From the NCBI GenBank assembly GCA_963662235.1, contig OY759308.1, positions 1,398,109 through 1,462,108 of the forward strand: a stretch of 64,000 bases of DNA, given 5' to 3'. The notes beneath the pieces are model-generated. The model worked only from the letters and a program-made list of their open reading frames with translations, made no database searches and had not been told where the DNA came from. This document shows, one piece after another, positions 1 to 64,000 of the stretch (the first letter of the stretch is position 1; every line of letters begins with the position of its first letter). This DNA comes from Desulfobacterales bacterium. Its GTDB lineage: Bacteria; Desulfobacterota; Desulfobacteria; Desulfobacterales; G963662235. The translations under genes were made by a program, and so were the position numbers.

Positions 1-571
1 CAAAAGATTCATTATTACGGATAATGTGGTCATAAAAACGAGATTGCCATGCAAAATCATCACAAATTTGTCGGACACGTTTTGTCACACCAGTTTTTAA
101 ACCACGAATTATAGATGCAAGGTTTTTTGATTGTGAACCAAATTTGTTTTTGATTTGTGATATAGTTTCACGACCATTATTTTTTTCCCCCTGTAGAGAC
201 GCAAGATTTTGCGTCTCTATAAGATTTTGCGTCTCTGCAATATTTTGTATCTTTACGGTGTCATTGTATTGATCAATCGTTTTGTAATTATCATTCGATT
301 TATTAATTATAATTATTCCATGCAAATGGTTTGGCATCACTACAAATTCATCCAATTCTACAAACGGAAAATGCTTGGGTATTTTCATCCAACATTTGTT
401 TGCAATTTCTCCAATTTCCGATAATTGCATTTTCCCATCTACGATATCGCCAAAATAACATTTCCTGTTTTGTGTGCAGATGGTTACAAAGTAGGTGGCG
501 TTCCATCCATAATCCCAATTTTGTAATCGAACAGATGATATGCGGTATCTATTTTGAAATTTGTCTGCCAT
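1..571 (-). CDS. REP-associated tyrosine transposase (RAYT; IS200/IS605-type Y1 HUH TnpA), 3' end cut by window edge
   Basis: Not in the ORF track because it has no in-window stop. My translation from the ATG at 571..569 reads MADKFQNRYRISSVRLQNWDYGWNATYFVTICTQNRKCYFGDIVDGKMQLSEIGEIANKCW...FVVMPNHLHGIIII (HUH motif) ...DDFAWQSRFYDHIIRNNESF (WQxRFYDHxIR Tyr region). REP hairpins lie on its 5' flank and inside it. Confidence 0.85.
   Translation of the reverse strand, partial: MADKFQNRYRISSVRLQNWDYGWNATYFVTICTQNRKCYFGDIVDGKMQLSEIGEIANKCWMKIPKHFPFVELDEFVVMPNHLHGIIIINKSNDNYKTIDQYNDTVKIQNIAETQNLIETQNLASLQGEKNNGRETISQIKNKFGSQSKNLASIIRGLKTGVTKRVRQICDDFAWQSRFYDHIIRNNESF
195..237. repeat. REP palindrome (full unit 195..220 TAGAGACGCAAGATTTTGCGTCTCTA plus half unit 221..237), located inside the RAYT CDS
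   Basis: Perfect hairpin preceded by GTAG. It is read in frame on the minus strand as ...AETQNLIETQNLASLQ... Confidence 0.9.
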
Positions 572-627
572 TGTTTTTTATTTTTCGTTGATACACAATG
601 TAAATACACAATATTGAAATGCAATAC

Positions 628-651
628 AGAGACGCAAAATCTTGCGTCTCT
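628..651. repeat. REP palindrome AGAGACGCAAAATCTTGCGTCTCT
   Basis: Same family as the other REP loci. It lies about 57 bp upstream of the RAYT start inside a conserved flank (caatgtaaata..aatattgaaatgcaata) that recurs at 5620-5652. Confidence 0.9.
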
Positions 652-1189
652 ACGATATCATAATTGTATTCCTTAATGGTTTTATTGCCATTGTATTTGG
701 AATTATGTCCATAGCGTAAATATCTTTGATTTTTTGATAAAAGAATTTTTCGGAAATACGAATTTCTCGAATGCGGTCTTGCAATTCGTTGAAATAGTTC
801 ATTGACGAACCCGATTTGAAACGCTCGTCATTCAATGCAAATCCCTTAATGATATATTCTTTTAAACGCTGTGTTGCCCAAATTCTAAATTGTGTACCTT
901 GTTTAGATTTTACGCGATAACCAACCGAAATTATAACATCGAGGTTGTAATAATTTGGAGCTTTTTGCTGAAATTCGGAATTTCCGAATTTTTGTAAAGT
1001 TGTTGATTCTGCAAGTTCTCCCTCATCATAAATGTTTTTGATATGTTCGTTTATAGTTGATTTTGCCTTACCAAACAATTGCCCCATTTGTGCCTGTGTT
1101 AACCAAACGGTTTCATCTTCAAAACGAACATCAACTTTTATTGTGCCGTCCTGACTTTGATATATGATTATTTCGCCGTTGTTGTTCAT
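650..1189 (-). pseudogene. RhuM-family protein, C-terminally truncated
   Basis: The N-terminal about 160 aa match the RhuM pattern (IIIYQSQDGTIKVDVRFEDETVWLTQAQMGQLFG...YNLDVIISVGYRVKS..GTQFRIWATQRLKEYIIKGFALNDERFK..FYQKIKDIYA). The ORF is about half the usual length and its stop (650..652) overlaps the end of a REP. Confidence 0.6.
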
Positions 1190-1307
1190 TTTTTTTGTGT
1201 TTTAATATTTTTTAATAACTTACTTGCAGGCTTATAATCTGCAACTTAGAAGATAGGTTTAAGATAACTTAATTAAGTGAATTGGCTATATTTTTCTAAT
1301 AATCCAA

Positions 1308-2024
1308 TTATCCTTCACTTACTGGTAATCTGTTAAGTTCTTCTTTAAAAAATTTCCATTGAGGAAGAAATTTATCCATTAAAGCCACAAATCTGTCATT
1401 ATGATAGCGTTCTATTAAATGAACCATTTCGTGAACAATAATGTATTCCAAGCAATGAATTGGTTTTTTTGCTAATTCCAAATTTATCCAAATTCGTTTT
1501 TTCTGAATATTGCATGTCCCCCATCTGGTTTTCATTTGTTTTACCTGCCATTCCGCGACATTCACACCAATTTTCTTTTCCCATTTTACAATGATTTCAG
1601 GAATCAGTTTTTTTAATTCTTTCCGATACCATTCCTTTAAAATTGCTTGTCTTTGTTTAACTGTAGAATTTGGACGAACAGATAAATCAATATATGCTTT
1701 TGTTTTTATTTCAACATTTGCAGGAGCTTTATGTTCTGTTATTCTCAGTAAAAATCTTTTACCTTGAAAATAATGACTTTCCCTATTTTTAAATTCTCTT
1801 GGTGATTGCCTGTCTTGTGCTTTAAAGTGTCTTTGATGTTTTCGTATCCAAGCAATTTTTGAAATGGCAAAAAGTCTTACGGTTTCATCATCAATCCATA
1901 AAGGTGTAGCAATGCGTACCCTACCTGTTGGAGGATAAACAGCCAAATGCATATTTTTGATGTTTTTTCGAACTACATCAATTGAAAGATTTGAAGTAAT
2001 ATGTAAAACTTTAACTTCTTCCAC
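1308..2024 (-). CDS. DUF45/YgjP-like (M48/SprT-type) zinc metallopeptidase
   Basis: WGTCNIQKKRIWINLELAKKP...YIIVHEMVHLIERYHNDRFVALMDKFLPQW carries the HExxH motif. GTG start sits 3 nt after the upstream small ORF stop. This family commonly follows hsdR in type I RM loci. Confidence 0.8.
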   Translation of the reverse strand: MEEVKVLHITSNLSIDVVRKNIKNMHLAVYPPTGRVRIATPLWIDDETVRLFAISKIAWIRKHQRHFKAQDRQSPREFKNRESHYFQGKRFLLRITEHKAPANVEIKTKAYIDLSVRPNSTVKQRQAILKEWYRKELKKLIPEIIVKWEKKIGVNVAEWQVKQMKTRWGTCNIQKKRIWINLELAKKPIHCLEYIIVHEMVHLIERYHNDRFVALMDKFLPQWKFFKEELNRLPVSEG

Positions 2025-2026
2025 GG

Positions 2027-2200
2027 CTATTTATATCCTCGTTGTTGCTTAATAACCTCAAAAATTGGTTCTAAAATTTCCACTTTGTTGTAATCTTCTA
2101 AAACAGGTTTGATTAGAGACGCAAAATTTTGCGTCTCTACAAATTCATCTGCCTTATCTTGTTCTAAATCGTCAATATTTCTAAATGTTTGTTCGGACAT
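2027..2200 (-). CDS. 57-aa small ORF of unknown function carrying an in-frame REP
   Basis: Below the ORF-track size cutoff. My translation is MSEQTFRNIDDLEQDKADEFVETQNFASLIKPVLEDYNKVEILEPIFEVIKQQRGYK. It is tightly coupled to the DUF45 gene and may be a gene remnant. Confidence 0.3.
   Translation of the reverse strand: MSEQTFRNIDDLEQDKADEFVETQNFASLIKPVLEDYNKVEILEPIFEVIKQQRGYK
2113..2138. repeat. REP palindrome TAGAGACGCAAAATTTTGCGTCTCTA
   Basis: Perfect 26-bp palindrome, in frame within the small ORF (VETQNFASL). Confidence 0.9.
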
Positions 2201-2427
2201 ATTTTTAATCTAATTTTATCAATTTGTTTTTTAAATAATCCAAAAAGGTATTGTATTATCAATTGTTTTTTAGCCTTGGGTTTAACGTTGAGTGTATGAT
2301 TTTTATAAGAAATTGCAGGCTTGAAAACTATTAAACTACTACCCCAAAAAGATGCGGGTTATAATACCGATAGAAAACCTATGAAATTTTTATCCATTAA
2401 TAAACATTATCGGCATTTCTTGCTTGT

Positions 2428-4305
2428 TTATTTTATCTCAATTAAAGTTTCTAAATAGTCTTTGTTTTCTTTTCTGCTTCTTTTTGTATATCCAAGTATG
2501 TCACATACATTTTCAATTTTTTGACAGAAAATATCTTGACTTAGTCTAGACATCCATAAATCGTCAGAGGTTGGGTTTGTTCTATTGGTCGAATGCCATT
2601 GAGATGCATCATCTAATGGGTGCTCAGGTCTAAAAGGAGAAATGTTGAATATTTTATGGTCTATTTGTGTTATCCAAGAAGCACCAACTTCTGTAATTGC
2701 TCCCCAAGATTGTTTTGTATTTTCACTTGTTATAAATAGAACAAATATTTTTTTGGTAGAATATGATTCAACAAAAAAATTTCTTAAATATTCATAAACC
2801 CCCATATTTTCAGGGACTCTGCAAACTTCATCATCGCAATTGGTGTATAGAATATCTTCTGATGGAACATTATTATAAACTAAAAATCTATAAACAATAT
2901 CAGCCAATGGTTTGTCTGGATAGGTTTGGCTGATTAATATTTTTTTCTTTTGGTCGTCAATGATACTCTTTATGCCTAAATCAGGAGAGTTACTATTAAT
3001 AGATTCTGATATTATTCTTTCAATTGTATCGGTAGGTACTTTTACGCCCAATTCGCTTATTTTCTGGGCTGCATTTGTACTTGCCTTTTTTCTAAATTCT
3101 TCAATTAATTGTTTTAATTGTTCTTCATTTTGTTTTTGATTCTTAATAGCTTTTTGTTTTTTTTTTGCTTTTGAAAAATCTGCATATTTTTTTCTTTTCT
3201 CTATAATTTTAGGTAAAAGAGTATTCTTAACATAATCAATTACCATTTCATATCGTGGGTCGTCTGATTTATAACCTTGCCTATTACTCAATGCCATATC
3301 TGCTAAATCAGAATGTTCAAATAAATCAACGTGTAACTGACCAACAATGAAGACTTCAATTAGTTTATTTTGACCAACAATAGGAAGTATGTTAAATTCT
3401 CCAAGTTTCTTATTTGCAAATAGTGAAATAAAATTATCAGGGAAGTCTGTCATTTCTGTTTTTCGGCCTCTTGTAGTTGTGTATGCTCCAATCCAACCCT
3501 TAATTTCTAAAATGTGTTCAGCATCTTCATTGTTTTTCTTCTTTAGAGTTATTGGAGAAGAGAAGATTTCTTTTTTTTCTACTAATTCAGCACGTCTTGG
3601 TGGATAATAATTTGGCACTAAATTAATTAAATGTGAGAACTCATCTCCTAAAGTTATAAGACAACATAATTCTCTCATAATATTTCTATCAAAATCTTCA
3701 ATAATTTCCTCTTCTTTTCCTCTTATTATGTGAATTTTAAAATCATTATTTACCAACGGAAATATCTTTAATAGATTTCTCTTAACTGCGGTTAATGTTT
3801 TGTGAAGACGATATTGAGGATTTCTCATTACAATGGCAGTTCCTTGATTGTCTGTGATTTTCAAAAATGTTATTTTATCTTCTTCTATTGGTTTTAATTT
3901 ATTTCCTTCTTTGGGTAATCTTGATAAAATAAAACCTGATTTTTCCCCATTTGCCATTGTCTTAATATCAACAAATTCAGAAACAGATAACGCAGCTAGT
4001 TTTCCAACACCTTTTCTTCCCATTTTTCTACGTTGTTTTGAACGAGTAAGGGATTCGCTTTCGTTAGAGCGAGAAACTCCTGCAACATTAAGATATTTTT
4101 CAATTTCTTTATTTTCATAAGACATTCCGTGTCCGTCATCTTCTACTGTAATGTCTGTTGAATTGGAAATGATGTAAACATTTTTAGCATCAGCATCATA
4201 GGCATTTGCTATTAATTCAGCTAAAACGTAATAAATATTTGTGTATAAATTTGGTCCAAGTAATTCTAAAATTCGCGGGTCAACATTTAATAAATATTCT
4301 TTCAT
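2428..4305 (-). CDS. MORC/paraMORC-like GHKL (HATPase_c_3) ATPase with coiled-coil linker and TIR-like C-terminal domain
   Basis: Bergerat motifs are present: ELIANAYDA (ExxxNxxD), DDGHGMS (DxGxG) and GRKGVGKLAA (GxxGxG). A K/Q-rich linker covers about aa 375-440. The C-terminus reads KKKILISQTYPDKPLADIVYRFL...IFVLFITSENTKQSWGAITEVGASW. Its start overlaps the dcm stop (ATGA). Confidence 0.75.
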   Translation of the reverse strand: MKEYLLNVDPRILELLGPNLYTNIYYVLAELIANAYDADAKNVYIISNSTDITVEDDGHGMSYENKEIEKYLNVAGVSRSNESESLTRSKQRRKMGRKGVGKLAALSVSEFVDIKTMANGEKSGFILSRLPKEGNKLKPIEEDKITFLKITDNQGTAIVMRNPQYRLHKTLTAVKRNLLKIFPLVNNDFKIHIIRGKEEEIIEDFDRNIMRELCCLITLGDEFSHLINLVPNYYPPRRAELVEKKEIFSSPITLKKKNNEDAEHILEIKGWIGAYTTTRGRKTEMTDFPDNFISLFANKKLGEFNILPIVGQNKLIEVFIVGQLHVDLFEHSDLADMALSNRQGYKSDDPRYEMVIDYVKNTLLPKIIEKRKKYADFSKAKKKQKAIKNQKQNEEQLKQLIEEFRKKASTNAAQKISELGVKVPTDTIERIISESINSNSPDLGIKSIIDDQKKKILISQTYPDKPLADIVYRFLVYNNVPSEDILYTNCDDEVCRVPENMGVYEYLRNFFVESYSTKKIFVLFITSENTKQSWGAITEVGASWITQIDHKIFNISPFRPEHPLDDASQWHSTNRTNPTSDDLWMSRLSQDIFCQKIENVCDILGYTKRSRKENKDYLETLIEIK

Positions 4306-5360
4306 AAGCCGTTGTTTTCAAGGTGTTTTATTATACTTTTCCCAATAGCGTAACCTAAATCAACTGGAACCGCATTTCCAATATGTACTCCAAGTTTTGT
4401 TATTAAAATATCTTTTTCGTCTTTATAGAATGCGTATTTTTGAGGGAATGTTTGAAATAATGCCGCTTCACGTATCGTTATAGCTCTGTCTTGTTCGGGG
4501 TGTCCAAATCTACCTGTTCCATAATTGAAAAATTGAGTTGTAATAGTCGGAGAAGGTTGTTCCCAACTCATTCTGCCATAAACAGATTTATAAGTATTTC
4601 CTGTCTCTTTTTTGTGGCATTTTAATCTTAAGTTTTCATCCCAATCAAGCCAAGTTCCATTGGGTTTTGAGGCTCTGATTCTTGCGATGTTTTTTTGAGA
4701 CATACTTGTTGTAAAATGGAGTGGGTCTTCTTTTATTTTCTCGCCTGCTTTAACTTTGGGTAAAGAGCCAATAACATCGTTTGTTGTCTTGTAGTTTTGA
4801 GGAGAGTGAGTTTTTTCTATAATTTTTATTTTGCCAAGTTTTGAAGCTAATAAAACCAATCGTCGCCTTTTCTGCGGAATTCCATAATCAGGACAATATA
4901 CATTTGAGTATGACACAAAATACTTATGTTCTTTTAGAAAGTCTACAAATTGTCTGAATATATCTTTGTTCGCTAAATTTGGGACATTTTCCATTGATAC
5001 TACAATTGGAGAAGTTTCTTCTATTAATCTTTTAAATTGGTTTAATAAATTCCACTTGTCTCCATTCTCTTTGTCCTTAACTTTATTAGAATGAGTTGAA
5101 AAAGGCTGACACGGAGCACAGCCGACAAGAATTCGATTCTCGTTATTTCTCCAATATTTAGCAATTAAATCTTTGCCTTTAATAGAAGATATGTCATCTC
5201 CAATAAATTTGGCTTTATTATTTGTTTTGTATGCGTATTCGCAAGATAAATCTTGGTCTATTCCTGCTATAACTTTTATACCTGCTTTTCTTAGTCCGTA
5301 AGAAAGTCCTCCAATTCCGCAGAACAGGTCAATAGCTGATATATTTTCTTTGAATTTCAT
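4302..5360 (-). CDS. dcm: DNA (cytosine-5)-methyltransferase
   Basis: Motif I is DLFCGIGG, motif IV is GCAPCQPFS, motif VI is ENV and motif VIII is QKRRR. The C-terminus carries GNAVPV. Confidence 0.93.
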   Translation of the reverse strand: MKFKENISAIDLFCGIGGLSYGLRKAGIKVIAGIDQDLSCEYAYKTNNKAKFIGDDISSIKGKDLIAKYWRNNENRILVGCAPCQPFSTHSNKVKDKENGDKWNLLNQFKRLIEETSPIVVSMENVPNLANKDIFRQFVDFLKEHKYFVSYSNVYCPDYGIPQKRRRLVLLASKLGKIKIIEKTHSPQNYKTTNDVIGSLPKVKAGEKIKEDPLHFTTSMSQKNIARIRASKPNGTWLDWDENLRLKCHKKETGNTYKSVYGRMSWEQPSPTITTQFFNYGTGRFGHPEQDRAITIREAALFQTFPQKYAFYKDEKDILITKLGVHIGNAVPVDLGYAIGKSIIKHLENNGL

Positions 5361-5652
5361 TGATTTTTTTGAGTTTAAAAAACTAACAAGATTAAGATTA
5401 TTTATTTGTTTTCTATAATGCCCGAAACACCAGTTGCAATGGCCAACAAGTACCTACTAAACATAAATTAGGTTTAGTATTCCAAATAGTCATTCTAAAT
5501 GCAATTATTTTTATTTTCCTTAGTGTCAATTATAAACTAAAATAAGGGCAGGGAAGGGTTGAAATGAATTTTAAATGGATTGTTTTTGTGTATTAAGATA
5601 CAAATGCGTAATGTAAATAAACAATGTAAATATGTAATATTGAAATGCAATA

Positions 5653-5678
5653 TAGAGACGCAAAATCTTGCGTCTCTA
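5653..5678. repeat. REP palindrome TAGAGACGCAAAATCTTGCGTCTCTA with the conserved RAYT-5'-flank sequence to its left
   Basis: 5620-5680 is near-identical to 596-655. Confidence 0.9.
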
Positions 5679-5750
5679 CGGCAACAACAACTACGACGAT
5701 AAAATATCAATATCGCATTCATCATGGTAATATATCAATATTGTATTAAT

Positions 5751-5888
5751 CAACGATTGCGACCATTATTCCCACCACCCCCCTGTAGAGACGCAAGATT
5801 TTGCGTCTCTGTAAGATTTTGCGTCTCTATAAGATTTTGTATTTTTGCGACATTTTGCTTTTTGCAGTATTGCATCTATCAATGGTAT
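5751..5888 (-). pseudogene. Internal fragment of a second RAYT copy
   Basis: Nucleotide-level homology to 150-290. The minus strand reads ...KIQNLIETQNLTETQNLASLQGGGGNNGRNR* compared with KIQNIAETQNLIETQNLASLQGEKNNGRETIS in the 1..571 copy. The frame is broken upstream and no HUH or Tyr regions are present. Confidence 0.6.
5786..5846. repeat. REP cluster (one full palindrome, one half unit and one degenerate half unit)
   Basis: The sequence is tagagacgcaagattttgcgtctct gtaagattttgcgtctcta taagattttgtattttt. Confidence 0.85.
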
Positions 5889-6054
5889 TTAATTTTAAAA
5901 TCTCTTGACATTTTATCCTTTTCTAATGCTTGCTATTAAAATACTAATTTTATTAAAATTTTTAAGGTGAGTAGATGAGCTATAATTCTTCTGATACTAA
6001 ACAAATAGATATTTTTTTGATAAGTGCTATTCGTATAAATATTGGTAAAACCAA

Positions 6055-7320
6055 ATGATACCACTTTCTGAAAAGCTTCGGCCGACTAAAATAGATGAGA
6101 TAGTTGGTCAAAAAAAACTTTTGCAAGATTCCCCCGTTCTTGGCGATTTTATGGCAGGCAAATATCTGTCGTCTTTTATTATGTGGGGACCACCCGGTTG
6201 CGGAAAAACTACGATTGCAAAAATTGTTTTGCAAAATTGTAAGCTTTCTTGGAAGCAGTTTTCTGCTGTTCATTCGAGCATAACGCAGATTAAGGCTTTT
6301 ATGTTGGAAGCGGAGAAACTTTTTAAGTTGAACGGTCAAGCGACGGTATTTTTTGTTGACGAAATTCATCGCTTTAACAAAGCTCAACAGGACGCCTTTT
6401 TGCCATATATTGAGTCTGGAGCGATAATTTTAATTGGGGCGACTACCGAAAACCCATCTTTTGAAGTGATTTCCGCTCTGCTTTCAAGATGTCATCTTTT
6501 TGTTTTAGAAAGTTTAAGCGAGGATGAAATTTTTGAGATTACCTGCAAAGTTGATTTAGATGGCAAAAACATTGAAGAAGAGGTTTTGCGGTATCTTGCA
6601 AGAATTAGTGAGGGCGATGCCAGAGTTGCTTTAAGAGATATGGAATTGCTTTTAAACAGCAATGAAAAGCAAATCGATTTTAAAAAAGCGAAAAAGATTT
6701 TGCAGTCTAAAGCAGCATTTTATGACAAAAACGGCGAGGAGCATTACAATTTGATTTCTGCTTTTCATAAATCTGTGAGAGGCAGTGACCCACAGGCATC
6801 TTTGTATTGGCTTGCAAGGATGTTGGAAGGCGGAGAAGACCCCAAATTTATAGCAAGAAGAATGATAAGAATTGCAAGTGAAGATATTGGGCTTGCTGAC
6901 CCACAAGCTTTGGTGCAAGCGGTGAGTGCGAAGCAGGCTTTAGATTGTGTTGGAATGCCAGAGGCAAGTCTTTGTTTGGCTCAGGCGGTGATTTATTTGG
7001 CGACTGCTCCCAAAAGCAACAAGCTTGAAGTTGCTTGGATAGAAGCAAAAGCAGATGCAAATGCGACAAAAAATAAAAAAGTGCCTTTTCACATTCGCAA
7101 TGCACCAACAAAATTGATGAAAGATTTGGGATATAACGATGGCTACAAGTATGCCCACGATTTTCCTAATGCCTATACTTATCAGAGATATTTTCCTGAT
7201 GAGATGAAAGAAAAACAATATTACACCCCTTCCAAATTCGGTTTTGAAAGCGAAATTAAAAAGAGACTCGATTGGTGGGAAAATTTAAAAAAGAAAGAAA
7301 CCAAAAAAAATGAAAATTAA
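6055..7320 (+). CDS. rarA: Replication-associated recombination protein A (MgsA/RarA AAA+ ATPase)
   Basis: Walker [10 protein letters not shown] and [11 protein letters not shown] are present. The RarA C-terminal lid reads [35 protein letters not shown]. Confidence 0.92.
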
Positions 7321-9106
7321 AAACATTGCGATTATTGCTCATGTTGACCATGGAAAAACGACTTTGATGGACTCTATTTTGAGAGCCACAGGAACTTTTG
7401 ATGAAAGAGAAGAGTTGGTGGATAGAGTTATGGATTCTGATTCTCAAGAGAAAGAAAGAGGCATCACTATTTATGCCAAAAATGCGGCGGTTAATTATAA
7501 AGATTACAAGATAAACATTATCGACACTCCCGGACATGCGGACTTTGGTAGTGAGGTTGAACGGGTTTTAAAAAGTATTGATGCTACCGTTTTGGTGGTG
7601 GATGCTCAAGAAGGACCGATGCCACAAACGAAATTTGTACTGCAAAAATCGATTGAGCAGGGCAAAAAAATTTTGGTGGTTATTAATAAAATTGACAAAC
7701 CGACTGCGAGAGCCGATTGGGTTGTGGACAAGCTTTTTGACCTTTTTGTAACTTTGGGAGCCAGCGACGAGCAGCTCGATTTTCCTTACATTTATGCTAT
7801 CGCGAGAGAATCTATCGCCATCAAAAATTTAGACGATAAAAGAGAAAATATTTTTCCACTTATGGATTTTATTTTGGAATACGCTCCCGATGCTCCGTGT
7901 GACGAAAAAGCTCCTTTTAGAATGCAACCTTCTACTTTGGATTATGACAATTTTTTGGGAAGAATAGCTGTCGGTAGGGTGTTTGAGGGAACTATAAAGA
8001 CTAAAGATGAAGTTTGGATAAACACTCCAAATGGCAAGAAGAGGGGAAAAATTGATAAACTTTTTACTCATCAAGGGCTTAAAAGAGTTGAAGTGAAATC
8101 GGTAAGTGCTGGAGATATTGTGGCGATTGCTGGAATTAGCGATATTTATGTTGGACAAACCATTGCTCAATTTGAAGATACACCAGCGATTACTGCTACT
8201 AAAATTGATCCTCCCACTTTGGCGATGAATTTTATGGTAAACACTTCGCCTTTTGCTGGAACGGAAGGAAAGTTTATTACAGGCAACCAAATCAAAGAGA
8301 GGCTTTTTAGGGAACTGCAAACGAATGTTGGTTTAAAATTGGAAGTTTCGGAAGATTCCGAAAGCATAAAAGTTTTGGGTAGAGGTGAGATGCATTTGGC
8401 AGTTTTAATTGAAAAGATGCGAAGGGAAGGCTACGAGTTGCAAGTTTCTCAAGCGGAAGTAATTATGCAGGGAAAAGAGGGGCAAATTTGGGAACCAGTG
8501 GAAAATGTGGTGATAAATCTTCCTGAAAATTACTCGGGGGCGATTATCAATTTCTTGTCCCAAAGAAAAGGCGAACTCTTGAATATGAGCAATAAAACCG
8601 GCAATACAACTTTAGAGTTTGAAATTCCATCGAGAGGGCTTTTGGGTTTTCGTTCCACTTTTGTTGTTGTTACCAAAGGCGAGGGGACTTTATATAGTAG
8701 TTTTAGTAAATTGGCACCCTATTATGGTGAAATCAAAAAAAGACAAGCAGGTTCTCTTATTGCTGGGGAAACAGGCAAAGCTACCGCTTATGCTTTATGG
8801 AAATTGCAAGAAAGAGGTCCTTTGTTCATTAATGCCAATACTCAAATTTACGAAGGAATGATTTTGGGCGAATCTACCAAAGGGAACGATTTAACCGTTA
8901 ATGCTACAAGAGAGAAAAAGCTGACCAATGTCCGTTCTTCTTCTGCTGACGAAGCTATAGTGTTAATTCCGCCAATTAAAATGACTTTGGAAAAGGCTTT
9001 GGAATATATCAAAGACGATGAGTATGTCGAAATCACCCCAAAAAATATTCGCCTTAGAAAGAAATATTTGACGGAACACGAAAGACGAAGGCATTATAAG
9101 AAGTAG
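7310..9106 (+). CDS. typA: Translational GTPase TypA/BipA
   Basis: G motifs AHVDHGKTT, DTPGHADF and NKID are present, with an EF-G-like domain layout. The stop TAG (9104..9106) is the first triplet of a degenerate REP. Confidence 0.95.
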   Translation: MKIKNIAIIAHVDHGKTTLMDSILRATGTFDEREELVDRVMDSDSQEKERGITIYAKNAAVNYKDYKINIIDTPGHADFGSEVERVLKSIDATVLVVDAQEGPMPQTKFVLQKSIEQGKKILVVINKIDKPTARADWVVDKLFDLFVTLGASDEQLDFPYIYAIARESIAIKNLDDKRENIFPLMDFILEYAPDAPCDEKAPFRMQPSTLDYDNFLGRIAVGRVFEGTIKTKDEVWINTPNGKKRGKIDKLFTHQGLKRVEVKSVSAGDIVAIAGISDIYVGQTIAQFEDTPAITATKIDPPTLAMNFMVNTSPFAGTEGKFITGNQIKERLFRELQTNVGLKLEVSEDSESIKVLGRGEMHLAVLIEKMRREGYELQVSQAEVIMQGKEGQIWEPVENVVINLPENYSGAIINFLSQRKGELLNMSNKTGNTTLEFEIPSRGLLGFRSTFVVVTKGEGTLYSSFSKLAPYYGEIKKRQAGSLIAGETGKATAYALWKLQERGPLFINANTQIYEGMILGESTKGNDLTVNATREKKLTNVRSSSADEAIVLIPPIKMTLEKALEYIKDDEYVEITPKNIRLRKKYLTEHERRRHYKK

Positions 9107-9125
9107 AGACACAAAATCTTGTAAA
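9104..9125. repeat. Degenerate REP (tagagacacaaaatcttgtaaaat)
   Basis: The left arm is intact apart from one change and the right arm is decayed. Confidence 0.6.
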
Positions 9126-9144
9126 ATTTGAGGATAAAATATAA

Positions 9145-9606
9145 ATGATATTCGATAAAATTGAAAACTATCAACTTTACACTAATCTTAGTAAAAAAAT
9201 AAGCAAAGCTTTTGATTTCATTTTGAATAACGATTTGAATAAAATGGAGTTAGGAAAGCATATTATAGATGGCGATGAAATATTTGCTCTCTTGCAAGAA
9301 TATGAAACCAAAAGCCAAGATGAAGGTAAGTTAGAAAAACATTTTAAATATATAGATTTGCAATATATTATAAAAGGCACAGAATTAATTGGTGTTGCTC
9401 CATTTGCAAACCAAACTTTATTAGAAGAGAACCTAAAAGAAGATTACGCTTTTTATTCTGGCGAAAGCTCGCTAATAAAAATAGAAGAAGGAGAGTTTTG
9501 TATTTTCTTTTTAGATGACTTGCATATGCCTTGTATTGACTATAAACAAACTGCAAAAGTTAGAAAAGTAGTTGTTAAAATCGGCGATTATAATTTTCCC
9601 TTGTAA
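9145..9606 (+). CDS. YhcH/YjgK/YiaL (DUF386) family protein
   Basis: MIFDKIENYQLY...GKHIIDGDEIFALLQEYETK...KHFKYIDLQYIIKGTELIG matches the family pattern. Confidence 0.7.
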   Translation: MIFDKIENYQLYTNLSKKISKAFDFILNNDLNKMELGKHIIDGDEIFALLQEYETKSQDEGKLEKHFKYIDLQYIIKGTELIGVAPFANQTLLEENLKEDYAFYSGESSLIKIEEGEFCIFFLDDLHMPCIDYKQTAKVRKVVVKIGDYNFPL

Positions 9607-9647
9607 AAACGCAAAATTTTGCAGAGACGCAAAATCTTGCGTCTCTA
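9606..9647. repeat. REP (degenerate half unit plus full palindrome AGAGACGCAAAATCTTGCGTCTCT at 9623..9646)
   Basis: The sequence is aaaacgcaaaattttgc agagacgcaaaatcttgcgtctcta. Confidence 0.85.
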
Positions 9648-9674
9648 CAAATTTTATATTAAATAAAAAAAATT

Positions 9675-10067
9675 ATGAGAAACAAAAGAGAAAAATATTC
9701 TGTTCAAATGCCCCTCACTTCGCTTATTGATATTGTATTCCTGCTTTTGATTTACTTCCTTTTAACGACAAACTTTTTGGTTGATGAGGGCATAAATATA
9801 AAATTGCCTAAAGCTAAAGCGACTAAACCTCAAGTAGAAGAAGATATAACCGTATATGTTAGTAAAGTAGGAAAAATATTTGTAGGCAAAAAAGAGTTTC
9901 AAGAAGGGGAGCTCTATAATTTTCTTAAAGACAAAATAAGTAAAAACAAAAATAAGTTCGTTGTCGTAAAATCAGACAGAAATGCAATTGTACAAAGAGC
10001 TGTAAAGGTTATGGATATAGCGAAAGCTGCAGGTGCGGAAAAACTTTGTCTTGCAACTGAAAAGTAA
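9675..10067 (+). CDS. exbD: Biopolymer transport protein ExbD/TolR
   Basis: N-terminal TM segment PLTSLIDIVFLLLIYFLL, size of 130 aa, and position directly upstream of tonB. Confidence 0.85.
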   Translation: MRNKREKYSVQMPLTSLIDIVFLLLIYFLLTTNFLVDEGINIKLPKAKATKPQVEEDITVYVSKVGKIFVGKKEFQEGELYNFLKDKISKNKNKFVVVKSDRNAIVQRAVKVMDIAKAAGAEKLCLATEK

Positions 10068-10081
10068 TTTTTTATTGTACA

Positions 10082-10756
10082 ATGTATGGTTATATTAAAT
10101 CTTCTAACACTCTTTTAAAAAAAATCTTTCTTTTCTCTTTTTTAGTTCATCTTGTCGTCTTTATTGGTTTCCTTAATATCTATAAAGGTAAAAACTTAAA
10201 CTATATAGAGCTTACGATTAAAGATTTTGCTGAAAATTTAAAAAGAAAAATACCAAGACCCAAAATAATCAAAAAACGTGATAACTTACCTAAAGAGATA
10301 AAGAAAAAGATAGTAAAACCTTTTTTTTATCCTGAAGAGCAAAATTTTACAGCAGATAGATTTGATAATAATCTTAATGAAATAGATAGCAAAGACTTTG
10401 TTCCTATTTCAGGTGAAACTATAGAAAGCAATTCAGGGAGCTTTTTGGATAAAGATGGTATTTATACTAACAAGAAAGATTACTACGATATTATAAAGTT
10501 AAAAATAGAAGCCAACAAGGTCTATCCTAAACTTGCAAAGGATAACTTTATTGAAGGACAGGTCACACTATATTTTATATTGCTAAAAGATGGTAATATC
10601 AGAAATTTAAAAATTGTTAAAAGCTCAAACAACTCTTTGTTAGATGAAGAGGCTTTAAATGCTATAAAAAACTCCATACCTTTTCCAGCCTTGCCCGATA
10701 AATTTTTCAAAAAAAGCACAGAAATAACAATCTCTATAATGTTTGAACTCAATTAA
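10082..10756 (+). CDS. tonB: TonB-family energy transducer
   Basis: N-terminal TM segment, K/P-rich spacer (RKIPRPKIIKKRDNLPKEIKKKIVKP), and TonB_C domain YPKLAKDNFIEGQVTLYFILLKDGNIRNLKIVKSSNNSLLDEEALNAIK. Confidence 0.85.
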   Translation: MYGYIKSSNTLLKKIFLFSFLVHLVVFIGFLNIYKGKNLNYIELTIKDFAENLKRKIPRPKIIKKRDNLPKEIKKKIVKPFFYPEEQNFTADRFDNNLNEIDSKDFVPISGETIESNSGSFLDKDGIYTNKKDYYDIIKLKIEANKVYPKLAKDNFIEGQVTLYFILLKDGNIRNLKIVKSSNNSLLDEEALNAIKNSIPFPALPDKFFKKSTEITISIMFELN

Positions 10757-10844
10757 ACTAAGTGGTTTTTTCTTTTGTTGAAATGCAACGTGAATACTCA
10801 ATATATATAATGTAATGTTGATATAGAATGTACATAATACAATG

Positions 10845-10884
10845 TAGAGACGCAAAATCTTGTGTCTCTACGGCGTCTCTACGG
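10845..10884. repeat. REP palindrome (TAGAGACGCAAAATCTTGTGTCTCTA) plus an extra right half (cggcgtctctacgg)
   Basis: Last copy of this family in the window. Confidence 0.85.
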
Positions 10885-10922
10885 CAAACAACAATTATTT
10901 ATTGTTATTAACAAAACGGCAA

Positions 10923-11234
10923 TTATTTATTGTCATTTACAAAGCCTAAGAAAACTCTATAGGGACCCGGTGTGCCGTAAGGAACAAAAGCGACTCTGTC
11001 GTTGTCTTGGATAGTTGTGCTGAAAGGCATAACCTTGCCATTAATAAAAACAGCTTCAACATCTTTATCTTCAAGTTCAAGTTGTTTTATTAGGTCATAA
11101 GCAGTGGCTCCTTTAGGCACATTTATATTAGATGGCAGTTGTAGATTGTTTTTTAATTTTTTTCTCAAAAAAGAAAAAGCGTTAAACAGTATGGTATTCA
11201 TATTCTCTAAGTTATTCTGGTGTGTGTGTTTCAT
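10923..11234 (-). CDS. Small hypothetical protein, possibly beta-grasp (MoaD/ThiS-like) but without C-terminal GG
   Basis: NVPKGATAYDLIKQLELEDKDVEAVFINGKVMPFSTTIQDNDRVAFVP resembles ThiS/MoaD. An alternative start at 11201 (MNTILF) would remove the 23-nt overlap with the upstream gene. Confidence 0.4.
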   Translation of the reverse strand: MKHTHQNNLENMNTILFNAFSFLRKKLKNNLQLPSNINVPKGATAYDLIKQLELEDKDVEAVFINGKVMPFSTTIQDNDRVAFVPYGTPGPYRVFLGFVNDNK

Positions 11235-12054
11235 CTTTGCTTATAGCCGATTTTATTTCCTCATAAATATCCATAGGGCTACGGTTATTAGTTTTTCCTA
11301 TCTCTTTTATTGTCATATCGGCTTTTGATTCAATGTTTAATTTTTTTAACGATTCTATAATTGTTGTTAAATTGAGATTATATTGAGTGCAAAAATCTAA
11401 TAAAGTTAAATTCCCAGTATTTTGGGGTGGCGTTTTAGGCAGTACAGTTGTTTTATCTGATACTCTATGCATAGGCATTGATAGATATATTGTATGAGGA
11501 GAGACTCTATTTTTGCTTGCTATATCTTGTAGAGTTTGAGTTTCGCTATCTACCTTAAACCCTGCTTCTTGTAATGAATTGATTGCTTTTTTTAAATCGA
11601 TATCCATTCTTTTTGTAAAAATTTTTAGCGATGACAATTCTGCATGACCGTATGGAGGATCGCCATATTTTTTTGTTGCAGCTTCTTTAATGGTCCCACT
11701 TATATTCAGAATAGTTGAAAAGGGTGGTATTTCGGCATAAGTTCCAACTATAAATAACGCTGTTAGTATCAAGGCGATATTAAACTCTTTTGTAAATATC
11801 GTTAATTTTTTAGCTCTGTTTTTGAGATACGAAATAATGAGTCTCCAGTTATAATAAATATGGAGCAGAAGTGCTAATAGAAATAAAAAACCGACGTTTA
11901 TATGAATAGCTCCCCATTGATCTTTTGAAAGTGCCCACAATTTCCAATCTGACCAATATGCAACACGTCCGTGAGGAACGATATATAAAATAATGCTGGT
12001 AAGTAGCGTAATCAAAAATGATAAAAATGCGGTAAGAGATGTTATTTTTTTCAT
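11212..12054 (-). CDS. DUF4405-type membrane protein with two C-terminal helix-rich repeats
   Basis: Four predicted TM helices, with HGRVAYWSDWKLW...WGAIHINVGFLFLLALLLHIYYNWR. Confidence 0.55.
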   Translation of the reverse strand: MKKITSLTAFLSFLITLLTSIILYIVPHGRVAYWSDWKLWALSKDQWGAIHINVGFLFLLALLLHIYYNWRLIISYLKNRAKKLTIFTKEFNIALILTALFIVGTYAEIPPFSTILNISGTIKEAATKKYGDPPYGHAELSSLKIFTKRMDIDLKKAINSLQEAGFKVDSETQTLQDIASKNRVSPHTIYLSMPMHRVSDKTTVLPKTPPQNTGNLTLLDFCTQYNLNLTTIIESLKKLNIESKADMTIKEIGKTNNRSPMDIYEEIKSAISKDETHTPE

Positions 12055-12083
12055 ACTTATTAAAATATCCTATTATTTGTTGT

Positions 12084-12458
12084 TTAATTGCTTACAATCT
12101 TAATTTTTCCCTCTTTATCTAAAGAGTAGGTGTTTTTTCCTTTGGGATGTTTGAATGTTATTGTGCTTTCAACATCTCCACTTTCTGCTTTGTAAATAAA
12201 AGAACCCTGTATAGTTGTAGAGACAGTTAAATCTGCAGGTAAGTTACTTGCGTTATATGTTATATCTTTCTCGCCCTCTGCACTCGAAATTGCCATAAGG
12301 TAGAAGTTTTTAGCATCTGCCATAGCCACAGCATCGTAACCTTTTTTTTTGTAGGAAATGTAGTTAGGTATGGCAACGAGAGATAGAATACCTATTATAG
12401 CAACAACAATCATAAGCTCTATTAATGTAAACCCTGAATTTTGTTTGCTTCTTATCAT
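12084..12458 (-). CDS. Type IV pilin-like protein (prepilin N-terminal methylation domain)
   Basis: MIRSKQNSG|FTLIELMIVVAIIGILSLVAIPNY with GGAG located 8 nt upstream. The track start at 12497 is a GTG inside the repeat terminus, so I trimmed it. Confidence 0.85.
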   Translation of the reverse strand: MIRSKQNSGFTLIELMIVVAIIGILSLVAIPNYISYKKKGYDAVAMADAKNFYLMAISSAEGEKDITYNASNLPADLTVSTTIQGSFIYKAESGDVESTITFKHPKGKNTYSLDKEGKIKIVSN

Positions 12459-12486
12459 TTTTTTATCTCCATAAAAACTTGTTAAA

Positions 12487-12688
12487 GAGCTTTGCACATA
12501 GCCCTATTTTTGCTTTGGTTTTATGGTGAAGTAGTATGTTTAATACGTCGAACCCAAAACAAAAGAGAGCGTAAGTCTTTATAAGGGTTTTCTTAGGTTT
12601 TTCGCCTTTCGGCGAACCCCCTTAGTCCCCCTTAAAAGGGGGAAAAGGTAAAAAAATCTCACGAAAAAACATTATGAGCAAAGGTCTC
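12487..12688 (-). mobile_element. MITE-like element, copy 1 (variant with two GC-rich hairpins replacing the usual AT hairpin module)
   Basis: Termini are gagctttgcacatagc...cattatgagcaaaggtctc and the core is acgtcgaacccaaaacaaaag..agagcgtaagtctttataa. Unique hairpins are ttcgcctttcggcgaa (12601..12616) and cccccttaaaaggggg (12627..12642). Confidence 0.85.
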
Positions 12689-12758
12689 AAATGTATAAAC
12701 CTTAAACATTATAGTTTATATTGAGTGCTTATATAAGCTATTTTTTAAGAGAATATAA

Positions 12759-14054
<1,296 letters not shown>

Positions 14055-14095
14055 TCATTTTTTAATGTTTAAAGAATCAAAACATCTTCTAACTC

Positions 14096-15106
14096 TTAAA
14101 GATGACTTGCAACTATTTTACTAAGCTCCATTAATCTATAAACGTAGCCTTTTTCATTATCGTGCCATATTCCTATTTTTAAAATATCTTTCCCAACCTT
14201 TTTTGTAAAAAAAGCATCAAAAATAGCGGAAAATTTAGAGCCTTTATAGTCTACAGATACAAGCTCTTTGTCATTATAATCTAAAATATAATTTTTTTCC
14301 GCTTCTTTTTTAAAAAGTTCATTAACATCATCAATAGTTACATTCTTTTTTTTTATTTTTAAAACAATATCTATTAATGAAACATTAGGAGTAGGAACTC
14401 TTAGCGAGTATCCTGTTATTTTATTTTTTAATTCGGGCATAATGTCTGAAACAGTTTTAATAATTCCTGTAGTTGTAGGAATGATTGACGGAATAGCAGA
14501 ACGACCAAGCCTTAAGTCGCTATCGTTGCCTCCATCTAATAATTTTTGGTCAATATTATAGGGATGTATATTTGTTATAGTAAAACAATCTATACCATAA
14601 TTTTTGATTAAGATAGATAAAACAGGTATTAGGCAATTTGCAGTACAAGAAGAGGCTGAAATTATATTATCTTTTTTAGTGTTATAACTTTTTTCATTAA
14701 AACCTATAACTATTGTATTGTCTGCATTTGTACAAGGAGAAGAAACGATAACTTTTTTTACTCCTTTATCCAAATAATAAGACAAAGTATCTTTGCTTAA
14801 AAACTTTCCTGTGCAATCAATAACTATATCTGTTTTATTCTTTTGCCACTCTATTTTTTTAAGGGTAGCCTCTTTTGAGAAAGAAATTTTTTCATCGTTT
14901 ATAATTATGTTTTTTTTATCGTAAGTTATATCAAGGTCGCTTGTACCATATGTAGAATCGTACTTTAAAAGGTAAGCGATTGTTTCTATAGAGTTTAAAT
15001 CGTTTATGTGAACTACTTTAAGGGAGGTTTCTTTGTATATTGTTTTGAGTAGACTTCTGCCGATTCTACCAAGACCGTTTATACCTATATTAATAGATTG
15101 TGACAT
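14096..15106 (-). CDS. gap: Glyceraldehyde-3-phosphate dehydrogenase (type I family)
   Basis: INGLGRIGRSL NAD-binding motif and active-site SSCTANCL. Confidence 0.88.
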   Translation of the reverse strand: MSQSINIGINGLGRIGRSLLKTIYKETSLKVVHINDLNSIETIAYLLKYDSTYGTSDLDITYDKKNIIINDEKISFSKEATLKKIEWQKNKTDIVIDCTGKFLSKDTLSYYLDKGVKKVIVSSPCTNADNTIVIGFNEKSYNTKKDNIISASSCTANCLIPVLSILIKNYGIDCFTITNIHPYNIDQKLLDGGNDSDLRLGRSAIPSIIPTTTGIIKTVSDIMPELKNKITGYSLRVPTPNVSLIDIVLKIKKKNVTIDDVNELFKKEAEKNYILDYNDKELVSVDYKGSKFSAIFDAFFTKKVGKDILKIGIWHDNEKGYVYRLMELSKIVASHL

Positions 15107-15116
15107 AATTACATAA

Positions 15117-15542
15117 CTATTTTATCTGTCTTGTTTTGCCTGCAAGAATTGAACTTACCATAGAAATACTTTGTCTACCGAAATTTTCTATAGTTTTTAC
15201 AATCTCTTCTATACTCTTATCTTTATCTTCTCTTATAGATATTGTTTTCATAAGTATAGGAAGATTTACACCAGAAAGAATTTCTATTTCATTCTTTTTT
15301 AGAAAAGAGCAACTAATAGAAGAAGGAGTGCCACCATACATATCAGTTAAAATTATAATGCCTCTTGTATTTTCTAAACTTTTTATAGCACTTTCAATCT
15401 TATCTCTTATGCTATTTACATCTTCAACTGGATTAATAGAAATATGTTCAAACGCTTCAAGATTTTTGCCTGTTATCGATTTCGCAGTTTTTATAAGGTT
15501 TTTACCAAGATCGTAATGAGTTACTACTAATACACCTATCAT
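15117..15542 (-). CDS. PTS EIIA component, mannose/fructose family
   Basis: MIGVLVVTHYDLG (His-10 region) ...ILTDMYGGTP. The gene overlaps the rapZ stop. Confidence 0.8.
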   Translation of the reverse strand: MIGVLVVTHYDLGKNLIKTAKSITGKNLEAFEHISINPVEDVNSIRDKIESAIKSLENTRGIIILTDMYGGTPSSISCSFLKKNEIEILSGVNLPILMKTISIREDKDKSIEEIVKTIENFGRQSISMVSSILAGKTRQIK

Positions 15543-16402
15543 TTATCTATATCCCTATGTTTTATTTCTATATTTTTATGATTTTTTTTTATATCATCAT
15601 AAATATTTTCTGCGATTGCAACGCTTCTATGTACTCCTCCTGTGCATCCTATTGCTATTTTTAAGTACGATTTTCCTTCTTTTTTATATTCTGGAATCAA
15701 AAAATTTAAAAGAGTTTTATATTGCTTTAAAAACAGTTCAGTTCGTTTATCTTCTAATATGTAAGAGACAACTTTTTCATCTTTGCCAGTTAAGTTTTTA
15801 AGCTCTGGTATAAAAAAGGGATTTGTAATAAAACGAACATCAACGATATTATTTACGTCATACGGAATGCCATATTTAAACCCGAAAGATGCTATAGTTA
15901 TTTTCATCTTTTTATCTATATCATCTTTTTCAGACACTATTTCTGCTACGCGAGATTTTAATTGGTGTGTTGTAAGATTAGATGTGTCTATAACCTCATC
16001 GGCCATTTTTTGTAATTTTAAAAGAGCTTTCTTCTCTTTTTTTAAGGCGTCTAAAAGGTTGGTTTTGTGCAGTGGATGTTTTCTTCTCGTTTCGCTATAT
16101 CTTTTTATTAAAACCTCTTCTTTTGCCGTAAAGAATAAAATTTTAAATTGATAATCATTTTTGCCTAAATCGTTAAAAATTTTTTCATATTTATTTAAAA
16201 ACTCTTGTGTCCTTAAATCCATTACAAAAGCGTATTTTGTTTTGATATTTATTTCATTAGAGATGATTTCAAAGAAATGAGGTAAAAGGTCTATAGGCAT
16301 ATTATCTACACAATAAAAGTTTGAGTCTTCAAAAACTTTAATCGCAGTAGTTTTGCCAGAACCAGCAAGCCCTGTTATTATGAATATTTCTTTTTTTTTC
16401 AT
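15539..16402 (-). CDS. rapZ: RNase adapter protein RapZ (YhbJ)
   Basis: P-loop GLAGSGKTTA, with IAIGCTGGVHRSVAIAE near the C-terminus. Confidence 0.92.
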   Translation of the reverse strand: MKKKEIFIITGLAGSGKTTAIKVFEDSNFYCVDNMPIDLLPHFFEIISNEINIKTKYAFVMDLRTQEFLNKYEKIFNDLGKNDYQFKILFFTAKEEVLIKRYSETRRKHPLHKTNLLDALKKEKKALLKLQKMADEVIDTSNLTTHQLKSRVAEIVSEKDDIDKKMKITIASFGFKYGIPYDVNNIVDVRFITNPFFIPELKNLTGKDEKVVSYILEDKRTELFLKQYKTLLNFLIPEYKKEGKSYLKIAIGCTGGVHRSVAIAENIYDDIKKNHKNIEIKHRDIDK

Positions 16403-16426
16403 TTCTATAAAAATAAGTTTAAAACA

Positions 16427-16720
16427 TTAACTATTCTTTTGTTTTTCTTTTGTTTTTAAAATTTGATTTTTTATATTGTCTACTGCTTTATCTATCACGG
16501 AGTTCATATTCTTCTCTTTTTGTTCTTCCGTTGTATTTATATGAAGTTTCCCTGCATCAAGCTTTATTTCTACAATATATCTTATGTCTTCTTTTATTAG
16601 TACTACGTTTGCAAGTCCTTTATCTTCAAGCAGTTTCTCTATTTTACTTAATCTTTTATTTACATAACTTTTTAGTTCATCTGTTGGTTTAATATTTTTA
16701 AAAGTTATAGTTGTTTGCAT
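16427..16720 (-). CDS. hpf: Ribosome hibernation promoting factor (short HPF/RaiA)
   Basis: 97-aa sigma-54 modulation protein pattern, immediately downstream of rpoN. Confidence 0.85.
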   Translation of the reverse strand: MQTTITFKNIKPTDELKSYVNKRLSKIEKLLEDKGLANVVLIKEDIRYIVEIKLDAGKLHINTTEEQKEKNMNSVIDKAVDNIKNQILKTKEKQKNS

Positions 16721-16731
16721 ATCTCTCCTCC

Positions 16732-18138
16732 TTAATATTGTTTTCTCTTACTCGCAGGCAATATTTTTAATATATTTCGATATTTGGCTATAGTTCTTCT
16801 TGCTATACTTACGTTTGACTTTTTTAATATCTCCATAATTTTTTCGTCGCTGTAAGGTTTATTTTTTGGCTCGTTTTTTATTATTTGTTTTATTTGTTCT
16901 TGTACGCTTGCTGATGCTATAGTTTCACCAAAAGTTCTTTTTATTGAGCTGTTAAAAAAGAATTTTAATTCAAACATTCCCTGTGAAGTGTGAATATATT
17001 TATTTGTTGTAACCCTGCTGATAGTAGATTCATGCATTTCAATATCGTCTGCAACATCTTTTAATACCATAGGTTTAAGATGAGTTATTCCTTTTTCAAA
17101 AAAAGTGTGTTGAAATTTCAATATGCTCTTTACAACATTATAAATAGTTCTTTTTCTTTGGTTTATACTTTTTATTAACCATAATGCCGATTTCTTTTTC
17201 TCTTGAATATACTCTTTTGTTTTCTCAGGTATATTTGTTTGATTTTCATACAAATCACTTATTTTAAGATTTGGCATATTTTCATCATTTAAAGTTATTG
17301 TATATTCATCTCCTACTTTATGTACAAAAATATCGGGTCTTATATAAACCGATTTTTCTTCATTAAAAATTCTTCCGGGTTTCGGTTCTAATTTTTTTAT
17401 GACATCAACAACTCTAATAACAGTATCAATTTTTATCTTTAACTCTTTTGTTATGATTTTATAGTTTTTATTTTCGAGCTCTTTTAAATAGTTTGTTACT
17501 ATCTCTACCAAGAAGGGTTCTTGAATATTATAATGCTTAATTTGAAGCATTAAACACTCTTTTAAATCTCTTGCGGCAACTCCTATAGGGTCGAAAGTTT
17601 GAACAAGAAATAGAACTTTTTCGGCTGTTTTGATGCTTATACTATTTTTTTGAGCAAATTCATTCAAAGAGTAGTTAAAATAGCCATCTTTATTAAGATT
17701 ACCTATAATTAAATTGCCTATATTTTTTTCTTTGTCCGATATATTGCTCATAGTAAGTTGCCATAAAAGATGTCCTCTTAATGTGGTCTCTTCTTTGGTA
17801 AAATTTTCATATTCAATGTGTTCTTTTTTTTCAGTCTCGTAGCTTGCTTTATCTATTGAGCTATATTCATTTAAATACTCTTCCCAGTCGGAGCTTTTTA
17901 TTATCTTTTCATCAAAATTAACTTCATCTGTTTTATTTTTATTTTCTTGCGATTCATCGTCTTTTAAGTCTGGTTTTTCTGGTTCGTCTTCTAAAAGAGG
18001 GTTTTGTGCGATTTCGTCATTTATGAGCTCGATTAGTTCTGTATGGGACAATTGCAAAAGTTTAATAGCTTGTTGCAACTGGGGAGTCATAACAAGCTGT
18101 TGTCCAATTTTAAGTTGTTGTTTAATATCGGTACTCAT
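16732..18138 (-). CDS. rpoN: RNA polymerase sigma-54 factor
   Basis: N-terminal Q/L-rich region LKIGQQLVMTPQLQQAIKLLQLS, and the RpoN box ARRTIAKYR near the C-terminus. Confidence 0.96.
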   Translation of the reverse strand: MSTDIKQQLKIGQQLVMTPQLQQAIKLLQLSHTELIELINDEIAQNPLLEDEPEKPDLKDDESQENKNKTDEVNFDEKIIKSSDWEEYLNEYSSIDKASYETEKKEHIEYENFTKEETTLRGHLLWQLTMSNISDKEKNIGNLIIGNLNKDGYFNYSLNEFAQKNSISIKTAEKVLFLVQTFDPIGVAARDLKECLMLQIKHYNIQEPFLVEIVTNYLKELENKNYKIITKELKIKIDTVIRVVDVIKKLEPKPGRIFNEEKSVYIRPDIFVHKVGDEYTITLNDENMPNLKISDLYENQTNIPEKTKEYIQEKKKSALWLIKSINQRKRTIYNVVKSILKFQHTFFEKGITHLKPMVLKDVADDIEMHESTISRVTTNKYIHTSQGMFELKFFFNSSIKRTFGETIASASVQEQIKQIIKNEPKNKPYSDEKIMEILKKSNVSIARRTIAKYRNILKILPASKRKQY

Positions 18139-18153
18139 TTAAAGCCTTAACAC

Positions 18154-18873
18154 TTATAATTTAAAATTATCACCAAGATAAGTTTTTTTTGACATTTCAC
18201 TATTTATTATTTTTTCTGGAGAACCGCTCTCAAGAACACTACCATTACTTACAATATATGCTTTATCGCAAACGCCAAGTGTTTCGCGGACATTGTGGTC
18301 TGAAATTAAAACACCTATATTCTTTTGGGCGAGTTCTTTTATTATGTTTTGAATATCTTTTATCGATATTGGATCTATACCCGCAAAAGGTTCGTCTAAA
18401 AGCATAAACGCTGGATTAGAGGCAAGGATTCTTGCGATTTCAAGCCTTCTTCTTTCGCCTCCCGATAAAACGAAAGCTTTTTCTTTGGCGAGGTGTTTTA
18501 TTTTTAGTTCGTCCAAAAGTTTGTAACACCTCTCTTTTATCTGTTTTTTTTTATATATAATTTCCAAAATAGCAATAATGTTCTCTTCAACAGTAAGCTT
18601 TTTAAATACAGAAGATTCTTGTGGCAAATAGCTTATCCCTTTCCGTGCTTTTTTAAAAATAGGGAGATTTGTTATATCTTCATCATCAAAAAATATTTTA
18701 CCACTGCTTGGTTTTACCATACCTATTGTCATATAAAATGTAGTTGTTTTGCCAGCTCCATTTGGACCTAACAACCCTACAATTTCACCTTGTTTAATAG
18801 ATAGATTGATACCTGTTACAACTTTTTTTTTACCATAAGTTTTAACAAGATTTTTTAAATATAAAATAGACAT
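18154..18873 (-). CDS. lptB: LPS export ABC transporter ATPase LptB
   Basis: Walker A GPNGAGKTT, signature LSGGERRRLEIAR and Walker B LLDEPFAGIDP. Sits in lptC-lptA-lptB context. Confidence 0.93.
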   Translation of the reverse strand: MSILYLKNLVKTYGKKKVVTGINLSIKQGEIVGLLGPNGAGKTTTFYMTIGMVKPSSGKIFFDDEDITNLPIFKKARKGISYLPQESSVFKKLTVEENIIAILEIIYKKKQIKERCYKLLDELKIKHLAKEKAFVLSGGERRRLEIARILASNPAFMLLDEPFAGIDPISIKDIQNIIKELAQKNIGVLISDHNVRETLGVCDKAYIVSNGSVLESGSPEKIINSEMSKKTYLGDNFKL

Positions 18874-18954
18874 TTATTTTTTACTTTAACTTATTTAGCA
18901 TAACTATTTAATTTGTTTAATAATTTCAAAAATTACAAATTTATTCGAAGTTCT

Positions 18955-19443
18955 CTACTGCTTTATTGTTATCTCCATAGGTTTATTGTTACTATCACTC
19001 TTATTCTCTGCAATTATTTCATCTCTTTCCTGATAATATTTTATTTTATCTGCTATAATTTGATTGTTTTTTTCATCAATAATTTTTGAGTTTGGTCCTG
19101 TTAAAATAAATAGTTTTTTGCTGCCTATATATTCTAAATTGTCTGACCACGCTTTTTTACTATTTTCTATATTTATATCTACATTTTGTATAGCAATAAT
19201 TTTTTCTATTCCATCTTCATCTTTAAAGCTTTTATCTTTGTTTTTATAAACTAAAACTTTTTCAGCCTTAATAATATTTTTATTATATATAACTTTCACA
19301 TTGCCTGTAAATTCCATATAATTTTGATTCTTAGACATAAAAAGCTTGTTTGATGTTATATTAAGATTGGTCTCTTTAGCAAAAGTTAAAGAGAATATTA
19401 ATAGTATAAAAAAATTAATTGATAGATTTAACTTCAACATCAC
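18955..19443 (-). CDS. lptA: LPS transport periplasmic protein LptA (OstA-like)
   Basis: Signal peptide, OstA-type repeat pattern, and position between lptC and lptB. Confidence 0.7.
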   Translation of the reverse strand: MMLKLNLSINFFILLIFSLTFAKETNLNITSNKLFMSKNQNYMEFTGNVKVIYNKNIIKAEKVLVYKNKDKSFKDEDGIEKIIAIQNVDINIENSKKAWSDNLEYIGSKKLFILTGPNSKIIDEKNNQIIADKIKYYQERDEIIAENKSDSNNKPMEITIKQ

Positions 19444-19966
19444 CTTCCATTTCTACTGTCTCTTTATTTATATCTATTTTAATCTTTTTGGAAACTATTT
19501 TGAAATTGTCATAAAAAAGAACAGGAGATTGATCTGAGAATATCTCTTTTTTATTAGGATTATAAGAGACTTTTTCACTTTGAAATTTTTTATCGTTAAA
19601 TTCTATATCAACATTGCCGAGAGCATAAAAATCTTTTGTTTGAGTATCCATAAAGCCCTCGTTACAAACTAAAAAAATTTTTTCATTATTTTTATTAAAA
19701 AAAGTGGCTTTAACATCATTTAGCTTTATATTGTTTTTTTTATTAAAATAAGCAGCCGTTTTAGAAAGAAGTATAAGCTCTTTTTTGTTATTTTTATAAA
19801 ATGTTTGTTTCATATCTTTAATGTAAATTTTAGTGCTATGATTGATTTTTACTTTCTCATCTTTTTTAGATGATGACTTTTTGTTTTGCTTTAAGTAAAA
19901 AAATATAGAGCATAAAATAAGTAAAATTAAGATATTGAGTGCTATTTTGGATATTGTTTTTGTCAT
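19415..19966 (-). CDS. lptC: LPS export protein LptC
   Basis: Single N-terminal TM anchor, size and position consistent with LptC. Overlaps the lptA start by 29 nt. Confidence 0.65.
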   Translation of the reverse strand: MTKTISKIALNILILLILCSIFFYLKQNKKSSSKKDEKVKINHSTKIYIKDMKQTFYKNNKKELILLSKTAAYFNKKNNIKLNDVKATFFNKNNEKIFLVCNEGFMDTQTKDFYALGNVDIEFNDKKFQSEKVSYNPNKKEIFSDQSPVLFYDNFKIVSKKIKIDINKETVEMEGDVEVKSIN

Positions 19967-19974
19967 TTAAGAAT

Positions 19975-20469
19975 TTATAAAGTTTTTAAAATCATATCAC
20001 AAACTTCACGGACTGCACCTTCGCCACCTTTTTTAGTACACACAAAGTCTGCCATATCTTTAATATCATTAATTGCATCAGCAACAGCAAACGACAAGCC
20101 TACATTTTTCATAATAGGAATGTCTGGCAGGTCGTCTCCAACATAAGCGACATTAGAAATTTTAAGATTACTCTTTTTTAAAATGTCTTTTAATGCGGGT
20201 ATCTTTTTTGATCCTAATCCTTGATACACATACTCTTCATCTATACCAAGCTCTTTATATCTTTTAGTAAGTGCTTTCGATTTTCTACCAGTAATTATAC
20301 CAACTTTGATGCCTTTTTCTAATAAAAGCCTTATACCTAAGCCATCTTTTACGTTAAATTTTTTTGTCTCACTTCCTTCGCTGTTATAGTAGATAGAGCC
20401 ATCAGTTAAAACACCGTCTACATCAAGCAAGAGAATTCTTATTTTTTTAATTTTTTCAGTTATAGTCAT
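19975..20469 (-). CDS. kdsC: KDO 8-phosphate phosphatase (HAD family)
   Basis: LLLDVDGVLTDG...YVGDDLPDIP. Confidence 0.9.
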   Translation of the reverse strand: MTITEKIKKIRILLLDVDGVLTDGSIYYNSEGSETKKFNVKDGLGIRLLLEKGIKVGIITGRKSKALTKRYKELGIDEEYVYQGLGSKKIPALKDILKKSNLKISNVAYVGDDLPDIPIMKNVGLSFAVADAINDIKDMADFVCTKKGGEGAVREVCDMILKTL

Positions 20470-20494
20470 TTTTAATATTCCTAATAGCTAAGCT

Positions 20495-21319
20495 CTATTT
20501 TAAAATGGCTTTTATTTTTTTTAATTTTTTAAGAAGCTCTTTAAAATCATCATTTAATTTAAGGGAGTTAGCACCATCACAAAGGGCTTTTTCTGGCTCT
20601 GGGTGAACTTCAAAAAAAACACCGTCACATCCTGCTGCAACTGCTGACTTTGCAAGTATAGGTGCATACTCGCTTTCTCCAGTTGACTCTAAACCTGCTC
20701 CACCTGGAAGTTGTACGCTATGTGTTGCATCAAATATAACAGGGCAGTTAGCTGTTTTATGCATTATCTCTATCCCTCTAAAGTCTACAACAAGATTGTT
20801 ATACCCAAAACTTGAGCCTCTTTCTGTAAGAAATATGTTGTTATTTCCTGTGCTTCTCGCTTTTTCTACGGAGTTTTTTATATCTTTAGGGGACATAAAC
20901 TGTCCTTTTTTTATATTAATCGTTTTGTTTGTTTCGGCTGCACGTATAATTAAGTCTGTTTGTCTGCATAAAAAAGCAGGAATTTGTATAACATCTAAAA
21001 CGTCTTTTGCTGCTTCAATTTGACCTATCTCGTGCACATCAGATATAATATTTAAATCTAATTTTGTTTTTATATTGTTTAAAATTTCAAGACCTGTTGC
21101 AACTCCTAAACCTCTAAAAGAGTCAATAGAAGTTCTGTTTGCTTTGTCAAAAGAGGCTTTGAAGATAAAAGGCATTTCAAGTTTACTTGTTATTTTTTTC
21201 AAAAAAGAGGCTATCTCATAAGTTGTTTCATAATTTTCAATTACGCAAGGACCTGCAATAACTATTAAAGGGTTTTCCCCTCCTACTTTGATATCGTTAA
21301 TTCTTATTTCATTTACCAT
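20495..21319 (-). CDS. kdsA: 3-deoxy-8-phosphooctulonate (KDO8P) synthase
   Basis: GPCVIE...FKASFDKANRTS...IQIPAFLCRQTDL...DATHSVQLPGG. Confidence 0.95.
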   Translation of the reverse strand: MVNEIRINDIKVGGENPLIVIAGPCVIENYETTYEIASFLKKITSKLEMPFIFKASFDKANRTSIDSFRGLGVATGLEILNNIKTKLDLNIISDVHEIGQIEAAKDVLDVIQIPAFLCRQTDLIIRAAETNKTINIKKGQFMSPKDIKNSVEKARSTGNNNIFLTERGSSFGYNNLVVDFRGIEIMHKTANCPVIFDATHSVQLPGGAGLESTGESEYAPILAKSAVAAGCDGVFFEVHPEPEKALCDGANSLKLNDDFKELLKKLKKIKAILK

Positions 21320-21321
21320 TT

Positions 21322-23502
21322 TTAAATAACACCTGAATCTTTAAGGGCATAAACAACCACTTTTTGTAAAATTTTTTCTTTAACCGATTGCGGAGAGGAG
21401 AGCTTCATTCTCTCTAAATATTGTTTTGAAGAATTAGGAGTTTTTGTACAAAATTCTTTTAAAATATTTGCTATAAGTTTGATAACACTTTCAGAAGCTT
21501 TTACTTTTAAGTTTTTAAGAGATTTGCCTATAGCCTTTTCCTCTTCCGTTAAGTCTGAACCAAAAGGGAAGGGGGAGAAAAAGCCTGCTTTCCTAAATGT
21601 TTCAATTTTTTTATTTATTACTTCTGGAAAGTTATTTTTAAATTGTTCTGGGATTTTATAATCTTGTGGTATTTTTTTAAACTTTTTACATTTTTGAAGA
21701 AGCTCTTCTTGAAATCTTGAGTCTGTAATATTTAAAAGTTCTGCGATAACGTCCTTGTCTTGTTTACCTCTTAAGTCTGCTATTCCATACTCTGTTATTA
21801 TTATATCTCTTAAATGTCTTGGTATAGTAGTGTGCCCATATTGCCATACTATGTTTGATTTCGCTTTTTTTCCTACACCGCGAGAGCTTTTAATCATTGT
21901 GATAGCTCTTCCATCCTCTAAAGCATGAGCCATAGATACAAAATTATATTGTCCTCCAGGCCCGCTTATTATTCTGTGGTCTTCTAATGCATCCGCTGTT
22001 ATTGCACCCATAATGTTAGATTTAAGAGCTGCATTTATAAATCTTCCATATTTTCTTTGAGCTCTTTTTAATTCTTCATCTCCATATATTTGATTAACGT
22101 AATCTACGCCTCGCATATCAATAAGGTTTCTCTCTTCTTCTGTAAGATTTCTTAAACCTTCATAAAAACTGTCTTGTCCGATAAAAAAAGAGGCGTATGC
22201 CACAACTCCTTTTTTAAGGGAGTCTCCAAGACACTCTTTTATAATTAATTCTAAACTATTAGCATCAGATAAATTAGTATCATACTCTTTTGAATCTTTA
22301 TAAATTTTACCATCTTTGTAAGTTAAACTGCTTTTTAAAATTCCGAACTCTTGTAAAACCAAAAAATCTTTTTCTCTTATTTTTGTATGTATTACTTTAT
22401 TCTCACTCAAAACAGTTAAGATGTTATTATCAAATTTTTCAGCTATTTTTTTTTCGTTTATAAGTGTTTGAAGTCCTAAGTGTTCATAAACCTTTTTCTT
22501 AATAATTCCTGCTTTGAAAAGGTCTAAAAAGGAGTCTATAAACATTTCAGAGGAGCATAAAAGTCCTTCTTCAAATGTTCCTGTTTCTCCTACCTCTTTT
22601 ATTATCTCGTTATATTTAGTTTCAATATCCGCTTCTTTTAAAAAATTTTTATACTCTTTATTATTTTTATGTCTCATCATAATAGAAGCAGATACAGCAT
22701 CGCCAAGAGAACCTATACCTACTTGGATTGTTCCACCGTCTTTAATTAATGTACTTGCATAAATTCCAATCATCCAATCGACAGGGCTTACAGATGTTTT
22801 TGGAGCACAAAAGATTTTTTTATCGTATTCTGGGTTTTCTACAATTATATCGTAATGGGAGGGTTTAACAACTGCTTTGCCATACATAAAAGGCATTTTA
22901 CTATGAACTTGACCTACTATAACGCATTTAAAATTTTCATCTTGTGCTCTTTTTTTTTGTACCAATTCCGCTGCTTCTAAATGTGTATCAGGATTTGAAG
23001 CCATACTGTACATTGTTTCGCCATTCATATCTTTTTTTGAAATAAGCTGTGCTAAGACATTACACTCATTTATAAAAGCGTCTCTAACTGCATGGGTATA
23101 GTTAGAGCCCATATAGTTCATTTGGACATAAGGACAATGTAAAAATGCAGCTGTTTTGTTATAAAATTCTACATACTTAAAATTTTTCGGTATTGTGTTA
23201 CGTCTTAAATCTTTTATGTATTCAAACTCTTCAAAATCTTCCCAAACCCTTTCTACAAAAGGCTCTAAAAATCGTTTTTCAAGTTCACTTTTACCATCAG
23301 GTTTTTCAAGGGAAACACCAGAAAAGAGTTTTAAATATAAGGTGTCATCGTTTTTAATTCTATTGTATATGGCATTAACAAGTCTATTCGGCTTTGCAAG
23401 AGCAAGTGGAATTGCCATAACTATTTTCTTACCGACCTTTTCTATAATTTCGTCTACACATTTTTCAATGTCTTGATAGTAAAGGGTATTTGTTTTTGTC
23501 AT
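21322..23502 (-). CDS. Acetyl-CoA hydrolase/transferase family protein (long form)
   Basis: IQVGIGSLGDAV, ISGPGGQYNFV and IITEYGIADLRGKQDKDVIAELLNITDSRFQEEL match the AcetylCoA_hyd_C pattern. Confidence 0.65.
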   Translation of the reverse strand: MTKTNTLYYQDIEKCVDEIIEKVGKKIVMAIPLALAKPNRLVNAIYNRIKNDDTLYLKLFSGVSLEKPDGKSELEKRFLEPFVERVWEDFEEFEYIKDLRRNTIPKNFKYVEFYNKTAAFLHCPYVQMNYMGSNYTHAVRDAFINECNVLAQLISKKDMNGETMYSMASNPDTHLEAAELVQKKRAQDENFKCVIVGQVHSKMPFMYGKAVVKPSHYDIIVENPEYDKKIFCAPKTSVSPVDWMIGIYASTLIKDGGTIQVGIGSLGDAVSASIMMRHKNNKEYKNFLKEADIETKYNEIIKEVGETGTFEEGLLCSSEMFIDSFLDLFKAGIIKKKVYEHLGLQTLINEKKIAEKFDNNILTVLSENKVIHTKIREKDFLVLQEFGILKSSLTYKDGKIYKDSKEYDTNLSDANSLELIIKECLGDSLKKGVVAYASFFIGQDSFYEGLRNLTEEERNLIDMRGVDYVNQIYGDEELKRAQRKYGRFINAALKSNIMGAITADALEDHRIISGPGGQYNFVSMAHALEDGRAITMIKSSRGVGKKAKSNIVWQYGHTTIPRHLRDIIITEYGIADLRGKQDKDVIAELLNITDSRFQEELLQKCKKFKKIPQDYKIPEQFKNNFPEVINKKIETFRKAGFFSPFPFGSDLTEEEKAIGKSLKNLKVKASESVIKLIANILKEFCTKTPNSSKQYLERMKLSSPQSVKEKILQKVVVYALKDSGVI

Positions 23503-23523
23503 AGTGTCTCTCTCTTTTTAATT

Positions 23524-25194
23524 TTATATTTTTATTTTATCTATTGTATCAAAAAGTAAAGGAACTTCATTTCTTAATTCAGAGCAATTTTCTTTAAGAG
23601 TTTTTAACGCAATTGGAATATATTCTTCAAAGTATATTTTCTTTTTTACCTTAGACAAAAAAGAAAAAGCTCCAAGCATTTGTAAGTTTCTTGTTATAGT
23701 GCAATATTTATAACACTCTTTGAACTCTTTTTCTTCTACTTTGAAAAGTTTGATAAACTTATTCGTGCAATAGTCCGAGAGTGTGTTTTGTGTGTTTTTG
23801 CTAAGATTAACATAAGGGTCTATTAAAAGAGATGCTAAGTCGTATTGAATAAGCCCTTTCATTCCACCTTGAAAATCGATAAAGTAGAATTTTATGTTTT
23901 TATCCTTTTTTATAACCATAATATTCCGAGATTGCATATCTCTATGCATAAAACCCGAAATAGAAAAGTTTAGTGCTTTTTTAGCTATATAATTAAACTC
24001 TTTTTTTAAACTATAAAATGATATATTTTTTTTTAGATAATTGTTTAAAAAAGATTCTGTAAAATATTTACATTCATCTTCAATTATAACCTTTTTATTA
24101 TATTCACTATTTTTAAAACACCACTTTAAGTCAAACTCTTCAATTCCTTTATAAAAACCTTCTATCATCCAATCTATTATCTGTTTATAAATTTTTATAG
24201 TTTTATCTTGAGTAATTGTCTTTATATAGCTTTGGAGTTTTATGTCTCCTAAATCTTGAAGAAGTACAATTCCTGAAAATCTATCCTTAGAATAGATTTT
24301 AGGGTAGGGTAGGTTTTTATTAAAAAGATGATTTCCAATATCGGAAAAAGAGTCTACTTCTAAAGTTTTTTTGCTGGTTGCAATGCTATGCATACTTGCT
24401 ATACAAGATTTTTTTTTATTATATAGCCTGTACCATCTTCTATCAGAGCCATCACCTTGAAGCTCTTGTTTTTTTAATTTTTCTAATTTTTTAAGTGAAA
24501 AAAAATTTTGTCCTATATTATCTAAAACAGTCTCTTCATAGTCTTGAATATTTCCTATATCTTGCCAGTAGTGATTTTTAAAAGTTAAGCTATTAATCTC
24601 AATGTTTTTTTTTATTAACGCTTTGTAAATATCAATAATTCCAATGAATTTATCTTCAGGAATAAAGTCTAAAATTTTAGGCTCAAGAATATGGATGCCC
24701 ATAAATGCAAAAAGCTCTTTTGCCTTATCATCATAATCAAAACTTTTTATGATGCCATTTTTTACACTTATTTTATTAAATTTATTGTGATTATGAAGAG
24801 CAAGAGTCGCTATCTTATTATTTTTTTTATGAAATTCATACAGTTTTTTTAAATCGATATTTGTCAAAATATCCCCGTTAATTACAAGAAACGGTTCGTC
24901 ATTCCAAAAATCTTCTAAATTTTTTATTCCGCCTGCTGTTTCAAGTGGTTTTTTTTCATAATATATATGAACAGGAACTCTATATTTTTGTTTTTTTATA
25001 AAAGTTTCTATTTTTGAAGATAAATGGTGGGTGTTTATAGCTATACTTTCAAAGCCTGCTTTAATAAGTTGATTGATTATAATATCTATAATAGGACGTT
25101 CTTTTGCAATCGGAAATAAAACTTTTGGTAAATTTTTTGAAAAAGGTTCAAGTCTTTTACCAAAGCCTGCTGCGAGAATTAATGCTTTTTTCAT
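23524..25194 (-). CDS. Fusion protein: sugar-1-P nucleotidyltransferase (MurU-like) N-terminus plus APH-type kinase (AmgK-like) C-terminus
   Basis: The N-terminus has KALILAAGFGKRLEPFSKNLPKVLFPI. The C-terminus has HRDMQSRNIMV...FIDFQGG (kinase catalytic and DFG-like motifs). Confidence 0.7.
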   Translation of the reverse strand: MKKALILAAGFGKRLEPFSKNLPKVLFPIAKERPIIDIIINQLIKAGFESIAINTHHLSSKIETFIKKQKYRVPVHIYYEKKPLETAGGIKNLEDFWNDEPFLVINGDILTNIDLKKLYEFHKKNNKIATLALHNHNKFNKISVKNGIIKSFDYDDKAKELFAFMGIHILEPKILDFIPEDKFIGIIDIYKALIKKNIEINSLTFKNHYWQDIGNIQDYEETVLDNIGQNFFSLKKLEKLKKQELQGDGSDRRWYRLYNKKKSCIASMHSIATSKKTLEVDSFSDIGNHLFNKNLPYPKIYSKDRFSGIVLLQDLGDIKLQSYIKTITQDKTIKIYKQIIDWMIEGFYKGIEEFDLKWCFKNSEYNKKVIIEDECKYFTESFLNNYLKKNISFYSLKKEFNYIAKKALNFSISGFMHRDMQSRNIMVIKKDKNIKFYFIDFQGGMKGLIQYDLASLLIDPYVNLSKNTQNTLSDYCTNKFIKLFKVEEKEFKECYKYCTITRNLQMLGAFSFLSKVKKKIYFEEYIPIALKTLKENCSELRNEVPLLFDTIDKIKI

Positions 25195-25232
25195 ATTTAA
25201 TCAAAATAGTAACTTAAAGTTAAAAATAAAAA

Positions 25233-25568
25233 GAAGACTTTTGCATATAATGTTTTGAGACCTTTGCACATAGCTTTATTTTGCTTTTGTTTTGTGGTTC
25301 ACCCTGTGAAATATTTTTAAATTTTTCAAATTTAAAAATAATATTTGAGCTATAAAGCATCAAATATTATTTCACTGGGGTAAAGTAGTATTTTTATACG
25401 TCGAACCCAAAACAAAAATGAAAGAGAGCGTAAGTCTTTATAAGAGTTTTAGAAGTTTTTGTAAAAACTACCAAAAGTTAATGTTTTACTAAAAACCACT
25501 ATTTTTTTCATAAAAAACATTATGTGCAAAGGTCTCTGTTTTTTATAAAAAATATGTGTAGAGGTCTT
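25233..25568 (+). mobile_element. Composite: short-form MITE (outer, + orientation) interrupted by a long-form copy
   Basis: The outer ends are gaagacttttgcatataatgtttt (left) and ttataaaaaatatgtgtagaggtctt (right). Joining them reconstitutes a short-form element. Confidence 0.75.
25257..25536 (-). mobile_element. MITE-like element, copy 2 (long form, 280 bp) nested in the outer short form
   Basis: Full terminal inverted repeats, flanked by TGTTTT on both sides (25251..25256 and 25537..25542). Carries the 84-bp sub-insertion at 25299..25382. Confidence 0.9.
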
Positions 25569-25620
25569 TATTATAAAAAGATATATATTATCAGAAAATA
25601 TTTTTTTTAAAATAGATATT

Positions 25621-26496
25621 ATGCTCAAATTTTTTAAATACTTTATATTAGTGTTTTTCTTTTTTTCAAACTCTTATGCTACTAAAGTTTTTGTCGATCA
25701 GGAAAATAGAACAATAGAACTTACAAAAACTCCTGAGAGAATTGTATCTTTTGCTCCAAGTATAACTGAAATAGTATTTGCTCTTAAAAAAGGAGATCTT
25801 TTAAAGGGTGTTACTGTCTTTAGTAATTATCCTAAAGAAGCTTCAAAAATAGAGAGAATAGGTTCTTATATAAACCTTAGTATAGAAAAAATATTAATGC
25901 TTAAACCAGACTTATGTATTGCTGTAAAAGATGGAAATCCCAAAAAACAAGTAATGGCGTTAGAAAAATTGGGTGTAAAAATATATGTTAGCTCTTCATT
26001 TTCTGTTAGCTCTATTAAAAATACAATTTATGAGCTTGGTAATATTCTTGATGCTAAAAAAAGAGCTAAAGAGCTTGTAGACACTATAGACAAAAAGATT
26101 GATGAAGTAAGTAGTAAAGTCACAAAAGTTAAAGTAAAACCTAAAGTTTTTTTTCAACTTGGGACAAAGCCTATGGTATCGGTTGGCAAAAACACTTATA
26201 TAAATGAGCTTATTGAAATTGCAGGTGGAGACAATATCGCAAAAAATTTAAGTGGATACCCTGTTTTATCTACGGAAAAAGTAATAGAAGCAAATCCCGA
26301 TATAATTATAATATTAACTATGAGTACAAGTTCAAATAACAACACAACTTTTTGGAATAATTTTAATACTATAAAAGCAGTTAAAAATAGAAATATAGTT
26401 TTTATAGATAGCGATGTCTTTGTAAAGCCTTCGGTAAGAATTGTTGAAGCTTTAGAATGCCTTAATGACATAATAATGAAACAAGCAAAAAAATAA
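25621..26496 (+). CDS. ABC transporter periplasmic substrate-binding protein (BtuF/FepB-type, Peripla_BP_2)
   Basis: Signal peptide, then RIVSFAPSITEIVFAL...KPDLCIA...ANPDIIIIL. Confidence 0.8.
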   Translation: MLKFFKYFILVFFFFSNSYATKVFVDQENRTIELTKTPERIVSFAPSITEIVFALKKGDLLKGVTVFSNYPKEASKIERIGSYINLSIEKILMLKPDLCIAVKDGNPKKQVMALEKLGVKIYVSSSFSVSSIKNTIYELGNILDAKKRAKELVDTIDKKIDEVSSKVTKVKVKPKVFFQLGTKPMVSVGKNTYINELIEIAGGDNIAKNLSGYPVLSTEKVIEANPDIIIILTMSTSSNNNTTFWNNFNTIKAVKNRNIVFIDSDVFVKPSVRIVEALECLNDIIMKQAKK

Positions 26497-26693
26497 GTAA
26501 TTTATCCCTATTCCCCATCACTTTTCTATAATTTATTTTTTTGTGATGGCGTGTGCTGTGCCCTTTTAGATAAACCCAGAGATAGAAATTTGCCTTATTT
26601 AACCAAATTAATTATTAAAATTGTTTAATTGAAAAAATGAAATTTTACCAATAAGATAAAAGATTTTAATTTTAAGAAGTAAGGAAGAAAAAA

Positions 26694-28367
26694 ATGCAAA
26701 GGATAGCACTTGGAATAAGCGATTTTAAAGATTTAAGAGATAACAAAGCATATTTTATAGATAAATCTTTTTTCATCAAAGAAATCATAGATGAAAATTT
26801 TCAAACAATCCTGCTTCCTCGTCCTCGTCGTTTTGGAAAAACCTTAAATCTTTCAATGCTTAAATGTTTTTTTGAGAAAGAAAAACAAGACAAATCTTAT
26901 CTATTTAATAATCTAAGCATTACAAAAGAGGCAGAATTTAAAGACCATTTCAATAGATATCCTGTTATATTTTTAAGTTTTAAGGATGTTAAAGCTCAAA
27001 GTTTTAACAAGGCTTATGAGGATATTTGCTTTTTAATAAGTGAAGAATTTAGAAGGCACAAATATCTTCTTTCTTCTGATTTTTTAGATGAAACAGAAAA
27101 GCAAGAATTTAATAAAATTTTAAAAAGAGAAGCCCCCGAAACATTATATACCAACGGTTTAAGAAATCTTTCCAAATGGCTTTATGAATATACAGGTGAA
27201 AAAGTTGTAATTTTAATAGATGAATATGACACACCAATTCAGTCTGCATTTTTTAGTGGCTTTTATGATGAGATGATAAACTTTTTTAGAAATTTTCTAA
27301 GTGCAGGATTGAAAGACAACTCTTATCTTTTCAAAGCTGTTTTAACAGGAATTTTAAGAGTTGCAAGAGAGTCTATTTTTTCAGGTTTAAATAATATCGG
27401 AACATATACAATTTTAGATAAAAGATTTGAAAGAAGTTTCGGATTTACAGAAGATGAAGTTTTTAAAATGCTCGATGATTATAATTTGTCTCAATTTAAA
27501 GAGGGCGTAAAAAAGTGGTATGACGGTTATATTTTTGGAAGTGATACAACAATTTATAATCCTTGGTCTATCTTAAATTTTGTGTCCAGTCCAAATAGAG
27601 AATTTGAACCATTTTGGGTAAATACTTCATCAAATGATATAATCCGAGATTTAGTGATAAATTCTTCAATGTCTATCAAAAAAGAATTTGAATATCTTTT
27701 AGAAGATGAGCCAGTAACTAAACAGATTGATTCTGCTATTGTCTTTCGCGATATAGAAAAAAATGAGACTTCGCTTTACTCTTTTCTTCTATTTTGTGGT
27801 TATTTGAAACCTTTTGAAAAACAAGTGATTGCAGGTGAAAATATTTGTAAACTCCTTATTCCAAATTGTGAGGTTAAAACAATTTTTAGAAAAGCTTTTT
27901 TGATTTGGTTTAATCAAAGTTTTGTAAACGACAAATTGAAGATTATGCTTCAAGCTTTATTGGAAGGAGACTTAGAGCTTTTTGAAGAGATACTCTCGGA
28001 GTTTGTTTTAGAAACACTTTCATATTTTGACACCGCAGGCAAGAATGTTGAGGCGGTCTATCAAGCATTTGTTTTAGGGCTTCTTGTAAGCCTTCCATCT
28101 TCTTCATATGAAGTTAATTCCAATAAAGAGTCTGGTTATGGCAGATACGATATTTCAATCGTTCCAAAAGATTTGAGCAAAAAAGCAATTATAATGGAGT
28201 TTAAAACGATACGAGTTAAAGAAACCAAAGATACAGCTCTTGATTCTGCTATTAAACAGTTAGTTGAGAAAAAATATGAGACAGAGATTTTAAAAAGAGG
28301 GATTAAAGATATTTTAAGATTTGGAGTTGTTTTTGATGGCAAAAGAGTTTGGATAAGAGAAGTCTAA
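26694..28367 (+). CDS. AAA-ATPase-like (PF09820-type) protein with C-terminal PD-(D/E)XK nuclease domain (PDDEXK_9 type)
   Basis: N-terminus reads LGISDFKDLRDNKAYFIDKSFFIKEII...LLPRPRRFGKTLNLSMLKCFF. C-terminus reads ESGYGRYDISIVP...AIIMEFKT (D...E-x-K). Confidence 0.8.
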   Translation: MQRIALGISDFKDLRDNKAYFIDKSFFIKEIIDENFQTILLPRPRRFGKTLNLSMLKCFFEKEKQDKSYLFNNLSITKEAEFKDHFNRYPVIFLSFKDVKAQSFNKAYEDICFLISEEFRRHKYLLSSDFLDETEKQEFNKILKREAPETLYTNGLRNLSKWLYEYTGEKVVILIDEYDTPIQSAFFSGFYDEMINFFRNFLSAGLKDNSYLFKAVLTGILRVARESIFSGLNNIGTYTILDKRFERSFGFTEDEVFKMLDDYNLSQFKEGVKKWYDGYIFGSDTTIYNPWSILNFVSSPNREFEPFWVNTSSNDIIRDLVINSSMSIKKEFEYLLEDEPVTKQIDSAIVFRDIEKNETSLYSFLLFCGYLKPFEKQVIAGENICKLLIPNCEVKTIFRKAFLIWFNQSFVNDKLKIMLQALLEGDLELFEEILSEFVLETLSYFDTAGKNVEAVYQAFVLGLLVSLPSSSYEVNSNKESGYGRYDISIVPKDLSKKAIIMEFKTIRVKETKDTALDSAIKQLVEKKYETEILKRGIKDILRFGVVFDGKRVWIREV

Positions 28368-28374
28368 TTATTAT

Positions 28375-28430
28375 GAGACTTTTGTTCATAATGTCTTTTT
28401 AAAAATAATAGAGCTATGTGAAAAGTTCTC
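28375..28430 (+). repeat. Short-form MITE (termini only, 56-bp hairpin)
   Basis: The sequence is gagacttttgttcataatg...agctatgtgaaaagttctc. Confidence 0.7.
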
Positions 28431-28446
28431 GAAAACAAGAAAAACT

Positions 28447-29112
28447 ATGATAAAAAAATATAAAAAAATAGCGTTAATATTAATTGCTCTTATGTTAATG
28501 CTCTATACCTATTTTGCTATTCATTCTAATTATCTTATAAAAGTTGGAAAAACTAAATTTACTACTGCCGATTTTTATGAATATTTAGAAATTAAAAAGA
28601 TAGCATATGATTATAAAGATATAGAAGAAGATGAAAATGTTTTAAAAATTATAAAATTTAGTGTTCTTGAAGAACTTAAAAATGATGCTCTGTTTTTAGA
28701 GTTTGCAAGAGAAAATAGTATTAAAGTAGATAAAGAAGAGCTGGCTAATTATATTGATGAAATTAAAAGTAGTTATCCTAAAGATACGTTTAGTGAAGTT
28801 TTTACGGAGAACGCTATAAACTATAACGCATGGGAAAGACAATTAAAAAACGATATTATTATTGAAAAGGTTATAAAACTTAAGATTACAGATAATATTG
28901 AGATAGAAAAAAAAGAATTTCTTAAATATTATGCAACATATATTAAAGAGAATAATTTTGAAAAAACTAAAGAAAATGAAAATACAATTTTAAATTTGTT
29001 TAAAAACGATAAAAAAGAAAAAGAGATAAAACTATTTTTAAAAGAGCTTCAAAAAAATATGGTTTTAGAAATAAACGAGAAGAATTGGAAAAGAATAATA
29101 AATGAAAAGTAA
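28447..29112 (+). CDS. SurA-N/PpiD-like periplasmic chaperone domain protein
   Basis: N-terminal anchor, helical chaperone-like sequence, and overlap with the downstream parvulin gene. Confidence 0.45.
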   Translation: MIKKYKKIALILIALMLMLYTYFAIHSNYLIKVGKTKFTTADFYEYLEIKKIAYDYKDIEEDENVLKIIKFSVLEELKNDALFLEFARENSIKVDKEELANYIDEIKSSYPKDTFSEVFTENAINYNAWERQLKNDIIIEKVIKLKITDNIEIEKKEFLKYYATYIKENNFEKTKENENTILNLFKNDKKEKEIKLFLKELQKNMVLEINEKNWKRIINEK

Positions 29113-30100
29113 AAATATATTATCTATTAAATTTATCGTACTACTATCGTTTTTTTCTCTTTTGTTATTTGGAGAGGGAAGAGCAAAAACCATTATTAAT
29201 GGTATAGTAGCAGTCGTTAATGAAGATATAATTACTTATAGAGATTTAGAAAGCAGTTTAAAACCATACATTCCTTATATTAAAGAAAAATATCGTACAG
29301 AAAAAGACAGGGAAAAAGCTTTTTTATTACTTAAGCAAAAGACGATAGAAAAACTTATAAATAATCAATTGATAGTTCAAAGAGCTAAGCTTTTAGGGAT
29401 TGAAGCAAGCAGCGAGCAGATTGATAGTGCTATAGAAGATATAAAAAAAAACAATTCGCTTGATGAAAAACAATTTGAAGCAAACCTTATAAAAGAGGGT
29501 TTGTCTCTTGAAATGTTAAGAAAAAAAATACAAGAACAGATTTTATATTCAAGAATTGCAAATTATAGGATAAAATCTAAGGTTGTAATTACAGAAAAAG
29601 ATATCGAAAACTATTATAGAGATAATATAGAAAAGTTTGGTGGTACCAAGATGTATCATCTTAGAAATATTGTCATAAAAACCCCTAAGTTTATGGACGA
29701 CTATCAACAAGCTGAAGTTACTCTTAAAATTACCGATGTAGAAAAAAAATTAAAAATGGGTATACCTTTTGAAAATGTAGCGAGAACATTTTCAGAAATT
29801 AGTAATAAAGACAAAGGTGGCGATTTAGGATTTATAAAGAAGGAAGATATAGCAAAAAACATAAGAGAAGAGATAGAAAAAACAGGTATTGGAAACTATA
29901 CAAAAACTTTAGAGATACAAAATTCTTATCAAATTTTTTATATAGAAGGAATTAAAGAGGGAAGGGCAGAGCCTCTTGAAAATGTACGAGATGAAATCGA
30001 AAAAAAACTATATGAAAAAGCCCTTGATACTAAATTTCAGGAATGGCTAAAAGAGTTAAGAGAAACAGCTTATATAAAAGTGATGGATAAAGATGATTAA
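29102..30100 (+). CDS. SurA-like peptidyl-prolyl isomerase (parvulin domain)
   Basis: Signal peptide, IVAVVNEDIITYRDLE (SurA-N) and GGDLGFIKKEDI (PpiC-type rotamase). Confidence 0.75.
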   Translation: MKSKNILSIKFIVLLSFFSLLLFGEGRAKTIINGIVAVVNEDIITYRDLESSLKPYIPYIKEKYRTEKDREKAFLLLKQKTIEKLINNQLIVQRAKLLGIEASSEQIDSAIEDIKKNNSLDEKQFEANLIKEGLSLEMLRKKIQEQILYSRIANYRIKSKVVITEKDIENYYRDNIEKFGGTKMYHLRNIVIKTPKFMDDYQQAEVTLKITDVEKKLKMGIPFENVARTFSEISNKDKGGDLGFIKKEDIAKNIREEIEKTGIGNYTKTLEIQNSYQIFYIEGIKEGRAEPLENVRDEIEKKLYEKALDTKFQEWLKELRETAYIKVMDKDD

Positions 30101-31457
30101 AGATAGAAATAGAATATTGCTTGATAGTATTAAAAGGCTTTTAAGACGGAAATCAAACAAACATCTGTGTAAAATCATAAACAAAATACATATAGCCGAT
30201 TTATCTACGCTATTCCCAGAATTGTCTACTATAGAACAAAAAACAGTTTTTGGTATGATTGATTCGCTTGAAAAACAAGGTGCTTTCCTTAGTGAACTCG
30301 ATAGGAAAAAATTTATAGAATTTATTGAAAATTTAAAAATAGAACGACTTGTAAAAATATTTGAAGCTATTCCTGCAGACGATGCAGCAGATTTAATAGC
30401 AAAATTGCCCGAAGACCAATCTGACAGCATTTTAAACTCTATGAGAAAAGAGGGTTCAGAAGAAGTCGAAAATCTTCTTCTTTATAAGGATGATAGTGCG
30501 GGCGGTATTATGAGTACAGATTTCATCTCGATATCTGAAGAAATTACCACAAAAGAAGCTATTGAACTTATACAGTCTAAATACTCCGATGTCGATGTCG
30601 CTTTTTATGTTTATGTTATTAATAAACACGAGAACCTTGTAGGAGTGGTTTCCTTAAGACAACTTGTTATAGAAAAACCGAGTGCTCAAATTAAAGACTT
30701 TATGACAACAGATGTGTTTTCTGTAAAAACTGATGTGGACCAAGAAGAGGTAGCAAAAATAGTTACTCGTTACGATTTGTTAGCTGTTCCTGTTATCGAT
30801 AATGAGCAGAAACTTGTAGGGGTCGTTACAGTAGACGATATTATAGATATTATAAAACAAGAAGCTACAGAAGATATCTTAAAAATGGGTGGTATTGGAG
30901 TTGACGAATTTATTGAAACTCAACCTATCTTTAAAAGTACTCAAAAAAGGTTTCCTTGGCTTTTAGCAAGTTGTCTTGGAGGTATAATATCTTTTTTTAT
31001 AATAGAATATTTTGAAAAAAGCCTTTATCAATATGCGTTTTTAGCTGCATTTATCCCAATTATTATGGGTATGGGAGGAAATATTGGGATACAATCTTCA
31101 ACAATAGTTATAAGGGGATTGGCTACAGGCAGTTTGAATATAAACAATATTTTTTCGGTTGTGTTAAAAGAGGTAATAATAGGTTCTCTGCTTGGTATTA
31201 TCTATGGGACTATTATTGCGTCTGTTGCAAGGTTTAATTTTCCTATACAATATTTTTCTATAGCTGTTGGTTTGTCTGTTGTAGTTTCTATGGGAGTTGC
31301 TGCTTTTGTAGGTTCTCTTTTACCTATGATATTTGCGAAACTTGATATAGACCCTGCAATTGCAACAGGACCTTTTGTAACAACTGCTATAGATATCATA
31401 AGTGTCTTTTTCTACTTTTTTATAGCTCTTCGTTTTCTCAGTATGGCAGCAATGTAA
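30093..31457 (+). CDS. mgtE: Magnesium transporter MgtE
   Basis: MgtE N-domain, a tandem CBS pair (LLAVPVIDNEQKLVGVVTVDDIIDI), and five C-terminal TM helices with GMGGNIGIQSSTI. Confidence 0.93.
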   Translation: MIKDRNRILLDSIKRLLRRKSNKHLCKIINKIHIADLSTLFPELSTIEQKTVFGMIDSLEKQGAFLSELDRKKFIEFIENLKIERLVKIFEAIPADDAADLIAKLPEDQSDSILNSMRKEGSEEVENLLLYKDDSAGGIMSTDFISISEEITTKEAIELIQSKYSDVDVAFYVYVINKHENLVGVVSLRQLVIEKPSAQIKDFMTTDVFSVKTDVDQEEVAKIVTRYDLLAVPVIDNEQKLVGVVTVDDIIDIIKQEATEDILKMGGIGVDEFIETQPIFKSTQKRFPWLLASCLGGIISFFIIEYFEKSLYQYAFLAAFIPIIMGMGGNIGIQSSTIVIRGLATGSLNINNIFSVVLKEVIIGSLLGIIYGTIIASVARFNFPIQYFSIAVGLSVVVSMGVAAFVGSLLPMIFAKLDIDPAIATGPFVTTAIDIISVFFYFFIALRFLSMAAM

Positions 31458-31461
31458 TAAA

Positions 31462-32229
31462 ATGGCAGAAATTTCTGATGAAGCTATTTTGCTTAAAAAA
31501 ACAGAGCATAAAGATCAAAACTATATTCTTCTTCTTTTTACCAAGAACAATGGTAAAGTCTCTGTAATAGCAAAAAACGCTAAAAAAAGTATAATAAGAT
31601 TTCAAGGTACTTTAGACCTTTTCAATGAAATTAACGTTATTTATGAAGACAAAAAACCTCTATCTTTTCTAAAAGAAGCATCTCTTCAAACTCCATTTAT
31701 GAATATAAGAAAAAATGTAAAAAAAATAGCTTATGTAAGTTATTTTGCAGAAATATTGATACATTGGTTTGAAATGTGCAAAAGCGAGAGAAAGATATAT
31801 GACCTCTTACGCTATATTTTATTAGCAATAGATGAAGATAAAATTTCTACTGATGTCTTAAGTGTTTTTTTTCAAATTCGCTTTCTTAATCTTATAGGAA
31901 TAACACCTAATTTTACACATTGCTTAAAGTGCAATAAGAATCTATTTAAAGATACTAAAAGCAACACTTTTATGTTTAATATAGGAAAGGGCGGAATGGT
32001 TTGCAGTGATTGTTATAAAGAAAATAACAATAAAAACACGACATCGCTTTCAAAGGGAGCAATAAAACAGCTTAGTTTAATCAATAGTGTAAGTATCGAA
32101 AAAGCAGAAAGGATAAAGTTTACAAAAGATACATTAAGCGAAAGCCTTAGTTTTCTCGAAAACTTTTTACTGTTTTATTTGGATGTTAAGCCCAAATCGT
32201 TAGAATTTATTTATAAAGTTTGCAGATAA
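31462..32229 (+). CDS. recO: DNA repair protein RecO
   Basis: OB-fold N-terminus and Zn finger CLKCNK...CSDCY. Confidence 0.85.
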   Translation: MAEISDEAILLKKTEHKDQNYILLLFTKNNGKVSVIAKNAKKSIIRFQGTLDLFNEINVIYEDKKPLSFLKEASLQTPFMNIRKNVKKIAYVSYFAEILIHWFEMCKSERKIYDLLRYILLAIDEDKISTDVLSVFFQIRFLNLIGITPNFTHCLKCNKNLFKDTKSNTFMFNIGKGGMVCSDCYKENNNKNTTSLSKGAIKQLSLINSVSIEKAERIKFTKDTLSESLSFLENFLLFYLDVKPKSLEFIYKVCR

Positions 32230-33257
32230 TGAAACTTAAAAAACCTATTATATTTTCTTATACAATTTTAATTATATCACTTTTTGTTTTTACAAAAGCT
32301 TGTTTAGATATGGTAACTTTTGTTCAAACTCCTGCCGTATTAACAAAAACAGAGTATATTATAGAAAAAAATATAGATATACCTGCTGGTGCAACTTTAA
32401 ACGATATTGCAAAGCAACTTTATCAAGAAAAAATCATAACAAATATACGAAAATTCAAACTACTTGCATACCTTAGAAATAAAACAAAAAAAATTCAGGC
32501 GGGGGAATATAGAGTAAGCTCTTATATGACACCAAATCAAATTTTAGATGTTATTATATCTAAAGAAACAGTTTTGTATAAAATTACAATCCCAGAAGGT
32601 TACAATTTAAGGCAAATTGCAACTACACTAACAAACAACAATATAGTTGATGAAAATAAGTTTATGTATTGGGCAACCAATAAGCAGTTTATAAAGGAAA
32701 AAAAAATTAATGCCGATTCGTTAGAAGGTTATCTTTTCCCTGAAACATATTTTCTGACAAAAAATATGAATGAAAAGACAGTAATCAATATAATGGTTAG
32801 CTGTCTTAAAAGTAAAATTAAACCAGAATGGCAAAAAAGAGCAAAAGAGTTAAATTTAAGTTTTCATCAAATTCTTACACTTGCTTCTATAATCGAAAAA
32901 GAGACTTATATAAATGACGAAAAAAAAATTATATCTTCTGTTTTTCATAATAGATTAAAAAAAAAGATGAGACTTAGAGCCGACCCTACAGTTATATACG
33001 GGATAGAAAATTTTAATGGTAATATAACAAAAAAAAATTTAAGGAAAAGACATCCATATAACACCTATGTAATCAAAGGTCTTCCTCCAGGTCCTATTGC
33101 AAGTCCCGGATTTTATTCAATTCAAGCAGCACTTTATCCTTCAAAAACTAAATATCTGTATTTTGTAGCAAAAAAAAACGGTCGCCATAAATTTTCTACA
33201 AATATAAAAGACCACAATAGAGCTGTCTATAAATATCAAATAAGAAAAAGAAGATGA
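32220..33257 (+). CDS. mltG: Endolytic murein transglycosylase MltG (YceG-like)
   Basis: N-terminal TM, with LEGYLFPETYF, LTLASIIEKE and PYNTYVIKGLPPGPIASPG. Confidence 0.92.
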   Translation: MQIMKLKKPIIFSYTILIISLFVFTKACLDMVTFVQTPAVLTKTEYIIEKNIDIPAGATLNDIAKQLYQEKIITNIRKFKLLAYLRNKTKKIQAGEYRVSSYMTPNQILDVIISKETVLYKITIPEGYNLRQIATTLTNNNIVDENKFMYWATNKQFIKEKKINADSLEGYLFPETYFLTKNMNEKTVINIMVSCLKSKIKPEWQKRAKELNLSFHQILTLASIIEKETYINDEKKIISSVFHNRLKKKMRLRADPTVIYGIENFNGNITKKNLRKRHPYNTYVIKGLPPGPIASPGFYSIQAALYPSKTKYLYFVAKKNGRHKFSTNIKDHNRAVYKYQIRKRR

Positions 33258-34234
33258 CACTCAAATTATCAAATAAAAAAAAAGCGGGATTAAGATTTAT
33301 TTTTGGATTCAATGGCACATCTTTAAATGATGATTTAAAATATATAATAAAAGAGTTGCAATGTTCTGGAATTATACTTTTTTCAAGGAATATTGAAAAT
33401 CCCGAACAGTTAAGAAAAATGTGCTTTGACGCTCAAAATTATGCAAAAAAATGTGGCAACTATCCTCTTTTTATAGCAATCGATCAAGAAGGCGGTATTG
33501 TAGCAAGACTTAAAGAGCCAGAATTTAAGGTGCTTAAAGGATTACCTTTTTTAAAAACAACTTCTGATGTCAAAAAGGAGACCTTGATTTGTGCAGATGA
33601 ACTTAATAAATTGGGTATAAATTTTAATATGGTACCAGTTTTAGATATAAACTCTGGTTCTGATAGTATAATGAAAGACAGGAGCTTTTCGAGCAATCCT
33701 AATAAAGTTGCAGAGCTTGGTGCTAAAATGATAAAATATTTTACAAAAAATGGGATTTTTACATCGGCAAAACATTTTCCAGGAATAGGGCGGACGACTT
33801 TAGATTCTCATTTTCATTTGCCAATAGTAGATGTAGATATAGATGAATTACATAAGGTTGAGTTAGTTCCATTTAAAGAAGCAATAAAATCGGATGTTCC
33901 TTTTATTATGTTGTCGCACATTATTTATAATAAGTTAGATAAATATCCTGCAAGCCTTTCAAAAAAAATTGCAAAAAAACTTCTTAGAGAGAATTTAGGT
34001 TATAATGGAATTGTTATTACAGACGACCTTGATATGAAAGCTTTAGATGAATTTAGTATGAGTACTATTATTAAAAACATAATTGAAGCTGATATAGATA
34101 TAATCCTTATTTGCCATAAAGGGAAGAGAACAGAGGCTTTTTATGAAACCTTAAAATATATTGAAAAAGATGAAAAATATTATTTAGATTCTATTAGACG
34201 AATAAATAAAAAAAAACGAGACCTTTGCACATAA
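33254..34234 (+). CDS. nagZ: Beta-N-acetylhexosaminidase (GH3, NagZ)
   Basis: IDQEGGIVARL, KHFPGIGRTTLDSH and GIVITDDLDM. The last 5 codons plus the stop (RDLCT*) lie in a MITE terminus. Confidence 0.9.
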   Translation: MTLKLSNKKKAGLRFIFGFNGTSLNDDLKYIIKELQCSGIILFSRNIENPEQLRKMCFDAQNYAKKCGNYPLFIAIDQEGGIVARLKEPEFKVLKGLPFLKTTSDVKKETLICADELNKLGINFNMVPVLDINSGSDSIMKDRSFSSNPNKVAELGAKMIKYFTKNGIFTSAKHFPGIGRTTLDSHFHLPIVDVDIDELHKVELVPFKEAIKSDVPFIMLSHIIYNKLDKYPASLSKKIAKKLLRENLGYNGIVITDDLDMKALDEFSMSTIIKNIIEADIDIILICHKGKRTEAFYETLKYIEKDEKYYLDSIRRINKKKRDLCT

Positions 34235-34260
34235 TAAATAGAGCTATGTACAAAGGTCAC
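34218..34260 (+). repeat. Short-form MITE (termini only, 43 bp) with AAAAAC flanking direct repeats
   Basis: The sequence is gagacctttgcacataataaatagagctatgtacaaaggtcac. AAAAAC occurs at 34212..34217 and 34261..34266. Confidence 0.8.
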
Positions 34261-34290
34261 AAAAACTTTATTTTGAAAAGATATTAAAAA

Positions 34291-36954
34291 ATGAAGCAAC
34301 CACCTATATTTAAAAAATTTTTAAATGACACATATCACCATTATAACTTTGAATTACCAGAAACAAAGAATAGATTTTTGGATATTCTATTAAAATTCTT
34401 TTTTTCTAAAATAAATGTTTATGGGAAAGATGTATTCAAAAATATTCCAGACGACTCAATCGTCGTTTATGTGGGTAAATATAAAAGTGTGTTTGAATTT
34501 TTATTTTACAATAAAACAGGCAGGAAAAACGATCTTCCTGTTCCTGAAATAGCTTTTGATAACTCTTTTTCCCTTTTTAAATCAGTTTCGTCATTCTCGA
34601 AGGTAATAGTTGCTAAATCGCTTTATTTTATAACTCATTTTAGATTTATTAATCCGTATAAAAATGGTTATCTAAAAGAAAAACTTTTAAGTGGGAAAAC
34701 AGGTTTTTTACATCTGTTTGGTAAAAACTCTTTTTATAATAGATTTGTAAAATCTAAAACAGACCCTATAGCATACTTACTAAAAACTCAAAAAGAGACA
34801 GGAAAAGATATATACTTAGTAACGCAAATTATGTTTTTTAGTATATTTCCTGAAAAAGAAAAAAAAAATATTTCACAAACTATATTGGGAACACAAGAAA
34901 GACCCAGTAAGATAAAGAGATTTTTTAAATTTTTTAAAAAAGGCAATATATTCGTAGAGTTTGGAGCAGTTATACGTCTTAAAGATTTTATTGCTGCTGA
35001 GGAAAACACAAATGAATCTTTAGAAAATTCTTCACAAAAACTCAGAAATTTACTCATAGAAAATTTTAATAGACACAGACAAAATGTAGCAGGTCCAATA
35101 CTAAAATCGAGGCAAGAAGTTATAGAAAGTATTTTAACATCACAAAATGTTAAAAACTTTATAAATGAGTATGCTATCGATAAAAAAAAACCTACTCAGG
35201 CAGTTTATAAAAAAGCCAATAATTATCTTAAAGAAATAGCTTCAGATTATAATCCTAACTATTTGATATTGTATAAGTTTATTTTAAACAAAGTTTTCAA
35301 TTCTCTTTTTGATGGGATTGTAACAAATATAGATGAGCTTAAAAAACTTAAGCTTAAATCTTCTATGTCGCCTATCGTTTTCGTCCCTTGTCACAAGAGC
35401 CATTTGGATTATTTATTAATATCGTATCTTTTGCATTACAATAATATGCCTTGTCCTTGTATAGCAGCAGGTAAAAACCTCTCTTTTTGGCCACTTGGTT
35501 CAATCTTTAGAAAAGGGGGGGCGTTTTTTTTAAGAAGAACTTTTAAAGGAGCAAACTTATATACAAAGGTTTTTTCTGAATATGTAGAAAAAATATTAAA
35601 AGAGGGTTTTAATATCGAACTTTTTATTGAAGGAGGCAGAAGCAGAACAGGTAAGCTTTTATCTCCAAAATTAGGTCTTTTGTCTTTTCTTTTAAAAGCT
35701 TACAAGAACAAAGCTTGTGAGGATTTAATTTTTGTACCTATTTATGTAGGCTACGATAGGATACTCGAAGAAAAGTCTTATATAAAAGAGGTTAGGGGCG
35801 GTTCTAAAGATAATGAAAATTTAAAGCAAGTTTTAAAATCTAGTAAGTTTTTGAGAAAAAGAAAACATAGTAAAAAATATGGAAAAATATATATAAATTG
35901 CAATGAACCTATCTCTCTTAAAAAATATCTTATCAACACAAAGACTGATATAAATAGTATTGATGATTCTGGTTTTAAAAGTTTTTGTAAAAAATTTGGA
36001 CATAAATTAACAAGAGGCATAGATGCTAAAACGATAATAACGCCATATTCTATATTTGCAGCGACAATCTTAAATCAATCTAAAACTTACTTTAATCGCG
36101 AAGAGATGTTTGATTCATTTAATTTTTATTTAAGATTGATTAAGTCAAAATATGAAAATTTTTCAGATACATTAAAAGAAGATATAAATTTAGCTTTTGA
36201 AAATATCTTGTTTGTTTATGAAAAAAGAGGATTTATAAAAAAGTATAAAGATAAAGATACCGAAATTGAACTTGATACTGTGTATAAACTAAATGAGACA
36301 AGCAGAACGAGAGTTGAATATTATAAAAACAATTCTGTAACTTTTTTTGTTCCTCTTGCTTTTACAGCTTTTGCAATACTTAATAAAACAAAGGATGCAA
36401 AGGACACGGATAATGCAAAAAACGCAAATAACGCAAATAACGTAAAAAAATTTGATGCAGATAGTTTGATAGAAATTTATGACAAACTAAGTTTTATATT
36501 ATCAAATGAATTTTTCTATCATCGAAAAAATAAAGCTTCCAAGAATTTTATAAAAGATAGCTTAGACGTTTTGGTAGATGAAAATATAGTTATAAAGAAA
36601 GAAGATGAACTTTATCTAATACAAGAAGAAACAGGATGTAATAGTTTAAAAACTATAGCTTTTTTATTAAAAAGCTATTTAGAGTCTTATAGTGTTGTTT
36701 TTGAATATATGTACAAACTTCCCGAAAAAAAAAGTATTAAACTATCTGATAAAGAAAAAATAAAAAATATTACTTTATTGGGCGAAAGAATGCTCGAAAG
36801 AAATATTATAGGACTTAGAGAATCTATATCAAAAATGAATTATAAAAATGCATTGTCTCTCTTAAAAAACAACGAGTTAATCTCTAAAAACAAAGAAGAG
36901 CTTAGGGTTTTAGAAGAGTTTATTCGTAAACACCTAAAGCTTATTGAATACTAA
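34291..36954 (+). CDS. plsB: Glycerol-3-phosphate acyltransferase PlsB
   Basis: HX4D motif PCHKSHLDYLL, plus FFLRRTF and EGGRSRTGKLL. Size of 887 aa fits the family. Confidence 0.9.
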   Translation: MKQPPIFKKFLNDTYHHYNFELPETKNRFLDILLKFFFSKINVYGKDVFKNIPDDSIVVYVGKYKSVFEFLFYNKTGRKNDLPVPEIAFDNSFSLFKSVSSFSKVIVAKSLYFITHFRFINPYKNGYLKEKLLSGKTGFLHLFGKNSFYNRFVKSKTDPIAYLLKTQKETGKDIYLVTQIMFFSIFPEKEKKNISQTILGTQERPSKIKRFFKFFKKGNIFVEFGAVIRLKDFIAAEENTNESLENSSQKLRNLLIENFNRHRQNVAGPILKSRQEVIESILTSQNVKNFINEYAIDKKKPTQAVYKKANNYLKEIASDYNPNYLILYKFILNKVFNSLFDGIVTNIDELKKLKLKSSMSPIVFVPCHKSHLDYLLISYLLHYNNMPCPCIAAGKNLSFWPLGSIFRKGGAFFLRRTFKGANLYTKVFSEYVEKILKEGFNIELFIEGGRSRTGKLLSPKLGLLSFLLKAYKNKACEDLIFVPIYVGYDRILEEKSYIKEVRGGSKDNENLKQVLKSSKFLRKRKHSKKYGKIYINCNEPISLKKYLINTKTDINSIDDSGFKSFCKKFGHKLTRGIDAKTIITPYSIFAATILNQSKTYFNREEMFDSFNFYLRLIKSKYENFSDTLKEDINLAFENILFVYEKRGFIKKYKDKDTEIELDTVYKLNETSRTRVEYYKNNSVTFFVPLAFTAFAILNKTKDAKDTDNAKNANNANNVKKFDADSLIEIYDKLSFILSNEFFYHRKNKASKNFIKDSLDVLVDENIVIKKEDELYLIQEETGCNSLKTIAFLLKSYLESYSVVFEYMYKLPEKKSIKLSDKEKIKNITLLGERMLERNIIGLRESISKMNYKNALSLLKNNELISKNKEELRVLEEFIRKHLKLIEY

Positions 36955-36970
36955 ATTAAAGGTTTATTTG

Positions 36971-37801
36971 ATGGATAAGAACAAAGTAAAACTATCTGTT
37001 TTTATAATTGCAAAAAATGAAGAAAACAGAATTGCAAGAGCAATCAATTCGGTTAAAAATATAGCAGAGGAAGTCATTGTTGTCGAATATGGAAGTGATG
37101 ACAAAACAGTTGAAGTGGCAAAAGAGTGTGGTGCAACTGTTGTTCATAATAAATGGGAAGGTTTTGGGCAGCAAAAACGTTTTGGTGAAGATCAATGTAA
37201 AAATGACTGGGTTTTAAATATCGATGCCGATGAAGAGGTTTCACCTAAACTTGCTGAAGAGATAGTAGGTATGTTTAAAAATGGTACTATAGATAATTAT
37301 GTCGGCTATAAAAGCAGGTCTGTGATGATGTTTGCTTATGAGAAAAAACCTAGACCTTTTTCGCACTCAAGATGGTGGATAAGGCTTTATAATAAAAAAA
37401 AAGCTCGTTTCCAAAATCATTCGACATATGATGTTGTGGTTATTAATGGAGAGGGCCCTGGTAGTAAAAAAGAGAAGAAATTAATGAGAAAATTAAAAGG
37501 GGTTATGTATCATCGTTCTATATTATCCTCAACATTTAGCGTTGTAAAGTTTAATAGATATACGAGTATGCTTGCAGAGGATGCTTTGAGTAAAAACAAA
37601 AAATACTCTACAATAGACCTGCTTTTTGTTTTTCCAATCGCTTTTATGAAAAGATTTTTCATTAGTCGCTTCTTTATTTATGGAATTGATGGTTTTTTTT
37701 ATAGTATGATGAATGCTTTTAGCAGAACTTTAAAATACTATAAAATAAGAGAGATTCATATGCTTGAAGAGTTAAAGAAAGAAAAAGAGAAGGAGCTTTA
37801 A
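36971..37801 (+). CDS. Family 2 glycosyltransferase
   Basis: LSVFIIAKNEENRIARAINSV...GSDDKTVEVA...NIDADEE. I prefer the ATG at 36971 over the TTG at 36944, which overlaps plsB. Confidence 0.8.
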   Translation: MDKNKVKLSVFIIAKNEENRIARAINSVKNIAEEVIVVEYGSDDKTVEVAKECGATVVHNKWEGFGQQKRFGEDQCKNDWVLNIDADEEVSPKLAEEIVGMFKNGTIDNYVGYKSRSVMMFAYEKKPRPFSHSRWWIRLYNKKKARFQNHSTYDVVVINGEGPGSKKEKKLMRKLKGVMYHRSILSSTFSVVKFNRYTSMLAEDALSKNKKYSTIDLLFVFPIAFMKRFFISRFFIYGIDGFFYSMMNAFSRTLKYYKIREIHMLEELKKEKEKEL

Positions 37802-37805
37802 AGGG

Positions 37806-38498
37806 ATGCTAATATCTTCAAATAAAAACAAAAATAATAATATTTTAGCAATTGGAGCTCATCCTGATGATATAGAGTTTGGCACAGCGGGCTTTTTATT
37901 AAAATCTATTAGTGAGTTTGATGCTAATATACATATAGCCATTATGACATACGGAACATATGGCAAAGAAGAAAGTGACAGGTTTGAAATAGGTGATAGA
38001 GCAAAAGAGGCTCTTGATTCTACTCAAAGACTTTTAAATGTTTCTAAAAATATTGCTCAAAAGAAACTTCATTTTGGAGAATTTCAAGATTGTCAGTTAT
38101 CTAATTCAGGGCATAGTTTAATTCGTTATATTGAAAAATTAATACATAAAATAAAACCAAATATAGTTTTAACACATTCCTATGGGGATTTTCATGACGA
38201 CCATAGACAAGTTAATAGGGCAACTGTTTCTGCGGCAAGAAATTTTCAAGGCTCTCTTTTATTTTATCAATCTCCATCAACAATTCCTAATGAATTCGCT
38301 CCAAATTTTTTTGTTCAACTCACAAAAGAAGAGTTTAATAAAAAAATGTCATTATTAAAAATCCATTCCAGTCAAAAAGACAAAAGATATATGTCATCAA
38401 AACACAACACAAAAATTGCAGAAGCTTGGGCAGAGTTCCACAGAATGCCAGAAGAAACGAAGTTAGAAGCTTTCATAGTTTATAAGTCTTTTTTTTAA
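37806..38498 (+). CDS. PIG-L/LmbE family deacetylase
   Basis: ILAIGAHPDDIEFGTAG...HDDHRQV. Confidence 0.85.
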   Translation: MLISSNKNKNNNILAIGAHPDDIEFGTAGFLLKSISEFDANIHIAIMTYGTYGKEESDRFEIGDRAKEALDSTQRLLNVSKNIAQKKLHFGEFQDCQLSNSGHSLIRYIEKLIHKIKPNIVLTHSYGDFHDDHRQVNRATVSAARNFQGSLLFYQSPSTIPNEFAPNFFVQLTKEEFNKKMSLLKIHSSQKDKRYMSSKHNTKIAEAWAEFHRMPEETKLEAFIVYKSFF

Positions 38499-38800
38499 TC
38501 AATTATAAAAGTCATTAAAAATTAATCAAAATTAATAGCAGGGTGAATTATAAAACCAATCTTTTTTGATAATTAAAAAAGTTTACATAATATATCTTAT
38601 CAGACGTTTTAAAAATATACATACAATATGTTGTGGTTTAGACTCATTGTAGAACACAAGATATTTTTGAAGAATATCTTTAATATCTTTTAAGTAAATT
38701 TTCTTATCATCAATTGGTTGTTTGATTTATGGGATATCTGTCTAAAAGAACCTTTTGTGTTGTTGTGCAGTTAACAATTGTTGGCTATACTTCAAACATA

Positions 38801-38838
38801 AAAAAAGGGAGACTTTTTGGAAAAGCCTCCCTTTTTTA
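38801..38838. terminator. Bidirectional rho-independent terminator
   Basis: AAAAAAA-GGGAGAC-tttttggaaaa-GCCTCCC-TTTTTT between convergent genes. A second small hairpin, aacgaatatttgttcgtt, follows. Confidence 0.6.
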
Positions 38839-39157
38839 GAAAAACGAATATTTGTTCGTTACTTTGTTATAAAACTTTTTTTACAATTTCCTTATTTTTT
38901 TTATTGATAATGTTTAGTGTTAAAGCTTTTTTTATTATTTAAAAGGAATCTTACAAAAGCTTTTTTCTAAAACAAATCTAAATTGGCTTATAGCAAACAT
39001 AGGCCTCTATACTTAATTGATAACAATATTAAAAAAGAAATTGAAACAAACTGTTGAAAAAACAACCCTTCGATATCCATTATTGAATAATAACTTTAAA
39101 AGTAACACTTTAAGTATTTTATTATTGTTTTTGTGAGCTTTAATGCTTTACTTTAAC

Positions 39158-39580
39158 CTAAATGTTGCTTTTGGTAACATTGGCATCTGGTTTAGGTGAA
39201 GCTGTTATTTTGTTAAGTTGGTTTGATTTTTCAATAATATCACCTTTTTCTACAACGCGAACTTCTGAATTTACTACCCCACCCTCTTCAATGCTTATTT
39301 GTCTACATATAACTTTACCAGAGCAAGAGCCTTCGGATAAAATTTTAAACAAATTATCAGCTTTAATAGAGCCTTCAAATTGTCCATTTATAAGTATAGT
39401 TTCAGTTTCTATGTCAGCAAAAACTTTACCTTCTTTAGCGATAGTAATTTTTTTAGCTTTGATATCTCCCTTAACATTGCCTCTTATTAAAAGATTAGAT
39501 TCTTTCCCTAAAATATTTCCTTCAATGCTGACATTTTCATTGATGATTGATAGATTTTCTTCCTGATTGTTTGTTGCCAT
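39158..39580 (-). CDS. Bactofilin (DUF583 polymer-forming cytoskeletal protein)
   Basis: Beta-helical repeat pattern IEGNILGKESNLLIRGNVKGDIKAKKITIAKEGKVFADIETETILINGQFEGSIKA. The ATG at 39580 has GAGG located 13 nt upstream. The track start at 39622 lies in a repeat hairpin. Confidence 0.85.
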   Translation of the reverse strand: MATNNQEENLSIINENVSIEGNILGKESNLLIRGNVKGDIKAKKITIAKEGKVFADIETETILINGQFEGSIKADNLFKILSEGSCSGKVICRQISIEEGGVVNSEVRVVEKGDIIEKSNQLNKITASPKPDANVTKSNI

Positions 39581-39600
39581 AATATAAAAAACCTCATTTA

Positions 39601-39629
39601 AGACTTTTACATATTTATGCAAATGTCTC
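39601..39629. repeat. Mini hairpin resembling the joined MITE termini
   Basis: agacttttacatat/ttatgcaaatgtct has arms related to gagacctttgcacat. Confidence 0.4.
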
Positions 39630-39630
39630 T

Positions 39631-40380
39631 TTATCTAATTTTAATTAATGTAGAAAAAAGATTTCTTTTATAATAATCTTTTCCCGTTAAAACCTTATTG
39701 CCTACTACATATTTATAAGAAATTTGTTTTTTACTTTTTTTAGGTAGAATAGAAAGAATAAAAACTTTTACTGCAATAATATTTTTTATACTTATGGGTT
39801 TAAAAAGAGACGAAGTGTTTGATGAGTTATACTCATTTGCTATATTTTCATCAATATTAATGATTTCTATATCAAGCATTCCATCATTATCAGAATCGTA
39901 TGCCCAAATAATTTTGTTGCTACTACCTTTTTCTATATAAGCATATGCAAAAGATATAGATTGAATATTTTCTGCAATAGGCATTAAGTTTCCTTTGCCT
40001 TTTTTTCTTCCTATTACTCCTAAATTTTCATCCGCTATTCCATCTTGATTGGCATCATATTTTTTAGCAAAACCATAGCCAACCATCTCATCAGACGATA
40101 TTTTTCCATCTTCATCTAAATCATAGGAAATTTCTAATGAGGAGTGGCAAGCTTTTGTTATACCAATGTTTTCTCTTTCAAGAGGATTACAATTTGCTCT
40201 TTTGATGTCTCGTTCTATTGTATGGAAAAAAATGCGTACACCACTGCGTTCTTTAATTTTTAAATTGATATTTTTTTCTACATTTCTTTGAACAAAAAAA
40301 AACGAATAACTTAAAGATATAATTATAAAACCAATACTTAAGCTAACTAAAACTTCTATTATTGTGTAACCTTTGCACAT
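39631..40380 (-). CDS. PilW-like minor (pseudo)pilin with three EF-hand-like Ca-binding loops
   Basis: Prepilin N-terminus MCKG|YTIIEVLVSLSIGFIII. Loops are DLDEDGKISSDE (canonical 12-residue EF loop), DANQDGIAD and DSDNDGMLD. Confidence 0.75.
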   Translation of the reverse strand: MCKGYTIIEVLVSLSIGFIIISLSYSFFFVQRNVEKNINLKIKERSGVRIFFHTIERDIKRANCNPLERENIGITKACHSSLEISYDLDEDGKISSDEMVGYGFAKKYDANQDGIADENLGVIGRKKGKGNLMPIAENIQSISFAYAYIEKGSSNKIIWAYDSDNDGMLDIEIINIDENIANEYNSSNTSSLFKPISIKNIIAVKVFILSILPKKSKKQISYKYVVGNKVLTGKDYYKRNLFSTLIKIR

Positions 40381-40410
40381 AATATTGTTTATGAAAAAAT
40401 AGTATTTTTA
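40368..40410 (+). repeat. Solo left end of the MITE family
   Basis: aacctttgcacataatattgtttatgaaaaaatagtattttt matches the consensus gagacctttgcacataatgttttttatgaaaaaatagtggttttt. It supplies the ATG-TGC-AAA-GG start of the PilW-like gene. Confidence 0.75.
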
Positions 40411-40413
40411 AAA

Positions 40414-40911
40414 TTATTCCCATATACCGGCAGTATTGTTCCATTTTCTTAAAACAATATTACCATTTATAGAGTTTGTGCCTACTGAATAGGTTGAGCC
40501 TATACGATTGCTTAAATAGACGTAACCTAAATTTTTTGCAGTTCCATAAGAGGTAAAAGTTGCGGTATTATTTGAATAACTTACATAATCGTCTGGGAAA
40601 TTTTTACTGTTTGTAACAGAAACAGTTGCTTTACCATATCCAAAGAAGACATAAAAATCTTTTAAATTTATCGTTTTATTTAGAATTTCGTACTGATTTT
40701 TTTTTACATTAAAAACAACAGAAATTGTTTTGTTATTTTTTATCGCTTCTGCTCTTGCTTTGTGAAGATTAAAAAACAGCTCTTTCGCTGCTGAACTTAA
40801 TTTGTAATTTAAAGAGATTGTTTTAAAGAAAGGGAAGGAGATGTGTAAAAATATAGAAAGTATAGATACTACAATTATGAGCTCAAAGATAGAGAACGCT
40901 TTTGTTATTAT
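40414..40911 (-). CDS. GspH/FimT-like pseudopilin ORF lacking any ATG, GTG or TTG
   Basis: Not in the ORF track. The frame is open for 180 codons from the TGA at 40956..40954 to the TAA at 40416..40414. It reads ...KKEKIITKA|FSIFELIIVVSILSIFL...YKLSSAAKELFFNLHKARAEAIKNNKTISVVF... The 5' limit shown assumes an ATA start (40911..40909). Confidence 0.6.
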   Translation of the reverse strand: MITKAFSIFELIIVVSILSIFLHISFPFFKTISLNYKLSSAAKELFFNLHKARAEAIKNNKTISVVFNVKKNQYEILNKTINLKDFYVFFGYGKATVSVTNSKNFPDDYVSYSNNTATFTSYGTAKNLGYVYLSNRIGSTYSVGTNSINGNIVLRKWNNTAGIWE

Positions 40912-43274
40912 TTTTTCTTTTTTGAATATTCGTAATCTCCATAAAGAGGTTTGTCATTTTTATAGGTTCCTTTATATAAGGTACCATCTGCCCAAAAAAA
41001 AGTACCCTTCCCCTCTTTTTTACCGTTTTTAAAATAACCTTCGTATCTATTTCTATTAGACCAAGTATATATTCCAAAACCATCAATTGCGTTTTGTGAA
41101 AAATCGCCATCATATTTATCGCCATTTTTAAAAAGCATTGTTCCTTTTCCATGACGTTTGAAATTTTTAAACGTACCTTGATACTCAATGCCGTTTGTAT
41201 ATTTCATTAAACCAAAACCTTCTAATATCCCATTTTTAAAAGAACCTTGATATTTATCTCCATTAGAAAAGATTAAAATAGCGTTACGATCTTCTTTTTT
41301 ATTATTTACGAAAATACCTTTATAATATTTGAAAATGCTATTTTCGTATTTACAAAAACCCTCTCCGTCTAAAAGTCCATTCTTAAAATAGCCCTTGCAA
41401 AAATAAGAACCTGATAGAGACATTGAACCTTGTCCCATAATCTTATCATTACTAAAGTTTCCTTTATAAAGTTTACCATTTTTGAATTTTAATTCTCCAT
41501 ATCCTTCTTTTTTACCTTTTTTAAAAGAACCTTCATAGACACTACCATTTTGTGTTTTGTAAACACCTTGTCCATCCATATATCCATTTTCCCAGTGTCC
41601 GCTATATGTTTCGCCTGTAGAAGTTGTTAAAAGACCTTCTCCATGCCTTTTGCCATTTCTAAAGTCCCCTTCATATTTTGCCCCATTGATATATAGATAG
41701 GTTCCTACACCATTTGGTAGGTCATTTTTCCAGTGACCATTATATTTAGAACCATTATTGTAAATTATTACACCTAAACCATCTCGCTTATCGTTTTTCC
41801 ACTTACCTTTATATAAACTGCCGTCAGGATAGAAATATGAACCTTCTCCCTCTTTTTTATTATTTTTATACTCTCCTGTATATTTACTACCATCTACATA
41901 AACATATGTTCCAGCACCTGTTAGTTTACCAGCTTCATATCCACCTTTATAATAGCTACCATCTGCAAAGAAAAACTCTCCTTTGCCATCGTGTAAGCCT
42001 TTTTTAAATGTACCTTTATATTTACTACCATCGGCATAATTATATACTCCAGCACCTGTTAGTTTCCCAGCCTTATATCCACCTTTATAATAGCTACCAT
42101 CTGCAAAGAAAAACTCTCCTTTACCATCTTGTACACCTTGTTTAAATGAGCCTTTATATTTACTACCATCAGGAAAATAAAAAGTTCCAAGTCCATCAAA
42201 TTTATCATCTTTGAATGTGCCTTCATATTTACACCCATTTCCAAGAATCAAGGTGCCATAACCATTTTTTTTATCATAAATATAGTTGCCTACATATTTA
42301 CTTCCATTTGACCATATATAAGTTCCTTGTCCAGATTTTTGACCGTTTTTATAGTTTCCTTCAAAAGAGTTACCATTGCCAAAATTCATCTTCCAAATTC
42401 CAGCTCTTTTATCGCTTACATAATCTCCTTCATAATGTTTATCACTTGAATCGCTTTTTAAAACCCAGAACCCCTCTTTTAAACCATTTTTGTATTTGCC
42501 TTTTTCAGTACTGTTGTCATAATTTTTTATAGTCCACTTACCTTCTCTTTTATCGTTTTTATAATGGCCTTTATGCACAGAGCTATTTTTAGGGTAAAAA
42601 ACTACAAATTCGCCATGCTTTTTACCATCTACATATTCACCCTTATAAGTTGTCTTTTGACTATCAATAAAAACACCAGGACCATTTCTAAAACCATTTT
42701 CAAATTGTCCTGTAAACTTTGAGCCATTTTTAAACGTTATTATTCCTTTACCATGTTTTAAATCGTTGCTCCATTCGCCTTCATATGTACTTTTATCTTG
42801 CTTAATATATTTTCCAAAACCCTCTCGTTTATTGTCTTTCCAGTCGCCACTATATTTGCTTCCATCACTCCAAGTATATGTTCCTTTCCCATTCCTTAAA
42901 TCGTTTTTCCATTCTCCGTCATATTTACTACCATCTGGCCAAGTGCATTCCCCTTTCCCATCTCTTAAATTGTATTTCCAATTACCAGAATATTTAAAAC
43001 CATCTTTTTTTGAATAGACTCCAAATCCTTCCTTTTTATTATATTTCCAATTGCCTTTATATTTGCTTCCATCTGGCCAAACACAAAGACCTTCGCCATG
43101 TTTGTCCCCAATTTTTAAATTACCTTTATATCTCCCTTTTCCATTAAAGGTATAAACACTATAGCCATTCTTGCAATCTCCAGTTATGCACCTGTCCATT
43201 AACTCTGGTTGCAAACAGGAATTTAAAAAAAATAAAGTGCTAAAAAGTAGTAATATAGAAAGTTTTTTTGTCAT
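40908..43274 (-). CDS. MORN-repeat lipoprotein (about 33 MORN units)
   Basis: Lipoprotein signal MTKKLSILLLFSTLFFLNSC, followed by continuous YxGxWxxxxxxGxG repeats. Start trimmed to the ATG at 43274. Confidence 0.85.
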   Translation of the reverse strand: MTKKLSILLLFSTLFFLNSCLQPELMDRCITGDCKNGYSVYTFNGKGRYKGNLKIGDKHGEGLCVWPDGSKYKGNWKYNKKEGFGVYSKKDGFKYSGNWKYNLRDGKGECTWPDGSKYDGEWKNDLRNGKGTYTWSDGSKYSGDWKDNKREGFGKYIKQDKSTYEGEWSNDLKHGKGIITFKNGSKFTGQFENGFRNGPGVFIDSQKTTYKGEYVDGKKHGEFVVFYPKNSSVHKGHYKNDKREGKWTIKNYDNSTEKGKYKNGLKEGFWVLKSDSSDKHYEGDYVSDKRAGIWKMNFGNGNSFEGNYKNGQKSGQGTYIWSNGSKYVGNYIYDKKNGYGTLILGNGCKYEGTFKDDKFDGLGTFYFPDGSKYKGSFKQGVQDGKGEFFFADGSYYKGGYKAGKLTGAGVYNYADGSKYKGTFKKGLHDGKGEFFFADGSYYKGGYEAGKLTGAGTYVYVDGSKYTGEYKNNKKEGEGSYFYPDGSLYKGKWKNDKRDGLGVIIYNNGSKYNGHWKNDLPNGVGTYLYINGAKYEGDFRNGKRHGEGLLTTSTGETYSGHWENGYMDGQGVYKTQNGSVYEGSFKKGKKEGYGELKFKNGKLYKGNFSNDKIMGQGSMSLSGSYFCKGYFKNGLLDGEGFCKYENSIFKYYKGIFVNNKKEDRNAILIFSNGDKYQGSFKNGILEGFGLMKYTNGIEYQGTFKNFKRHGKGTMLFKNGDKYDGDFSQNAIDGFGIYTWSNRNRYEGYFKNGKKEGKGTFFWADGTLYKGTYKNDKPLYGDYEYSKKKK
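40917..40923 (-). promoter_or_regulatory. Candidate -1 frameshift heptamer A_AAA_AAG (dnaX type)
   Basis: In the MORN frame the sequence is TCA AAA AAG AAA AAA TAA. A -1 slip enters the pseudopilin frame (AAA AAA GAA AAA ATA ATA ACA AAA GCG TTC). Confidence 0.25.
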
Positions 43275-43308
43275 AATTTTTTCACTAAAAATTAAGTGTT
43301 TTAATGTT

Positions 43309-45114
43309 TTAACTGTTTTGTTTTCTCTTATTATAAATAAAAAAACCAATAAAAAACAGTATAATTGGAATAAATGTCATATTTACTATTGTTAATATTT
43401 TACCTAATAAATCTATATCTTGTCTCAATTTTTTTCTGATTTCACGTCTTTGACGTTTGAAATTTATCTCTTTTTCTTTAAATTCTAAAATCTTTTTTTC
43501 TTGTTCTGGTGATAATATTGTTGTTTTGCCGTCTTTCTCTTTTCTTGTCGCTTCAAGTTTATTTAGCTCTTCATTAAGTCTCGATATTTTTGTTGTAAGT
43601 TCTCTATCCAAAACCAACCATTTTTCTTGAGCTTTTTTTTCAAGTTCGACTACTTTATCAAAAGGTCTTAAATATTTTCCTCGCATTCTGATTTTAATTA
43701 AATCTGTATCACCATCTAAGAATTTTAAACAGTTTATAAGAAAAGTAATATTTTGATTAACTTGTCTTACAATTCTATTACCTAAAAAATCAAATACTCT
43801 TATGGCATAAAGGTTATTTAAAAAATCTATATCTCCCATAATAAAAACAGAATTATTTTTTTTAGATTCTTTAATGTGTTTTTTCATATATAAAGAGTCT
43901 TTAGGTTTTTGCTCAAAAGCGGACTTGAATTGCCCTGTTACAATTCCTGCAAGTGAATAAGTTTTATTTTCCTTATTAAAGTTTTCAATCTCTGTAAAAG
44001 GCATAAAGTTCATCTTTTTGCTGTCGATAAAACCTGCTTTATTTTTTGTGTTTATTAAAGATATATAGTCGTTTTTAGCTACGTTCTCAAAATAACTGCT
44101 CTCTATTAATAGCATATCTTGAAAGTTTTTAGAGATGAAGTTGTTTTGGTTAAAATTTTTTTCATCTAATGATAACCAAAAAGGGTATCTAACAGTAAAT
44201 CCATCTCTTGTAGAAACACTTGCTGCAGAATTCATATCAGCTACTACTTTATCATTGTGATATTTAATGCCTATCGTTTTAAAAACAGATTCAGGGTTAG
44301 ATGATGTGGCTATCGCAAGCTGTCTCGCCATATTTTTTTCTATAGATGTTCTTGCCGAAGAATCGACAAGAATTGCAGTCTTTCCGCCGTTTAAAATGTA
44401 TTGATCTATAGCATATTCTGTCTCTTCAATAAGTTCAGGAGGATGTAAAAGCATAAGTAACGAAATGTTTTGTGGAATCTCTTCTATATCTTCTGCAAGA
44501 AACTCGATATCAAATAGTTTTTCTATTTCGCTTATAAAAAGCCATTCATTTTGAACTTCACGAATATTTTTTAATGGAAGAGATGTTATTATGCCAATTT
44601 TACTTTTTTCCTTAGACCTTTGGACTTGAGTAAGCATATTGGTAATTTCAAATTCAAGAGAGTTCTCATCTCTAATATCAAAAAAAGGTATTGAAAAAGT
44701 CTTGTCCCCACAAATAGCAACTGCACCAATATAAAAAGGGGTAGAGACCCCTGCTGAAATTTGCTTTATTCCGTATCTTGTAGCATTAAGCTCTTCTTCT
44801 GTATCTGGAAGAGGATCGTGTATTTCAAAACTGATAAGATTATTGTATTCAAGATACTCTTTTAAAAACTCTTCTACCCTCTTCCCATAATTTTTTATAA
44901 CTGTAGATAAAGTATCATTAGAAGCTGAAAAGTAATATTTTATAGTTATTTTCTTATCTATTTTTTTTATAATGTTTTTGGATTCATTAGATAAAGTAAA
45001 GAGGTTATCTTTTGTAAGGTCTATTTTAAAAAAAATCTTACCTGCAATAAAATTAACTATAAATAAAAAGAGAAATAGAAATAAAACTTTTAGTGGCAAC
45101 TTAATTGATTTCAT
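43309..45114 (-). CDS. GldG-like ABC-transporter auxiliary protein (ABC_transp_aux)
   Basis: N- and C-terminal TM anchors, a large periplasmic domain, a coiled-coil segment, and position after an ABC-2 permease. Confidence 0.7.
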   Translation of the reverse strand: MKSIKLPLKVLFLFLFLFIVNFIAGKIFFKIDLTKDNLFTLSNESKNIIKKIDKKITIKYYFSASNDTLSTVIKNYGKRVEEFLKEYLEYNNLISFEIHDPLPDTEEELNATRYGIKQISAGVSTPFYIGAVAICGDKTFSIPFFDIRDENSLEFEITNMLTQVQRSKEKSKIGIITSLPLKNIREVQNEWLFISEIEKLFDIEFLAEDIEEIPQNISLLMLLHPPELIEETEYAIDQYILNGGKTAILVDSSARTSIEKNMARQLAIATSSNPESVFKTIGIKYHNDKVVADMNSAASVSTRDGFTVRYPFWLSLDEKNFNQNNFISKNFQDMLLIESSYFENVAKNDYISLINTKNKAGFIDSKKMNFMPFTEIENFNKENKTYSLAGIVTGQFKSAFEQKPKDSLYMKKHIKESKKNNSVFIMGDIDFLNNLYAIRVFDFLGNRIVRQVNQNITFLINCLKFLDGDTDLIKIRMRGKYLRPFDKVVELEKKAQEKWLVLDRELTTKISRLNEELNKLEATRKEKDGKTTILSPEQEKKILEFKEKEINFKRQRREIRKKLRQDIDLLGKILTIVNMTFIPIILFFIGFFIYNKRKQNS

Positions 45115-45156
45115 AATTTTTAAAATTTATTTTTATAAGAACTTTTCTCAAAATTC

Positions 45157-45894
45157 TCATTTTTCTTTATTTAGTGTTAATATATTTAAACTTAAAAATA
45201 GAACTATTATAGAAAAAAAGTATATTAAGTCTCTTGAATCTATTATACCTTTTATTCCTCTTTGAAAATGCGTTACAAAAGATAAGTTTGCGATAAACTC
45301 ATAAAAATTAATGGGTAAAAAAGTAAAGTAGTGTTTAAATGTATCAAACCCTAAAAAAACGAAAATAAAACATATTAAAATAGAAAAGACAAAGCTTACA
45401 ATTTGATTTTGTGTAACAGAGCTTGCAAACAAACTTATAGACAAATATGCCCCTGCCATAATCCAAGACATAAGATATCCGCTAAATATAGGACCAAAAT
45501 CTGGATTGCCAAGATAATAGAGTGTAAGAACAACAGGGAAGGTTAAAAAAATAGCTATTAAGACAAAGCACCAAAGAGCAAAAAATTTACCAAGTGTAAT
45601 CTCATAAAGCGAAACAGGAAGAGTTCTTAATATTTCGTATGTGCCACTTCTTTTTTCTTCTGCCCAAACTTTCATACCTAAAGCTGGAAGTAAAAAAAGA
45701 TATAACCAAGGATGAAAATAAAAAAACAAATCTAAACTCGATTGACCAGTTGAATAGAATTTACCTATCACAAAAGTAAAAATGGCTTGAAGGATTAAAA
45801 AAATAATTAGGAAAATTAAAGAGGAGAGTGAAAAAATATAACCTTTAAATTCTTTCTTAAAAATCACAAATACTGAAGTTAAAAAACTATTCAT
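45157..45894 (-). CDS. ABC-2 type transporter permease (GldF-like)
   Basis: Six predicted TM helices in the typical ABC-2 layout. No ATPase gene is adjacent. Confidence 0.75.
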   Translation of the reverse strand: MNSFLTSVFVIFKKEFKGYIFSLSSLIFLIIFLILQAIFTFVIGKFYSTGQSSLDLFFYFHPWLYLFLLPALGMKVWAEEKRSGTYEILRTLPVSLYEITLGKFFALWCFVLIAIFLTFPVVLTLYYLGNPDFGPIFSGYLMSWIMAGAYLSISLFASSVTQNQIVSFVFSILICFIFVFLGFDTFKHYFTFLPINFYEFIANLSFVTHFQRGIKGIIDSRDLIYFFSIIVLFLSLNILTLNKEK

Positions 45895-45920
45895 TTCAAT
45901 ACCTTAAAATATTAATCTTT

Positions 45921-46101
45921 GAGACCTTTACACATAGCTTAATTTTGCTTTTGTATTTTTATACTTCGAACCCAAAACAAAAGTAAAAGAAAGCGTAAGT
46001 CTTTATAATGGTTGTACAAGTTTTTGTAAAATTATCAAAAGTTAGTATTTTACAAAAAAAATCACTATTTTTTAATAAAAAACATTATGTGTAGAGGTCT
46101 C
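45921..46101 (-). mobile_element. MITE-like element, copy 5
   Basis: Termini gagacctttacacatagc...cattatgtgtagaggtctc. It overlaps the last 9 codons of thiE. Confidence 0.85.
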
Positions 46102-47145
46102 ATTTAGTAAATTATAGATTTTGTTTATTTTACTTTGTATATCTTTTGCACCTACAATTTCGGTTATCATAGCAAAACATTTTGCACCTCTTTTCTTTGT
46201 CTCCAAAATGTTATGCTCTTTTATCCCACCTATTGCAACAAAAGGTATTTTTATGTTTTTTACTACATAATCTAAATATTTTAGCCCAACAGGATCTATA
46301 ACATCCTTTTTTGTTTTGGTTTTAAATATAGGTCCAACACCTATATAATCGGCTCCTTCTTTCACTGCTCTATCTGCTTCTTTCGGAGAATGGGTGGAAA
46401 CACCAATAATCATATTATCGCCAACAAGTTTTCTAACTTCTTTTATAGGTATATCTTCTTGACCTATATGAACTCCATCAGCACCAACTAAAATTGCAAG
46501 GTCAATATCGTCATTCATAATAAAAAGAGCGTCATATTTATTACAAAGAGCTTTTATTTTTTTCGCTTGTTCATATTTATAAAGCATCTTTTTTTCTTTT
46601 TCTCGGTATTGAAAAACTTTTACACCAGCTTTTAATATCTCTTCTGCAACATAAACATTATCTCTCATACAAGAAAACTCTTCACCTGATATAGCATAAA
46701 TACCTGTTATTTTTTTCTTTTTTGCATCAAGAGACTTAAAAATAGTAACTTCCTTTTCGATATTATAAACATCAAATCTAAGCTCTTCGTACAATTTAGA
46801 AAGTTTATGAAGTTTTTCAATTTTTAAATTTTCTTCTATACACCTTAAAGCTTCCTCAACTCTTTTGAAGTTTGCATAGATAAGCTCATTAATATTGTTC
46901 TTTTTGTCTAAACCCTCTTTTTTATTAGAATTTTTCAAGCCTACATCAAAAAGAGATGAGCGTTTTGTTAAAAATTTTTCATTAAAATTCTTTAGACTTT
47001 TTCTTATTTTATGCCTTAGAAGACGCAGTTCATTACTGATATTTTCATCTTCATAAATAAAACGGAAAATATCTTCTATAACTCTTATACCTTCAGATGC
47101 TCTGTTGAGATTAGCATCTAAAATTCTAAAACTATCGTTTAACAT
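46072..47145 (-). CDS. thiE: Thiamine-phosphate synthase with about 150-aa N-terminal extra domain
   Basis: The C-terminal TMP-TENI domain has FQYREK, ALFIMNDDIDLA, GADGVHIGQED and VAIGGI. The alternative start at 47175 (MCKGLK) lies inside the MITE. Confidence 0.85.
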   Translation of the reverse strand: MLNDSFRILDANLNRASEGIRVIEDIFRFIYEDENISNELRLLRHKIRKSLKNFNEKFLTKRSSLFDVGLKNSNKKEGLDKKNNINELIYANFKRVEEALRCIEENLKIEKLHKLSKLYEELRFDVYNIEKEVTIFKSLDAKKKKITGIYAISGEEFSCMRDNVYVAEEILKAGVKVFQYREKEKKMLYKYEQAKKIKALCNKYDALFIMNDDIDLAILVGADGVHIGQEDIPIKEVRKLVGDNMIIGVSTHSPKEADRAVKEGADYIGVGPIFKTKTKKDVIDPVGLKYLDYVVKNIKIPFVAIGGIKEHNILETKKRGAKCFAMITEIVGAKDIQSKINKIYNLLNETSTHNVFY

Positions 47146-47160
47146 ATTATATATTATTTT

Positions 47161-47440
47161 GAGACCTTTGCACATAGCTTAAATTTTGCTTTTGTTTTGT
47201 GGTTCACCCTGTGAAATATTTTTAAATTTTTCAAATTTAAAAATAATATTTGAGCTGTAAAGCATCAAATATTATTTCACTGGGGTAAAGTAGTATTCTT
47301 ATACGTCGAACCCAAAACAAAAGTGAAAGAGAGCGTAAGTCTTTATAGGGGTTTTAGAGGTTTTTTTAAAAATTACCAAAAGTTAATATTTTTTCAAAAC
47401 CACTATTTTTTTCATAAAAAATATTATGTGCAAAGGTCTC
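47161..47440 (-). mobile_element. MITE-like element, copy 6 (long form, 280 bp)
   Basis: Near-identical to copy 2 and includes the 84-bp sub-insertion (47204..47287). TATTTT occurs on both flanks (47155..47160 and 47441..47446). Confidence 0.9.
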
Positions 47441-47446
47441 TATTTT

Positions 47447-48259
47447 TTATACCGTTCCATAACTATGAAGACTCGGTAAATAGTTAACGCCAAAATATGT
47501 GAAAAGAACTGCTAAAAAGCCAATGATAGAGATATAAGCAAGCTTTCTACCACGCCAACTTTTTACAAGTCTTGCATGGATTAAAATTGCATAAATAAAC
47601 CAAGTTATAAGAGACCATGTCTCTTTTGGATCCCATGACCAATAACTGCCCCAAGCAGAATTTGCCCAAACAGAGCCTGTCATAATTCCTATAGTCAAAA
47701 ATAAAAAACCCAAAACTACCATTTGATAGTTAATTTCATCCAGTTCATTTAATTTAAGGTTTAAATAGTTAATTCGAACCAAATAGATAATACTAATTAC
47801 AAAGGATAGTGCAAAACCAGCATAACCTAAAAAACAAGTTATAACATGTATTGTAAGCCAATTGCTTTTTAAAGCTGGAATTAGAGGAGTTATTTTAGTG
47901 TTGATGTCAGGAGATAGAGAAGAATAAGCTATAGTTATAAAAGCTATTATACTAGCAAAAGCACTTATAAAATAGTTTTTATATTTAATTTCTAAAAAAA
48001 TATATACTAAAGCTATACATAAAGTAAAAAAGACTAAAGATTCGTATAAATTTGTAAGAGGGATTCTACCTATTCCTAATTTATATGAAACTATCCATCT
48101 TACAGCAAAACCTGCAAGATTTAGGAATATAGCAAAAATAGTTATATATTTTCCTACTAAACCCAATCTCTCTTTATTAAAAATAACAGATAATATATAA
48201 AAAACAGAAGCAAAAAAATATACAAATGTAGATATTGAAATTAAAATTGAATAACTCAT
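47447..48259 (-). CDS. ccsA: Cytochrome c biogenesis protein CcsA (system II heme handling)
   Basis: W-rich motif WANSAWGSYWSWDPKETWSLITW. Confidence 0.92.
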   Translation of the reverse strand: MSYSILISISTFVYFFASVFYILSVIFNKERLGLVGKYITIFAIFLNLAGFAVRWIVSYKLGIGRIPLTNLYESLVFFTLCIALVYIFLEIKYKNYFISAFASIIAFITIAYSSLSPDINTKITPLIPALKSNWLTIHVITCFLGYAGFALSFVISIIYLVRINYLNLKLNELDEINYQMVVLGFLFLTIGIMTGSVWANSAWGSYWSWDPKETWSLITWFIYAILIHARLVKSWRGRKLAYISIIGFLAVLFTYFGVNYLPSLHSYGTV

Positions 48260-49614
48260 ATTACTTCCCCTGATTTTAAAATCTCATATTTTATCTTATC
48301 AAGTTTTAAACCCATACTAATTTTATTTTTATTACTCTTTCCGCAAAGCAGAACATTTGTTTTATCGCCATCTTCAGTTAATATAATACAAAAAGAGTTA
48401 TGAGTTATAAAAAAAGATATAAAAAGCCCTATTATAACCAAGATGAAACCAAAATAGATACAAAATACACCCGGCTCTTTAGTTACTTGTAAGCCTGTTA
48501 TATAAGTTTTGTCATAATTTATTACAGATATAATAGTATCTCTTTTTCTCATTGAATCAAATTTTGGGAAACTTATAGGAAGAACTATTTCATACTGTTT
48601 CTCTTTTTTTGTAAGTCTTGCAAAAAAAGTAGGACCTAAGGAGTGCCCTGCAAATTTATAAGATTGTGTAAACCCCAAAATTTCTAATTTGCCCAAATCT
48701 GCTGGCAATTTTTCTTCTTCATTAATTTTAAGGGTTTTATTATATGTCATACCTGTATCTCTATTTTGTATATTCAAAGTAACTGATTTAGGCTCTGCTA
48801 TATCGTAACTTGATTGAAATATATTTATTCCTTTATATCTTAAGGGGGAGTTAACTATTATATCTTTTTCAATAAGTATTTTATCATCCTTTTTAAGTGC
48901 TAAACTTGATCTATACTCTTTTGGCGTTCCATCATTTTCATAAAAACTTAAATCAAAATCTTTACAAAAAATATAAAAATCGAGTTTTCGTTTTTCCTTA
49001 CTCTTTTTAAGATGAACTACATTAGTGCCCTTACCTTCTTTAATCTCTACAAAAGCTTCAAAGCCAAAAATAGAGTCGATAAGAACTCCTATAATAACTA
49101 ATAAAATACCGAAATGGACAATATAGACACCCAAATATGATATTCTTCCCTTGTCGCCAAAAAAATAAGAGCTCTTTCCTATATCTGTTTGAAATATCTC
49201 TTTTACTTTAAAAAATTTATTAAAAACTTCTTTTGATACTTTTTTTAAATTTTCCGTTTTTTCTTTTGCACTAAACTCAACTTTAATAGGATAGTTTTTA
49301 ACTTTATCTGCTCTAAAACTAACGGTTTTAAATGCTAATTTAAAAGAGGCTTTTATTTTATCGAGTGAGCATACAATAAGGTTAAGGGCAAGCAGTGCTA
49401 CCAAGCTTATGAACACATAGGAGTGATAAATGTCGAAAATATTGATAAATTTAAAAAACGAGTAAAGTGTATCTCCATATTTTAATAGATAGAATCGCTC
49501 TTTTTCTAATTGTGGAACAAGCGTTCCAACCATACAAAGAATAGAAATAGCAATAAATATTACTATCGATAGTTTAACGGATTTAAAAAACTTCCAAAAA
49601 ATTGTATTTTTCAT
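48256..49614 (-). CDS. resB: Cytochrome c biogenesis protein ResB/Ccs1
   Basis: ResB topology (N-terminal TMs, a large soluble loop, a C-terminal TM). Overlaps the ccsA start. Confidence 0.85.
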   Translation of the reverse strand: MKNTIFWKFFKSVKLSIVIFIAISILCMVGTLVPQLEKERFYLLKYGDTLYSFFKFINIFDIYHSYVFISLVALLALNLIVCSLDKIKASFKLAFKTVSFRADKVKNYPIKVEFSAKEKTENLKKVSKEVFNKFFKVKEIFQTDIGKSSYFFGDKGRISYLGVYIVHFGILLVIIGVLIDSIFGFEAFVEIKEGKGTNVVHLKKSKEKRKLDFYIFCKDFDLSFYENDGTPKEYRSSLALKKDDKILIEKDIIVNSPLRYKGINIFQSSYDIAEPKSVTLNIQNRDTGMTYNKTLKINEEEKLPADLGKLEILGFTQSYKFAGHSLGPTFFARLTKKEKQYEIVLPISFPKFDSMRKRDTIISVINYDKTYITGLQVTKEPGVFCIYFGFILVIIGLFISFFITHNSFCIILTEDGDKTNVLLCGKSNKNKISMGLKLDKIKYEILKSGEVI

Positions 49615-49764
49615 CTTTATAACTTCTTTTATATAAAACTATTTTATTTTAATAAACTTAATATGAATCTTGATTACAACAATTTGACTTTTAAATTATA
49701 TGCATATTTAAAAACACATAAGTTTTTTTAAAAAATTGTCAATAATAACATTAAGGAGATTGTT

Positions 49765-50028
49765 ATGCCTGATAAAACAAAATTACCAAAAATATCATTT
49801 TCCACCTTTATAATGTCCTTGCATTCTTCCGCTCTATTGGCACTTGGGCTAATAGAAGACCCAGTAACTAAACAAAGAACAAAAAATATTGCAATGGCAA
49901 AACAAACAATAGATGTTATAGGTATCATTGAAGAAAAAACAAAAGGTAATTTAACTAAAGAAGAGAACGAACTTATACAAAATGCCCTACAAAATTTAAG
50001 AATGGAGTATGTAAAAGAGACAAATTAA
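49765..50028 (+). CDS. DUF1844 domain protein
   Basis: FSTFIMSLHSSALLALGLIEDP...MAKQTIDVIGIIEEKTKGNLTKEE...LRMEY, with AGGAG located 8 nt upstream. Confidence 0.6.
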   Translation: MPDKTKLPKISFSTFIMSLHSSALLALGLIEDPVTKQRTKNIAMAKQTIDVIGIIEEKTKGNLTKEENELIQNALQNLRMEYVKETN

Positions 50029-50100
50029 GTTTTTAACTAACCTTATTAACATCAACTCAAAATTATAAAATAAACATATAAATATACTTTTTTTAATACG

Positions 50101-50937
50101 ATGCAGATTCTTTCATATGCAAAAATAAACCTCTTTTTCTATATAAAAAACAGAAGAGAAGATGGCTTCCATAATATTTTGTCTCTTATGTGCCAAATCG
50201 GGATTTATGACGAAATTTTAGTAGATTTTATAAATAGGGAAAAAATAGAGATTGATTGTGATGACAAAAGTGTACCGGATAATGAAGGAAATATAGTATA
50301 TAAAGCTATAACTCTTTTTGCAGAAAAAAACAAAAAAGATATTTCTTGTAAGGTTCAAATTAAAAAAAATATTCCTATAGGTGCAGGACTTGGAGGCGGT
50401 AGCTCAAACGCAGCCGCTATTCTTCTGCTCCTTAATGACTATTATAAAAAACCTTTCTCTACAAAAGAACTTATGGAGATTGGCAAACAAATAGGTGCCG
50501 ATGTGCCATTTTTTATATTTAAAAAAAACGCAATTGCTGAAGGGATAGGAGATAAACTTAAAAGATACAAAGTCAAACCTTACAATATAATAGTCGCTTA
50601 TCCAAACATCAATATATCTACAAAAACAATTTATAAAAAGGTCAATTTGGAATTGACAAACAATAAAAAAAAACTTAGTGGAGAAAGTTTTTATAAAGAC
50701 AGATGTGTTTTAGATTTAGTTTCAAATGACTTTGAATCTATAGTTTTTAAAATGCATCCTGAAGTTCAGGAATTGAAAAAATATTTTTTAAAAAAAGAGG
50801 CAGATGCCTCTCTTATGTCTGGAAGTGGCTCTTCAGTTTTTGCTATTTTCAATGATATAAAAAAAGCACAAAACACATTGTCAGATTTAAAAAACAAAAC
50901 TAATTATAAGGTTTTTTTAACTACTATATTAGATTGA
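50101..50937 (+). CDS. ispE: 4-diphosphocytidyl-2-C-methyl-D-erythritol kinase
   Basis: GHMP kinase motif PIGAGLGGGSSNAAA, with AKINLFF at the N-terminus. The stop TGA overlaps the first bases of a MITE. Confidence 0.92.
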   Translation: MQILSYAKINLFFYIKNRREDGFHNILSLMCQIGIYDEILVDFINREKIEIDCDDKSVPDNEGNIVYKAITLFAEKNKKDISCKVQIKKNIPIGAGLGGGSSNAAAILLLLNDYYKKPFSTKELMEIGKQIGADVPFFIFKKNAIAEGIGDKLKRYKVKPYNIIVAYPNINISTKTIYKKVNLELTNNKKKLSGESFYKDRCVLDLVSNDFESIVFKMHPEVQELKKYFLKKEADASLMSGSGSSVFAIFNDIKKAQNTLSDLKNKTNYKVFLTTILD

Positions 50938-51129
50938 GACCTTTGCACATAATGCTTTTTATAAAAAAATAGTGGTTTTTAGTAAAATATTAACTTTTGA
51001 TAATTTTACAAAAACTTCTAAAACCCTTATAAAGATTACGCTCTCTTTTACTTTTGTTTTGGGTTCGACGTATAAAAATACTACTTCACCACAAAACAAA
51101 AGCAAAATAAAGCTATGCACAAAGGTCTC
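50936..51129 (+). mobile_element. MITE-like element, copy 7
   Basis: gagacctttgcacataatg...aaagctatgcacaaaggtctc, with both internal hairpins present. Confidence 0.9.
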
Positions 51130-51165
51130 AAAAGTTTTACTATAACACAAAAAAAAATAAATTGC

Positions 51166-51237
51166 TGGGGCGTCGTCAAGCGGTAAGACACAGGATTTTG
51201 GTTCCTGCATTCAGAGGTTCGAATCCTCTCGCCCCAG
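51166..51237 (+). tRNA. tRNA-Gln (anticodon TTG)
   Basis: Manual fold: acceptor TGGGGCG/CGCCCCA, D arm GTCA-AGCGGTAA-GACA, anticodon arm CAGGA-TTTTGGT-TCCTG, T arm AGAGG-TTCGAAT-CCTCT, discriminator G. No encoded CCA. Confidence 0.93.
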
Positions 51238-51260
51238 CCTTTTTTTTATTATGCAAGAAA

Positions 51261-52208
51261 ATGCAACAAAAAGATTTTAAAATTTTCAAAGGTAATTCCA
51301 ACGACGAATTGGTTAAAAAGATAGCCAAAAGTCTAAATAAAAAAATCAGCAAAGCAAATATATCAAAGTTTAGTGATGGTGAAGTGCGTGTTGAAATAGA
51401 TGAAAATGTAAGACTGAAAGAAGTTTTTATAATTCAATCTATTTGTTCTCCTGTAAATACGAACTTAATGGAACTTCTTATTATGGCAGATGCTCTTAAA
51501 AGATCAGCCCCTGCAAGTATAACAGCAGTAATTCCATATTTTGGATATGCAAGACAAGACAAAAAAGTAAGACCTCGAGTACCTATAACAGCAAAACTTG
51601 TTGCTGATATTATAACAAAAGCAGGTGTTTCAAAAGTTATTACAGTCGATTTGCATGCAGGACAAATTCAAGGTTTTTTTGATATACCAGTAGATAATAT
51701 ATTTGCAGCTCCTATATTGCTTCCTTTTTTAAAAAAAAGTTTTGATATGGAAAATACCGTATTGATATCGCCAGATGCTGGCGGAGTTGAAAGAACAAGA
51801 GCTATAGCTAAAAGACTTAATGCAAAACTCGCTATAGTGAATAAAAGACGTTCTGCTCCTAATCAAGCTACCGCTATGGAAATAATAGGCGATGTTAAAA
51901 ATAAAACAACTATCTTGCTTGATGATATGGTAGATACAGCAGGAACTTTAACAAGTGCAGCAAATATTATCAAAAAAGAGGGTGCAAAGGAAGTATATGC
52001 TTGTTGTACCCATGGCGTATTGTCAGGAGATGCAATAAAAAAAATAGAAAAATCTCACATAAAATCTTTAATTGTAACTGACACAGTACCTTTAAGGGAA
52101 GAAGCAAAAAAATCGGGTAAAGTAAAAGTTTTAACAATTAGTTCTCTAATTGGGAAAGCAATAAAATATAGTAGGTTAGGTAAATCTGTACATAAACTGT
52201 TTGTTTAA
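51261..52208 (+). CDS. prs: Ribose-phosphate pyrophosphokinase
   Basis: FSDGEVRVEI, GYARQDKK, DLHAGQIQGFF and DDMVDTAGT. The track ORF start (51162) overlaps the tRNA, so I trimmed to the in-frame ATG at 51261. Confidence 0.93.
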   Translation: MQQKDFKIFKGNSNDELVKKIAKSLNKKISKANISKFSDGEVRVEIDENVRLKEVFIIQSICSPVNTNLMELLIMADALKRSAPASITAVIPYFGYARQDKKVRPRVPITAKLVADIITKAGVSKVITVDLHAGQIQGFFDIPVDNIFAAPILLPFLKKSFDMENTVLISPDAGGVERTRAIAKRLNAKLAIVNKRRSAPNQATAMEIIGDVKNKTTILLDDMVDTAGTLTSAANIIKKEGAKEVYACCTHGVLSGDAIKKIEKSHIKSLIVTDTVPLREEAKKSGKVKVLTISSLIGKAIKYSRLGKSVHKLFV

Positions 52209-52212
52209 AAAC

Positions 52213-52409
52213 GAGACCTTTGCACATAATGTTTTTTATGAAAAAATAGCGGTTTTTTTGTAAAATATTAACTTTTAAGAATTTCTCAAAAACTTGCAAA
52301 ACACTTATAAAGACTTACGCTCTCTTTTACTTTTGTTTTGGGTTTGACGTATAAAAATACTACTGCACCACAAAACAAAAGCAAAATTTGAGCTATGTGC
52401 AAAGGTCTT
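52213..52409 (+). mobile_element. MITE-like element, copy 8
   Basis: Full termini, with AAAAAC on both flanks (52207..52212 and 52410..52415). Confidence 0.9.
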
Positions 52410-52457
52410 AAAAACGATAAATTTTTATATTTTTTTTAAAAAAAATTAGGAGGCATT

Positions 52458-53117
52458 TTGAAATTATTTACATTGAAAGCCCAATCAAGAGAAAAAACGG
52501 GAAAAGGCTATACAAAAACTTTAAGGAGAGAAAATCTTATTCCTGCTGTAATATATGGTCCAAATAGCAAAAGTGAAAGTATAATAATACCAGTAAAAGA
52601 ACTAATACAGGCTTTGAAAAATAAAAAAACTTTAGAACTTATCGTTGACATAACAATTGATGATAAAGACAAGAAGATGACTATTTTAAAAGAGTTACAA
52701 AAAAATCAGGTAACAGATGAATATTTGCATGCAGACTTCCAAATAATAGCTGAAAATCAAGAGCTTAGTGTAAGTATCCCTATTGAAGTAATTGGGAATC
52801 CAGTAGGCGTTGATAATGGAGGTTTACTTCAAATAATAAGAAGACAACTTGATGCAAAATGTTTTCCTTTAAAAATTCCTGCAAAAATTGAAATAGATAT
52901 TTCAAATTTAGACGTTGGCGATTCTATACATATAGAAGACATCGTAAAAGATAATAATGATATTAATTTTATATATGATGTTAACTTTACTGTAATAACC
53001 TGTACTGCACCTAAGGCAGAAAAAGAAGAGTCAGAAGAAACAGAAGATGAAGAAGTAGAGGGTGAAGGAACAGAAGACAAAAAAGAAGAACAAGCTACAG
53101 AAGGGAAAGCAGAGTAA
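52458..53117 (+). CDS. rplY: 50S ribosomal protein L25/general stress protein Ctc
   Basis: TTG start with AGGAGG upstream, LRRENLIPAVIYG, and an acidic C-terminal tail. Confidence 0.9.
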   Translation: MKLFTLKAQSREKTGKGYTKTLRRENLIPAVIYGPNSKSESIIIPVKELIQALKNKKTLELIVDITIDDKDKKMTILKELQKNQVTDEYLHADFQIIAENQELSVSIPIEVIGNPVGVDNGGLLQIIRRQLDAKCFPLKIPAKIEIDISNLDVGDSIHIEDIVKDNNDINFIYDVNFTVITCTAPKAEKEESEETEDEEVEGEGTEDKKEEQATEGKAE

Positions 53118-53181
53118 TTTTTTGTCTATTTATATCAATTACTCAAATTCAAAAGAATTTAAAAAACAATTATCATTTAAA

Positions 53182-53217
53182 ATGAGAGCTTACTAAAAAA
53201 AGCTCTCATTATTTTTT
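53182..53217 (+). terminator. Rho-independent terminator after rplY
   Basis: Perfect 9-bp stem ATGAGAGCT/AGCTCTCAT followed by a T run. Confidence 0.7.
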
Positions 53218-53379
53218 AGGTCTTTGTTCATAGCTCTCATTAATACGTCAAATCCAAAACAAAAGCAAAAGAGAGCGTAAATCTTTATAATGGTTTTTGA
53301 AGTTTTTGTAAAATTACCAAAAGTTAATATTTTTTCAAAACACTATTTTTTTATAAAAAACATTATGTGCAAAGGTCTT
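53218..53379 (-). mobile_element. MITE-like element, copy 9 (shorter, left terminus degenerate)
   Basis: aggtctttgttcatagc...acgtcaaatccaaaacaaaag...cattatgtgcaaaggtctt. Confidence 0.8.
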
Positions 53380-53390
53380 ACTTTTATCTA

Positions 53391-53957
53391 ATGCATCCTT
53401 TCATAATAGCAGGTCTTGGTAATCCAGGAAATCAATATGAAAAAACTCGCCACAATATAGGTTTTCAATCAATAGACTTTATAGCCTCTTTTTTATCTGT
53501 TGAGTTTTCAAATAGTAAATTCAAAAGCAATTATGCCAAAGCACAAATAGAGGGGGAAAAAGTAATATTAGTAAAACCTATGTCGTATATGAACAATAGC
53601 GGGGAACCTATACAAAAATTTATTAATTTTTTTTCCGTCAATATAGAAAACTTAATAATAATACACGACGACCTTGATCTACCATTCGGTACTATAAAAA
53701 TTAAAAAAGGTGGTGGTAGTGCAGGACATAACGGTATAAAATCGATTATCAATCATCTAAATAATAACAATTTTATAAGAGTTCGTTTTGGGATAGGAAA
53801 ACCTGATAATATTAACTTTGAAACAAGTAATTATGTCCTTTCTAAATTTAGCAACGAAGAGAATAAAAGCTTAGAAAACGAGATAGATAAAATCAGAAGA
53901 ATTGTCTTTACTATAATAGATAAAGGAGCTGATTTTGCTATGAATGAGTTTAACTAA
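53391..53957 (+). CDS. pth: Peptidyl-tRNA hydrolase
   Basis: IIAGLGNPGNQYEKTRHNIGF...HDDLDLPFGTIKIKKGGGSAGHNG. The track GTG start at 53367 is inside the MITE terminus. Confidence 0.93.
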   Translation: MHPFIIAGLGNPGNQYEKTRHNIGFQSIDFIASFLSVEFSNSKFKSNYAKAQIEGEKVILVKPMSYMNNSGEPIQKFINFFSVNIENLIIIHDDLDLPFGTIKIKKGGGSAGHNGIKSIINHLNNNNFIRVRFGIGKPDNINFETSNYVLSKFSNEENKSLENEIDKIRRIVFTIIDKGADFAMNEFN

Positions 53958-54051
53958 ATAAATCAAAAATTCTTAAAGTATATAATTCAAACGAGGCATT
54001 AAATATAATGCTGTTTTTCTAATCCAGTTTTTTACCCAACAATATAAAAAA

Positions 54052-54927
54052 CTATCTCACTTCAGCTTCTATGTTTTTTATTACTAAAGGTTCTTTGTCT
54101 GGAAGGTTTTTTTTTATAAAGAAATTTTTATGAAGAGACTTAGTTGCCCTATCTATATTCTCTACACCTCTTCTTATTTCCTCTATTCCTTTTTCAGTTG
54201 AAGTTGTTATCTCTGGAATATTGTAACTTCCCTTCTCTATATTTTTAAGTGTTTTTTTTAATGTAGTAATACTTTCAAGTATCTCTTTTTGTATTTCATC
54301 TTTTTTTATTAACTGCCCTAAACTTCCTTCTGCCATATTTATAGAGTGCACTATTTTTTCTATATTGTCGGTTGTTTTATGGAGGCTATTTGTAAATTTC
54401 CAAAAATTATTATTAGGATCGTTTAACGCAGTTACAATATCTGTTACGGTTTGAATTGAATCTTTAATCTTTTTTGCTGTTTTTTCAACTTCAAACTCTT
54501 CCATAACATCCATTATGGTTTTTTTAGGGACAGATTTAATTAAAGATTTTGGAGGAAGTATTTTACTATCTTTAGAACCTGGCTTTATAGCAACAAACTC
54601 TTCTCCAATAAAAGTAGGACTTTCAATAGTTAAAAGTGTATCTTCTCTTATTCTATCTGCCTGCTCTTCAAATATCGTAATAATTACTTTTACGTTATTT
54701 TTAAAAGGTAATATACTGTAAACTTTACCGACATCAGCATTAAAAAGCTTTACAGGAGCACCCTCTTTTAAGTTATAACTTTCTTGAAATATGGCATAAT
54801 ATTCAACAGTGTCTTTAAACCAGTTCTTACCTTTCACAACTGTAATAAAAGAGACTATAAAACAGATTGTTATAGCTATAACAAAAATACCGACTATTCT
54901 TTCTCTTCTTTTTATATTTAGCTTCAT
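54052..54927 (-). CDS. MlaD/MCE-family protein
   Basis: N-terminal TM, MCE domain (GAPVKLFNADVGKVYSI) and a long helical C-terminus. Confidence 0.75.
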   Translation of the reverse strand: MKLNIKRRERIVGIFVIAITICFIVSFITVVKGKNWFKDTVEYYAIFQESYNLKEGAPVKLFNADVGKVYSILPFKNNVKVIITIFEEQADRIREDTLLTIESPTFIGEEFVAIKPGSKDSKILPPKSLIKSVPKKTIMDVMEEFEVEKTAKKIKDSIQTVTDIVTALNDPNNNFWKFTNSLHKTTDNIEKIVHSINMAEGSLGQLIKKDEIQKEILESITTLKKTLKNIEKGSYNIPEITTSTEKGIEEIRRGVENIDRATKSLHKNFFIKKNLPDKEPLVIKNIEAEVR

Positions 54928-54965
54928 TTACAATACTTTAGATTTCAATTTAAACTCATAATTTT

Positions 54966-55601
54966 TTAATTGATAAATAGTGTTTTGGAATTAAAAATTT
55001 TCAAAACCTCTTTATCGTACGATATAAAAACTATAATTTTATCATCTCCTATAAAATTCTTAATATAAGATATCTCTTCATAACTAAGAAAATTTTCAGG
55101 GCAATCAAGCAAAACTATTTCAAATTGTTTAATTAATTCTCTTATTAATATTACAATTTTATTTTTTCTTAAATTAATATCTTTAGGAAATTTATCTAAC
55201 TTTTCAGAAATATTAAAAAAATTGCAAAGAGTTTTACTTTTTTCATCAAGTTCTTGTACTATTATATTTTTTTCATATTCTGTCATTAAGAAGATGTTCT
55301 CTTTTAACGTTTTTCTACTTACAAGATTGGAGTCTATACCGACATAAGCTATTTTTTTTTTGTATTTCAAAAAATATCTATAGTCTGGAAAATTAAGCTC
55401 TTCATTAAAAAATATATATTTACCATTTAACGGATATTTTACTGTGGCAAGCCCTTTTAAAAAAAGAGAAGATTTGTCGTGAGAATCCGATTCTATTTGA
55501 ACAGTTTCTCCCTTTTTAATAGAAAAATTTATAAATTCAATTTTTTGTCCTTTTAAATCATCTTCAAAGGAGCAGTTTATTAGTTCTATCTCATCAATCA
55601 C
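54966..55601 (-). CDS. ABC-ATPase-like protein with degenerate catalytic motifs
   Basis: It aligns to the ABC NBD layout, but Walker A reads ESDSHDKSS, no LSGGQ is present (INLRKNK), Walker B reads VLLDCP (catalytic Glu replaced by Cys), and the H-loop reads SYD. Confidence 0.6.
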   Translation of the reverse strand: MIDEIELINCSFEDDLKGQKIEFINFSIKKGETVQIESDSHDKSSLFLKGLATVKYPLNGKYIFFNEELNFPDYRYFLKYKKKIAYVGIDSNLVSRKTLKENIFLMTEYEKNIIVQELDEKSKTLCNFFNISEKLDKFPKDINLRKNKIVILIRELIKQFEIVLLDCPENFLSYEEISYIKNFIGDDKIIVFISYDKEVLKIFNSKTLFIN

Positions 55602-55603
55602 AG

Positions 55604-57085
55604 TTAAAATTCCAACTTTTTTGCAATTTTTAAAGTTACATCATTTATATATTTTTTATATTCAACCTCTTTAAAACTGTTTAAATCGGTTGCTGACTTT
55701 ACATTCTTAATGTTTATAATTTCTGGCTTATTTATCATTTCCTTTTTAGAAGTTATATCAAAATCTTGAAGCTTTTCTTTAAAATATAAGTTCTGAAAAT
55801 TAGCAAATTTTAAGGTATGTGCAGTAGAATCGACTATTGCCGTTTCATCTTTTTTTACAAAACCTTTTTTTATAGCTTGAAAAAGACCCGCTAAGCTTTC
55901 TCCTCCTTGTGTGCAAGCAATATGCCCATTTCTATTTGCAAGTAAATTAAAGTCCATAATTTCTTGCTCTTTTACTTCAACAAAAAATACATTTTCTCTA
56001 TTAGATGTTTTATTATAGAGGTCTACAAGATGAATAACTCTTGGCATAGAAACAGGGTTTCCTATCATTGCTGCTTGTGCCACACTTGGTTTTACAGTAA
56101 CAGGTTTAAACACTCTTTTTCTATCTATTTTTTCTAAGTAGTATTTAAAAACAGGGTTAGCATGCTCTGACTGAACCCCTACTATTTTGGGCAAACTCTC
56201 TATTACTCCCGCTTCATAAAATTTCAAAAAACCGCTTAATATAGCAGTTATATTTCCAGCATTTCCAATTGGAACAACAATCACTTTCTTTTCCATATCG
56301 TACTCAAAATCTTGAGCTATTTCATAAGAGAAAGTTTCTTGGCCAAGAATTCTCCAAGCATTTTTTGAGTTTAAAAGAGCAATATTATAATTTTCTGATA
56401 AGCTTTCCACAACTTTCATACAATCATCAAAAACACCTACTATTTCAAACACCTTTGCCCCACTTCCAAGAACTTGTGAAAGCTGTTCTGTTGTAACTTT
56501 TTTATGAGGTAAGAGGACAGCAGATTTAATATTTTCAAGATACGAAGAGTAAAGAGCGGCAGCCGCTGAAGTGTCACCTGTTGATGCACAAATTGTAATA
56601 ATATCCTTCTTTTTTTCTTTAACTAAAAAATTTATATAACTTAAAGCTGATGCCATACCTCTATCTTTAAAAGAAGCACTGGGATTTTGCCCATCATTTT
56701 TAAAATAAAAAGGAATTCCTATTTTACTTTGTAAAAAATCGTTTGCAGCCACTATTGGAGTTCCGCCTTCACCAAGGTAGACTATTGAATTAAGAGGAAT
56801 AAAAGGAGCTATAAACTCATAATAACGAAAAATTCCTTTTAATGCAGGGACATTAACCATTTTACGATAATCAAAAATTTTTCTCCAAAGCTTTCCGTCT
56901 GCTGTTTTTAAATATGTTTTTGCTCTGTCGTATAAAAGTAAAACTCCACTGCAGGAAGGACACGTATAAAAAAGATTTTCTGCATCAAACTCTTTTTGAC
57001 ACGAAAGACATCTATAAAAAAGTTTACCTTTTTGTTGAGGGATTATGTAATCTTTTATAAAGTCAGGAAAATCATTGAGTTGCAT
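55604..57085 (-). CDS. thrC: Threonine synthase (long form with N-terminal zinc ribbon)
   Basis: CLSCQKEF...CPSCSG zinc ribbon and PLP lysine motif NPSASFKDRG. Confidence 0.85.
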   Translation of the reverse strand: MQLNDFPDFIKDYIIPQQKGKLFYRCLSCQKEFDAENLFYTCPSCSGVLLLYDRAKTYLKTADGKLWRKIFDYRKMVNVPALKGIFRYYEFIAPFIPLNSIVYLGEGGTPIVAANDFLQSKIGIPFYFKNDGQNPSASFKDRGMASALSYINFLVKEKKKDIITICASTGDTSAAAALYSSYLENIKSAVLLPHKKVTTEQLSQVLGSGAKVFEIVGVFDDCMKVVESLSENYNIALLNSKNAWRILGQETFSYEIAQDFEYDMEKKVIVVPIGNAGNITAILSGFLKFYEAGVIESLPKIVGVQSEHANPVFKYYLEKIDRKRVFKPVTVKPSVAQAAMIGNPVSMPRVIHLVDLYNKTSNRENVFFVEVKEQEIMDFNLLANRNGHIACTQGGESLAGLFQAIKKGFVKKDETAIVDSTAHTLKFANFQNLYFKEKLQDFDITSKKEMINKPEIINIKNVKSATDLNSFKEVEYKKYINDVTLKIAKKLEF

Positions 57086-57101
57086 ATTAATATTTCACCT
57101 T

Positions 57102-57641
57102 TTAGAATATAATTAGTTTATTAATTTTTATTTTATTTTTTCTTTCTTTTTTTGATAGCTTTCTACTGGAGCCCTTTTTTTTTGTGTGCCCTTGCCAAAA
57201 TTTTTCATCACTATCAAAATCTTGCTCTTTAAAAGAGTTTAAACTCATTTCAAAATTAGTTACACTAATTTTTTTAGTAAACTCTTCTGATGTTATAGTG
57301 CTTGCCCCTTGCATAGCAGAATATTCTATTATTTCATTGTCAGAAGAGACGATAATTGCCTTTTCTTTCTCTTTTTTTGCTATTTTTTTTATAAGTGAAT
57401 CTGCAAGCTCACCTCTTTTAGAAAATTTAATAGTAATTCCTTTTGTCAAAATAGGATCTAAAAATGGTGGGGAGTTTGTTCCATCAAAAACCAATGTAAT
57501 TTTATGGCGTTTTATTTTTTTATATGAGGTAAGGAGTTCTATTAATTTATTTCTTTGTTCCTCAAGAGATATTTTTTGAGATATTAAATTTCCTGCTTGA
57601 TATAATAAGTTATAACCATCTATTACTAAATGAACGGACAT
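57102..57641 (-). CDS. YacP-like NYN-domain (predicted RNase) protein
   Basis: HLVIDGYNLLYQ...VFDG, with a basic C-terminal tail. Confidence 0.7.
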   Translation of the reverse strand: MSVHLVIDGYNLLYQAGNLISQKISLEEQRNKLIELLTSYKKIKRHKITLVFDGTNSPPFLDPILTKGITIKFSKRGELADSLIKKIAKKEKEKAIIVSSDNEIIEYSAMQGASTITSEEFTKKISVTNFEMSLNSFKEQDFDSDEKFWQGHTKKKGSSRKLSKKERKNKIKINKLIIF

Positions 57642-57660
57642 AAAAAAGCCTTAATAGTTT

Positions 57661-58536
57661 TTATAAAAGTAAATCGGCTATACGATATAGCTCTTCTTTA
57701 CTGCTAAACTTTATCTTTAGTTTCCCTTCTTCATCTTCTTTTATATCTATATCAACCTTGCTACCAAGCTTTTTTGAAATATTGTAAGATAACTCTAAAA
57801 TTTCTTCTGGAATCTCTTTTTTTACAGGTTTGTTTTTTTTCTTAACCGAACCAGTTAAAATCTCTTTTATAAAATTTTCTGTGGCTCTTACAGATAAGCC
57901 TCCTTTGACTATCTCGTCTGTAATATCAACTTGAGCTTTTTTATCAGTAATAGATAAAATAGCTTTTGCATGCCCCATCGTAATTTTGTTGTTTTGAAGA
58001 GCTTCTCGAACATATTCATCAAGATTTTCAAGTCTTAAAAAATTAGCTATAGTAGAACGATTTTTGCCAAGTATTTTTGAAAGCTCATCTTGAGTAAGAT
58101 TAAACTTTTTAATTAAAAGAGCATAAGCTTTATACTCTTCAATAGGGTTTAAATTTTCTCTTTGAATATTCTCTATTAAAGCTAATTCAAGCTGATTTTC
58201 ATCGTCAGTTTTTTTTAATATTGCAGGAATTTGAGTAAGACCTGCAAGTTTAGATGCTTTAAGTCTTCTCTCACCAGCAATAAGTTCATACCCGCCTTCT
58301 GTTTTTTTTATTATTATTGGCTGCAATACTCCAAACTTTTGAATAGAGATAGAAAGTTCTTTTAAAGCATCATCATTAAAAACTAATCTGGGTTGGTACT
58401 TGTTTGATACAATTTTATCTATATCACACAAAAAGTAATCTTTTGTAACTATATTATCATTGACACTTGAAGAGAGTAAAGACGCAAGCCCTCTTCCAAG
58501 TGCTGCTCTTTTATTTTCACTCTTTTTCTTTTGCAT
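57661..58536 (-). CDS. parB: Chromosome partitioning protein ParB/Spo0J
   Basis: LGRGLASLL, QPRLVFND, IAGERRLKAS and an HTH region. Confidence 0.93.
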   Translation of the reverse strand: MQKKKSENKRAALGRGLASLLSSSVNDNIVTKDYFLCDIDKIVSNKYQPRLVFNDDALKELSISIQKFGVLQPIIIKKTEGGYELIAGERRLKASKLAGLTQIPAILKKTDDENQLELALIENIQRENLNPIEEYKAYALLIKKFNLTQDELSKILGKNRSTIANFLRLENLDEYVREALQNNKITMGHAKAILSITDKKAQVDITDEIVKGGLSVRATENFIKEILTGSVKKKNKPVKKEIPEEILELSYNISKKLGSKVDIDIKEDEEGKLKIKFSSKEELYRIADLLL

Positions 58537-59302
58537 TGATTCTCCTCAAAAATTCTTTTGAAAAATTTAAATATGCATTAGCACCTAAAGAAGTAGGTGC
58601 ATAGCTGAATATACTTTCTGAAAAACTTGGAGCTTCACTCAAGCGTACATTTCTTGGAATTTTAGTTTTGAATACCAAATCTTTAAAATGTTTAGTAGCT
58701 TCATTCATTACCTGTTCGGAAAGATTTGTCCTATTATCAAACATAGTAAGTAAAATTCCTAAAATTTTTAAATCTTTATTCATCCCTTTTTTTATAAGCT
58801 GCATAGTTTTCAAAAGCTGAGTTAAGCCTTCAAGAGCATAAAATTCACTTTGCAGAGGTATTAAAACATAACGCGAGGCAACCATAGAATTAATAGTTAA
58901 AAAACCTAAAGCGGGGGGGCAATCGATTATAATGTATTGATATTTGTCGATACAAGACTCAAGCAGTTTTTTTAGTATCTCTTCCCTACCTTGAACATCA
59001 ACAACTTCAATCTCAAAACCAGCAAGATCCATTTCAGAAGAAATTATATCCAAATTAGGAACATTAGAAGAAAGAATAACATCTTTAATGTCTGCTTGCC
59101 CAGACATAGCATGATATAGATTGTTTTCTACACTGCTTTTATCTATACCTATCCCTGTAGTAGTATTAGCTTGTGGGTCACAATCTATAAGTAGTACTTT
59201 TGTCTTAGGCGAAGCTAAAGCTACAGATAAATTAATAGCCGTTGTTGTTTTCCCAACCCCACCCTTTTGATTGGCTACAGATACTGTTATTGCTTTTTCC
59301 AA
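58517..59302 (-). CDS. parA: Chromosome partitioning ATPase ParA/Soj
   Basis: Deviant Walker A NQKGGVGKTTTAINL, with DCPP. Confidence 0.95.
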   Translation of the reverse strand: MEKAITVSVANQKGGVGKTTTAINLSVALASPKTKVLLIDCDPQANTTTGIGIDKSSVENNLYHAMSGQADIKDVILSSNVPNLDIISSEMDLAGFEIEVVDVQGREEILKKLLESCIDKYQYIIIDCPPALGFLTINSMVASRYVLIPLQSEFYALEGLTQLLKTMQLIKKGMNKDLKILGILLTMFDNRTNLSEQVMNEATKHFKDLVFKTKIPRNVRLSEAPSFSESIFSYAPTSLGANAYLNFSKEFLRRINAKEKE

Positions 59303-59325
59303 TATAGATTTTCCTTATAAAAAAT

Positions 59326-59994
59326 TTAAAGCGACATTTTACAATGTTTACAAATTTTAGCTCTCTGTTTTATTATTTCAGCACAAAAAGGACATTCTCT
59401 TGTAAAATGTCTTTTATGTAACTTTTCAACAGCCTTATCTACTTCTTTTTGTATTAACTCATTCGGAAATTTTTTATTTAAAAGATAAGGTAAAGCTTCC
59501 TCTCCTCCTATATCGCCTACCATTTCAGCAGCTTTAAGACGAACTCTTCCTGGTTTTTGAGGGTCTAATAAAAACTTTAATATCTCATCCCATGCTTTTT
59601 GGATATAAAAGTCTGTAAGTGCCGAAAAACTAAATTTAAGCTCTTCTTTGAAACTTTCTTCCAACTTTTTTGCTTCATCATCATAAATTTGACCTTTTCC
59701 GCCTTCTTCACTAAAAACAGACATAAAATCAAAATTTTGAGTTCCAGGGTAGTTAATACATCTATAAGAAGCTTTAAAAGCATAATTTTGTTCTATATTG
59801 TCCCAGCCACTTTTAAAAGGTGGACACTCATCATTAAAGCAAACAAAAAGAAATGGAACTCCCCAACCAAGACCGTCACTAACTGCTACTTGAGGTACTT
59901 CCCATAACGACATCTCTTTCCCGCAATGAGGGCATTTGGGCTTCTCTCCTGACATAACCTCATTAAAAACCTGTTCTTTACTTTGAATTGTCAT
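59326..59994 (-). CDS. Hypothetical protein with N- and C-terminal zinc ribbons and a HEAT-like segment
   Basis: CPHCGKEM...CFNDECPPF, then RLKAAEMVGDIGGEEALPYLL, then CPFCAEIIKQRAKICKHCK. Confidence 0.4.
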   Translation of the reverse strand: MTIQSKEQVFNEVMSGEKPKCPHCGKEMSLWEVPQVAVSDGLGWGVPFLFVCFNDECPPFKSGWDNIEQNYAFKASYRCINYPGTQNFDFMSVFSEEGGKGQIYDDEAKKLEESFKEELKFSFSALTDFYIQKAWDEILKFLLDPQKPGRVRLKAAEMVGDIGGEEALPYLLNKKFPNELIQKEVDKAVEKLHKRHFTRECPFCAEIIKQRAKICKHCKMSL

Positions 59995-60065
59995 AAATAA
60001 AATCCATTTAGAGCTTGATAATATAGTTACCTAAAAAGCTCTATCCTCTCTATTAATAAGTTTTT

Positions 60066-60261
60066 GAGACCTTTGCACATAATATTTTTTATGAAAAAAA
60101 TAGTGGTTTTTTGTAAATTATCAACTTTTGGCAATTTCACAAAAACAGCTAAAACCCTTATGAAGACTAACGCTCTCTTTTGCTTTTGTTTTGGGTTCGA
60201 CGTATAAAAATACTACTTCACCACAAAACAAAAGCAAAATAAAGCTATGTGCAAAGGTCTC
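60066..60261 (+). mobile_element. MITE-like element, copy 10
   Basis: Perfect termini gagacctttgcacataat...agctatgtgcaaaggtctc. GTTTTT occurs on both flanks (60060..60065 and 60262..60267). Confidence 0.92.
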
Positions 60262-60439
60262 GTTTTTTTATATATAAAATTTTCTAAACATAATGCAACA
60301 TTGTAGAATCAAGTGTGTAGTATCCACAATAAAAAATAATATTGCTTTTAAAAAGCTACGAAGTGTAAATTATAATTAATTTTAGTACAAGACAAAATCT
60401 ATACTCACTTTATAAAAGTTTTAATAAGGGAAAAAAATA

Positions 60440-62182
60440 ATGAAAGAACTTATGTCTGGCAACGAAGCTTTTGCAAGAGGAGCATACGAAGCAGGTGTCC
60501 AAATAGCAGCAGCATATCCTGGGACACCAAGCACAGAAATTTTAGAAAACATTCTTAAATATGAAAATATATACGCAGAATGGTCTCCAAATGAAAAAAC
60601 GGCTCTTGAAGTTTCAATAGGCGGAGCTATTGCAGGGGCAAGAAGTCTTGCAATTATGAAACATGTTGGGGTGAATGTAGCAGCAGACCCTCTATTTTCT
60701 TTTTCGTATACAGGGCTTAAAAAAGGGCTTGTAATAATCACTGCTGATGACCCTGGAATGCATAGTTCTCAAAATGAACAAGATAATAGATATTATGCTA
60801 AGTTTGCAAAAATTCCTATGTTAGAGCCATCAGATAGCCAAGAAGCATTAGACTTTTTAAAGATAGCTTTTGAAATAAGCGAAACTTACGACACACCTGT
60901 TTTTGTAAGGAGTACGACAAGAATATCTCATGCAAAATCTATAGTTAATACTTTTAAACCAAAACAGTTTAAAAAACCTAAAAAAATCGAAAAAAATCCG
61001 CAAAAGTTTGTTATGCTTCCTGCCAATGCAAGAAAAAGACATATAATAATTGAAGAAGAACTTAAAAAAGTAACCGAGTTTTTTAACGATTTTAAATTTA
61101 ATGAAGAGATTATAAAAAGCAAAGAGTTTGGCATTATAGCAAGCGGTATAGCATATCAATATGCTAAAGAAACTTTCCCAGAATACTCTTTTCTTAAAAT
61201 AGCAACCCCCTACCCTTTCCCTTATAAAAAGGTGCAAGAGTTTTCTAAAAAAGTAAAAAAGCTCTTTGTAATTGAAGAGCTTGAACCATTTATGGAAGAA
61301 GAGATTAAAGCGTTAGGTATAAAAGTTTTAGGTAAAGAACTTATGCCAAGATGTGGTGAATTATCTCCTGAAATAGTTGAAAATGGCATTAAAAAGAAAC
61401 AAGCAAAAGAGAAACAAATATTTGATAATATCCCTGTAAGACCACCTAATATGTGTGCAGGATGTCCACATAGAGGAGTTTTTTACACTTTAAAAAAATT
61501 AAAACTATTCGTTACAGGAGATATCGGTTGTTATACACTGTCTGCTATACCTCCTCTTGCCGCTATGGATACTTGTATCTGTATGGGTGCAAGTATAGGG
61601 AATGCCATCGGCATGGAAAAATCTCTTGATGTAGAATCGAAAGAAAAAATTGTAGCTGTTATTGGAGAGTCTACCTTTATGCATTCTGGAATTACAGGTT
61701 TGCTCGATATGGTTTACAACAAAAGCAAAAGCACTGTAATAATTTTAGATAATAGAATTACAGCAATGACAGGAAGACAGGAAAATCCTGCAAGTGGATA
61801 TACTGCAAAAAAAGAAGAAACAAAAATATTAGACTTTAAAAAACTTGGCATAGCACTTGGCGTAAACAAAAATAATGTAAAAGAGGTAAATCCGTACGAT
61901 TTAAAAGCATTAAAAAAGATAATAAAAACAGAAGTAGATAAAGATGAGGTTTCTCTTATAATAACAAAAGCTCCTTGCATATTATTAAAAAGAGCAAATC
62001 CTATAAACAATACGCCGATGAAAATAGATGAAGAGAAATGTATAGGATGTAAAATGTGTCTGCAAATTTCTTGTCCTGCAATTATGTGGAAAGAAGATGT
62101 AAAAAAAGCGAGCATAGATTCTACTCTTTGTGTAGGGTGCAACGTTTGCAGTCAAATTTGTAAATCACTTGCCATATGTTAA
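60440..62182 (+). CDS. iorA: Indolepyruvate:ferredoxin oxidoreductase alpha subunit
   Basis: TPP-enzyme N-terminus (GNEAFARGAYEAGV..AAAYPGTPSTEI) and two C-terminal 4Fe-4S motifs, CIGCKMCLQISCP and CVGCNVCSQICK. Confidence 0.85.
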   Translation: MKELMSGNEAFARGAYEAGVQIAAAYPGTPSTEILENILKYENIYAEWSPNEKTALEVSIGGAIAGARSLAIMKHVGVNVAADPLFSFSYTGLKKGLVIITADDPGMHSSQNEQDNRYYAKFAKIPMLEPSDSQEALDFLKIAFEISETYDTPVFVRSTTRISHAKSIVNTFKPKQFKKPKKIEKNPQKFVMLPANARKRHIIIEEELKKVTEFFNDFKFNEEIIKSKEFGIIASGIAYQYAKETFPEYSFLKIATPYPFPYKKVQEFSKKVKKLFVIEELEPFMEEEIKALGIKVLGKELMPRCGELSPEIVENGIKKKQAKEKQIFDNIPVRPPNMCAGCPHRGVFYTLKKLKLFVTGDIGCYTLSAIPPLAAMDTCICMGASIGNAIGMEKSLDVESKEKIVAVIGESTFMHSGITGLLDMVYNKSKSTVIILDNRITAMTGRQENPASGYTAKKEETKILDFKKLGIALGVNKNNVKEVNPYDLKALKKIIKTEVDKDEVSLIITKAPCILLKRANPINNTPMKIDEEKCIGCKMCLQISCPAIMWKEDVKKASIDSTLCVGCNVCSQICKSLAIC

Positions 62183-62553
62183 TTTTTCAAAGAATAGCAG
62201 AGCAAAAAATTTTAGAAGCTCAAAAACAGGGTGTTTTTAACAATTTAAAAGGCGAGTTTGAACCTCTGCCTTGTGATGAAAATTATAACAAAATTCCGTG
62301 CGATCTTAGAGTCTCTTATAAAATTCTTAAAAATGCAGGCTTTCTTCCACCAGAACTTGAAATAAAAAAAGAGATACAAAGAGAAGAAGAGTTATTAGAA
62401 CTTATTTATGATGAAGAAGAAAAAAGCAAAAAAGTTAAGAGACTAAATAAACTAATAATGAAGTTAAATATTGTTTCTAAAAAAAAGGTCGATATGGAGT
62501 TGCCTCAAAAATATTATGACAAAATTGAAACAAAGTTTATAAAAAAAACGTAA
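62176..62553 (+). CDS. DUF1992 (DnaJC28-like) domain protein
   Basis: IAEQKILEAQKQGVFNNLKGEFEPLP...YKILKNAGFLPPELEIKKEI. Confidence 0.65.
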   Translation: MLIFQRIAEQKILEAQKQGVFNNLKGEFEPLPCDENYNKIPCDLRVSYKILKNAGFLPPELEIKKEIQREEELLELIYDEEEKSKKVKRLNKLIMKLNIVSKKKVDMELPQKYYDKIETKFIKKT

Positions 62554-62583
62554 AAAAATTTTTTTTAAGTAAGATTAAGTAAT

Positions 62584-62784
62584 ATGATTGTAAAAATAAA
62601 CGGTAAAAAAAAAGATATAGAATCAGAAATTTCTATTTTAAACTTTTTAAAAAGCAAAGAAGTTGATCCTAAAAAGGTAGTTATAGAGTTAAACAAAGAG
62701 ATAATTAAAACTGAAAACTATAACAATATTGTATTAAAACCTAATGATGAAATGGAAATTTTAAGTTTTGTTGGAGGAGGATAA
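62584..62784 (+). CDS. thiS: Sulfur carrier protein ThiS
   Basis: 66 aa ending in VGGG, immediately upstream of thiG. Confidence 0.85.
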   Translation: MIVKINGKKKDIESEISILNFLKSKEVDPKKVVIELNKEIIKTENYNNIVLKPNDEMEILSFVGGG

Positions 62785-62790
62785 AAATAG

Positions 62791-63558
62791 TTGAACGATA
62801 TATTTGAAATAGGTGGTAAGAAATTAACAAGCCGTATCTTCATAGGTACAGGTAAATATTATTCAGATACAATTATTCCTGAAATAATTAAAGAATCAAA
62901 AGCGGAAGTGATAACAGTAGCACTTAGAAGAATAGATTTTAACGCAGAAACGGATAATGTAATGAAACATATTCCTTCTAATATTCAATTGATGCCAAAT
63001 ACTTCAGGAGCAAGAAACAGCGAAGAAGCAATTAGAATAGCAAAACTTGCAAGAGCTATGGGGTGTGGGAATTGGATAAAAATAGAAGTTATACCTGATA
63101 ATAAATATCTTTTACCTGATAATTATGAAACTTTAAAAGCGACAGAAATTCTTGTAAAAGATGGATTTGCTGTTTTCCCATACGTTATGCCAGACCTTAT
63201 AATAGCCAAAGCGTTAGAAAATGCAGGTGCAGAGGCGGTTATGCCTCTTGCAGCACCAATAGGAAGCAACAAAGGTCTTACAACAAAAGACACAATAAAA
63301 ATCTTAATAGATGAAATTAAAATACCAATAATAGTAGATGCAGGTATAGGCAAACCTTCTCAAGCCGTCCAAGCAATGGAGATGGGAGCAGCAGCCTGCC
63401 TTGTAAATACTGCAATAGCAACGTCCGACAACCCTATCTTAATGGCAAAAGCTTTTAAAAAAGGTATCAAAGCAGGTAGATACGCTTATCTGTCTGGAAT
63501 GGGAAGAGTTAAAGAAAAAGCAGAAGCCTCATCTCCACTGACAAGCTTTTTAGATTAA
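62791..63558 (+). CDS. thiG: Thiazole synthase ThiG
   Basis: TTG start, with [31 protein letters not shown] and IVDAGIG. Confidence 0.93.
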
Positions 63559-63572
63559 AAACTTCATAACTT

Positions 63573-63998
63573 ATGAAAAATATAAAATTAGAACGTAACG
63601 ATTACGCTTTTGCTTCAGGGCTTAAAAATGAGCATGGTTTAAAAATGGTTTTTGATGAAGTAAATGGCGAAATTGTTTCAAAATTAAAAATCAAAAAACA
63701 TATGGAAGGTTGGAAGAACATAACGCACGGCGGAATTATTTCAACCATACTCGATGAAGCTATGGGCAGAAGAGTTTTAACTAAATTTCAAAGACTTAGT
63801 CTTACAAAAGAGCTTACAATCAAATTTGTAAGAACCATTCCAATAGAAGAAGAGATAACAGTAAAAGCAAAAATTAAAAGCGAAAATAAGGAAACTAACA
63901 AAGTTAAAACTGAAGCTATTATATACGATAAACAAGAGAAAATTTGTGCTAAAGGGTATGCAACATTTAAAGTTTTTCCTGAAACTTTTTATACATAA
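63573..63998 (+). CDS. PaaI/hotdog-fold thioesterase
   Basis: HGGIISTILDEAMG motif and size of 141 aa. Confidence 0.7.
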   Translation: MKNIKLERNDYAFASGLKNEHGLKMVFDEVNGEIVSKLKIKKHMEGWKNITHGGIISTILDEAMGRRVLTKFQRLSLTKELTIKFVRTIPIEEEITVKAKIKSENKETNKVKTEAIIYDKQEKICAKGYATFKVFPETFYT

Positions 63999-64000
63999 AG

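What the first reader, a model, noticed from the sequence alone, without database searches (positions are those of the whole stretch)
2428..5360. Coupled 5mC methyltransferase and MORC-like GHKL ATPase with a TIR-like C-terminus and no nuclease: candidate undescribed defence module
Seen in sequence:
- The dcm stop and the ATPase start share ATGA (4302..4305), so the two genes form one translationally coupled operon.
- The 625-aa ATPase carries a complete Bergerat fold (ELIANAYDA, DDGHGMS, GRKGVGKLAA).
- A K/Q-rich coiled-coil linker follows.
- The last about 170 aa form a C-terminal alpha/beta domain. It opens with KKKILISQTYPDKPLADIVYRFL and contains IFVLFITSENTKQSWGAITEVGASW. By eye this follows the bacterial TIR/TIR-like layout: a beta-strand start, then a serine-rich strand with a conserved W and E.

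Established knowledge: comparative genomics has predicted MORC/paraMORC GHKL ATPases embedded in RM-like operons. TIR domains act as NAD-consuming effectors in several anti-phage systems.

Inference: methylation marks self DNA, and the ATPase senses unmodified DNA and triggers a non-nuclease effector. No restriction endonuclease, Vsr, Z1 or AIPR partner is visible nearby. The pair sits in a REP/RAYT-riddled accessory island.
Basis: partly seen in the sequence, partly recalled or inferred. Interest (0 to 1): 0.72.

Follow-up and report, generated by a model that had tools for sequence, protein, structure and literature searches.

The report
Methylase paired with ATPase–TIR "restriction" protein
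A DNA cytosine methylase gene is coupled to a gene whose product looks like a known restriction enzyme in which the DNA-cutting end has been replaced by a TIR domain, so foreign unmethylated DNA probably triggers NAD+ destruction and cell arrest rather than DNA cutting.

Summary
On the minus strand, an intact 5mC methyltransferase gene (5360..4302) overlaps by ATGA a 625-aa gene (4305..2428). That protein has a GHKL+S5 ATPase module (res 1-345), one long helix (350-443) and a TIR domain (455-625).

The TIR call, made by eye, holds. Its closest relative by sequence and by fold is the NADase SpbK, and the catalytic Glu (E539) is invariant.

The first ~400 residues are homologous to BbrUII/HgiDII type II restriction enzymes, but their PD-(D/E)xK-like C-terminus is replaced here by coiled coil plus TIR.

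Of 74 related loci, 52 have a same-family dcm adjacent, 12 lie inside class-1 DISARM operons, and 3 have another methylase. True BbrUII/HgiDII enzymes use the same dcm family.

Best reading (0.5): an effector-swapped restriction-modification module in which unmethylated DNA triggers NAD+ depletion.

It is not wholly undescribed: GHKL+TIR fusions ("paraMORC4") in restriction-modification neighbourhoods were predicted in 2008. I found no experimental work and no dedicated PADLOC model. Novelty: new variant of a known kind. Interest 0.62.

The parts
4302..5360 (-). dcm: 352-aa C5-cytosine DNA methyltransferase. The catalytic Cys84 (PCQ) codon is at 5109-5111.
   Evidence: PF00145 E 1e-58, TIGR00675 above cutoff, best PADLOC model DrmMII PDLC02651 E 9e-97. 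The motifs can be read in the sequence. It is 42-74% identical, target-recognition domain included, to the dcm genes next to homologous ATPases.
4302..4305 (-). ATGA overlap of the dcm stop and the ATPase start (translational coupling).
   Evidence: Read directly. The same -4 overlap occurs in 9 related loci, including overlaps with DrmMI in DISARM operons. Most junctions have gaps of -20 to +34 nt.
2428..4305 (-). 625-aa GHKL-S5-coiled coil-TIR protein (paraMORC-type ATPase with a TIR effector).
   Evidence: ORF. 2732 homologs, with the top 120 about 70% identical across many phyla. AF2 model with mean pLDDT 85.6.
3916..4305 (-). GHKL (Bergerat) ATP-binding domain, residues 1-130.
   Evidence: PF13589 residues 26-128. 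E30, N34, D37, D56, G58, G60 and G96-K102 are invariant in 44 homologs. Foldseek hits Hsp90, MORC3/4 and MutL N-terminal domains.
3271..3915 (-). Transducer/S5-like middle domain, residues 131-345, ending in the conserved motif DMALSNRQGY (R342 invariant).
   Evidence: AF2 and Foldseek alignment to the MORC4 ATPase module, TMt 0.55, and to MutL NTD. NF050001 BbrUII/HgiDII profile positions 1-406 match residues 4-424 at E 6.5e-68. Invariant columns.
2977..3258 (-). Long K/E/Q-rich helix, residues 350-443 (probable dimeric coiled-coil tether).
   Evidence: A single helix H350-418 plus H425-443 in the AF2 model, pLDDT 96 falling to 52 along it. Coiled-coil pairing is inferred.
2431..2943 (-). SpbK-type TIR domain, residues 455-625. 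The catalytic Glu539 codon is at 2689-2691.
   Evidence: E539, G541 and W544 are invariant and align with SpbK E192, G194 and W197, which were mutated in PMC12847820.

Best explanation
This is a two-gene, restriction-modification-like abortive-infection module.

The Dcm enzyme methylates a fixed short site on host DNA. Because it belongs to the same family as the methylases that partner HgiDII/BbrUII-type enzymes and DISARM DrmMII, the site is probably a TCGA-core hexamer (inferred).

The partner protein keeps the GHKL+S5 ATPase 'front end' of BbrUII/HgiDII type II restriction enzymes. Their nuclease end has been exchanged for a coiled coil and a SpbK-type TIR domain.

Proposed sequence of events, all inferred:
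1. Unmethylated foreign DNA is detected, either by the middle domain itself or through the co-translated Dcm acting as the specificity subunit.
2. ATP-driven dimerisation or clustering of the GHKL heads on that DNA brings TIR domains together.
3. The assembled TIRs form the composite active site and hydrolyse NAD+ to ADPR or cADPR isomers.
4. The infected cell is arrested or killed.

Shown here: gene structure, domain folds, conservation of catalytic residues, homology to real restriction enzymes, and conserved linkage to one dcm family.
For: - TIR identity and an intact active site. Several of the SpbK NAD-pocket positions are conserved in character: T461/S121, T488/T148, V497/I155, Y504/F162, L507/L165, E539/E192. 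This comes from the alignment read against PMC12847820.
- ATPase motifs are invariant, and the GHKL+S5 fold is MORC/MutL/Hsp90-like with no nuclease fold.
- Residues 4-424 match positions 1-406 of the 659-position BbrUII/HgiDII profile.
- Genuine family members (723-781 bits, cutoff 550) carry a PD-(D/E)xK-like C-terminus instead of TIR. They sit next to dcm genes whose recognition domain is 49-60% identical to the window's. That equals the similarity among dcm partners of TIR versions.
- Linkage: 52 of 74 GHKL-TIR loci have a same-family dcm adjacent, in three different gene orders. 12 are in class-1 DISARM operons. For 2 of those the flank reached far enough, and both also carry this dcm family (L014, L191). 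2 more loci have another dcm plus Vsr plus AIPR, and 1 has an N4/N6 methylase plus HNH.
- The module occurs on mobile elements: a prophage end, a T4SS element and IMG/VR contigs.
Against: - No experiment exists, and NADase activity is untested.
- The window's clade has Q460 where most of the family and SpbK have His.
- The protein has no recognisable DNA-reading domain, so it is unexplained how methylation status would be read.
- In DISARM operons the gene is coupled to the N6A methylase DrmMI rather than to dcm. That fits a protein-protein guard model at least as well.
- Killing the cell on entry of any unmethylated DNA seems costly.
- The dcm specificity is not determined. PDB methylases give no match to the recognition domain.
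Confidence: 0.5

Rival explanations
1. PrrC-like guard. The ATPase-TIR protein is held silent by binding its neighbouring methylase or RM/DISARM complex. It fires its NADase when a phage anti-restriction factor disables or sequesters that complex. It acts as a second line of defence, not as a reader of DNA methylation.
For: - In 12 loci the gene is inserted between drmMI and drmA of class-1 DISARM and is often ATGA-coupled to DrmMI, in the way prrC sits inside an hsd operon.
- The ATPase stays 64-75% identical while the adjacent methylase varies.
- The HEPN survey proposed the same PrrC/RloC analogy for paraMORC-HEPN fusions (PMC3710099).
- No DNA-reading domain is evident in the protein.
Against: - The front end is homologous to enzymes that act directly on unmethylated DNA.
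- The two-gene form has no restriction complex to guard.
- The partner dcm's recognition domain is conserved across effector types, which suggests the site itself matters.
Confidence: 0.2
2. The protein is a true restriction enzyme. This TIR version acts on nucleic acid, as a nuclease, glycosylase or 2',3'-cNMP-forming activity, and damages unmethylated DNA directly. Iyer et al. suggested this in 2008.
For: - It occupies the position of the nuclease domain in BbrUII/HgiDII homologs.
- The 2008 paper raised this possibility.
- Weaker fold matches to nucleoside 2'-deoxyribosyltransferases and a CMP N-glycosidase (E about 1e-2).
Against: - The nearest relative by far is the NADase SpbK, with the catalytic Glu and the interface Gly and Trp conserved.
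- The next fold hits are the NADase TIRs of SPARTA.
Confidence: 0.1
3. The TIR acts as a signal generator. It makes a cADPR-type messenger, as in Thoeris, and the messenger activates an unlinked effector. Bulk NAD+ depletion would not be the killing mechanism.
For: SpbK makes N1-cADPR as well as ADPR (PMC12847820).
Against: No conserved third gene accompanies the pair. YgjP, orf57 and RhuM are not conserved, and the flanks differ between loci.
Confidence: 0.1
4. The pair is not a defence system. It would be an epigenetic or chromatin module in which a MORC-like clamp acts on methylated DNA.
For: The GHKL+S5 module resembles eukaryotic MORC ATPases.
Against: - Patchy, horizontally spread distribution with about 70% identity across phyla.
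- Location on prophages, conjugative elements and inside DISARM.
- An NADase-type TIR with an intact catalytic Glu.
Confidence: 0.05

Closest known systems
paraMORC4 family (Iyer, Abhiman & Aravind 2008, PMC2292703)
   Same: GHKL + S5 + C-terminal TIR in one polypeptide, encoded in restriction-modification neighbourhoods with DNA methylases, with a patchy distribution that suggests horizontal transfer.
   Different: - paraMORC4 is known only as a computational prediction. Its authors guessed that the TIR was a nuclease or an allosteric site.
- Their diagnostic Hx[ST]xD loop motif is QTYPD in the window protein. The His is present in most of the wider family.
- I could not map their sequences onto this family.
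BbrUII/HgiDII family type II restriction enzymes (NCBIfam NF050001; R.HgiDII in PMC2441816)
   Same: - Homologous over the first ~400 residues (GHKL, S5 and the start of the helix), E 6.5e-68.
- Same partner dcm family, including the recognition domain.
- Same operon layout.
   Different: - The window protein scores 230 bits against a cutoff of 550.
- The family's C-terminal ~250 aa (motifs LDPSWER...RIDI.K...IIExKR, PD-(D/E)xK-like by motif) are replaced by a coiled coil plus TIR.
SpbK (Bacillus subtilis ICEBs1 abortive-infection NADase; PDB 9phb, PMC12847820)
   Same: - Closest TIR domain by sequence and by fold.
- The catalytic Glu and the filament-interface Gly and Trp are conserved.
- The expected chemistry is NAD+ to ADPR/N1-cADPR on oligomerisation.
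   Different: SpbK's sensor is a small 4-helix bundle that binds the phage portal protein YonE. Here the sensor is a 345-aa GHKL ATPase linked to a methylase.
paraMORC-HEPN (Ymh) fusions and PrrC/RloC (PMC3710099)
   Same: An ATPase with a suicidal non-DNase effector embedded in RM loci. I found HEPN-like (Rx4H) versions on the same front end next to the same dcm family (L174, L190).
   Different: The effector is an RNase rather than a TIR. PrrC uses an ABC-type ATPase and is triggered by inhibition of the RM enzyme.
Class-1 DISARM with DrmMII (10.1101/2021.12.28.474362)
   Same: The window's dcm is best matched by a PADLOC DrmMII model. In 12 loci the ATPase-TIR gene sits between drmMI and drmA.
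   Different: The window contains no drmA, drmB, drmC, drmD or drmMI. The characterised Serratia system has six genes and no ATPase-TIR gene.
GHKL-Shedu (VcSduA, PMC12137116) and short pAgo SPARTA
   Same: A sensor module tethered to a swappable effector. In SPARTA, detection of nucleic acid drives TIR oligomerisation and NAD+ loss.
   Different: The sensors differ and no methylase partner is present.

Membership tests
GHKL (Bergerat-fold) ATPase | Motifs I-IV (ExxxNAxD, DxGxG, GxxGxG-type lid, GT) and the fold. | tested here: met
   PF13589 E 4e-18. Invariant E30, N34, D37, D56, G58, G60, G96-K102 and G155. Foldseek hits to Hsp90, MORC and MutL.
paraMORC4 (Iyer 2008) | GHKL + S5 domain + C-terminal TIR in one protein. 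| tested here: met
   AF2 model and Foldseek.
paraMORC4 (Iyer 2008) | Hx[ST]xD motif in the loop after the first TIR strand. | tested here: not met
   The window has S459-Q-T-Y-P-D464. Most family members have ISH[TSA]xxD, and only some of them fit Hx[ST]xD.
paraMORC4 (Iyer 2008) | Encoded in restriction-modification neighbourhoods with DNA methylases. | tested here: met
MORC sensu stricto | S5-domain signature GhXhhpXXRhl that unites MORCs. | not tested
   Only fold similarity to MORC3/4 was seen. NCBIfam places the protein with BbrUII/HgiDII relatives.
BbrUII/HgiDII restriction enzymes (NF050001) | Full-length match above the curated cutoff of 550 bits. | tested here: not met
   229.8 bits, profile positions 1-406 of 659 only. 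True members score 723-781 bits.
BbrUII/HgiDII restriction enzymes (NF050001) | C-terminal nuclease-like domain (D...ExK motif). | tested here: not met
   The C-terminus is a TIR domain. The nuclease-type motif is seen only in relatives.
TIR NADase (SpbK type) | TIR fold. | tested here: met
   Foldseek 9phb_A E 3.4e-9, TM 0.78, rmsd 3.3 A.
TIR NADase (SpbK type) | Catalytic glutamate in the alpha-C region. | tested here: met
   E539 aligns with SpbK E192. It is invariant in 44 and in 31 sequences.
TIR NADase (SpbK type) | NAD+ hydrolysis on oligomerisation. | not testable with these tools
   Needs an enzyme assay.
Classical type II restriction-modification system | A methyltransferase plus a cognate endonuclease. 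| tested here: not met
   The methyltransferase is present. No nuclease domain is present in the partner or the neighbours.
DISARM | drmA, drmB and drmC core genes in the locus. | tested here: not met
   tblastn of DrmA, DrmB, DrmD and DrmMI against the window gave no hit. drmC was not among the queries, but Pfam found no PLD domain in the five ORFs scanned at 650-5360.
Mza / dcm-vsr-GHKL-Z1-AIPR type systems | Z1, AIPR and Vsr partners. | tested here: not met
   None among the five ORFs scanned with Pfam at 650-5360. The MzaB model does not match the window protein. The rest of the window was not scanned for Z1, AIPR or Vsr.

The most novel reading that the evidence does not exclude
The GHKL+S5 front end shared with HgiDII/BbrUII enzymes is a portable sensor of unmethylated sites. 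Evolution has plugged it into at least three kinds of effector while it stays paired with one dcm family: a DNase (true restriction enzymes), a TIR NADase (this locus) and a HEPN-like RNase. The window would then encode a restriction-modification system whose 'R' arm kills by NAD+ depletion instead of cutting DNA. The same unit can also be slotted into DISARM operons.
Probability: 0.45. Interest if true: 0.8.

Novelty: new variant of a known kind. Interest (0 to 1): 0.62.

Why it matters
If the mechanism holds, it joins two branches of bacterial immunity that are usually treated separately: self/non-self marking by DNA methylation, and abortive infection by NAD+ depletion.

It would also explain what the long-unassigned GHKL module of HgiDII-type restriction enzymes does. 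That module would act as a sensor or switch that can drive interchangeable effectors.

The family is large (over 2,700 homologs) and widespread in gut and environmental bacteria. It has no dedicated model in PADLOC (2023 release), so it is probably under-counted in defence-system censuses.

It offers a compact two-gene system for testing how a MORC-like ATPase reads DNA methylation. That question also matters for eukaryotic MORCs.

Tried and rejected
- Pfam on the C-terminal 184 aa alone found nothing. Only the PDB sequence search, the PADLOC spbK model and the fold search revealed the TIR domain.
- I first read the family as swapping partners between unrelated methylases, because ATPase and dcm identities correlate weakly (Spearman 0.12). 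I rejected that reading. The dcm recognition domain is as conserved as the catalytic core, and DISARM-embedded copies also have this dcm family in the operon.
- I rejected YgjP, the 57-aa ORF and RhuM as third components, because they are conserved only in the same organism's other assembly.
- The promoter and terminator scan was uninformative: fewer promoter-like sites than in shuffles, and the 'terminators' are the REP palindromes.
- PDB methylases gave no match to the recognition domain, so specificity could not be inferred. GTCGAC counts in the window are too low to test avoidance (0 observed, 1.4-1.6 expected).
- The organism could not be named, because the cluster look-ups carry no names.
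- Five full-text literature searches for an experimental GHKL-TIR-methylase system returned nothing relevant.
- Subscription-journal papers are not covered by those searches.
Full report
**Observation**

The window's minus strand carries two intact, overlapping genes. dcm runs 5360..4302 (352 aa), and a 625-aa ORF runs 4305..2428. The dcm stop and the ATPase start share ATGA at 4302-4305.

The first gene is a C5-cytosine methyltransferase. It matches PF00145 at E 1e-58, and its best PADLOC model is DrmMII PDLC02651 at E 9e-97. All catalytic motifs can be read in the sequence, including PC84Q.

The second protein has a GHKL ATP-binding domain (PF13589, residues 26-128). They are invariant in an alignment of 44 family members that are only 23-75% identical to the window protein.

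**Anatomy of the 625-aa protein**

An AlphaFold2 model built on that alignment is confident (mean pLDDT 85.6). It shows three parts:
- residues 1-345: an alpha/beta module;
- residues 350-443: one very long helix;
- residues 455-625: a compact alpha/beta domain.

Foldseek places the N-terminal module with Hsp90/GRP94, the MORC3 and MORC4 ATPase cassettes (TM 0.49-0.55 on the target) and the MutL N-terminal domain. This is the GHKL plus S5/transducer arrangement. No nuclease fold was found.

A separate model of residues 446-625 is also confident (pLDDT 89.5, pTM 0.87). Its best PDB match is the TIR domain of Bacillus subtilis SpbK (9phb_A, E 3.4e-9, TM 0.78, rmsd 3.3 A). SPARTA TIR-APAZ and MyD88 TIR domains follow, and nucleoside 2'-deoxyribosyltransferases appear only much more weakly.

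Sequence evidence agrees with the fold evidence:
- phmmer against PDB sequences finds SpbK at E 2e-5.
- The PADLOC spbK model matches at E 3.5e-16.
- Pfam alone finds nothing in this region.

In the alignment, E539, G541 and W544 correspond to SpbK E192, G194 and W197. E192 is SpbK's active-site glutamate, and G194 and W197 were also mutated in the structural study (PMC12847820). All three are invariant across the family.

**Relatives of the front end**

NCBIfam's 'BbrUII/HgiDII family restriction enzyme' model (NF050001) matches residues 4-424 at E 6.5e-68. The match covers only profile positions 1-406 of 659 and scores 230 bits against a cutoff of 550. The front end is shared, and the C-terminus is not.

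Scans of metagenome and viral contigs returned many loci whose GHKL protein matches only the first ~360-420 residues of the window protein. Three that I scored are genuine full-length NF050001 members at 723-781 bits. Their C-termini carry a motif series that looks PD-(D/E)xK-like (LDPSWER ... RIDI.K ... IIE.KR). That assignment is by motif only. In 2008 this domain of R.HgiDII was still listed as an unknown fold (PMC2441816).

Other proteins share the same front end but have different C-termini:
- a HEPN-like Rx4H C-terminus (L174, L190; by motif only);
- an unassigned C-terminus that is a full-length match to PADLOC's REase_II model PDLC03485 (L167);
- a second TIR clade with a C-terminal zinc ribbon (L067, L115; Pfam TIR_2 at 29.5 bits, spbK model at E 1e-32 to 1e-34).

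The window protein is thus one member of a series in which one ATPase front end carries interchangeable effector domains.

**Gene linkage**

I examined 74 loci that encode a GHKL-TIR protein, excluding the window and its duplicate L022. They came from genome, metagenome and viral collections.

| Context | Loci |
|---|---|
| Same-family dcm within 1.5 kb | 52 |
| Inside class-1 DISARM operons, between drmMI and drmA | 12 |
| HNH gene plus N4/N6 methylase | 1 |
| Different dcm family plus Vsr plus AIPR | 2 |
| Cut on one side, uninformative | 7 |

Of the 52 loci with an adjacent dcm, 40 have it upstream on the same strand, 6 downstream on the same strand and 6 convergent. The DISARM assignment rests.

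For two DISARM loci the flank reached far enough (L014 and L191). The operon there also contains this dcm family, 49% identical to the window's, and L191 also carries Vsr.

Gaps between the upstream methylase and the ATPase are mostly -20 to +34 nt. The ATGA overlap recurs nine times, including overlaps with DrmMI.

The downstream YgjP-like peptidase, the 57-aa ORF and the truncated RhuM of the window are not conserved with the pair. The window contains no homolog of DrmA, DrmB, DrmD, DrmMI, the AspBHI-like enzyme or the L028 HNH protein. Some loci include near-duplicates, so these counts are not independent events.

**The methylase family**

Across the dcm partners, the target-recognition region (window residues 185-291) is as conserved as the catalytic core. 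Mean pairwise identity is 0.56 against 0.51.

The dcm genes next to true BbrUII/HgiDII-type nucleases are as similar to the window's dcm in this region as those next to TIR versions are:
- nuclease partners: 0.49-0.60, mean 0.55;
- TIR partners: mean 0.55;
- between-class similarity equals within-class similarity.

Of 124 loci with non-TIR relatives, 107 have this dcm family within 3 kb.

From established knowledge, HgiDII and BbrUII are SalI isoschizomers that recognise GTCGAC. The characterised Serratia DrmMII methylates MTCGAK. I therefore infer a TCGA-core target for the window's dcm, but I could not test this. PDB methylases do not match the recognition region, and GTCGAC is too rare in this AT-rich window to assess avoidance.

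**How it most likely works**

Shown:
- an active-looking methylase;
- an ATPase with intact catalytic motifs;
- a TIR domain with an intact NADase-type active site;
- homology of the front end to real restriction enzymes;
- near-universal linkage to a methylase.

Inferred:
- The pair behaves like a restriction-modification system whose restriction arm has been exchanged for an NAD+-consuming effector.
- SpbK-type TIRs need TIR-TIR assembly for activity, and GHKL ATPases dimerise on ATP.
- The simplest model is that recognition of unmethylated DNA drives ATP-dependent dimerisation or clustering. The coiled coil then brings the TIR domains together and NAD+ is hydrolysed.
- Recognition could be by the middle domain, or by the co-translated Dcm acting as the specificity subunit, as Mod does in type III systems.

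I give this model 0.5.

The main rival, at 0.2, is a PrrC-like guard that fires when the neighbouring methylase or DISARM machinery is inhibited. This reading is encouraged by the insertion between drmMI and drmA, and by the earlier proposal for paraMORC-HEPN fusions (PMC3710099).

The less likely rivals are:
- a nucleic-acid-targeting TIR, as suggested in 2008;
- a TIR that makes a signalling nucleotide for an unlinked effector;
- a non-defence chromatin role.

**Comparison with what is known, and novelty**

The architecture is not unprecedented. Iyer, Abhiman and Aravind (2008) defined paraMORC families in restriction-modification neighbourhoods and noted that paraMORC4 carries a C-terminal TIR domain with an Hx[ST]xD loop motif. 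Most of the present family has the His, as SpbK does (HSSKD). The window's clade has Q (QTYPD). I could not map their sequences, so formal membership is open.

Five full-text searches found no experimental study of a GHKL-TIR-methylase system. PADLOC v2 matches the protein only piecewise, through REase_II front-end models and spbK. Public annotations call it 'ATP-binding protein'.

New points from this analysis:
- the TIR is specifically SpbK-like with an invariant catalytic Glu;
- the front end and the partner dcm are shared with bona fide HgiDII/BbrUII enzymes, which makes this an effector swap;
- the same unit is embedded in class-1 DISARM operons.

I rate it a new variant of a known kind, with interest 0.62.

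**Limits**

All functional statements are inferences from sequence, predicted structure and gene context. The nuclease and HEPN assignments of the sibling C-termini rest on motifs only. The source organism was not identified. Literature coverage excludes most subscription journals.

Noticed in passing
window 1-64000: Extreme avoidance of short palindromes. GCGC is completely absent, with about 36 expected from a Markov model. CTAG occurs 5 times against 115 expected, GATC 27 against 138, CATG 33 against 124, GGCC 12 against 46, and CCGG 9 against 25. TCGA is only mildly low at 89 against 134. This points to heavy restriction pressure on this AT-rich (29.5% GC) genome.
   Followed up: partly
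window 196-217, 629-650, 2116-2137, 5655-5676, 5788-5809, 9624-9645, 10847-10868: A 22-bp REP-like perfect palindrome, GAGACGCAARATYTTGCGTCTC, occurs 7 times, with none expected by chance. All copies lie in the first 11 kb and bracket the dcm/ATPase pair. The copy at 2116 lies inside the 57-aa ORF at 2027-2200, which makes that ORF doubtful. I did not look for a RAYT transposase.
   Followed up: partly
window 650-1189 and 1308-2024 (minus strand): A RhuM-family ORF covers only the first half of PADLOC PDC-S05 models (1-166 of 336), so it is probably truncated. A YgjP-like metallopeptidase lies next to it (PF01863, E 4e-58). Neither gene is conserved next to the module elsewhere.
   Followed up: yes
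L005, L007, L008, L010, L011, L014, L016, L017, L019, L033, L054, L062, L191: The ATPase-TIR gene is inserted inside class-1 DISARM operons between drmMI and drmA, often ATGA-coupled to DrmMI. L191 reads HTH-dcm-drmD-Mrr-drmMI-ATPase/TIR-drmA-drmB-drmC-vsr. L011 and L014 add an AspBHI-like 5mC-dependent nuclease.
   Followed up: partly
L081, L100, L152 (nuclease type); L174, L190 (HEPN-like Rx4H); L167 (unknown C-terminus); L067-L073, L115-L116 (TIR + Zn ribbon): The same ~375-aa GHKL+S5 front end carries at least four different C-terminal domains. All but the Zn-ribbon TIR clade sit next to the same dcm family.
   Followed up: partly
L029 6001-9190; L023 1-9845; L111-L116: Distant family members ride on mobile elements. 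One lies just after a prophage holin/lysin cassette and is followed by a McrB_N+NOV_C gene. One is inside a T4SS conjugative element with the dcm downstream. Several are on IMG/VR viral contigs, and L116 has AIPR-dcm-vsr upstream and an integrase downstream.
   Followed up: partly
window 2926-2928 (codon of Q460): The window's ~70%-identity clade has Gln where SpbK and most of the family have His (ISQT versus ISH[TSA]) in the loop after the first TIR strand. This is the position of the 2008 'Hx[ST]xD' motif. The functional meaning is unknown.
   Followed up: no

What the first reader, a model, noticed from the sequence alone, without database searches (positions are those of the whole stretch)
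25233..25568. MITE inserted into a MITE: a long-form copy sits inside a short-form copy with a TGTTTT duplication
Seen in sequence:
- The segment gaagacttttgcatataa-TGTTTT is followed by the inner 280-bp element in the opposite orientation.
- After the inner element comes TGTTTT-ttataaaaaatatgtgtagaggtctt.
- Deleting the inner copy and one TGTTTT rebuilds a continuous short-form element. Its left-end sequence (...cataatgttttttataaaaaa) matches the family consensus.

This is the clearest in-window evidence that the family moves by cut-or-copy insertion and generates a 6-bp duplication. It also shows that the family's own AT-rich left arm is a preferred target.
Basis: seen in the sequence. Interest (0 to 1): 0.6.

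Follow-up and report, generated by a model that had tools for sequence, protein, structure and literature searches.

The report
Small transposon nested inside smaller one
A 280-base non-coding mobile element landed inside a 49-base relative of itself and duplicated six bases; this is real, but it is an ordinary event for this kind of bacterial "junk" transposon.

Summary
Window 25234-25568 is a 49-nt short-form MITE split by a 280-nt long-form copy (25257-25536) of the same family, in the opposite orientation. TGTTTT flanks the inner copy on both sides (25251-25256 and 25537-25542).

Removing the inner copy and one TGTTTT rebuilds AAGACTTTTGCATATAATGTTTTTTATAAAAAATATGTGTAGAGGTCTT. This aligns to the family's short-form consensus with score 57. 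The best of 5000 shuffles scored 38, and the best of 860 non-family tiles scored 32.

The family has 16-nt terminal inverted repeats (GAGACCTTTGCACATA) and 12 copies or remnants in 64 kb. Five copies have perfect 6-bp flanking duplications.

A genome about 98% identical has the same nested structure. It lacks the 43-nt short form at 34218-34260 and has a single AAAAAC there. That is a true empty site and proves the 6-bp duplication.

The termini are of the IS5-family type seen in ISPg1, ISNme1 and the BrickBuilt and ATR MITEs. No transposase was found.

The "preferred target" claim is only suggestive. Insertions favour [GA]T6-9AT, a motif the element carries in its own arm, but there is only one nested event.

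Verdict: a new MITE family showing a known phenomenon. Interest is low to moderate.

The parts
25234..25250 (-). Outer short-form MITE, first piece: degenerate terminal inverted repeat AAGACTTTTGCATATA plus A
   Evidence: 3 mismatches to GAGACCTTTGCACATA. Continues into the family's ATAATGTTTTTTAT sub-terminal sequence once the inner copy is removed.
25251..25256 (.). Target-site duplication, copy 1 (TGTTTT); part of the outer element's sub-terminal T-run
   Evidence: Read directly; identical to 25537-25542.
25257..25536 (+). Inner long-form MITE (280 nt) with perfect 16-nt terminal inverted repeats
   Evidence: 0 mismatches at both ends. 94.7% identical over its full length to the long copy at 47161-47440. 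nhmmer E=1e-54.
25299..25381 (+). 83-nt hairpin block that distinguishes long form from the ~196-nt medium form
   Evidence: Absent from the medium copies (alignment). The same block at 47204-47286 is missing from the orthologous copy in the related genome.
25537..25542 (.). Target-site duplication, copy 2 (TGTTTT)
   Evidence: Read directly.
25543..25568 (-). Outer short-form MITE, second piece: TTATAAAAAA plus degenerate terminal repeat TATGTGTAGAGGTCTT
   Evidence: 3 mismatches to the terminus. Its central 13 nt (TGTGTAGAGGTCT, 25555-25567) match the variant at 46088-46100 in the right end of the 45921-46101 copy. TTATAAAAAA continues the consensus as in the copies at 50936 and 53219.
34218..34260 (-). 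43-nt short-form copy flanked by AAAAAC/AAAAAC; absent from the related genome
   Evidence: Empty site ...AAAAAAAAAC|TTTATTTT in L070.
28375..28430 (-). 56-nt short-form copy, no flanking duplication
   Evidence: Shares the internal junction ATAGAGCTATGT with the copy at 34218.
47161..47440 (+). Second long-form copy, TATTTT duplication
   Evidence: It is the medium form at the same site in the related genome.
12485..12688 (+). Family copy (variant right half), no duplication seen
45921..46101 (+). Family copy with a 20-nt internal deletion relative to its orthologue; no duplication seen
50936..51129 (-). Medium-form copy between the GHMP-kinase gene and a tRNA gene
52213..52409 (-). Medium-form copy, GTTTTT duplication (element orientation)
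53219..53379 (+). Family copy with a degenerate AGC-side end
60066..60261 (-). Medium-form copy, AAAAAC duplication (element orientation)
40366..40415 (-). Solo end of a family copy

Best explanation
The locus records two successive insertions of non-autonomous DNA transposons (MITEs) of one family.

The family is defined by 16-nt terminal inverted repeats, GAGACCTTTGCACATA. It comes in three sizes: short (43-56 nt, little more than the two ends), medium (~196 nt) and long (280 nt, which is medium plus an 83-nt hairpin block).

First, a short-form copy inserted into the 90-nt spacer between two divergent genes. One gene encodes a nucleotidyltransferase/kinase and the other a periplasmic binding protein. 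Later, a long-form copy inserted in the opposite orientation into the T-run next to one end of that short copy (...CATAA|TGTTTT|TTAT...).

The presumed mechanism is a transposase supplied in trans that binds the terminal repeats and cuts the target with a 6-nt stagger, after which gap repair duplicates TGTTTT.

Shown here: the ends, the 6-bp duplication, exact restoration of the outer element, recent mobility of the family (an empty site in a sister genome) and a target bias for [GA]T6-9AT.

Inferred: the transposase, probably a DDE enzyme of the IS5 type judging from the termini; whether movement is cut or copy; and any effect on the two flanking genes.
For: - **Exact sequence and coordinates:**
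- **Terminal repeats:** strongly over-represented, 23 matches against 0.44 expected.
- **Excision test:** the product scores 57; shuffles reach at most 38 and non-family tiles at most 32. The rebuilt junction restores the six-T run of the consensus.
- **Relative age:** the outer ends are more decayed (3+3 mismatches) than the inner ends (0+0), as expected if the outer is older.
- **Flanking duplications:** five copies have perfect 6-bp duplications. The random expectation is 0.0014 per site.
- **Empty site:** the 43-nt short form at 34218-34260 is missing from a ~98% identical genome, which has a single AAAAAC there.
- **Independent assemblies:** the nested junctions are present in two other assemblies.
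- **No coding capacity and no known RNA:** no transposase in the window and no Rfam family.
- **Fold:** the elements fold into long hairpins, z about -9.
- **Termini:** the first 12 nt are identical to those listed for IS5-family ISNme1 and the BrickBuilt MITE. That paper also reports A-run duplications and a MITE nested in a MITE (PMC4596501).
Against: - No allele with the outer element alone was found. The only related genome available has the same nested structure.
- The outer element has no clean 6-bp duplication of its own. ATAAAAAG occurs on both sides but is offset by 4 nt on the right.
- Four other complete copies (12485-12688, 28375-28430, 45921-46101, 50936-51129) also lack duplications.
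- No autonomous element with these ends was found in the window, in 42 kb of the related genome, or in the collection scans. The transposase is therefore inferred.
- The outer element is 7 nt shorter at its internal junction than the other two short forms.
Confidence: 0.9

Rival explanations
1. The outer arms are not a pre-existing element. They are by-products of the inner copy's own history, for example an aberrant or one-ended transposition, or a local duplication of its ATAATG end placed on both sides.
For: The left outer piece resembles the reverse complement of the inner copy's own right end. The outer element lacks its own flanking duplication.
Against: - The arms differ from the inner ends at 3 of 16 positions each, while the inner ends are perfect.
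- The right arm's central 13 nt match the end variant of a different copy, the one at 45921-46101.
- Excision restores one continuous sequence that matches independent short forms at 28375 and 34218.
- The inner copy has the family-typical 6-bp duplication.
Confidence: 0.05
2. Chance: AT-rich intergenic DNA next to a real MITE happens to resemble family ends, and TGTTTT recurs by chance in a T-rich context.
For: The region is about 80% A+T. T-rich hexamers of the form [T/G][G/A/T]TTTT are very common, with 2111 sites in the window.
Against: - 0 of 5000 shuffles and 0 of 860 real tiles reach the observed score.
- A match to the terminus with 3 or fewer mismatches is expected 0.44 times in the whole window. 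Here two occur, in inverted orientation, flanking the inner copy.
Confidence: 0.02
3. The family is not transposase-driven. It is a REP/REPIN-type or other structured intergenic repeat spread by a tyrosine (HUH) enzyme or by recombination, and the nested look comes from recombination between adjacent repeats.
For: - The genome has a REP-associated tyrosine-transposase-like remnant with its own palindromes at 187-654.
- Family copies are strongly hairpin-forming.
- One copy (47161-47440) differs between strains in a way best explained by gene conversion.
Against: - REP-type elements make no target duplication. This family shows 6-bp duplications at five sites and a clean empty site.
- The palindromes linked to the tyrosine-transposase remnant (GAGACGCAAAATCTTGCGTCTC) are a different sequence family.
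- The termini match IS5-type ends.
Confidence: 0.03

Closest known systems
BrickBuilt MITE of Porphyromonas gingivalis (and MITEPgRS/MITE464), linked to IS5-family ISPg1/ISPg4 (PMC4596501)
   Same: - The terminal repeat starts GAGACCTTTGCA, 12/12 identical to BrickBuilt_4.
- Non-coding, multi-copy and intergenic.
- Flanking duplications are A/T runs (GAAA, AAAA(A)), confirmed there too by filled and empty sites between strains.
- One copy there encloses another MITE.
   Different: - BrickBuilt is larger and carries an internal minisatellite.
- Its duplications are 2-5 bp and variable, whereas here they are consistently 6 bp.
- There is no sequence similarity beyond the ends.
- The host here is an AT-rich uncultured bacterium whose nearest protein matches (~50% identity) carry Desulfobacterales/Thermodesulfobacteriota names.
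ATR (AT-rich repeat) MITE of Neisseria meningitidis and its proposed parent ISNme1 (IS5 family), as cited in PMC4596501
   Same: Terminal repeat GAGACCTTTGCAAAA against GAGACCTTTGCACAT here (12 of 15). A small, AT-rich, non-autonomous element assigned to a parent only through its ends.
   Different: A parent IS is known for ATR and none was found here. Internal sequences are unrelated. The duplication length for ATR was not checked here.
Nested ('Russian doll') transposable-element insertions in general
   Same: An inner element with its own duplication interrupts an outer element that is restored by in-silico excision. Prokaryotic TE pipelines handle this explicitly (PMC3852290).
   Different: Here both partners are tiny. 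The outer element is only 49 nt, barely more than two terminal repeats.
Correia / ERIC / RUP-type bacterial MITEs (from general knowledge, not tested here)
   Same: Intergenic elements of 100-300 nt with inverted ends, strong hairpin potential, size classes caused by internal blocks, and frequent overlap with gene starts and stops.
   Different: The ends and the duplication differ (Correia duplicates TA). There is no sequence relation.

Membership tests
[quoted passage not shown] | Small and without coding capacity for a transposase | tested here: met
   Copies are 43-280 nt. There are no transposase domains in the window's ORFs.
[quoted passage not shown] | Terminal inverted repeats | tested here: met
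   16-nt GAGACCTTTGCACATA at both ends. 23 matches in the window against 0.44 expected.
[quoted passage not shown] | Target-site duplication of fixed length | tested here: met
   Perfect 6-bp duplications at 5 copies. The chance per site is 0.0014.
[quoted passage not shown] | Multiple dispersed copies | tested here: met
   12 copies or remnants in 64 kb, about a quarter of intergenic DNA.
[quoted passage not shown] | Presence/absence polymorphism with a clean empty site | tested here: met
   34218-34260 is absent from L070, which has a single AAAAAC.
[quoted passage not shown] | An autonomous element with the same ends that can supply transposase | tested here: inconclusive
   None was found in the window, in L070/L071, or in the scans of genome, metagenome and viral collections. 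The full genomes could not be scanned.
IS5-family-derived element (ISPg1/ISNme1-type ends) | Ends of the GAGACCTTTGCA type | tested here: met
   12/12 identity to the ends tabulated for BrickBuilt_4 and ISNme1 (PMC4596501).
IS5-family-derived element (ISPg1/ISNme1-type ends) | Mobilised by a DDE (DDE_Tnp_1) transposase of the IS5 family | not testable with these tools
   No partner transposase was identified. Testing needs the whole genome or an experiment.
IS5-family-derived element (ISPg1/ISNme1-type ends) | Duplication length typical of the family | tested here: inconclusive
   The duplication here is 6 bp. The cited paper gives 2-9 bp for ISPg elements. A 183-nt metagenomic MITE with the same end has 5 bp (L076). 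From my own knowledge, the classical IS5 subgroups give 2-4, 8 or 9 bp.
Nested transposon insertion | The inner element is bounded by the family's own duplication, and excision restores a continuous outer element | tested here: met
Nested transposon insertion | The outer element is older than the inner | tested here: met
   The outer ends have 3+3 mismatches and the inner ends 0+0.
Nested transposon insertion | An allele carrying the outer element alone | tested here: inconclusive
   The only relative available (L070) already has the nested form.
REP/REPIN with RAYT | Palindromic units without target duplication, linked to a tyrosine transposase | tested here: not met
   The family makes 6-bp duplications. 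The RAYT-like remnant at 187-654 is flanked by a different palindrome.

The most novel reading that the evidence does not exclude
The family may be self-targeting by design. Its preferred insertion motif ([GA]T6-9AT) is built into its own sub-terminal arm. Copies would then act as landing pads for further copies, and the family would grow by nesting from 43-nt "micro" forms, which are barely two ends yet were still mobile since the two strains diverged, to composite long forms.
Probability: 0.2. Interest if true: 0.45.

Novelty: new member of a known kind. Interest (0 to 1): 0.28.

Why it matters
The locus gives a clean, internally controlled reading of how an undescribed MITE family moves: 16-nt IS5-type ends, a 6-bp duplication and T-run targets. 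The host is an uncultured, AT-rich, small-genome bacterium.

Together with the empty site in the sister genome, it shows the family was active recently. It also shows that an element as small as 43 nt was mobilised.

This is useful for annotating this genome, where the family fills about a quarter of intergenic DNA and overlaps gene starts and stops. It also helps the search for the responsible transposase. It does not change what is known about transposition.

Tried and rejected
**1. Search for the autonomous parent element.** Four collection scans were run.
- The 16-mer end against genome contigs gave mostly chance or coding hits. It also hit multi-copy elements in two Flavobacteriales/Weeksellaceae MAGs that start with the identical 16-mer but are cut by contig ends. 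ORFs next to these hits were not transposases.
- A 24-mer of the ATAATG end against metagenomes gave 0 hits.
- A 17-mer against metagenomes gave mostly a conserved coding sequence, one 183-nt MITE with a 5-bp duplication, and three tiny palindromes.
- The viral collection gave 6 unrelated hits.
No parent was found.

**2. Known RNA families.** Rfam found nothing at gathering thresholds except a tRNA. At E<=1 it gave only noise in the locus.

**3. Conserved RNA structure.** The consensus fold of 8 copies showed almost no covariation because the copies are too similar. This is no evidence either way.

**4. Promoters or terminators created by the element.** The consensus scan found fewer promoter-like sites than shuffles and no terminator. 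No claim is made.

**5. The 83-nt hairpin block as a third mobile element.** No copies exist outside long-form copies and there is no clean duplication. This idea was rejected in favour of gene conversion.

**6. Literature search** for MITEs in Thermodesulfobacterium found nothing.

**7. Outer-only allele.** Not found, because the relative has the nested form.

Full report
**1. What is at the coordinates**

The + strand reads as follows:
- ...aaaaag AAGACTTTTGCATATAA TGTTTT (25234-25256)
- GAGACCTTTGCACATAGC...AACATTATGTGCAAAGGTCTC (25257-25536, 280 nt)
- TGTTTT TTATAAAAAATATGTGTAGAGGTCTT (25537-25568)

The locus sits in the 426-nt spacer between two divergent genes. One is a 556-aa nucleotidyltransferase/kinase gene (23524-25194, minus strand). 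The other is a 291-aa periplasmic-binding-protein gene (25621-26496, plus strand). The composite fills 335 of those 426 nt.

**2. The repeat family**

A self-comparison of the window finds one family defined by the 16-nt terminal inverted repeat GAGACCTTTGCACATA. The two ends can be told apart: one continues ...ATAGC and the other ...ATAATGTTTTTTAT.

The terminus, allowing up to 3 mismatches, occurs 23 times in the window against 0.44 expected. All but one occurrence belong to family copies.

The family has three size classes.
- **Medium, ~196 nt:** 50936-51129, 52213-52409 and 60066-60261, with variants at 12485-12688, 45921-46101 and 53219-53379.
- **Long, 280 nt:** 25257-25536 and 47161-47440. 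These are the medium form plus an 83-nt hairpin block.
- **Short, 43-56 nt:** 28375-28430, 34218-34260 and the outer element discussed here. These consist of the ATAATG end joined almost directly to the other terminal repeat.

A solo end lies at 40366-40415. An nhmmer profile finds no further copies.

The window encodes housekeeping genes and no transposase. No Rfam family matches. Copies fold into long hairpins with z about -9, as expected for elements with inverted ends and an internal palindrome. Eight copies are too similar to show covariation.

**3. Test of the nesting claim**

Removing 25257-25542 (the inner copy plus one TGTTTT) gives AAGACTTTTGCATATAATGTTTTTTATAAAAAATATGTGTAGAGGTCTT, 49 nt.
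- Its first 32 nt follow the family's ATAATG-end consensus across the former junction. They include the run of exactly six T and the TTATAAAAAA variant seen in the copies at 50936 and 53219.
- Its last 16 nt are a terminal repeat. The central 13 nt of that repeat (TGTGTAGAGGTCT) are identical to the variant at the right end of the copy at 45921-46101.
- Against a short-form consensus the local alignment scores 57. Five thousand dinucleotide shuffles of the reconstructed spacer have mean 20.9 and maximum 38. The 860 non-family 140-nt tiles of the window have maximum 32.

The outer ends carry 3 mismatches each and the inner ends none. This fits an older outer copy and a younger inner copy.

Both junctions are also present in an independent short-read assembly of what appears to be the same strain (L062 and L063).

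**4. The 6-bp duplication and an empty site**

Four other copies have perfect 6-bp direct repeats immediately outside the terminal repeats. They are given in element orientation, except s34 on the + strand:
- TATTTT at 47161-47440
- GTTTTT at 52213-52409
- AAAAAC at 60066-60261
- AAAAAC at 34218-34260

At random intergenic positions a 6/6 match occurs with frequency 0.0014.

A homologue search found a genome whose orthologues are 98-99% identical: ENA ERZ21862600, contig_2, 1.6 Mb. Two 21-kb stretches of it (L070 and L071) align to window 13725-36016 and 42397-61578 at about 98% nucleotide identity.

In that genome the 43-nt short form at 34218-34260 is absent. The site reads ...AAAAAAAAAC|TTTATTTT with one AAAAAC, where the window has AAAAAC on both sides of the element. 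This is a textbook filled/empty pair. It proves the 6-bp duplication and shows the family moved after the two strains diverged.

The nested locus itself is present in the relative with the same arms and the same TGTTTT pair. The nesting therefore predates the split, and no outer-only allele is available.

**5. Target choice**

The reconstructed empty sites are:
- cataaTGTTTTttat for the nested case
- atataTATTTTttat
- aataaGTTTTTttat, on the reverse strand relative to the element
- ataaaGTTTTTtttt(at)
- ttatcGTTTTTaaac

Four of the five fit [GA]T6-9AT. That motif occurs 77 times on both strands of the window. Nineteen occurrences are in intergenic or family DNA, and ten of those are the family's own sub-terminal AATGTTTTTTAT.

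So the element does carry a good copy of its own target motif. However, family copies are already 1897 of 7742 intergenic bp. Under a looser T-run model, one nested hit among 5-11 insertions has probability 0.88-0.99 by chance. One event cannot show a preference beyond the general T-run bias.

**6. What kind of element it is**

A full-text search for the terminus found it in a paper on the BrickBuilt MITE of Porphyromonas gingivalis (PMC4596501).
- GAGACCTTTGCA is the end of BrickBuilt copies.
- It is the end of the IS5-family element ISNme1 of Neisseria meningitidis, the proposed parent of the ATR MITE.
- It is one or two bases from the ends of ISPg1 and ISPg4.
- That paper reports A-run duplications confirmed by filled and empty sites.
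- It also reports a BrickBuilt copy that encloses another MITE.

Prokaryotic TE pipelines explicitly untangle such "Russian doll" nestings (PMC3852290).

A 183-nt MITE with the same end and a 5-bp duplication turned up in a metagenome contig (L076).

The best-supported mechanism is therefore trans-mobilisation by a DDE transposase of the IS5 type, with a 6-nt staggered cut. The transposase is inferred, because four collection scans and all available flanking sequence failed to find it.

The rival REP/RAYT reading fails because REP-type elements make no duplication. The RAYT-like remnant in this window is associated with a different palindrome.

**7. Host**

Beyond the sister genome, the best protein matches are only 40-50% identical. 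They carry names such as Desulfobacterales or Thermodesulfobacteriota MAGs. The window is 29.5% G+C. The organism was not identified further.

**8. Verdict**

The "preferred target" extension is plausible but unproven.

This is a new MITE family in a poorly known lineage, showing a well-known phenomenon. The most interesting by-products are two:
- The empty site shows that a 43-nt element was recently mobile.
- At 47161-47440 the same insertion is the long form in one strain and the medium form in the other. This is best explained by gene conversion between copies.

Noticed in passing
window 47204-47286 (inside the copy at 47161-47440) versus L071 4781-4977: At the same genomic site, with the same TATTTT flanks, the window strain has the 280-nt long form and the ~98% identical relative has the 197-nt medium form. 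The 83-nt hairpin block has no clean duplication. A linked A/G difference is shared by all long copies. Gene conversion between dispersed copies looks more likely than insertion or deletion.
   Followed up: partly
window 187-654; also 5655-5680, 5784-5830 and 9620-9650: There is a second, unrelated repeat system. Palindromes GAGACGCAAAATCTTGCGTCTC flank an ORF starting at 571 (minus strand). That ORF matches the NCBIfam REP-associated tyrosine transposase model at E=8e-8 (32 bits, below the 80-bit cut-off, N-terminal half only). It is probably a decayed RAYT with its REP sequences.
   Followed up: partly
window 26520-26555 versus L070 (reverse complement) 12998-13566: The relative carries a strain-specific ~560-nt block here. 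It holds an extra long-form copy without an obvious duplication, plus the GAGACGCAAGATTTTGCGTCTC palindromes. The window has 35 unrelated bases at this position.
   Followed up: partly
window 26836-28135 (inside ORF 26694-28367): The 557-aa AAA-ATPase_like/PDDEXK_9 gene is intact in the window but reduced to 122 aa in the relative by a 1.3-kb deletion.
   Followed up: no
window 18916-18953 versus L070 (reverse complement) 5239-5391: The relative has a degenerate half copy of the MITE flanked by a ~36-nt direct repeat (TTTAATAATTTCAAAAATTACAAATTTATTCGAAG-like). The window has a single copy of that repeat and no element.
   Followed up: no
window 53961-54044 versus L071 11493-13119: The relative has an extra 1.6 kb encoding a 514-aa multi-pass membrane protein with no Pfam match. 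It lies between the peptidyl-tRNA hydrolase and MlaD genes and is absent from the window.
   Followed up: partly
window 45921-45936 and 46086-46101: In this copy both terminal repeats carry the matching change at position 10 (G to A on one end, C to T on the other), which keeps the ends complementary. The orthologous copy in the relative shows the same change.
   Followed up: no
window 25226-25233 and 25573-25580: ATAAAAAG occurs on both sides of the outer short-form element: directly adjacent on the left and 4 nt (TATT) away on the right. It could be a decayed or offset duplication of the outer element, or chance in A-rich DNA.
   Followed up: no
window 46072-46101, 47161-47175, 50936-50937: Called ORFs run into MITE ends. 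The ThiD2/TMP-TENI gene (46072-47175, minus strand) has its stop inside one copy and its first ATG inside the terminal repeat of the next copy. The GHMP-kinase gene's stop overlaps the first bases of the copy at 50936.
   Followed up: no
L003, L006, L009, L011, L012, L019, L021, L029, L031 and other loci: Two MAGs (Flavobacteriales MAG-57 and Weeksellaceae S3R_St_34) hold multi-copy elements that begin with the identical 16-mer GAGACCTTTGCACATA followed by AA. Most lie about 40 nt from contig ends, which suggests a repeat that breaks assemblies. Their full structure could not be seen.
   Followed up: partly
window 40908-43349 (minus strand): An 813-aa protein built of MORN repeats (Pfam E=1e-129). 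It accounts for the 69-nt periodic DNA repeats at 41004-43076.
   Followed up: partly
window 650-5360: A cluster of RhuM-family, YgjP-like metallopeptidase, HATPase_c_3 and C-5 cytosine methylase genes sits next to the REP/RAYT remnants. It may be a defence or mobile island.
   Followed up: no

What the first reader, a model, noticed from the sequence alone, without database searches (positions are those of the whole stretch)
39158..45894. Unusual six-gene block: ABC-2 permease, GldG-like, giant MORN lipoprotein, two pseudopilins and bactofilin
Seen in sequence:
- All six genes are on the minus strand with gaps of 50 nt or less, or with overlaps.
- The block is bounded upstream by a MITE (45921) and downstream by a bidirectional terminator (38801).
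- No ABC ATPase gene accompanies the permease and GldG pair.
- No pilus assembly genes (pilB/C/M-Q) or major pilin are in the block.

Established knowledge: GldF/GldG-type ABC-2 sets belong to gliding and envelope transporters. MORN repeats bind membranes or lipids. Bactofilins form polar scaffolds and in Myxococcus help position type IV pilus motors.

Inference: this may be a cell-envelope or polar surface-appendage module that links a cytoskeletal scaffold to pseudopilins and a lipoprotein. I do not know a described system with this composition.
Basis: partly seen in the sequence, partly recalled or inferred. Interest (0 to 1): 0.6.

Follow-up and report, generated by a model that had tools for sequence, protein, structure and literature searches.

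The report
Rearranged transporter, pilin and bactofilin cluster
The six genes are real and tightly packed, but relatives conserve only transporter permease, GldG-like protein, MORN-repeat protein and (in one relative) two minor pilins, so this is an unusual variant of a common, still uncharacterised envelope transporter cluster, with the bactofilin a recent neighbour.

Summary
Six minus-strand genes lie 0-50 nt apart: a GldF-like ABC-2 permease, a GldG-like protein, a 788-aa MORN-repeat protein, a GspH/FimU-like and a PilW-like minor pilin, and a bactofilin. A MITE lies upstream and a strong bidirectional terminator downstream. No partner ABC ATPase lies in the 64 kb.

Two details need correcting. 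The lipobox is atypical and absent from orthologues. The first pilin gene has no ATG, GTG or TTG start.

The single-module reading is only partly supported:
- In 78 of 80 GldG loci from other bacteria the order is ATPase-permease-GldG, and DUF4340 follows in 66 of 72. None has MORN, pilins or bactofilin.
- In the window's rare low-GC clade, MORN takes the DUF4340 position in all three lineages.
- The two pilins follow MORN in two of the three lineages.
- The only close bactofilin homologue follows an unrelated gene, and a MITE-end remnant marks the pilW-bactofilin junction.
- In one relative, an 8-kb restriction-modification/toxin-antitoxin (RM/TA) island separates the ATPase gene from the permease gene.

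All six genes are under purifying selection between two strains.

Verdict: a clade-specific variant of the GldFG-type cluster, with a cut-down minor-pilin operon attached. The bactofilin is most likely incidental. Function is inferred, not shown. Interest is moderate.

The parts
45898..46120 (.). MITE copy between thiE and the permease gene. It has terminal inverted repeats GAGACCTTTGCACATAG / its reverse complement.
   Evidence: 8 copies in the window; the RNA fold has z = -3.8.
45157..45894 (-). GldF-like ABC-2 permease, 245 aa, with about 5-6 hydrophobic segments.
   Evidence: PF12679; best NCBIfam hit is GldF, 171 bits against a cut-off of 288.5; hydropathy; dN/dS 0.02 against strain L009.
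43309..45114 (-). GldG-like auxiliary protein, 601 aa. It has an N-terminal and a C-terminal TM helix, two GIFT-type alpha/beta domains and a long helical stalk.
   Evidence: PF09822 plus PF23357; pLDDT 79.5; nearest folds are OST Wbp1 and the IFT52 N-terminal domain, E about 1e-7; dN/dS 0.12.
40908..43274 (-). Secreted MORN-repeat protein, 788 aa. It has a signal peptide, a conserved CxxGxC motif and at least 19 MORN repeats. It sits where DUF4340 sits in the canonical cluster.
   Evidence: the L002 orthologue is 44% identical; the L006 orthologue is about 50% identical; no DUF4340 nearby; dN/dS 0.06.
40414..40911 (-). GspH/FimU-like minor pilin, about 165 aa. The mature N-terminus is FSIFELIIVV with Glu5. 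It has no canonical start codon. ATA ATA overlaps the MORN stop TAA TAA, and the gene is in the -1 frame relative to MORN.
   Evidence: the L006 orthologue starts with ATG, and a gap of about 31 alignment columns in the window lineage spans it; dN/dS 0.29, binomial p = 0.017.
40357..40409 (.). MITE-end remnant in the pilH-pilW gap. It supplies the pilW start codon and the leader MCKG.
   Evidence: family D12; 40365-40382 matches with 3 mismatches..
39631..40380 (-). PilW-like minor pilin, 249 aa. The leader is MCKG|YTIIE. It has an EF-hand-type loop DLDEDGKISSDE and the invariant motif FAKKYDANxDGIAD.
   Evidence: Its roughly 30%-identical relatives lie in canonical GspH-PilW-PilV-PilX-PilY1 operons; dN/dS 0.13.
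39613..39630 (.). Degenerate MITE-end-like sequence (GAGACATTTGCATAAAT) directly after the pilW stop. L006 has a true MITE end at the same position.
   Evidence: alignment; sequence.
39158..39580 (-). Bactofilin, 140 aa.
   Evidence: PF04519, 73.9 bits.; no nonsynonymous change against L009.
38801..38837 (.). Bidirectional intrinsic terminator between the convergent bactofilin and PIG-L genes.
   Evidence: 17 pairs, an A-run upstream and a T-run downstream.

Best explanation
The block is a composite, probably co-transcribed gene string. Rearrangement in a MITE-rich, low-GC genome built it from three parts.

**1. Conserved core: a derived GldFG-type ABC-2 transporter set.**
- The permease and the bitopic GldG-like protein are retained.
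- The usual fourth gene, DUF4340, has been replaced in this clade by a secreted, elongated MORN-repeat protein.
- The GldA-like ATPase gene has been moved elsewhere in the genome and presumably acts in trans.

**2. Attached to MORN in two of three lineages: a cut-down type IV pilus minor-pilin operon.**
- Only the FimU/GspH-like and PilW-like genes remain.
- Their nearest outgroup relatives sit in full FimU-PilW-PilV-PilX-PilY1 operons.

**3. The bactofilin gene is a recent neighbour.**
- A MITE-associated deletion or rearrangement most likely brought it in.
- It probably has no dedicated role with the other five genes.

**Likely working (inferred, not shown).**
- The permease and a trans-encoded ATPase drive export or handling of an envelope glycoconjugate or lipid.
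- The GldG GIFT-type scaffold and the MORN protein act as periplasmic accessory parts.
- The two minor pilins serve the cell's type IV pilus, whose PilA-like major pilin lies 27 kb away. They may or may not physically contact MORN.
For: **Canonical context**
- 78 of 80 GldG loci from other bacteria have ATPase-permease-GldG.
- DUF4340 is the next gene in 66 of 72.
- L003 and L004 show the same four genes.

**Clade-specific swap**
- MORN directly follows GldG in the window/L009, L002 and L006.
- A DUF4340 HMM finds nothing in the window or these loci, while positive controls score E 5e-63 and 3e-38.
- Only permease-GldG-MORN is shared between the window and L002. Their flanks are unrelated.

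**ATPase displacement**
- In L002 a GldA-like ATPase (263 bits to TIGR03522) lies 8.2 kb upstream, behind an RM/TA island.

**Pilins**
- L006 has MORN-pilH-pilW with a 6-nt gap and then an overlap.
- Outgroup loci are canonical minor-pilin operons ending in PilY1.

**Bactofilin**
- The only close homologue follows a different gene.
- A TIR-like remnant lies at the junction.

**Function retained**
- dN/dS is 0.00-0.29 for all six genes against L009.

**GldG fold**
- It is the OST-Wbp1/IFT52 GIFT type.
Against: - Only three lineages of one rare clade are available, so the conserved adjacency could still be inherited and not selected.
- The L006 contig ends 48 nt after pilW, so absence of the bactofilin there rests on L090. 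L090 comes from a sister sample and is assumed to be the same population.
- The ATPase was not found, because the rest of the genome could not be searched.
- No expression data exist.
- pilH lacks a canonical start codon and may be poorly expressed.
- The tight spacing and the single strong terminator fit the bactofilin being co-transcribed. That leaves room for a functional tie in this species.
Confidence: 0.55

Rival explanations
1. One reading: all six proteins form one dedicated envelope or polar-appendage machine. The bactofilin positions a pseudopilin and MORN structure that is coupled to the ABC-2/GldG pair.
For: - All six genes are on one strand, with gaps of 50 nt or less and one terminator.
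- All six are under purifying selection.
- The arrangement is identical in strain L009.
- Four of the six genes are syntenic in L006.
Against: - The bactofilin homologue in L090 is not next to pilW.
- A MITE-end remnant lies at the pilW-bactofilin junction.
- L002 lacks the pilins.
- No such combination occurs in 80 GldG loci or 19 PilW loci.
- L009 is only about 2% diverged, so its synteny says little.
Confidence: 0.1
2. Pure juxtaposition: three or four functionally unrelated units (an ABC-2/GldG remnant, a MORN protein, two T4P minor pilins and a bactofilin) share a strand in a compact, heavily rearranged genome. The adjacency seen in relatives is only inherited.
For: - MITE copies or remnants sit at three junctions.
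- The 5' ends of both pilin genes have been remodelled.
- In L002 the gaps around GldG are loose, at 142 and 309 nt.
- No outgroup links these families.
Against: - GldG-MORN adjacency survives in all three lineages at about 50% protein identity, while everything around it differs.
- MORN occupies exactly the DUF4340 slot.
- The L006 junctions are 5-6 nt or overlapping.
Confidence: 0.25
3. A decaying locus: with the ATPase gone and the pilH start codon lost, the transporter and pilin genes are non-functional remnants.
For: - No ATPase lies in the 64 kb.
- pilH lacks ATG, GTG and TTG in both strains.
- PilV, PilX and PilY1 are missing.
Against: - dN/dS is 0.02 for the permease, 0.12 for GldG and 0.29 for pilH. 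The pilH value is significantly below neutral, p = 0.017.
- All reading frames are intact in an AT-rich genome where stop codons arise easily.
Confidence: 0.07

Closest known systems
Widespread four-gene cluster: GldA-like ABC ATPase, ABC-2 permease, GldG-like protein (PF09822 + DUF7088) and DUF4340. It is found in Verrucomicrobiota, Desulfobacterota, Pseudomonas and others, and its function is uncharacterised.
   Same: The permease and GldG-like protein are clear homologues. GldG is 29-45% identical over its full length, with the same domain order and the same permease-GldG order.
   Different: The ATPase is not adjacent, and none lies within 18 kb upstream or 39 kb downstream. DUF4340 is absent, and a MORN-repeat protein unrelated in sequence takes its place. 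Two minor pilins and a bactofilin follow.
Flavobacterium johnsoniae GldA/GldF/GldG gliding-motility ABC transporter
   Same: The best NCBIfam hits for the permease, GldG and the L002 ATPase are GldF, GldG and GldA. The GIFT-type fold is confirmed.
   Different: All scores are far below the equivalog cut-offs: 171 against 288.5, 115 against 390, and 263 against 403. No other gld or T9SS genes were seen. The organism is not a Bacteroidota member, judging by the nearest genomes ('Deltaproteobacteria' MAGs).
Type IVa pilus minor-pilin operon fimU-pilV-pilW-pilX-pilY1 (the Pseudomonas/Myxococcus type)
   Same: Both pilins have a prepilin leader, a hydrophobic N-terminal helix and Glu5. They are homologous to the GspH/FimU and PilW genes of canonical operons, and they keep the same FimU-then-PilW order.
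   Different: No PilV-like, PilX or PilY1 gene is adjacent. A large MORN protein lies upstream instead. The FimU-like gene has no canonical start codon. The PilW leader is derived from a MITE end.
Myxococcus xanthus bactofilin BacP / SofG polar positioning of the T4P motors PilB and PilT (from my own knowledge: Bulyha et al. 2013)
   Same: A bactofilin and type IV pilus components occur in one organism.
   Different: In Myxococcus the link runs through a small GTPase and the cytoplasmic ATPases, not the periplasmic minor pilins, and no such genes lie here. The adjacency is not conserved in the nearest relative.

Membership tests
Canonical ATPase-permease-GldG-DUF4340 cluster | ABC-2 permease directly upstream of a GldG-like gene | tested here: met
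   The gap is 42 nt.
Canonical ATPase-permease-GldG-DUF4340 cluster | GldG-like protein with DUF7088 plus ABC_transp_aux and TM helices at both ends | tested here: met
Canonical ATPase-permease-GldG-DUF4340 cluster | GldA-like ABC ATPase gene adjacent and upstream | tested here: not met
   the only ATPase in the window is LptB-type. 78 of 80 reference loci have the ATPase adjacent.
Canonical ATPase-permease-GldG-DUF4340 cluster | DUF4340 gene directly downstream of GldG | tested here: not met
   no HMM hit in the window, L002, L006 or L009. 66 of 72 reference loci have it.
Bacteroidota GldF/GldG (NCBIfam equivalogs TIGR03518 / TIGR03521) | Score at or above the curated equivalog cut-off | tested here: not met
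   171.4 against 288.5, and 115.1 against 389.85.
Type IV pilin-like (prepilin) proteins | Short basic leader, Gly or Ala at -1, a hydrophobic helix of about 20 aa, and Glu at +5 | tested here: met
   pilH reads ..ITKA|FSIFELIIVV and pilW reads MCKG|YTIIEVLV. pilW reaches N_methyl at 21.3 bits against 21.2.
GspH/FimU minor pilin | GspH domain (PF12019) at or above the gathering score | tested here: inconclusive
   20.5 bits against 21. It aligns to the L007 and L008 genes that carry PF12019.
PilW minor pilin | PilW domain (PF16074), or homology to PilW genes in canonical operons | tested here: met
   The Pfam score is below cut-off, 20.8 bits against 26. However, E is 5e-27 to P0044 and P0045, which carry PF16074 and lie in GspH-PilW-PilV-PilX-PilY1 operons.
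Complete T4P minor-pilin/tip set | PilV-like, PilX and PilY1 genes present with FimU and PilW | tested here: not met
   They are absent from the block and from L006 and L009. The rest of the genome is not testable.
Bactofilin | PF04519 beta-helical domain | tested here: met
   73.9 bits against 27.9.
MORN-repeat protein | Multiple PF02493 repeats | tested here: met
   19 stretches, 417 bits.; 69-nt DNA periodicity.
Bacterial lipoprotein | Lipobox [LVI][ASTVI][GAS]C at the end of the signal peptide, conserved in orthologues | tested here: inconclusive
   The window has LNSC, and Asn at -2 is atypical (rule recalled from memory). The L002 and L006 orthologues have no Cys at that position and look like signal-peptidase-I substrates.
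MITE | Short (<400 nt), non-coding, with terminal inverted repeats and many dispersed intergenic copies | tested here: met
   Target-site duplications were not examined.

The most novel reading that the evidence does not exclude
In this clade the MORN-repeat protein may be a periplasm-spanning adaptor that has replaced DUF4340. It would physically couple a GldFG-type ABC-2 motor to a minimal FimU/PilW pseudopilin pair. That would be a new kind of envelope machine, in which an ABC transporter rather than a PilB-type ATPase is linked to pilin-like subunits, with the bactofilin as a species-specific addition.
Probability: 0.1. Interest if true: 0.75.

Novelty: new variant of a known kind. Interest (0 to 1): 0.35.

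Why it matters
The ATPase-permease-GldG-DUF4340 cluster is very widespread. I found no functional study of it outside Bacteroidota gliding.

A natural variant could give a handle on what the periplasmic parts of this transporter do:
- A repeat protein replaces DUF4340.
- The cluster sits next to pilus tip subunits.
- The ATPase gene has separated from the cluster.

The window also shows how MITEs reshape operons. One MITE end supplies a start codon and a working prepilin leader, and another marks the junction that brought in the bactofilin.

If the six genes were a single machine it would be a new envelope system, but the evidence does not favour that.

Tried and rejected
1. **-1 programmed frameshift making a MORN-pilH fusion.**
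   - In favour: an in-frame A AAA AAG heptamer lies at the MORN 3' end, pilH is in the -1 frame, and pilH has no start codon.
   - Against: such heptamers are common here, 13 per 3119 codons and 3 in MORN alone. The ancestral state is two separate genes (L006). A fusion would also invert the pilin's membrane topology.
   - Kept only as a low-probability note. Initiation or re-initiation at ATA, which overlaps the TAA TAA stop, is more likely.
2. **Finding the ATPase.** It is not in the window. The rest of the genome could not be reached with the tools and caps available.
3. **Taxonomy.** The nearest named genomes are 'Deltaproteobacteria bacterium' MAGs at 39-45% GldG identity, so the lineage remains unnamed.
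4. **Solved structures by sequence.** None exist for GldG or the permease.
5. **Literature.** No paper links DUF4340, GldG, MORN, minor pilins and bactofilin.
6. **Promoter scan.** It was uninformative: 49 hits against 46 expected.
7. **L090 upstream fragment.** The 58-aa CxxC...CxxC C-terminus got no significant Pfam hit. From memory it resembles the tail of a radical-SAM activase. What matters here is only that it is not PilW.
8. **JGI metagenome scan with the PilW alignment.** It returned only distant canonical operons, at about 30% identity and GC 46-53%, and no further clade members.


Full report
**What is in the sequence**

The window is 29% GC. Six minus-strand ORFs fill 45894-39158. 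Pfam and NCBIfam identify them as follows:

| Coordinates | Product | Key evidence |
|---|---|---|
| 45157-45894 | ABC-2 permease | Best named hit GldF |
| 43309-45114 | GldG-like protein | ABC_transp_aux E 1e-45, plus DUF7088 |
| 40908-43274 | 788-aa MORN-repeat protein | 19 repeats |
| 40414-40911 | GspH/FimU-like pseudopilin | GspH 20.5 bits vs cut-off 21 |
| 39631-40380 | PilW-like pseudopilin | N_methyl and PilW, both weak |
| 39158-39580 | Bactofilin, 140 aa | PF04519, 73.9 bits |

- The gaps are 42 nt, 34 nt, an overlap, 33 nt and 50 nt.
- The upstream element at 45898-46120 is one of eight copies of a roughly 210-330-nt MITE with 18-nt terminal inverted repeats.
- The hairpin at 38801-38837 is a strong bidirectional terminator.
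- The only ABC ATPase in the 64 kb is an LptB-type gene in an lptC-lptA-lptB-rpoN cluster.

- The GspH-like gene has no ATG, GTG or TTG. Its frame opens with ATA ATA, which overlaps the MORN stop TAA TAA.
- The 'lipobox' LNSC is atypical, and the Cys is missing in both orthologues, which look like ordinary secreted proteins.
- In addition, a PilA-like major pilin lies at 12084-12458. The organism therefore has type IV pilin genes scattered around the genome.

**What the GldG half normally looks like**

- A GldG alignment was scanned against one genome per species and returned 80 loci.
- 78 of them carry a GldA-like ATPase and the permease directly upstream.
- In 66 of 72 the next gene downstream is DUF4340.
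- None has a MORN protein, a pilin or a bactofilin nearby.
- L003 and L004, the next-closest metagenomic relatives at about 40% identity, show the same four genes.
- The canonical unit is therefore ATPase-permease-GldG-DUF4340.
- I found no paper on the function of this cluster outside Bacteroidota gliding and no solved structure by sequence.
- An AlphaFold model of the window's GldG (pLDDT 79.5, pTM 0.70) shows these features:
  - TM helices at both ends.
  - Two alpha/beta domains.
  - A long helical stalk.
- The alpha/beta domains match the OST subunit Wbp1 and the IFT52 GIFT domain. This is a non-catalytic scaffold fold that has been suggested to bind sugars (my own knowledge: Beatson and Ponting 2004).

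**What close relatives show**

The clade is rare. Searches of 5.8 billion proteins gave only a handful of close hits.

| Locus | Relationship | Gene order |
|---|---|---|
| L009 | Sister strain, about 98% identical | Same six genes. Collinear down to 38880, then diverges into an integrase island |
| L002 | GldG 50% identical | ATPase, then an 8.2-kb type I RM/toxin-antitoxin island, then permease-GldG-MORN (MORN 44% identical), then tandem repeats and an IS3. No pilins |
| L006 | PilW 59% identical | GldG-MORN-GspH-PilW, with a 6-nt gap and an overlap at the pilin junctions. A MITE end follows, then the contig ends |

- Only the permease-GldG-MORN stretch is shared between the window and L002. 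Their flanks are unrelated.
- A DUF4340 profile finds nothing in any of these loci, although controls score E 5e-63 and 3e-38.
- So MORN has taken the DUF4340 slot in this clade, and that adjacency has survived while the surroundings were scrambled.

**The pilins**

- The two genes are true FimU/GspH-type and PilW-type minor pilins.
  - Both have prepilin leaders and Glu5.
  - PilW shares an invariant core, FAKKYDANxDGIAD, and an EF-hand-type loop with relatives at about 30% identity.
- Those relatives (L007, L008 and 17 metagenome loci) lie in canonical GspH-PilW-PilV-PilX-PilY1 operons. None has MORN, GldG or bactofilin.
- The window clade therefore keeps only two genes of a five-gene operon, now placed behind MORN.
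- In the window lineage both 5' ends have been rebuilt.
  - The alignment to L006 has a 31-column gap in the window lineage that spans the pilH ATG.
  - A MITE end now supplies the pilW ATG and the leader MCKG.

**The bactofilin**

- Its only close homologue (68% identity) sits on a 715-nt contig, L090, from the same site label as L006.
- It is preceded after 13 nt by the C-terminus of an unrelated CxxC...CxxC protein, not by PilW.
- In the window, the 18 nt after the pilW stop are a degenerate MITE end. L006 has a true MITE end at the same position.
- The simplest history is that pilW was followed by a MITE, and a MITE-associated deletion or rearrangement later placed the bactofilin there.
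- This step is inferred, and it depends on L090 and L006 being the same population.

**Are the genes alive?**

dN/dS between the window and L009:

| Gene | dN/dS |
|---|---|
| Permease | 0.02 |
| GldG | 0.12 |
| MORN | 0.06 |
| pilH | 0.29 |
| pilW | 0.13 |
| Bactofilin | 0.00 |

- For pilH, 8 of 17 changes are synonymous against the 21% expected under neutrality (p = 0.017).
- All six genes are therefore still constrained.
- This argues against decay. It implies that the transporter has an ATPase somewhere and that pilH is translated despite its start.
- A -1 frameshift from MORN at an in-frame A AAA AAG heptamer is possible on paper. However, such heptamers are common here, and a fusion would invert the pilin's topology. 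I favour initiation at ATA coupled to termination of MORN.

**Verdict**

- The best reading (confidence 0.55) is a clade-specific variant of the GldFG-type ABC-2 cluster.
  - MORN replaces DUF4340.
  - The ATPase gene is displaced.
  - A reduced minor-pilin pair is attached.
  - A bactofilin was added recently.
- A functional tie is plausible for GldG and MORN, possible for MORN and the pilins, and unlikely for the bactofilin.
- The mechanism is inferred: ABC-driven handling of an envelope component, with GldG and MORN as periplasmic accessories.
- The claim that MORN repeats bind lipid should not be leaned on (PMC7725318).

Noticed in passing
window 40900-40930 (the MORN stop / pilH start junction); L009 14195-14215; L006 3100-3120: The GspH-like pilin gene has lost its ATG. 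The alignment to L006 has a 31-column gap in the window lineage across it. The frame now opens with ATA ATA, which overlaps the MORN stop TAA TAA. It is in the -1 frame, just after an in-frame A AAA AAG heptamer. The ORF is intact and constrained in two strains.
   Followed up: partly
window 40357-40409: About 50 nt of a MITE end lies in front of pilW and supplies its ATG and leader MCKG (ATGTGCAAAGGT is the MITE terminus). The same MITE terminus also opens the annotated thiE ORF (MCKGL..., 47175), whose true start is probably the Met 10 codons further in.
   Followed up: partly
window 12462-12707, 25234-25555, 45898-46120, 47138-47459, 50925-51135, 52186-52415, 53240-53398, 60032-60280: A MITE family is present at very high density, about one copy per 8 kb, and all copies are intergenic. 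Two copies (25226 and 47130) carry an extra internal segment of about 90 nt. A related end also terminates the L006 contig.
   Followed up: partly
window 185-257, 591-656, 2105-2143, 5604-5867, 9586-9667, 10836-10874: A second repeat family is built on the palindrome GAGACGCAAAATCTTGCGTCTC. It is often tandemly reiterated and is confined to the first 11 kb of the window.
   Followed up: no
window 12084-12458 (-): A solo PilA-like type IVa major pilin (MIRSKQNSG|FTLIELMIVVAIIG...) has a MITE copy immediately upstream and no other pilus genes beside it.
   Followed up: partly
window 41805-42218; L006 2700-3000: There are recent internal duplications of two-repeat (138-nt) MORN units. The window and L006 have duplicated different units, and orthologue lengths differ (717, 778 and 788 aa). 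Repeat number therefore varies between lineages.
   Followed up: no
window 39631-40380 (PilW residues about 86-97, 109-117 and 162-170): PilW has a perfect EF-hand-type loop, DLDEDGKISSDE, and two DxDxDG-like motifs, conserved in L006. The middle motif (YDANxDGIAD) is invariant even in relatives at 30% identity. This suggests calcium binding in a minor pilin, reminiscent of PilY1.
   Followed up: no
L002 1151-8238, 8329-9099, 14341-14668, 14703-15925: In the relative L002, the transporter operon is split by a type I RM / RhuM / BrnA-antitoxin island. It is flanked by tandem repeats of 115, 57 and 84 nt and by an IS3-family element.
   Followed up: partly
window 38880 / L009 16212 onward: Synteny between the two strains ends about 40 nt before the terminator. 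L009 continues into an island that carries an integrase, HTH proteins and a ParE toxin.
   Followed up: no
window 650-5360: A restriction-modification-like patch lies here: a RhuM-family protein, a YgjP-like metallopeptidase, a 625-aa HATPase_c_3 protein and a C-5 cytosine methylase.
   Followed up: no
window 51162-52208 and 51166-51237: The mechanical ORF for the PRPP-synthetase-like gene starts inside a tRNA gene (Rfam, 60 bits). The true start must lie further downstream.
   Followed up: no
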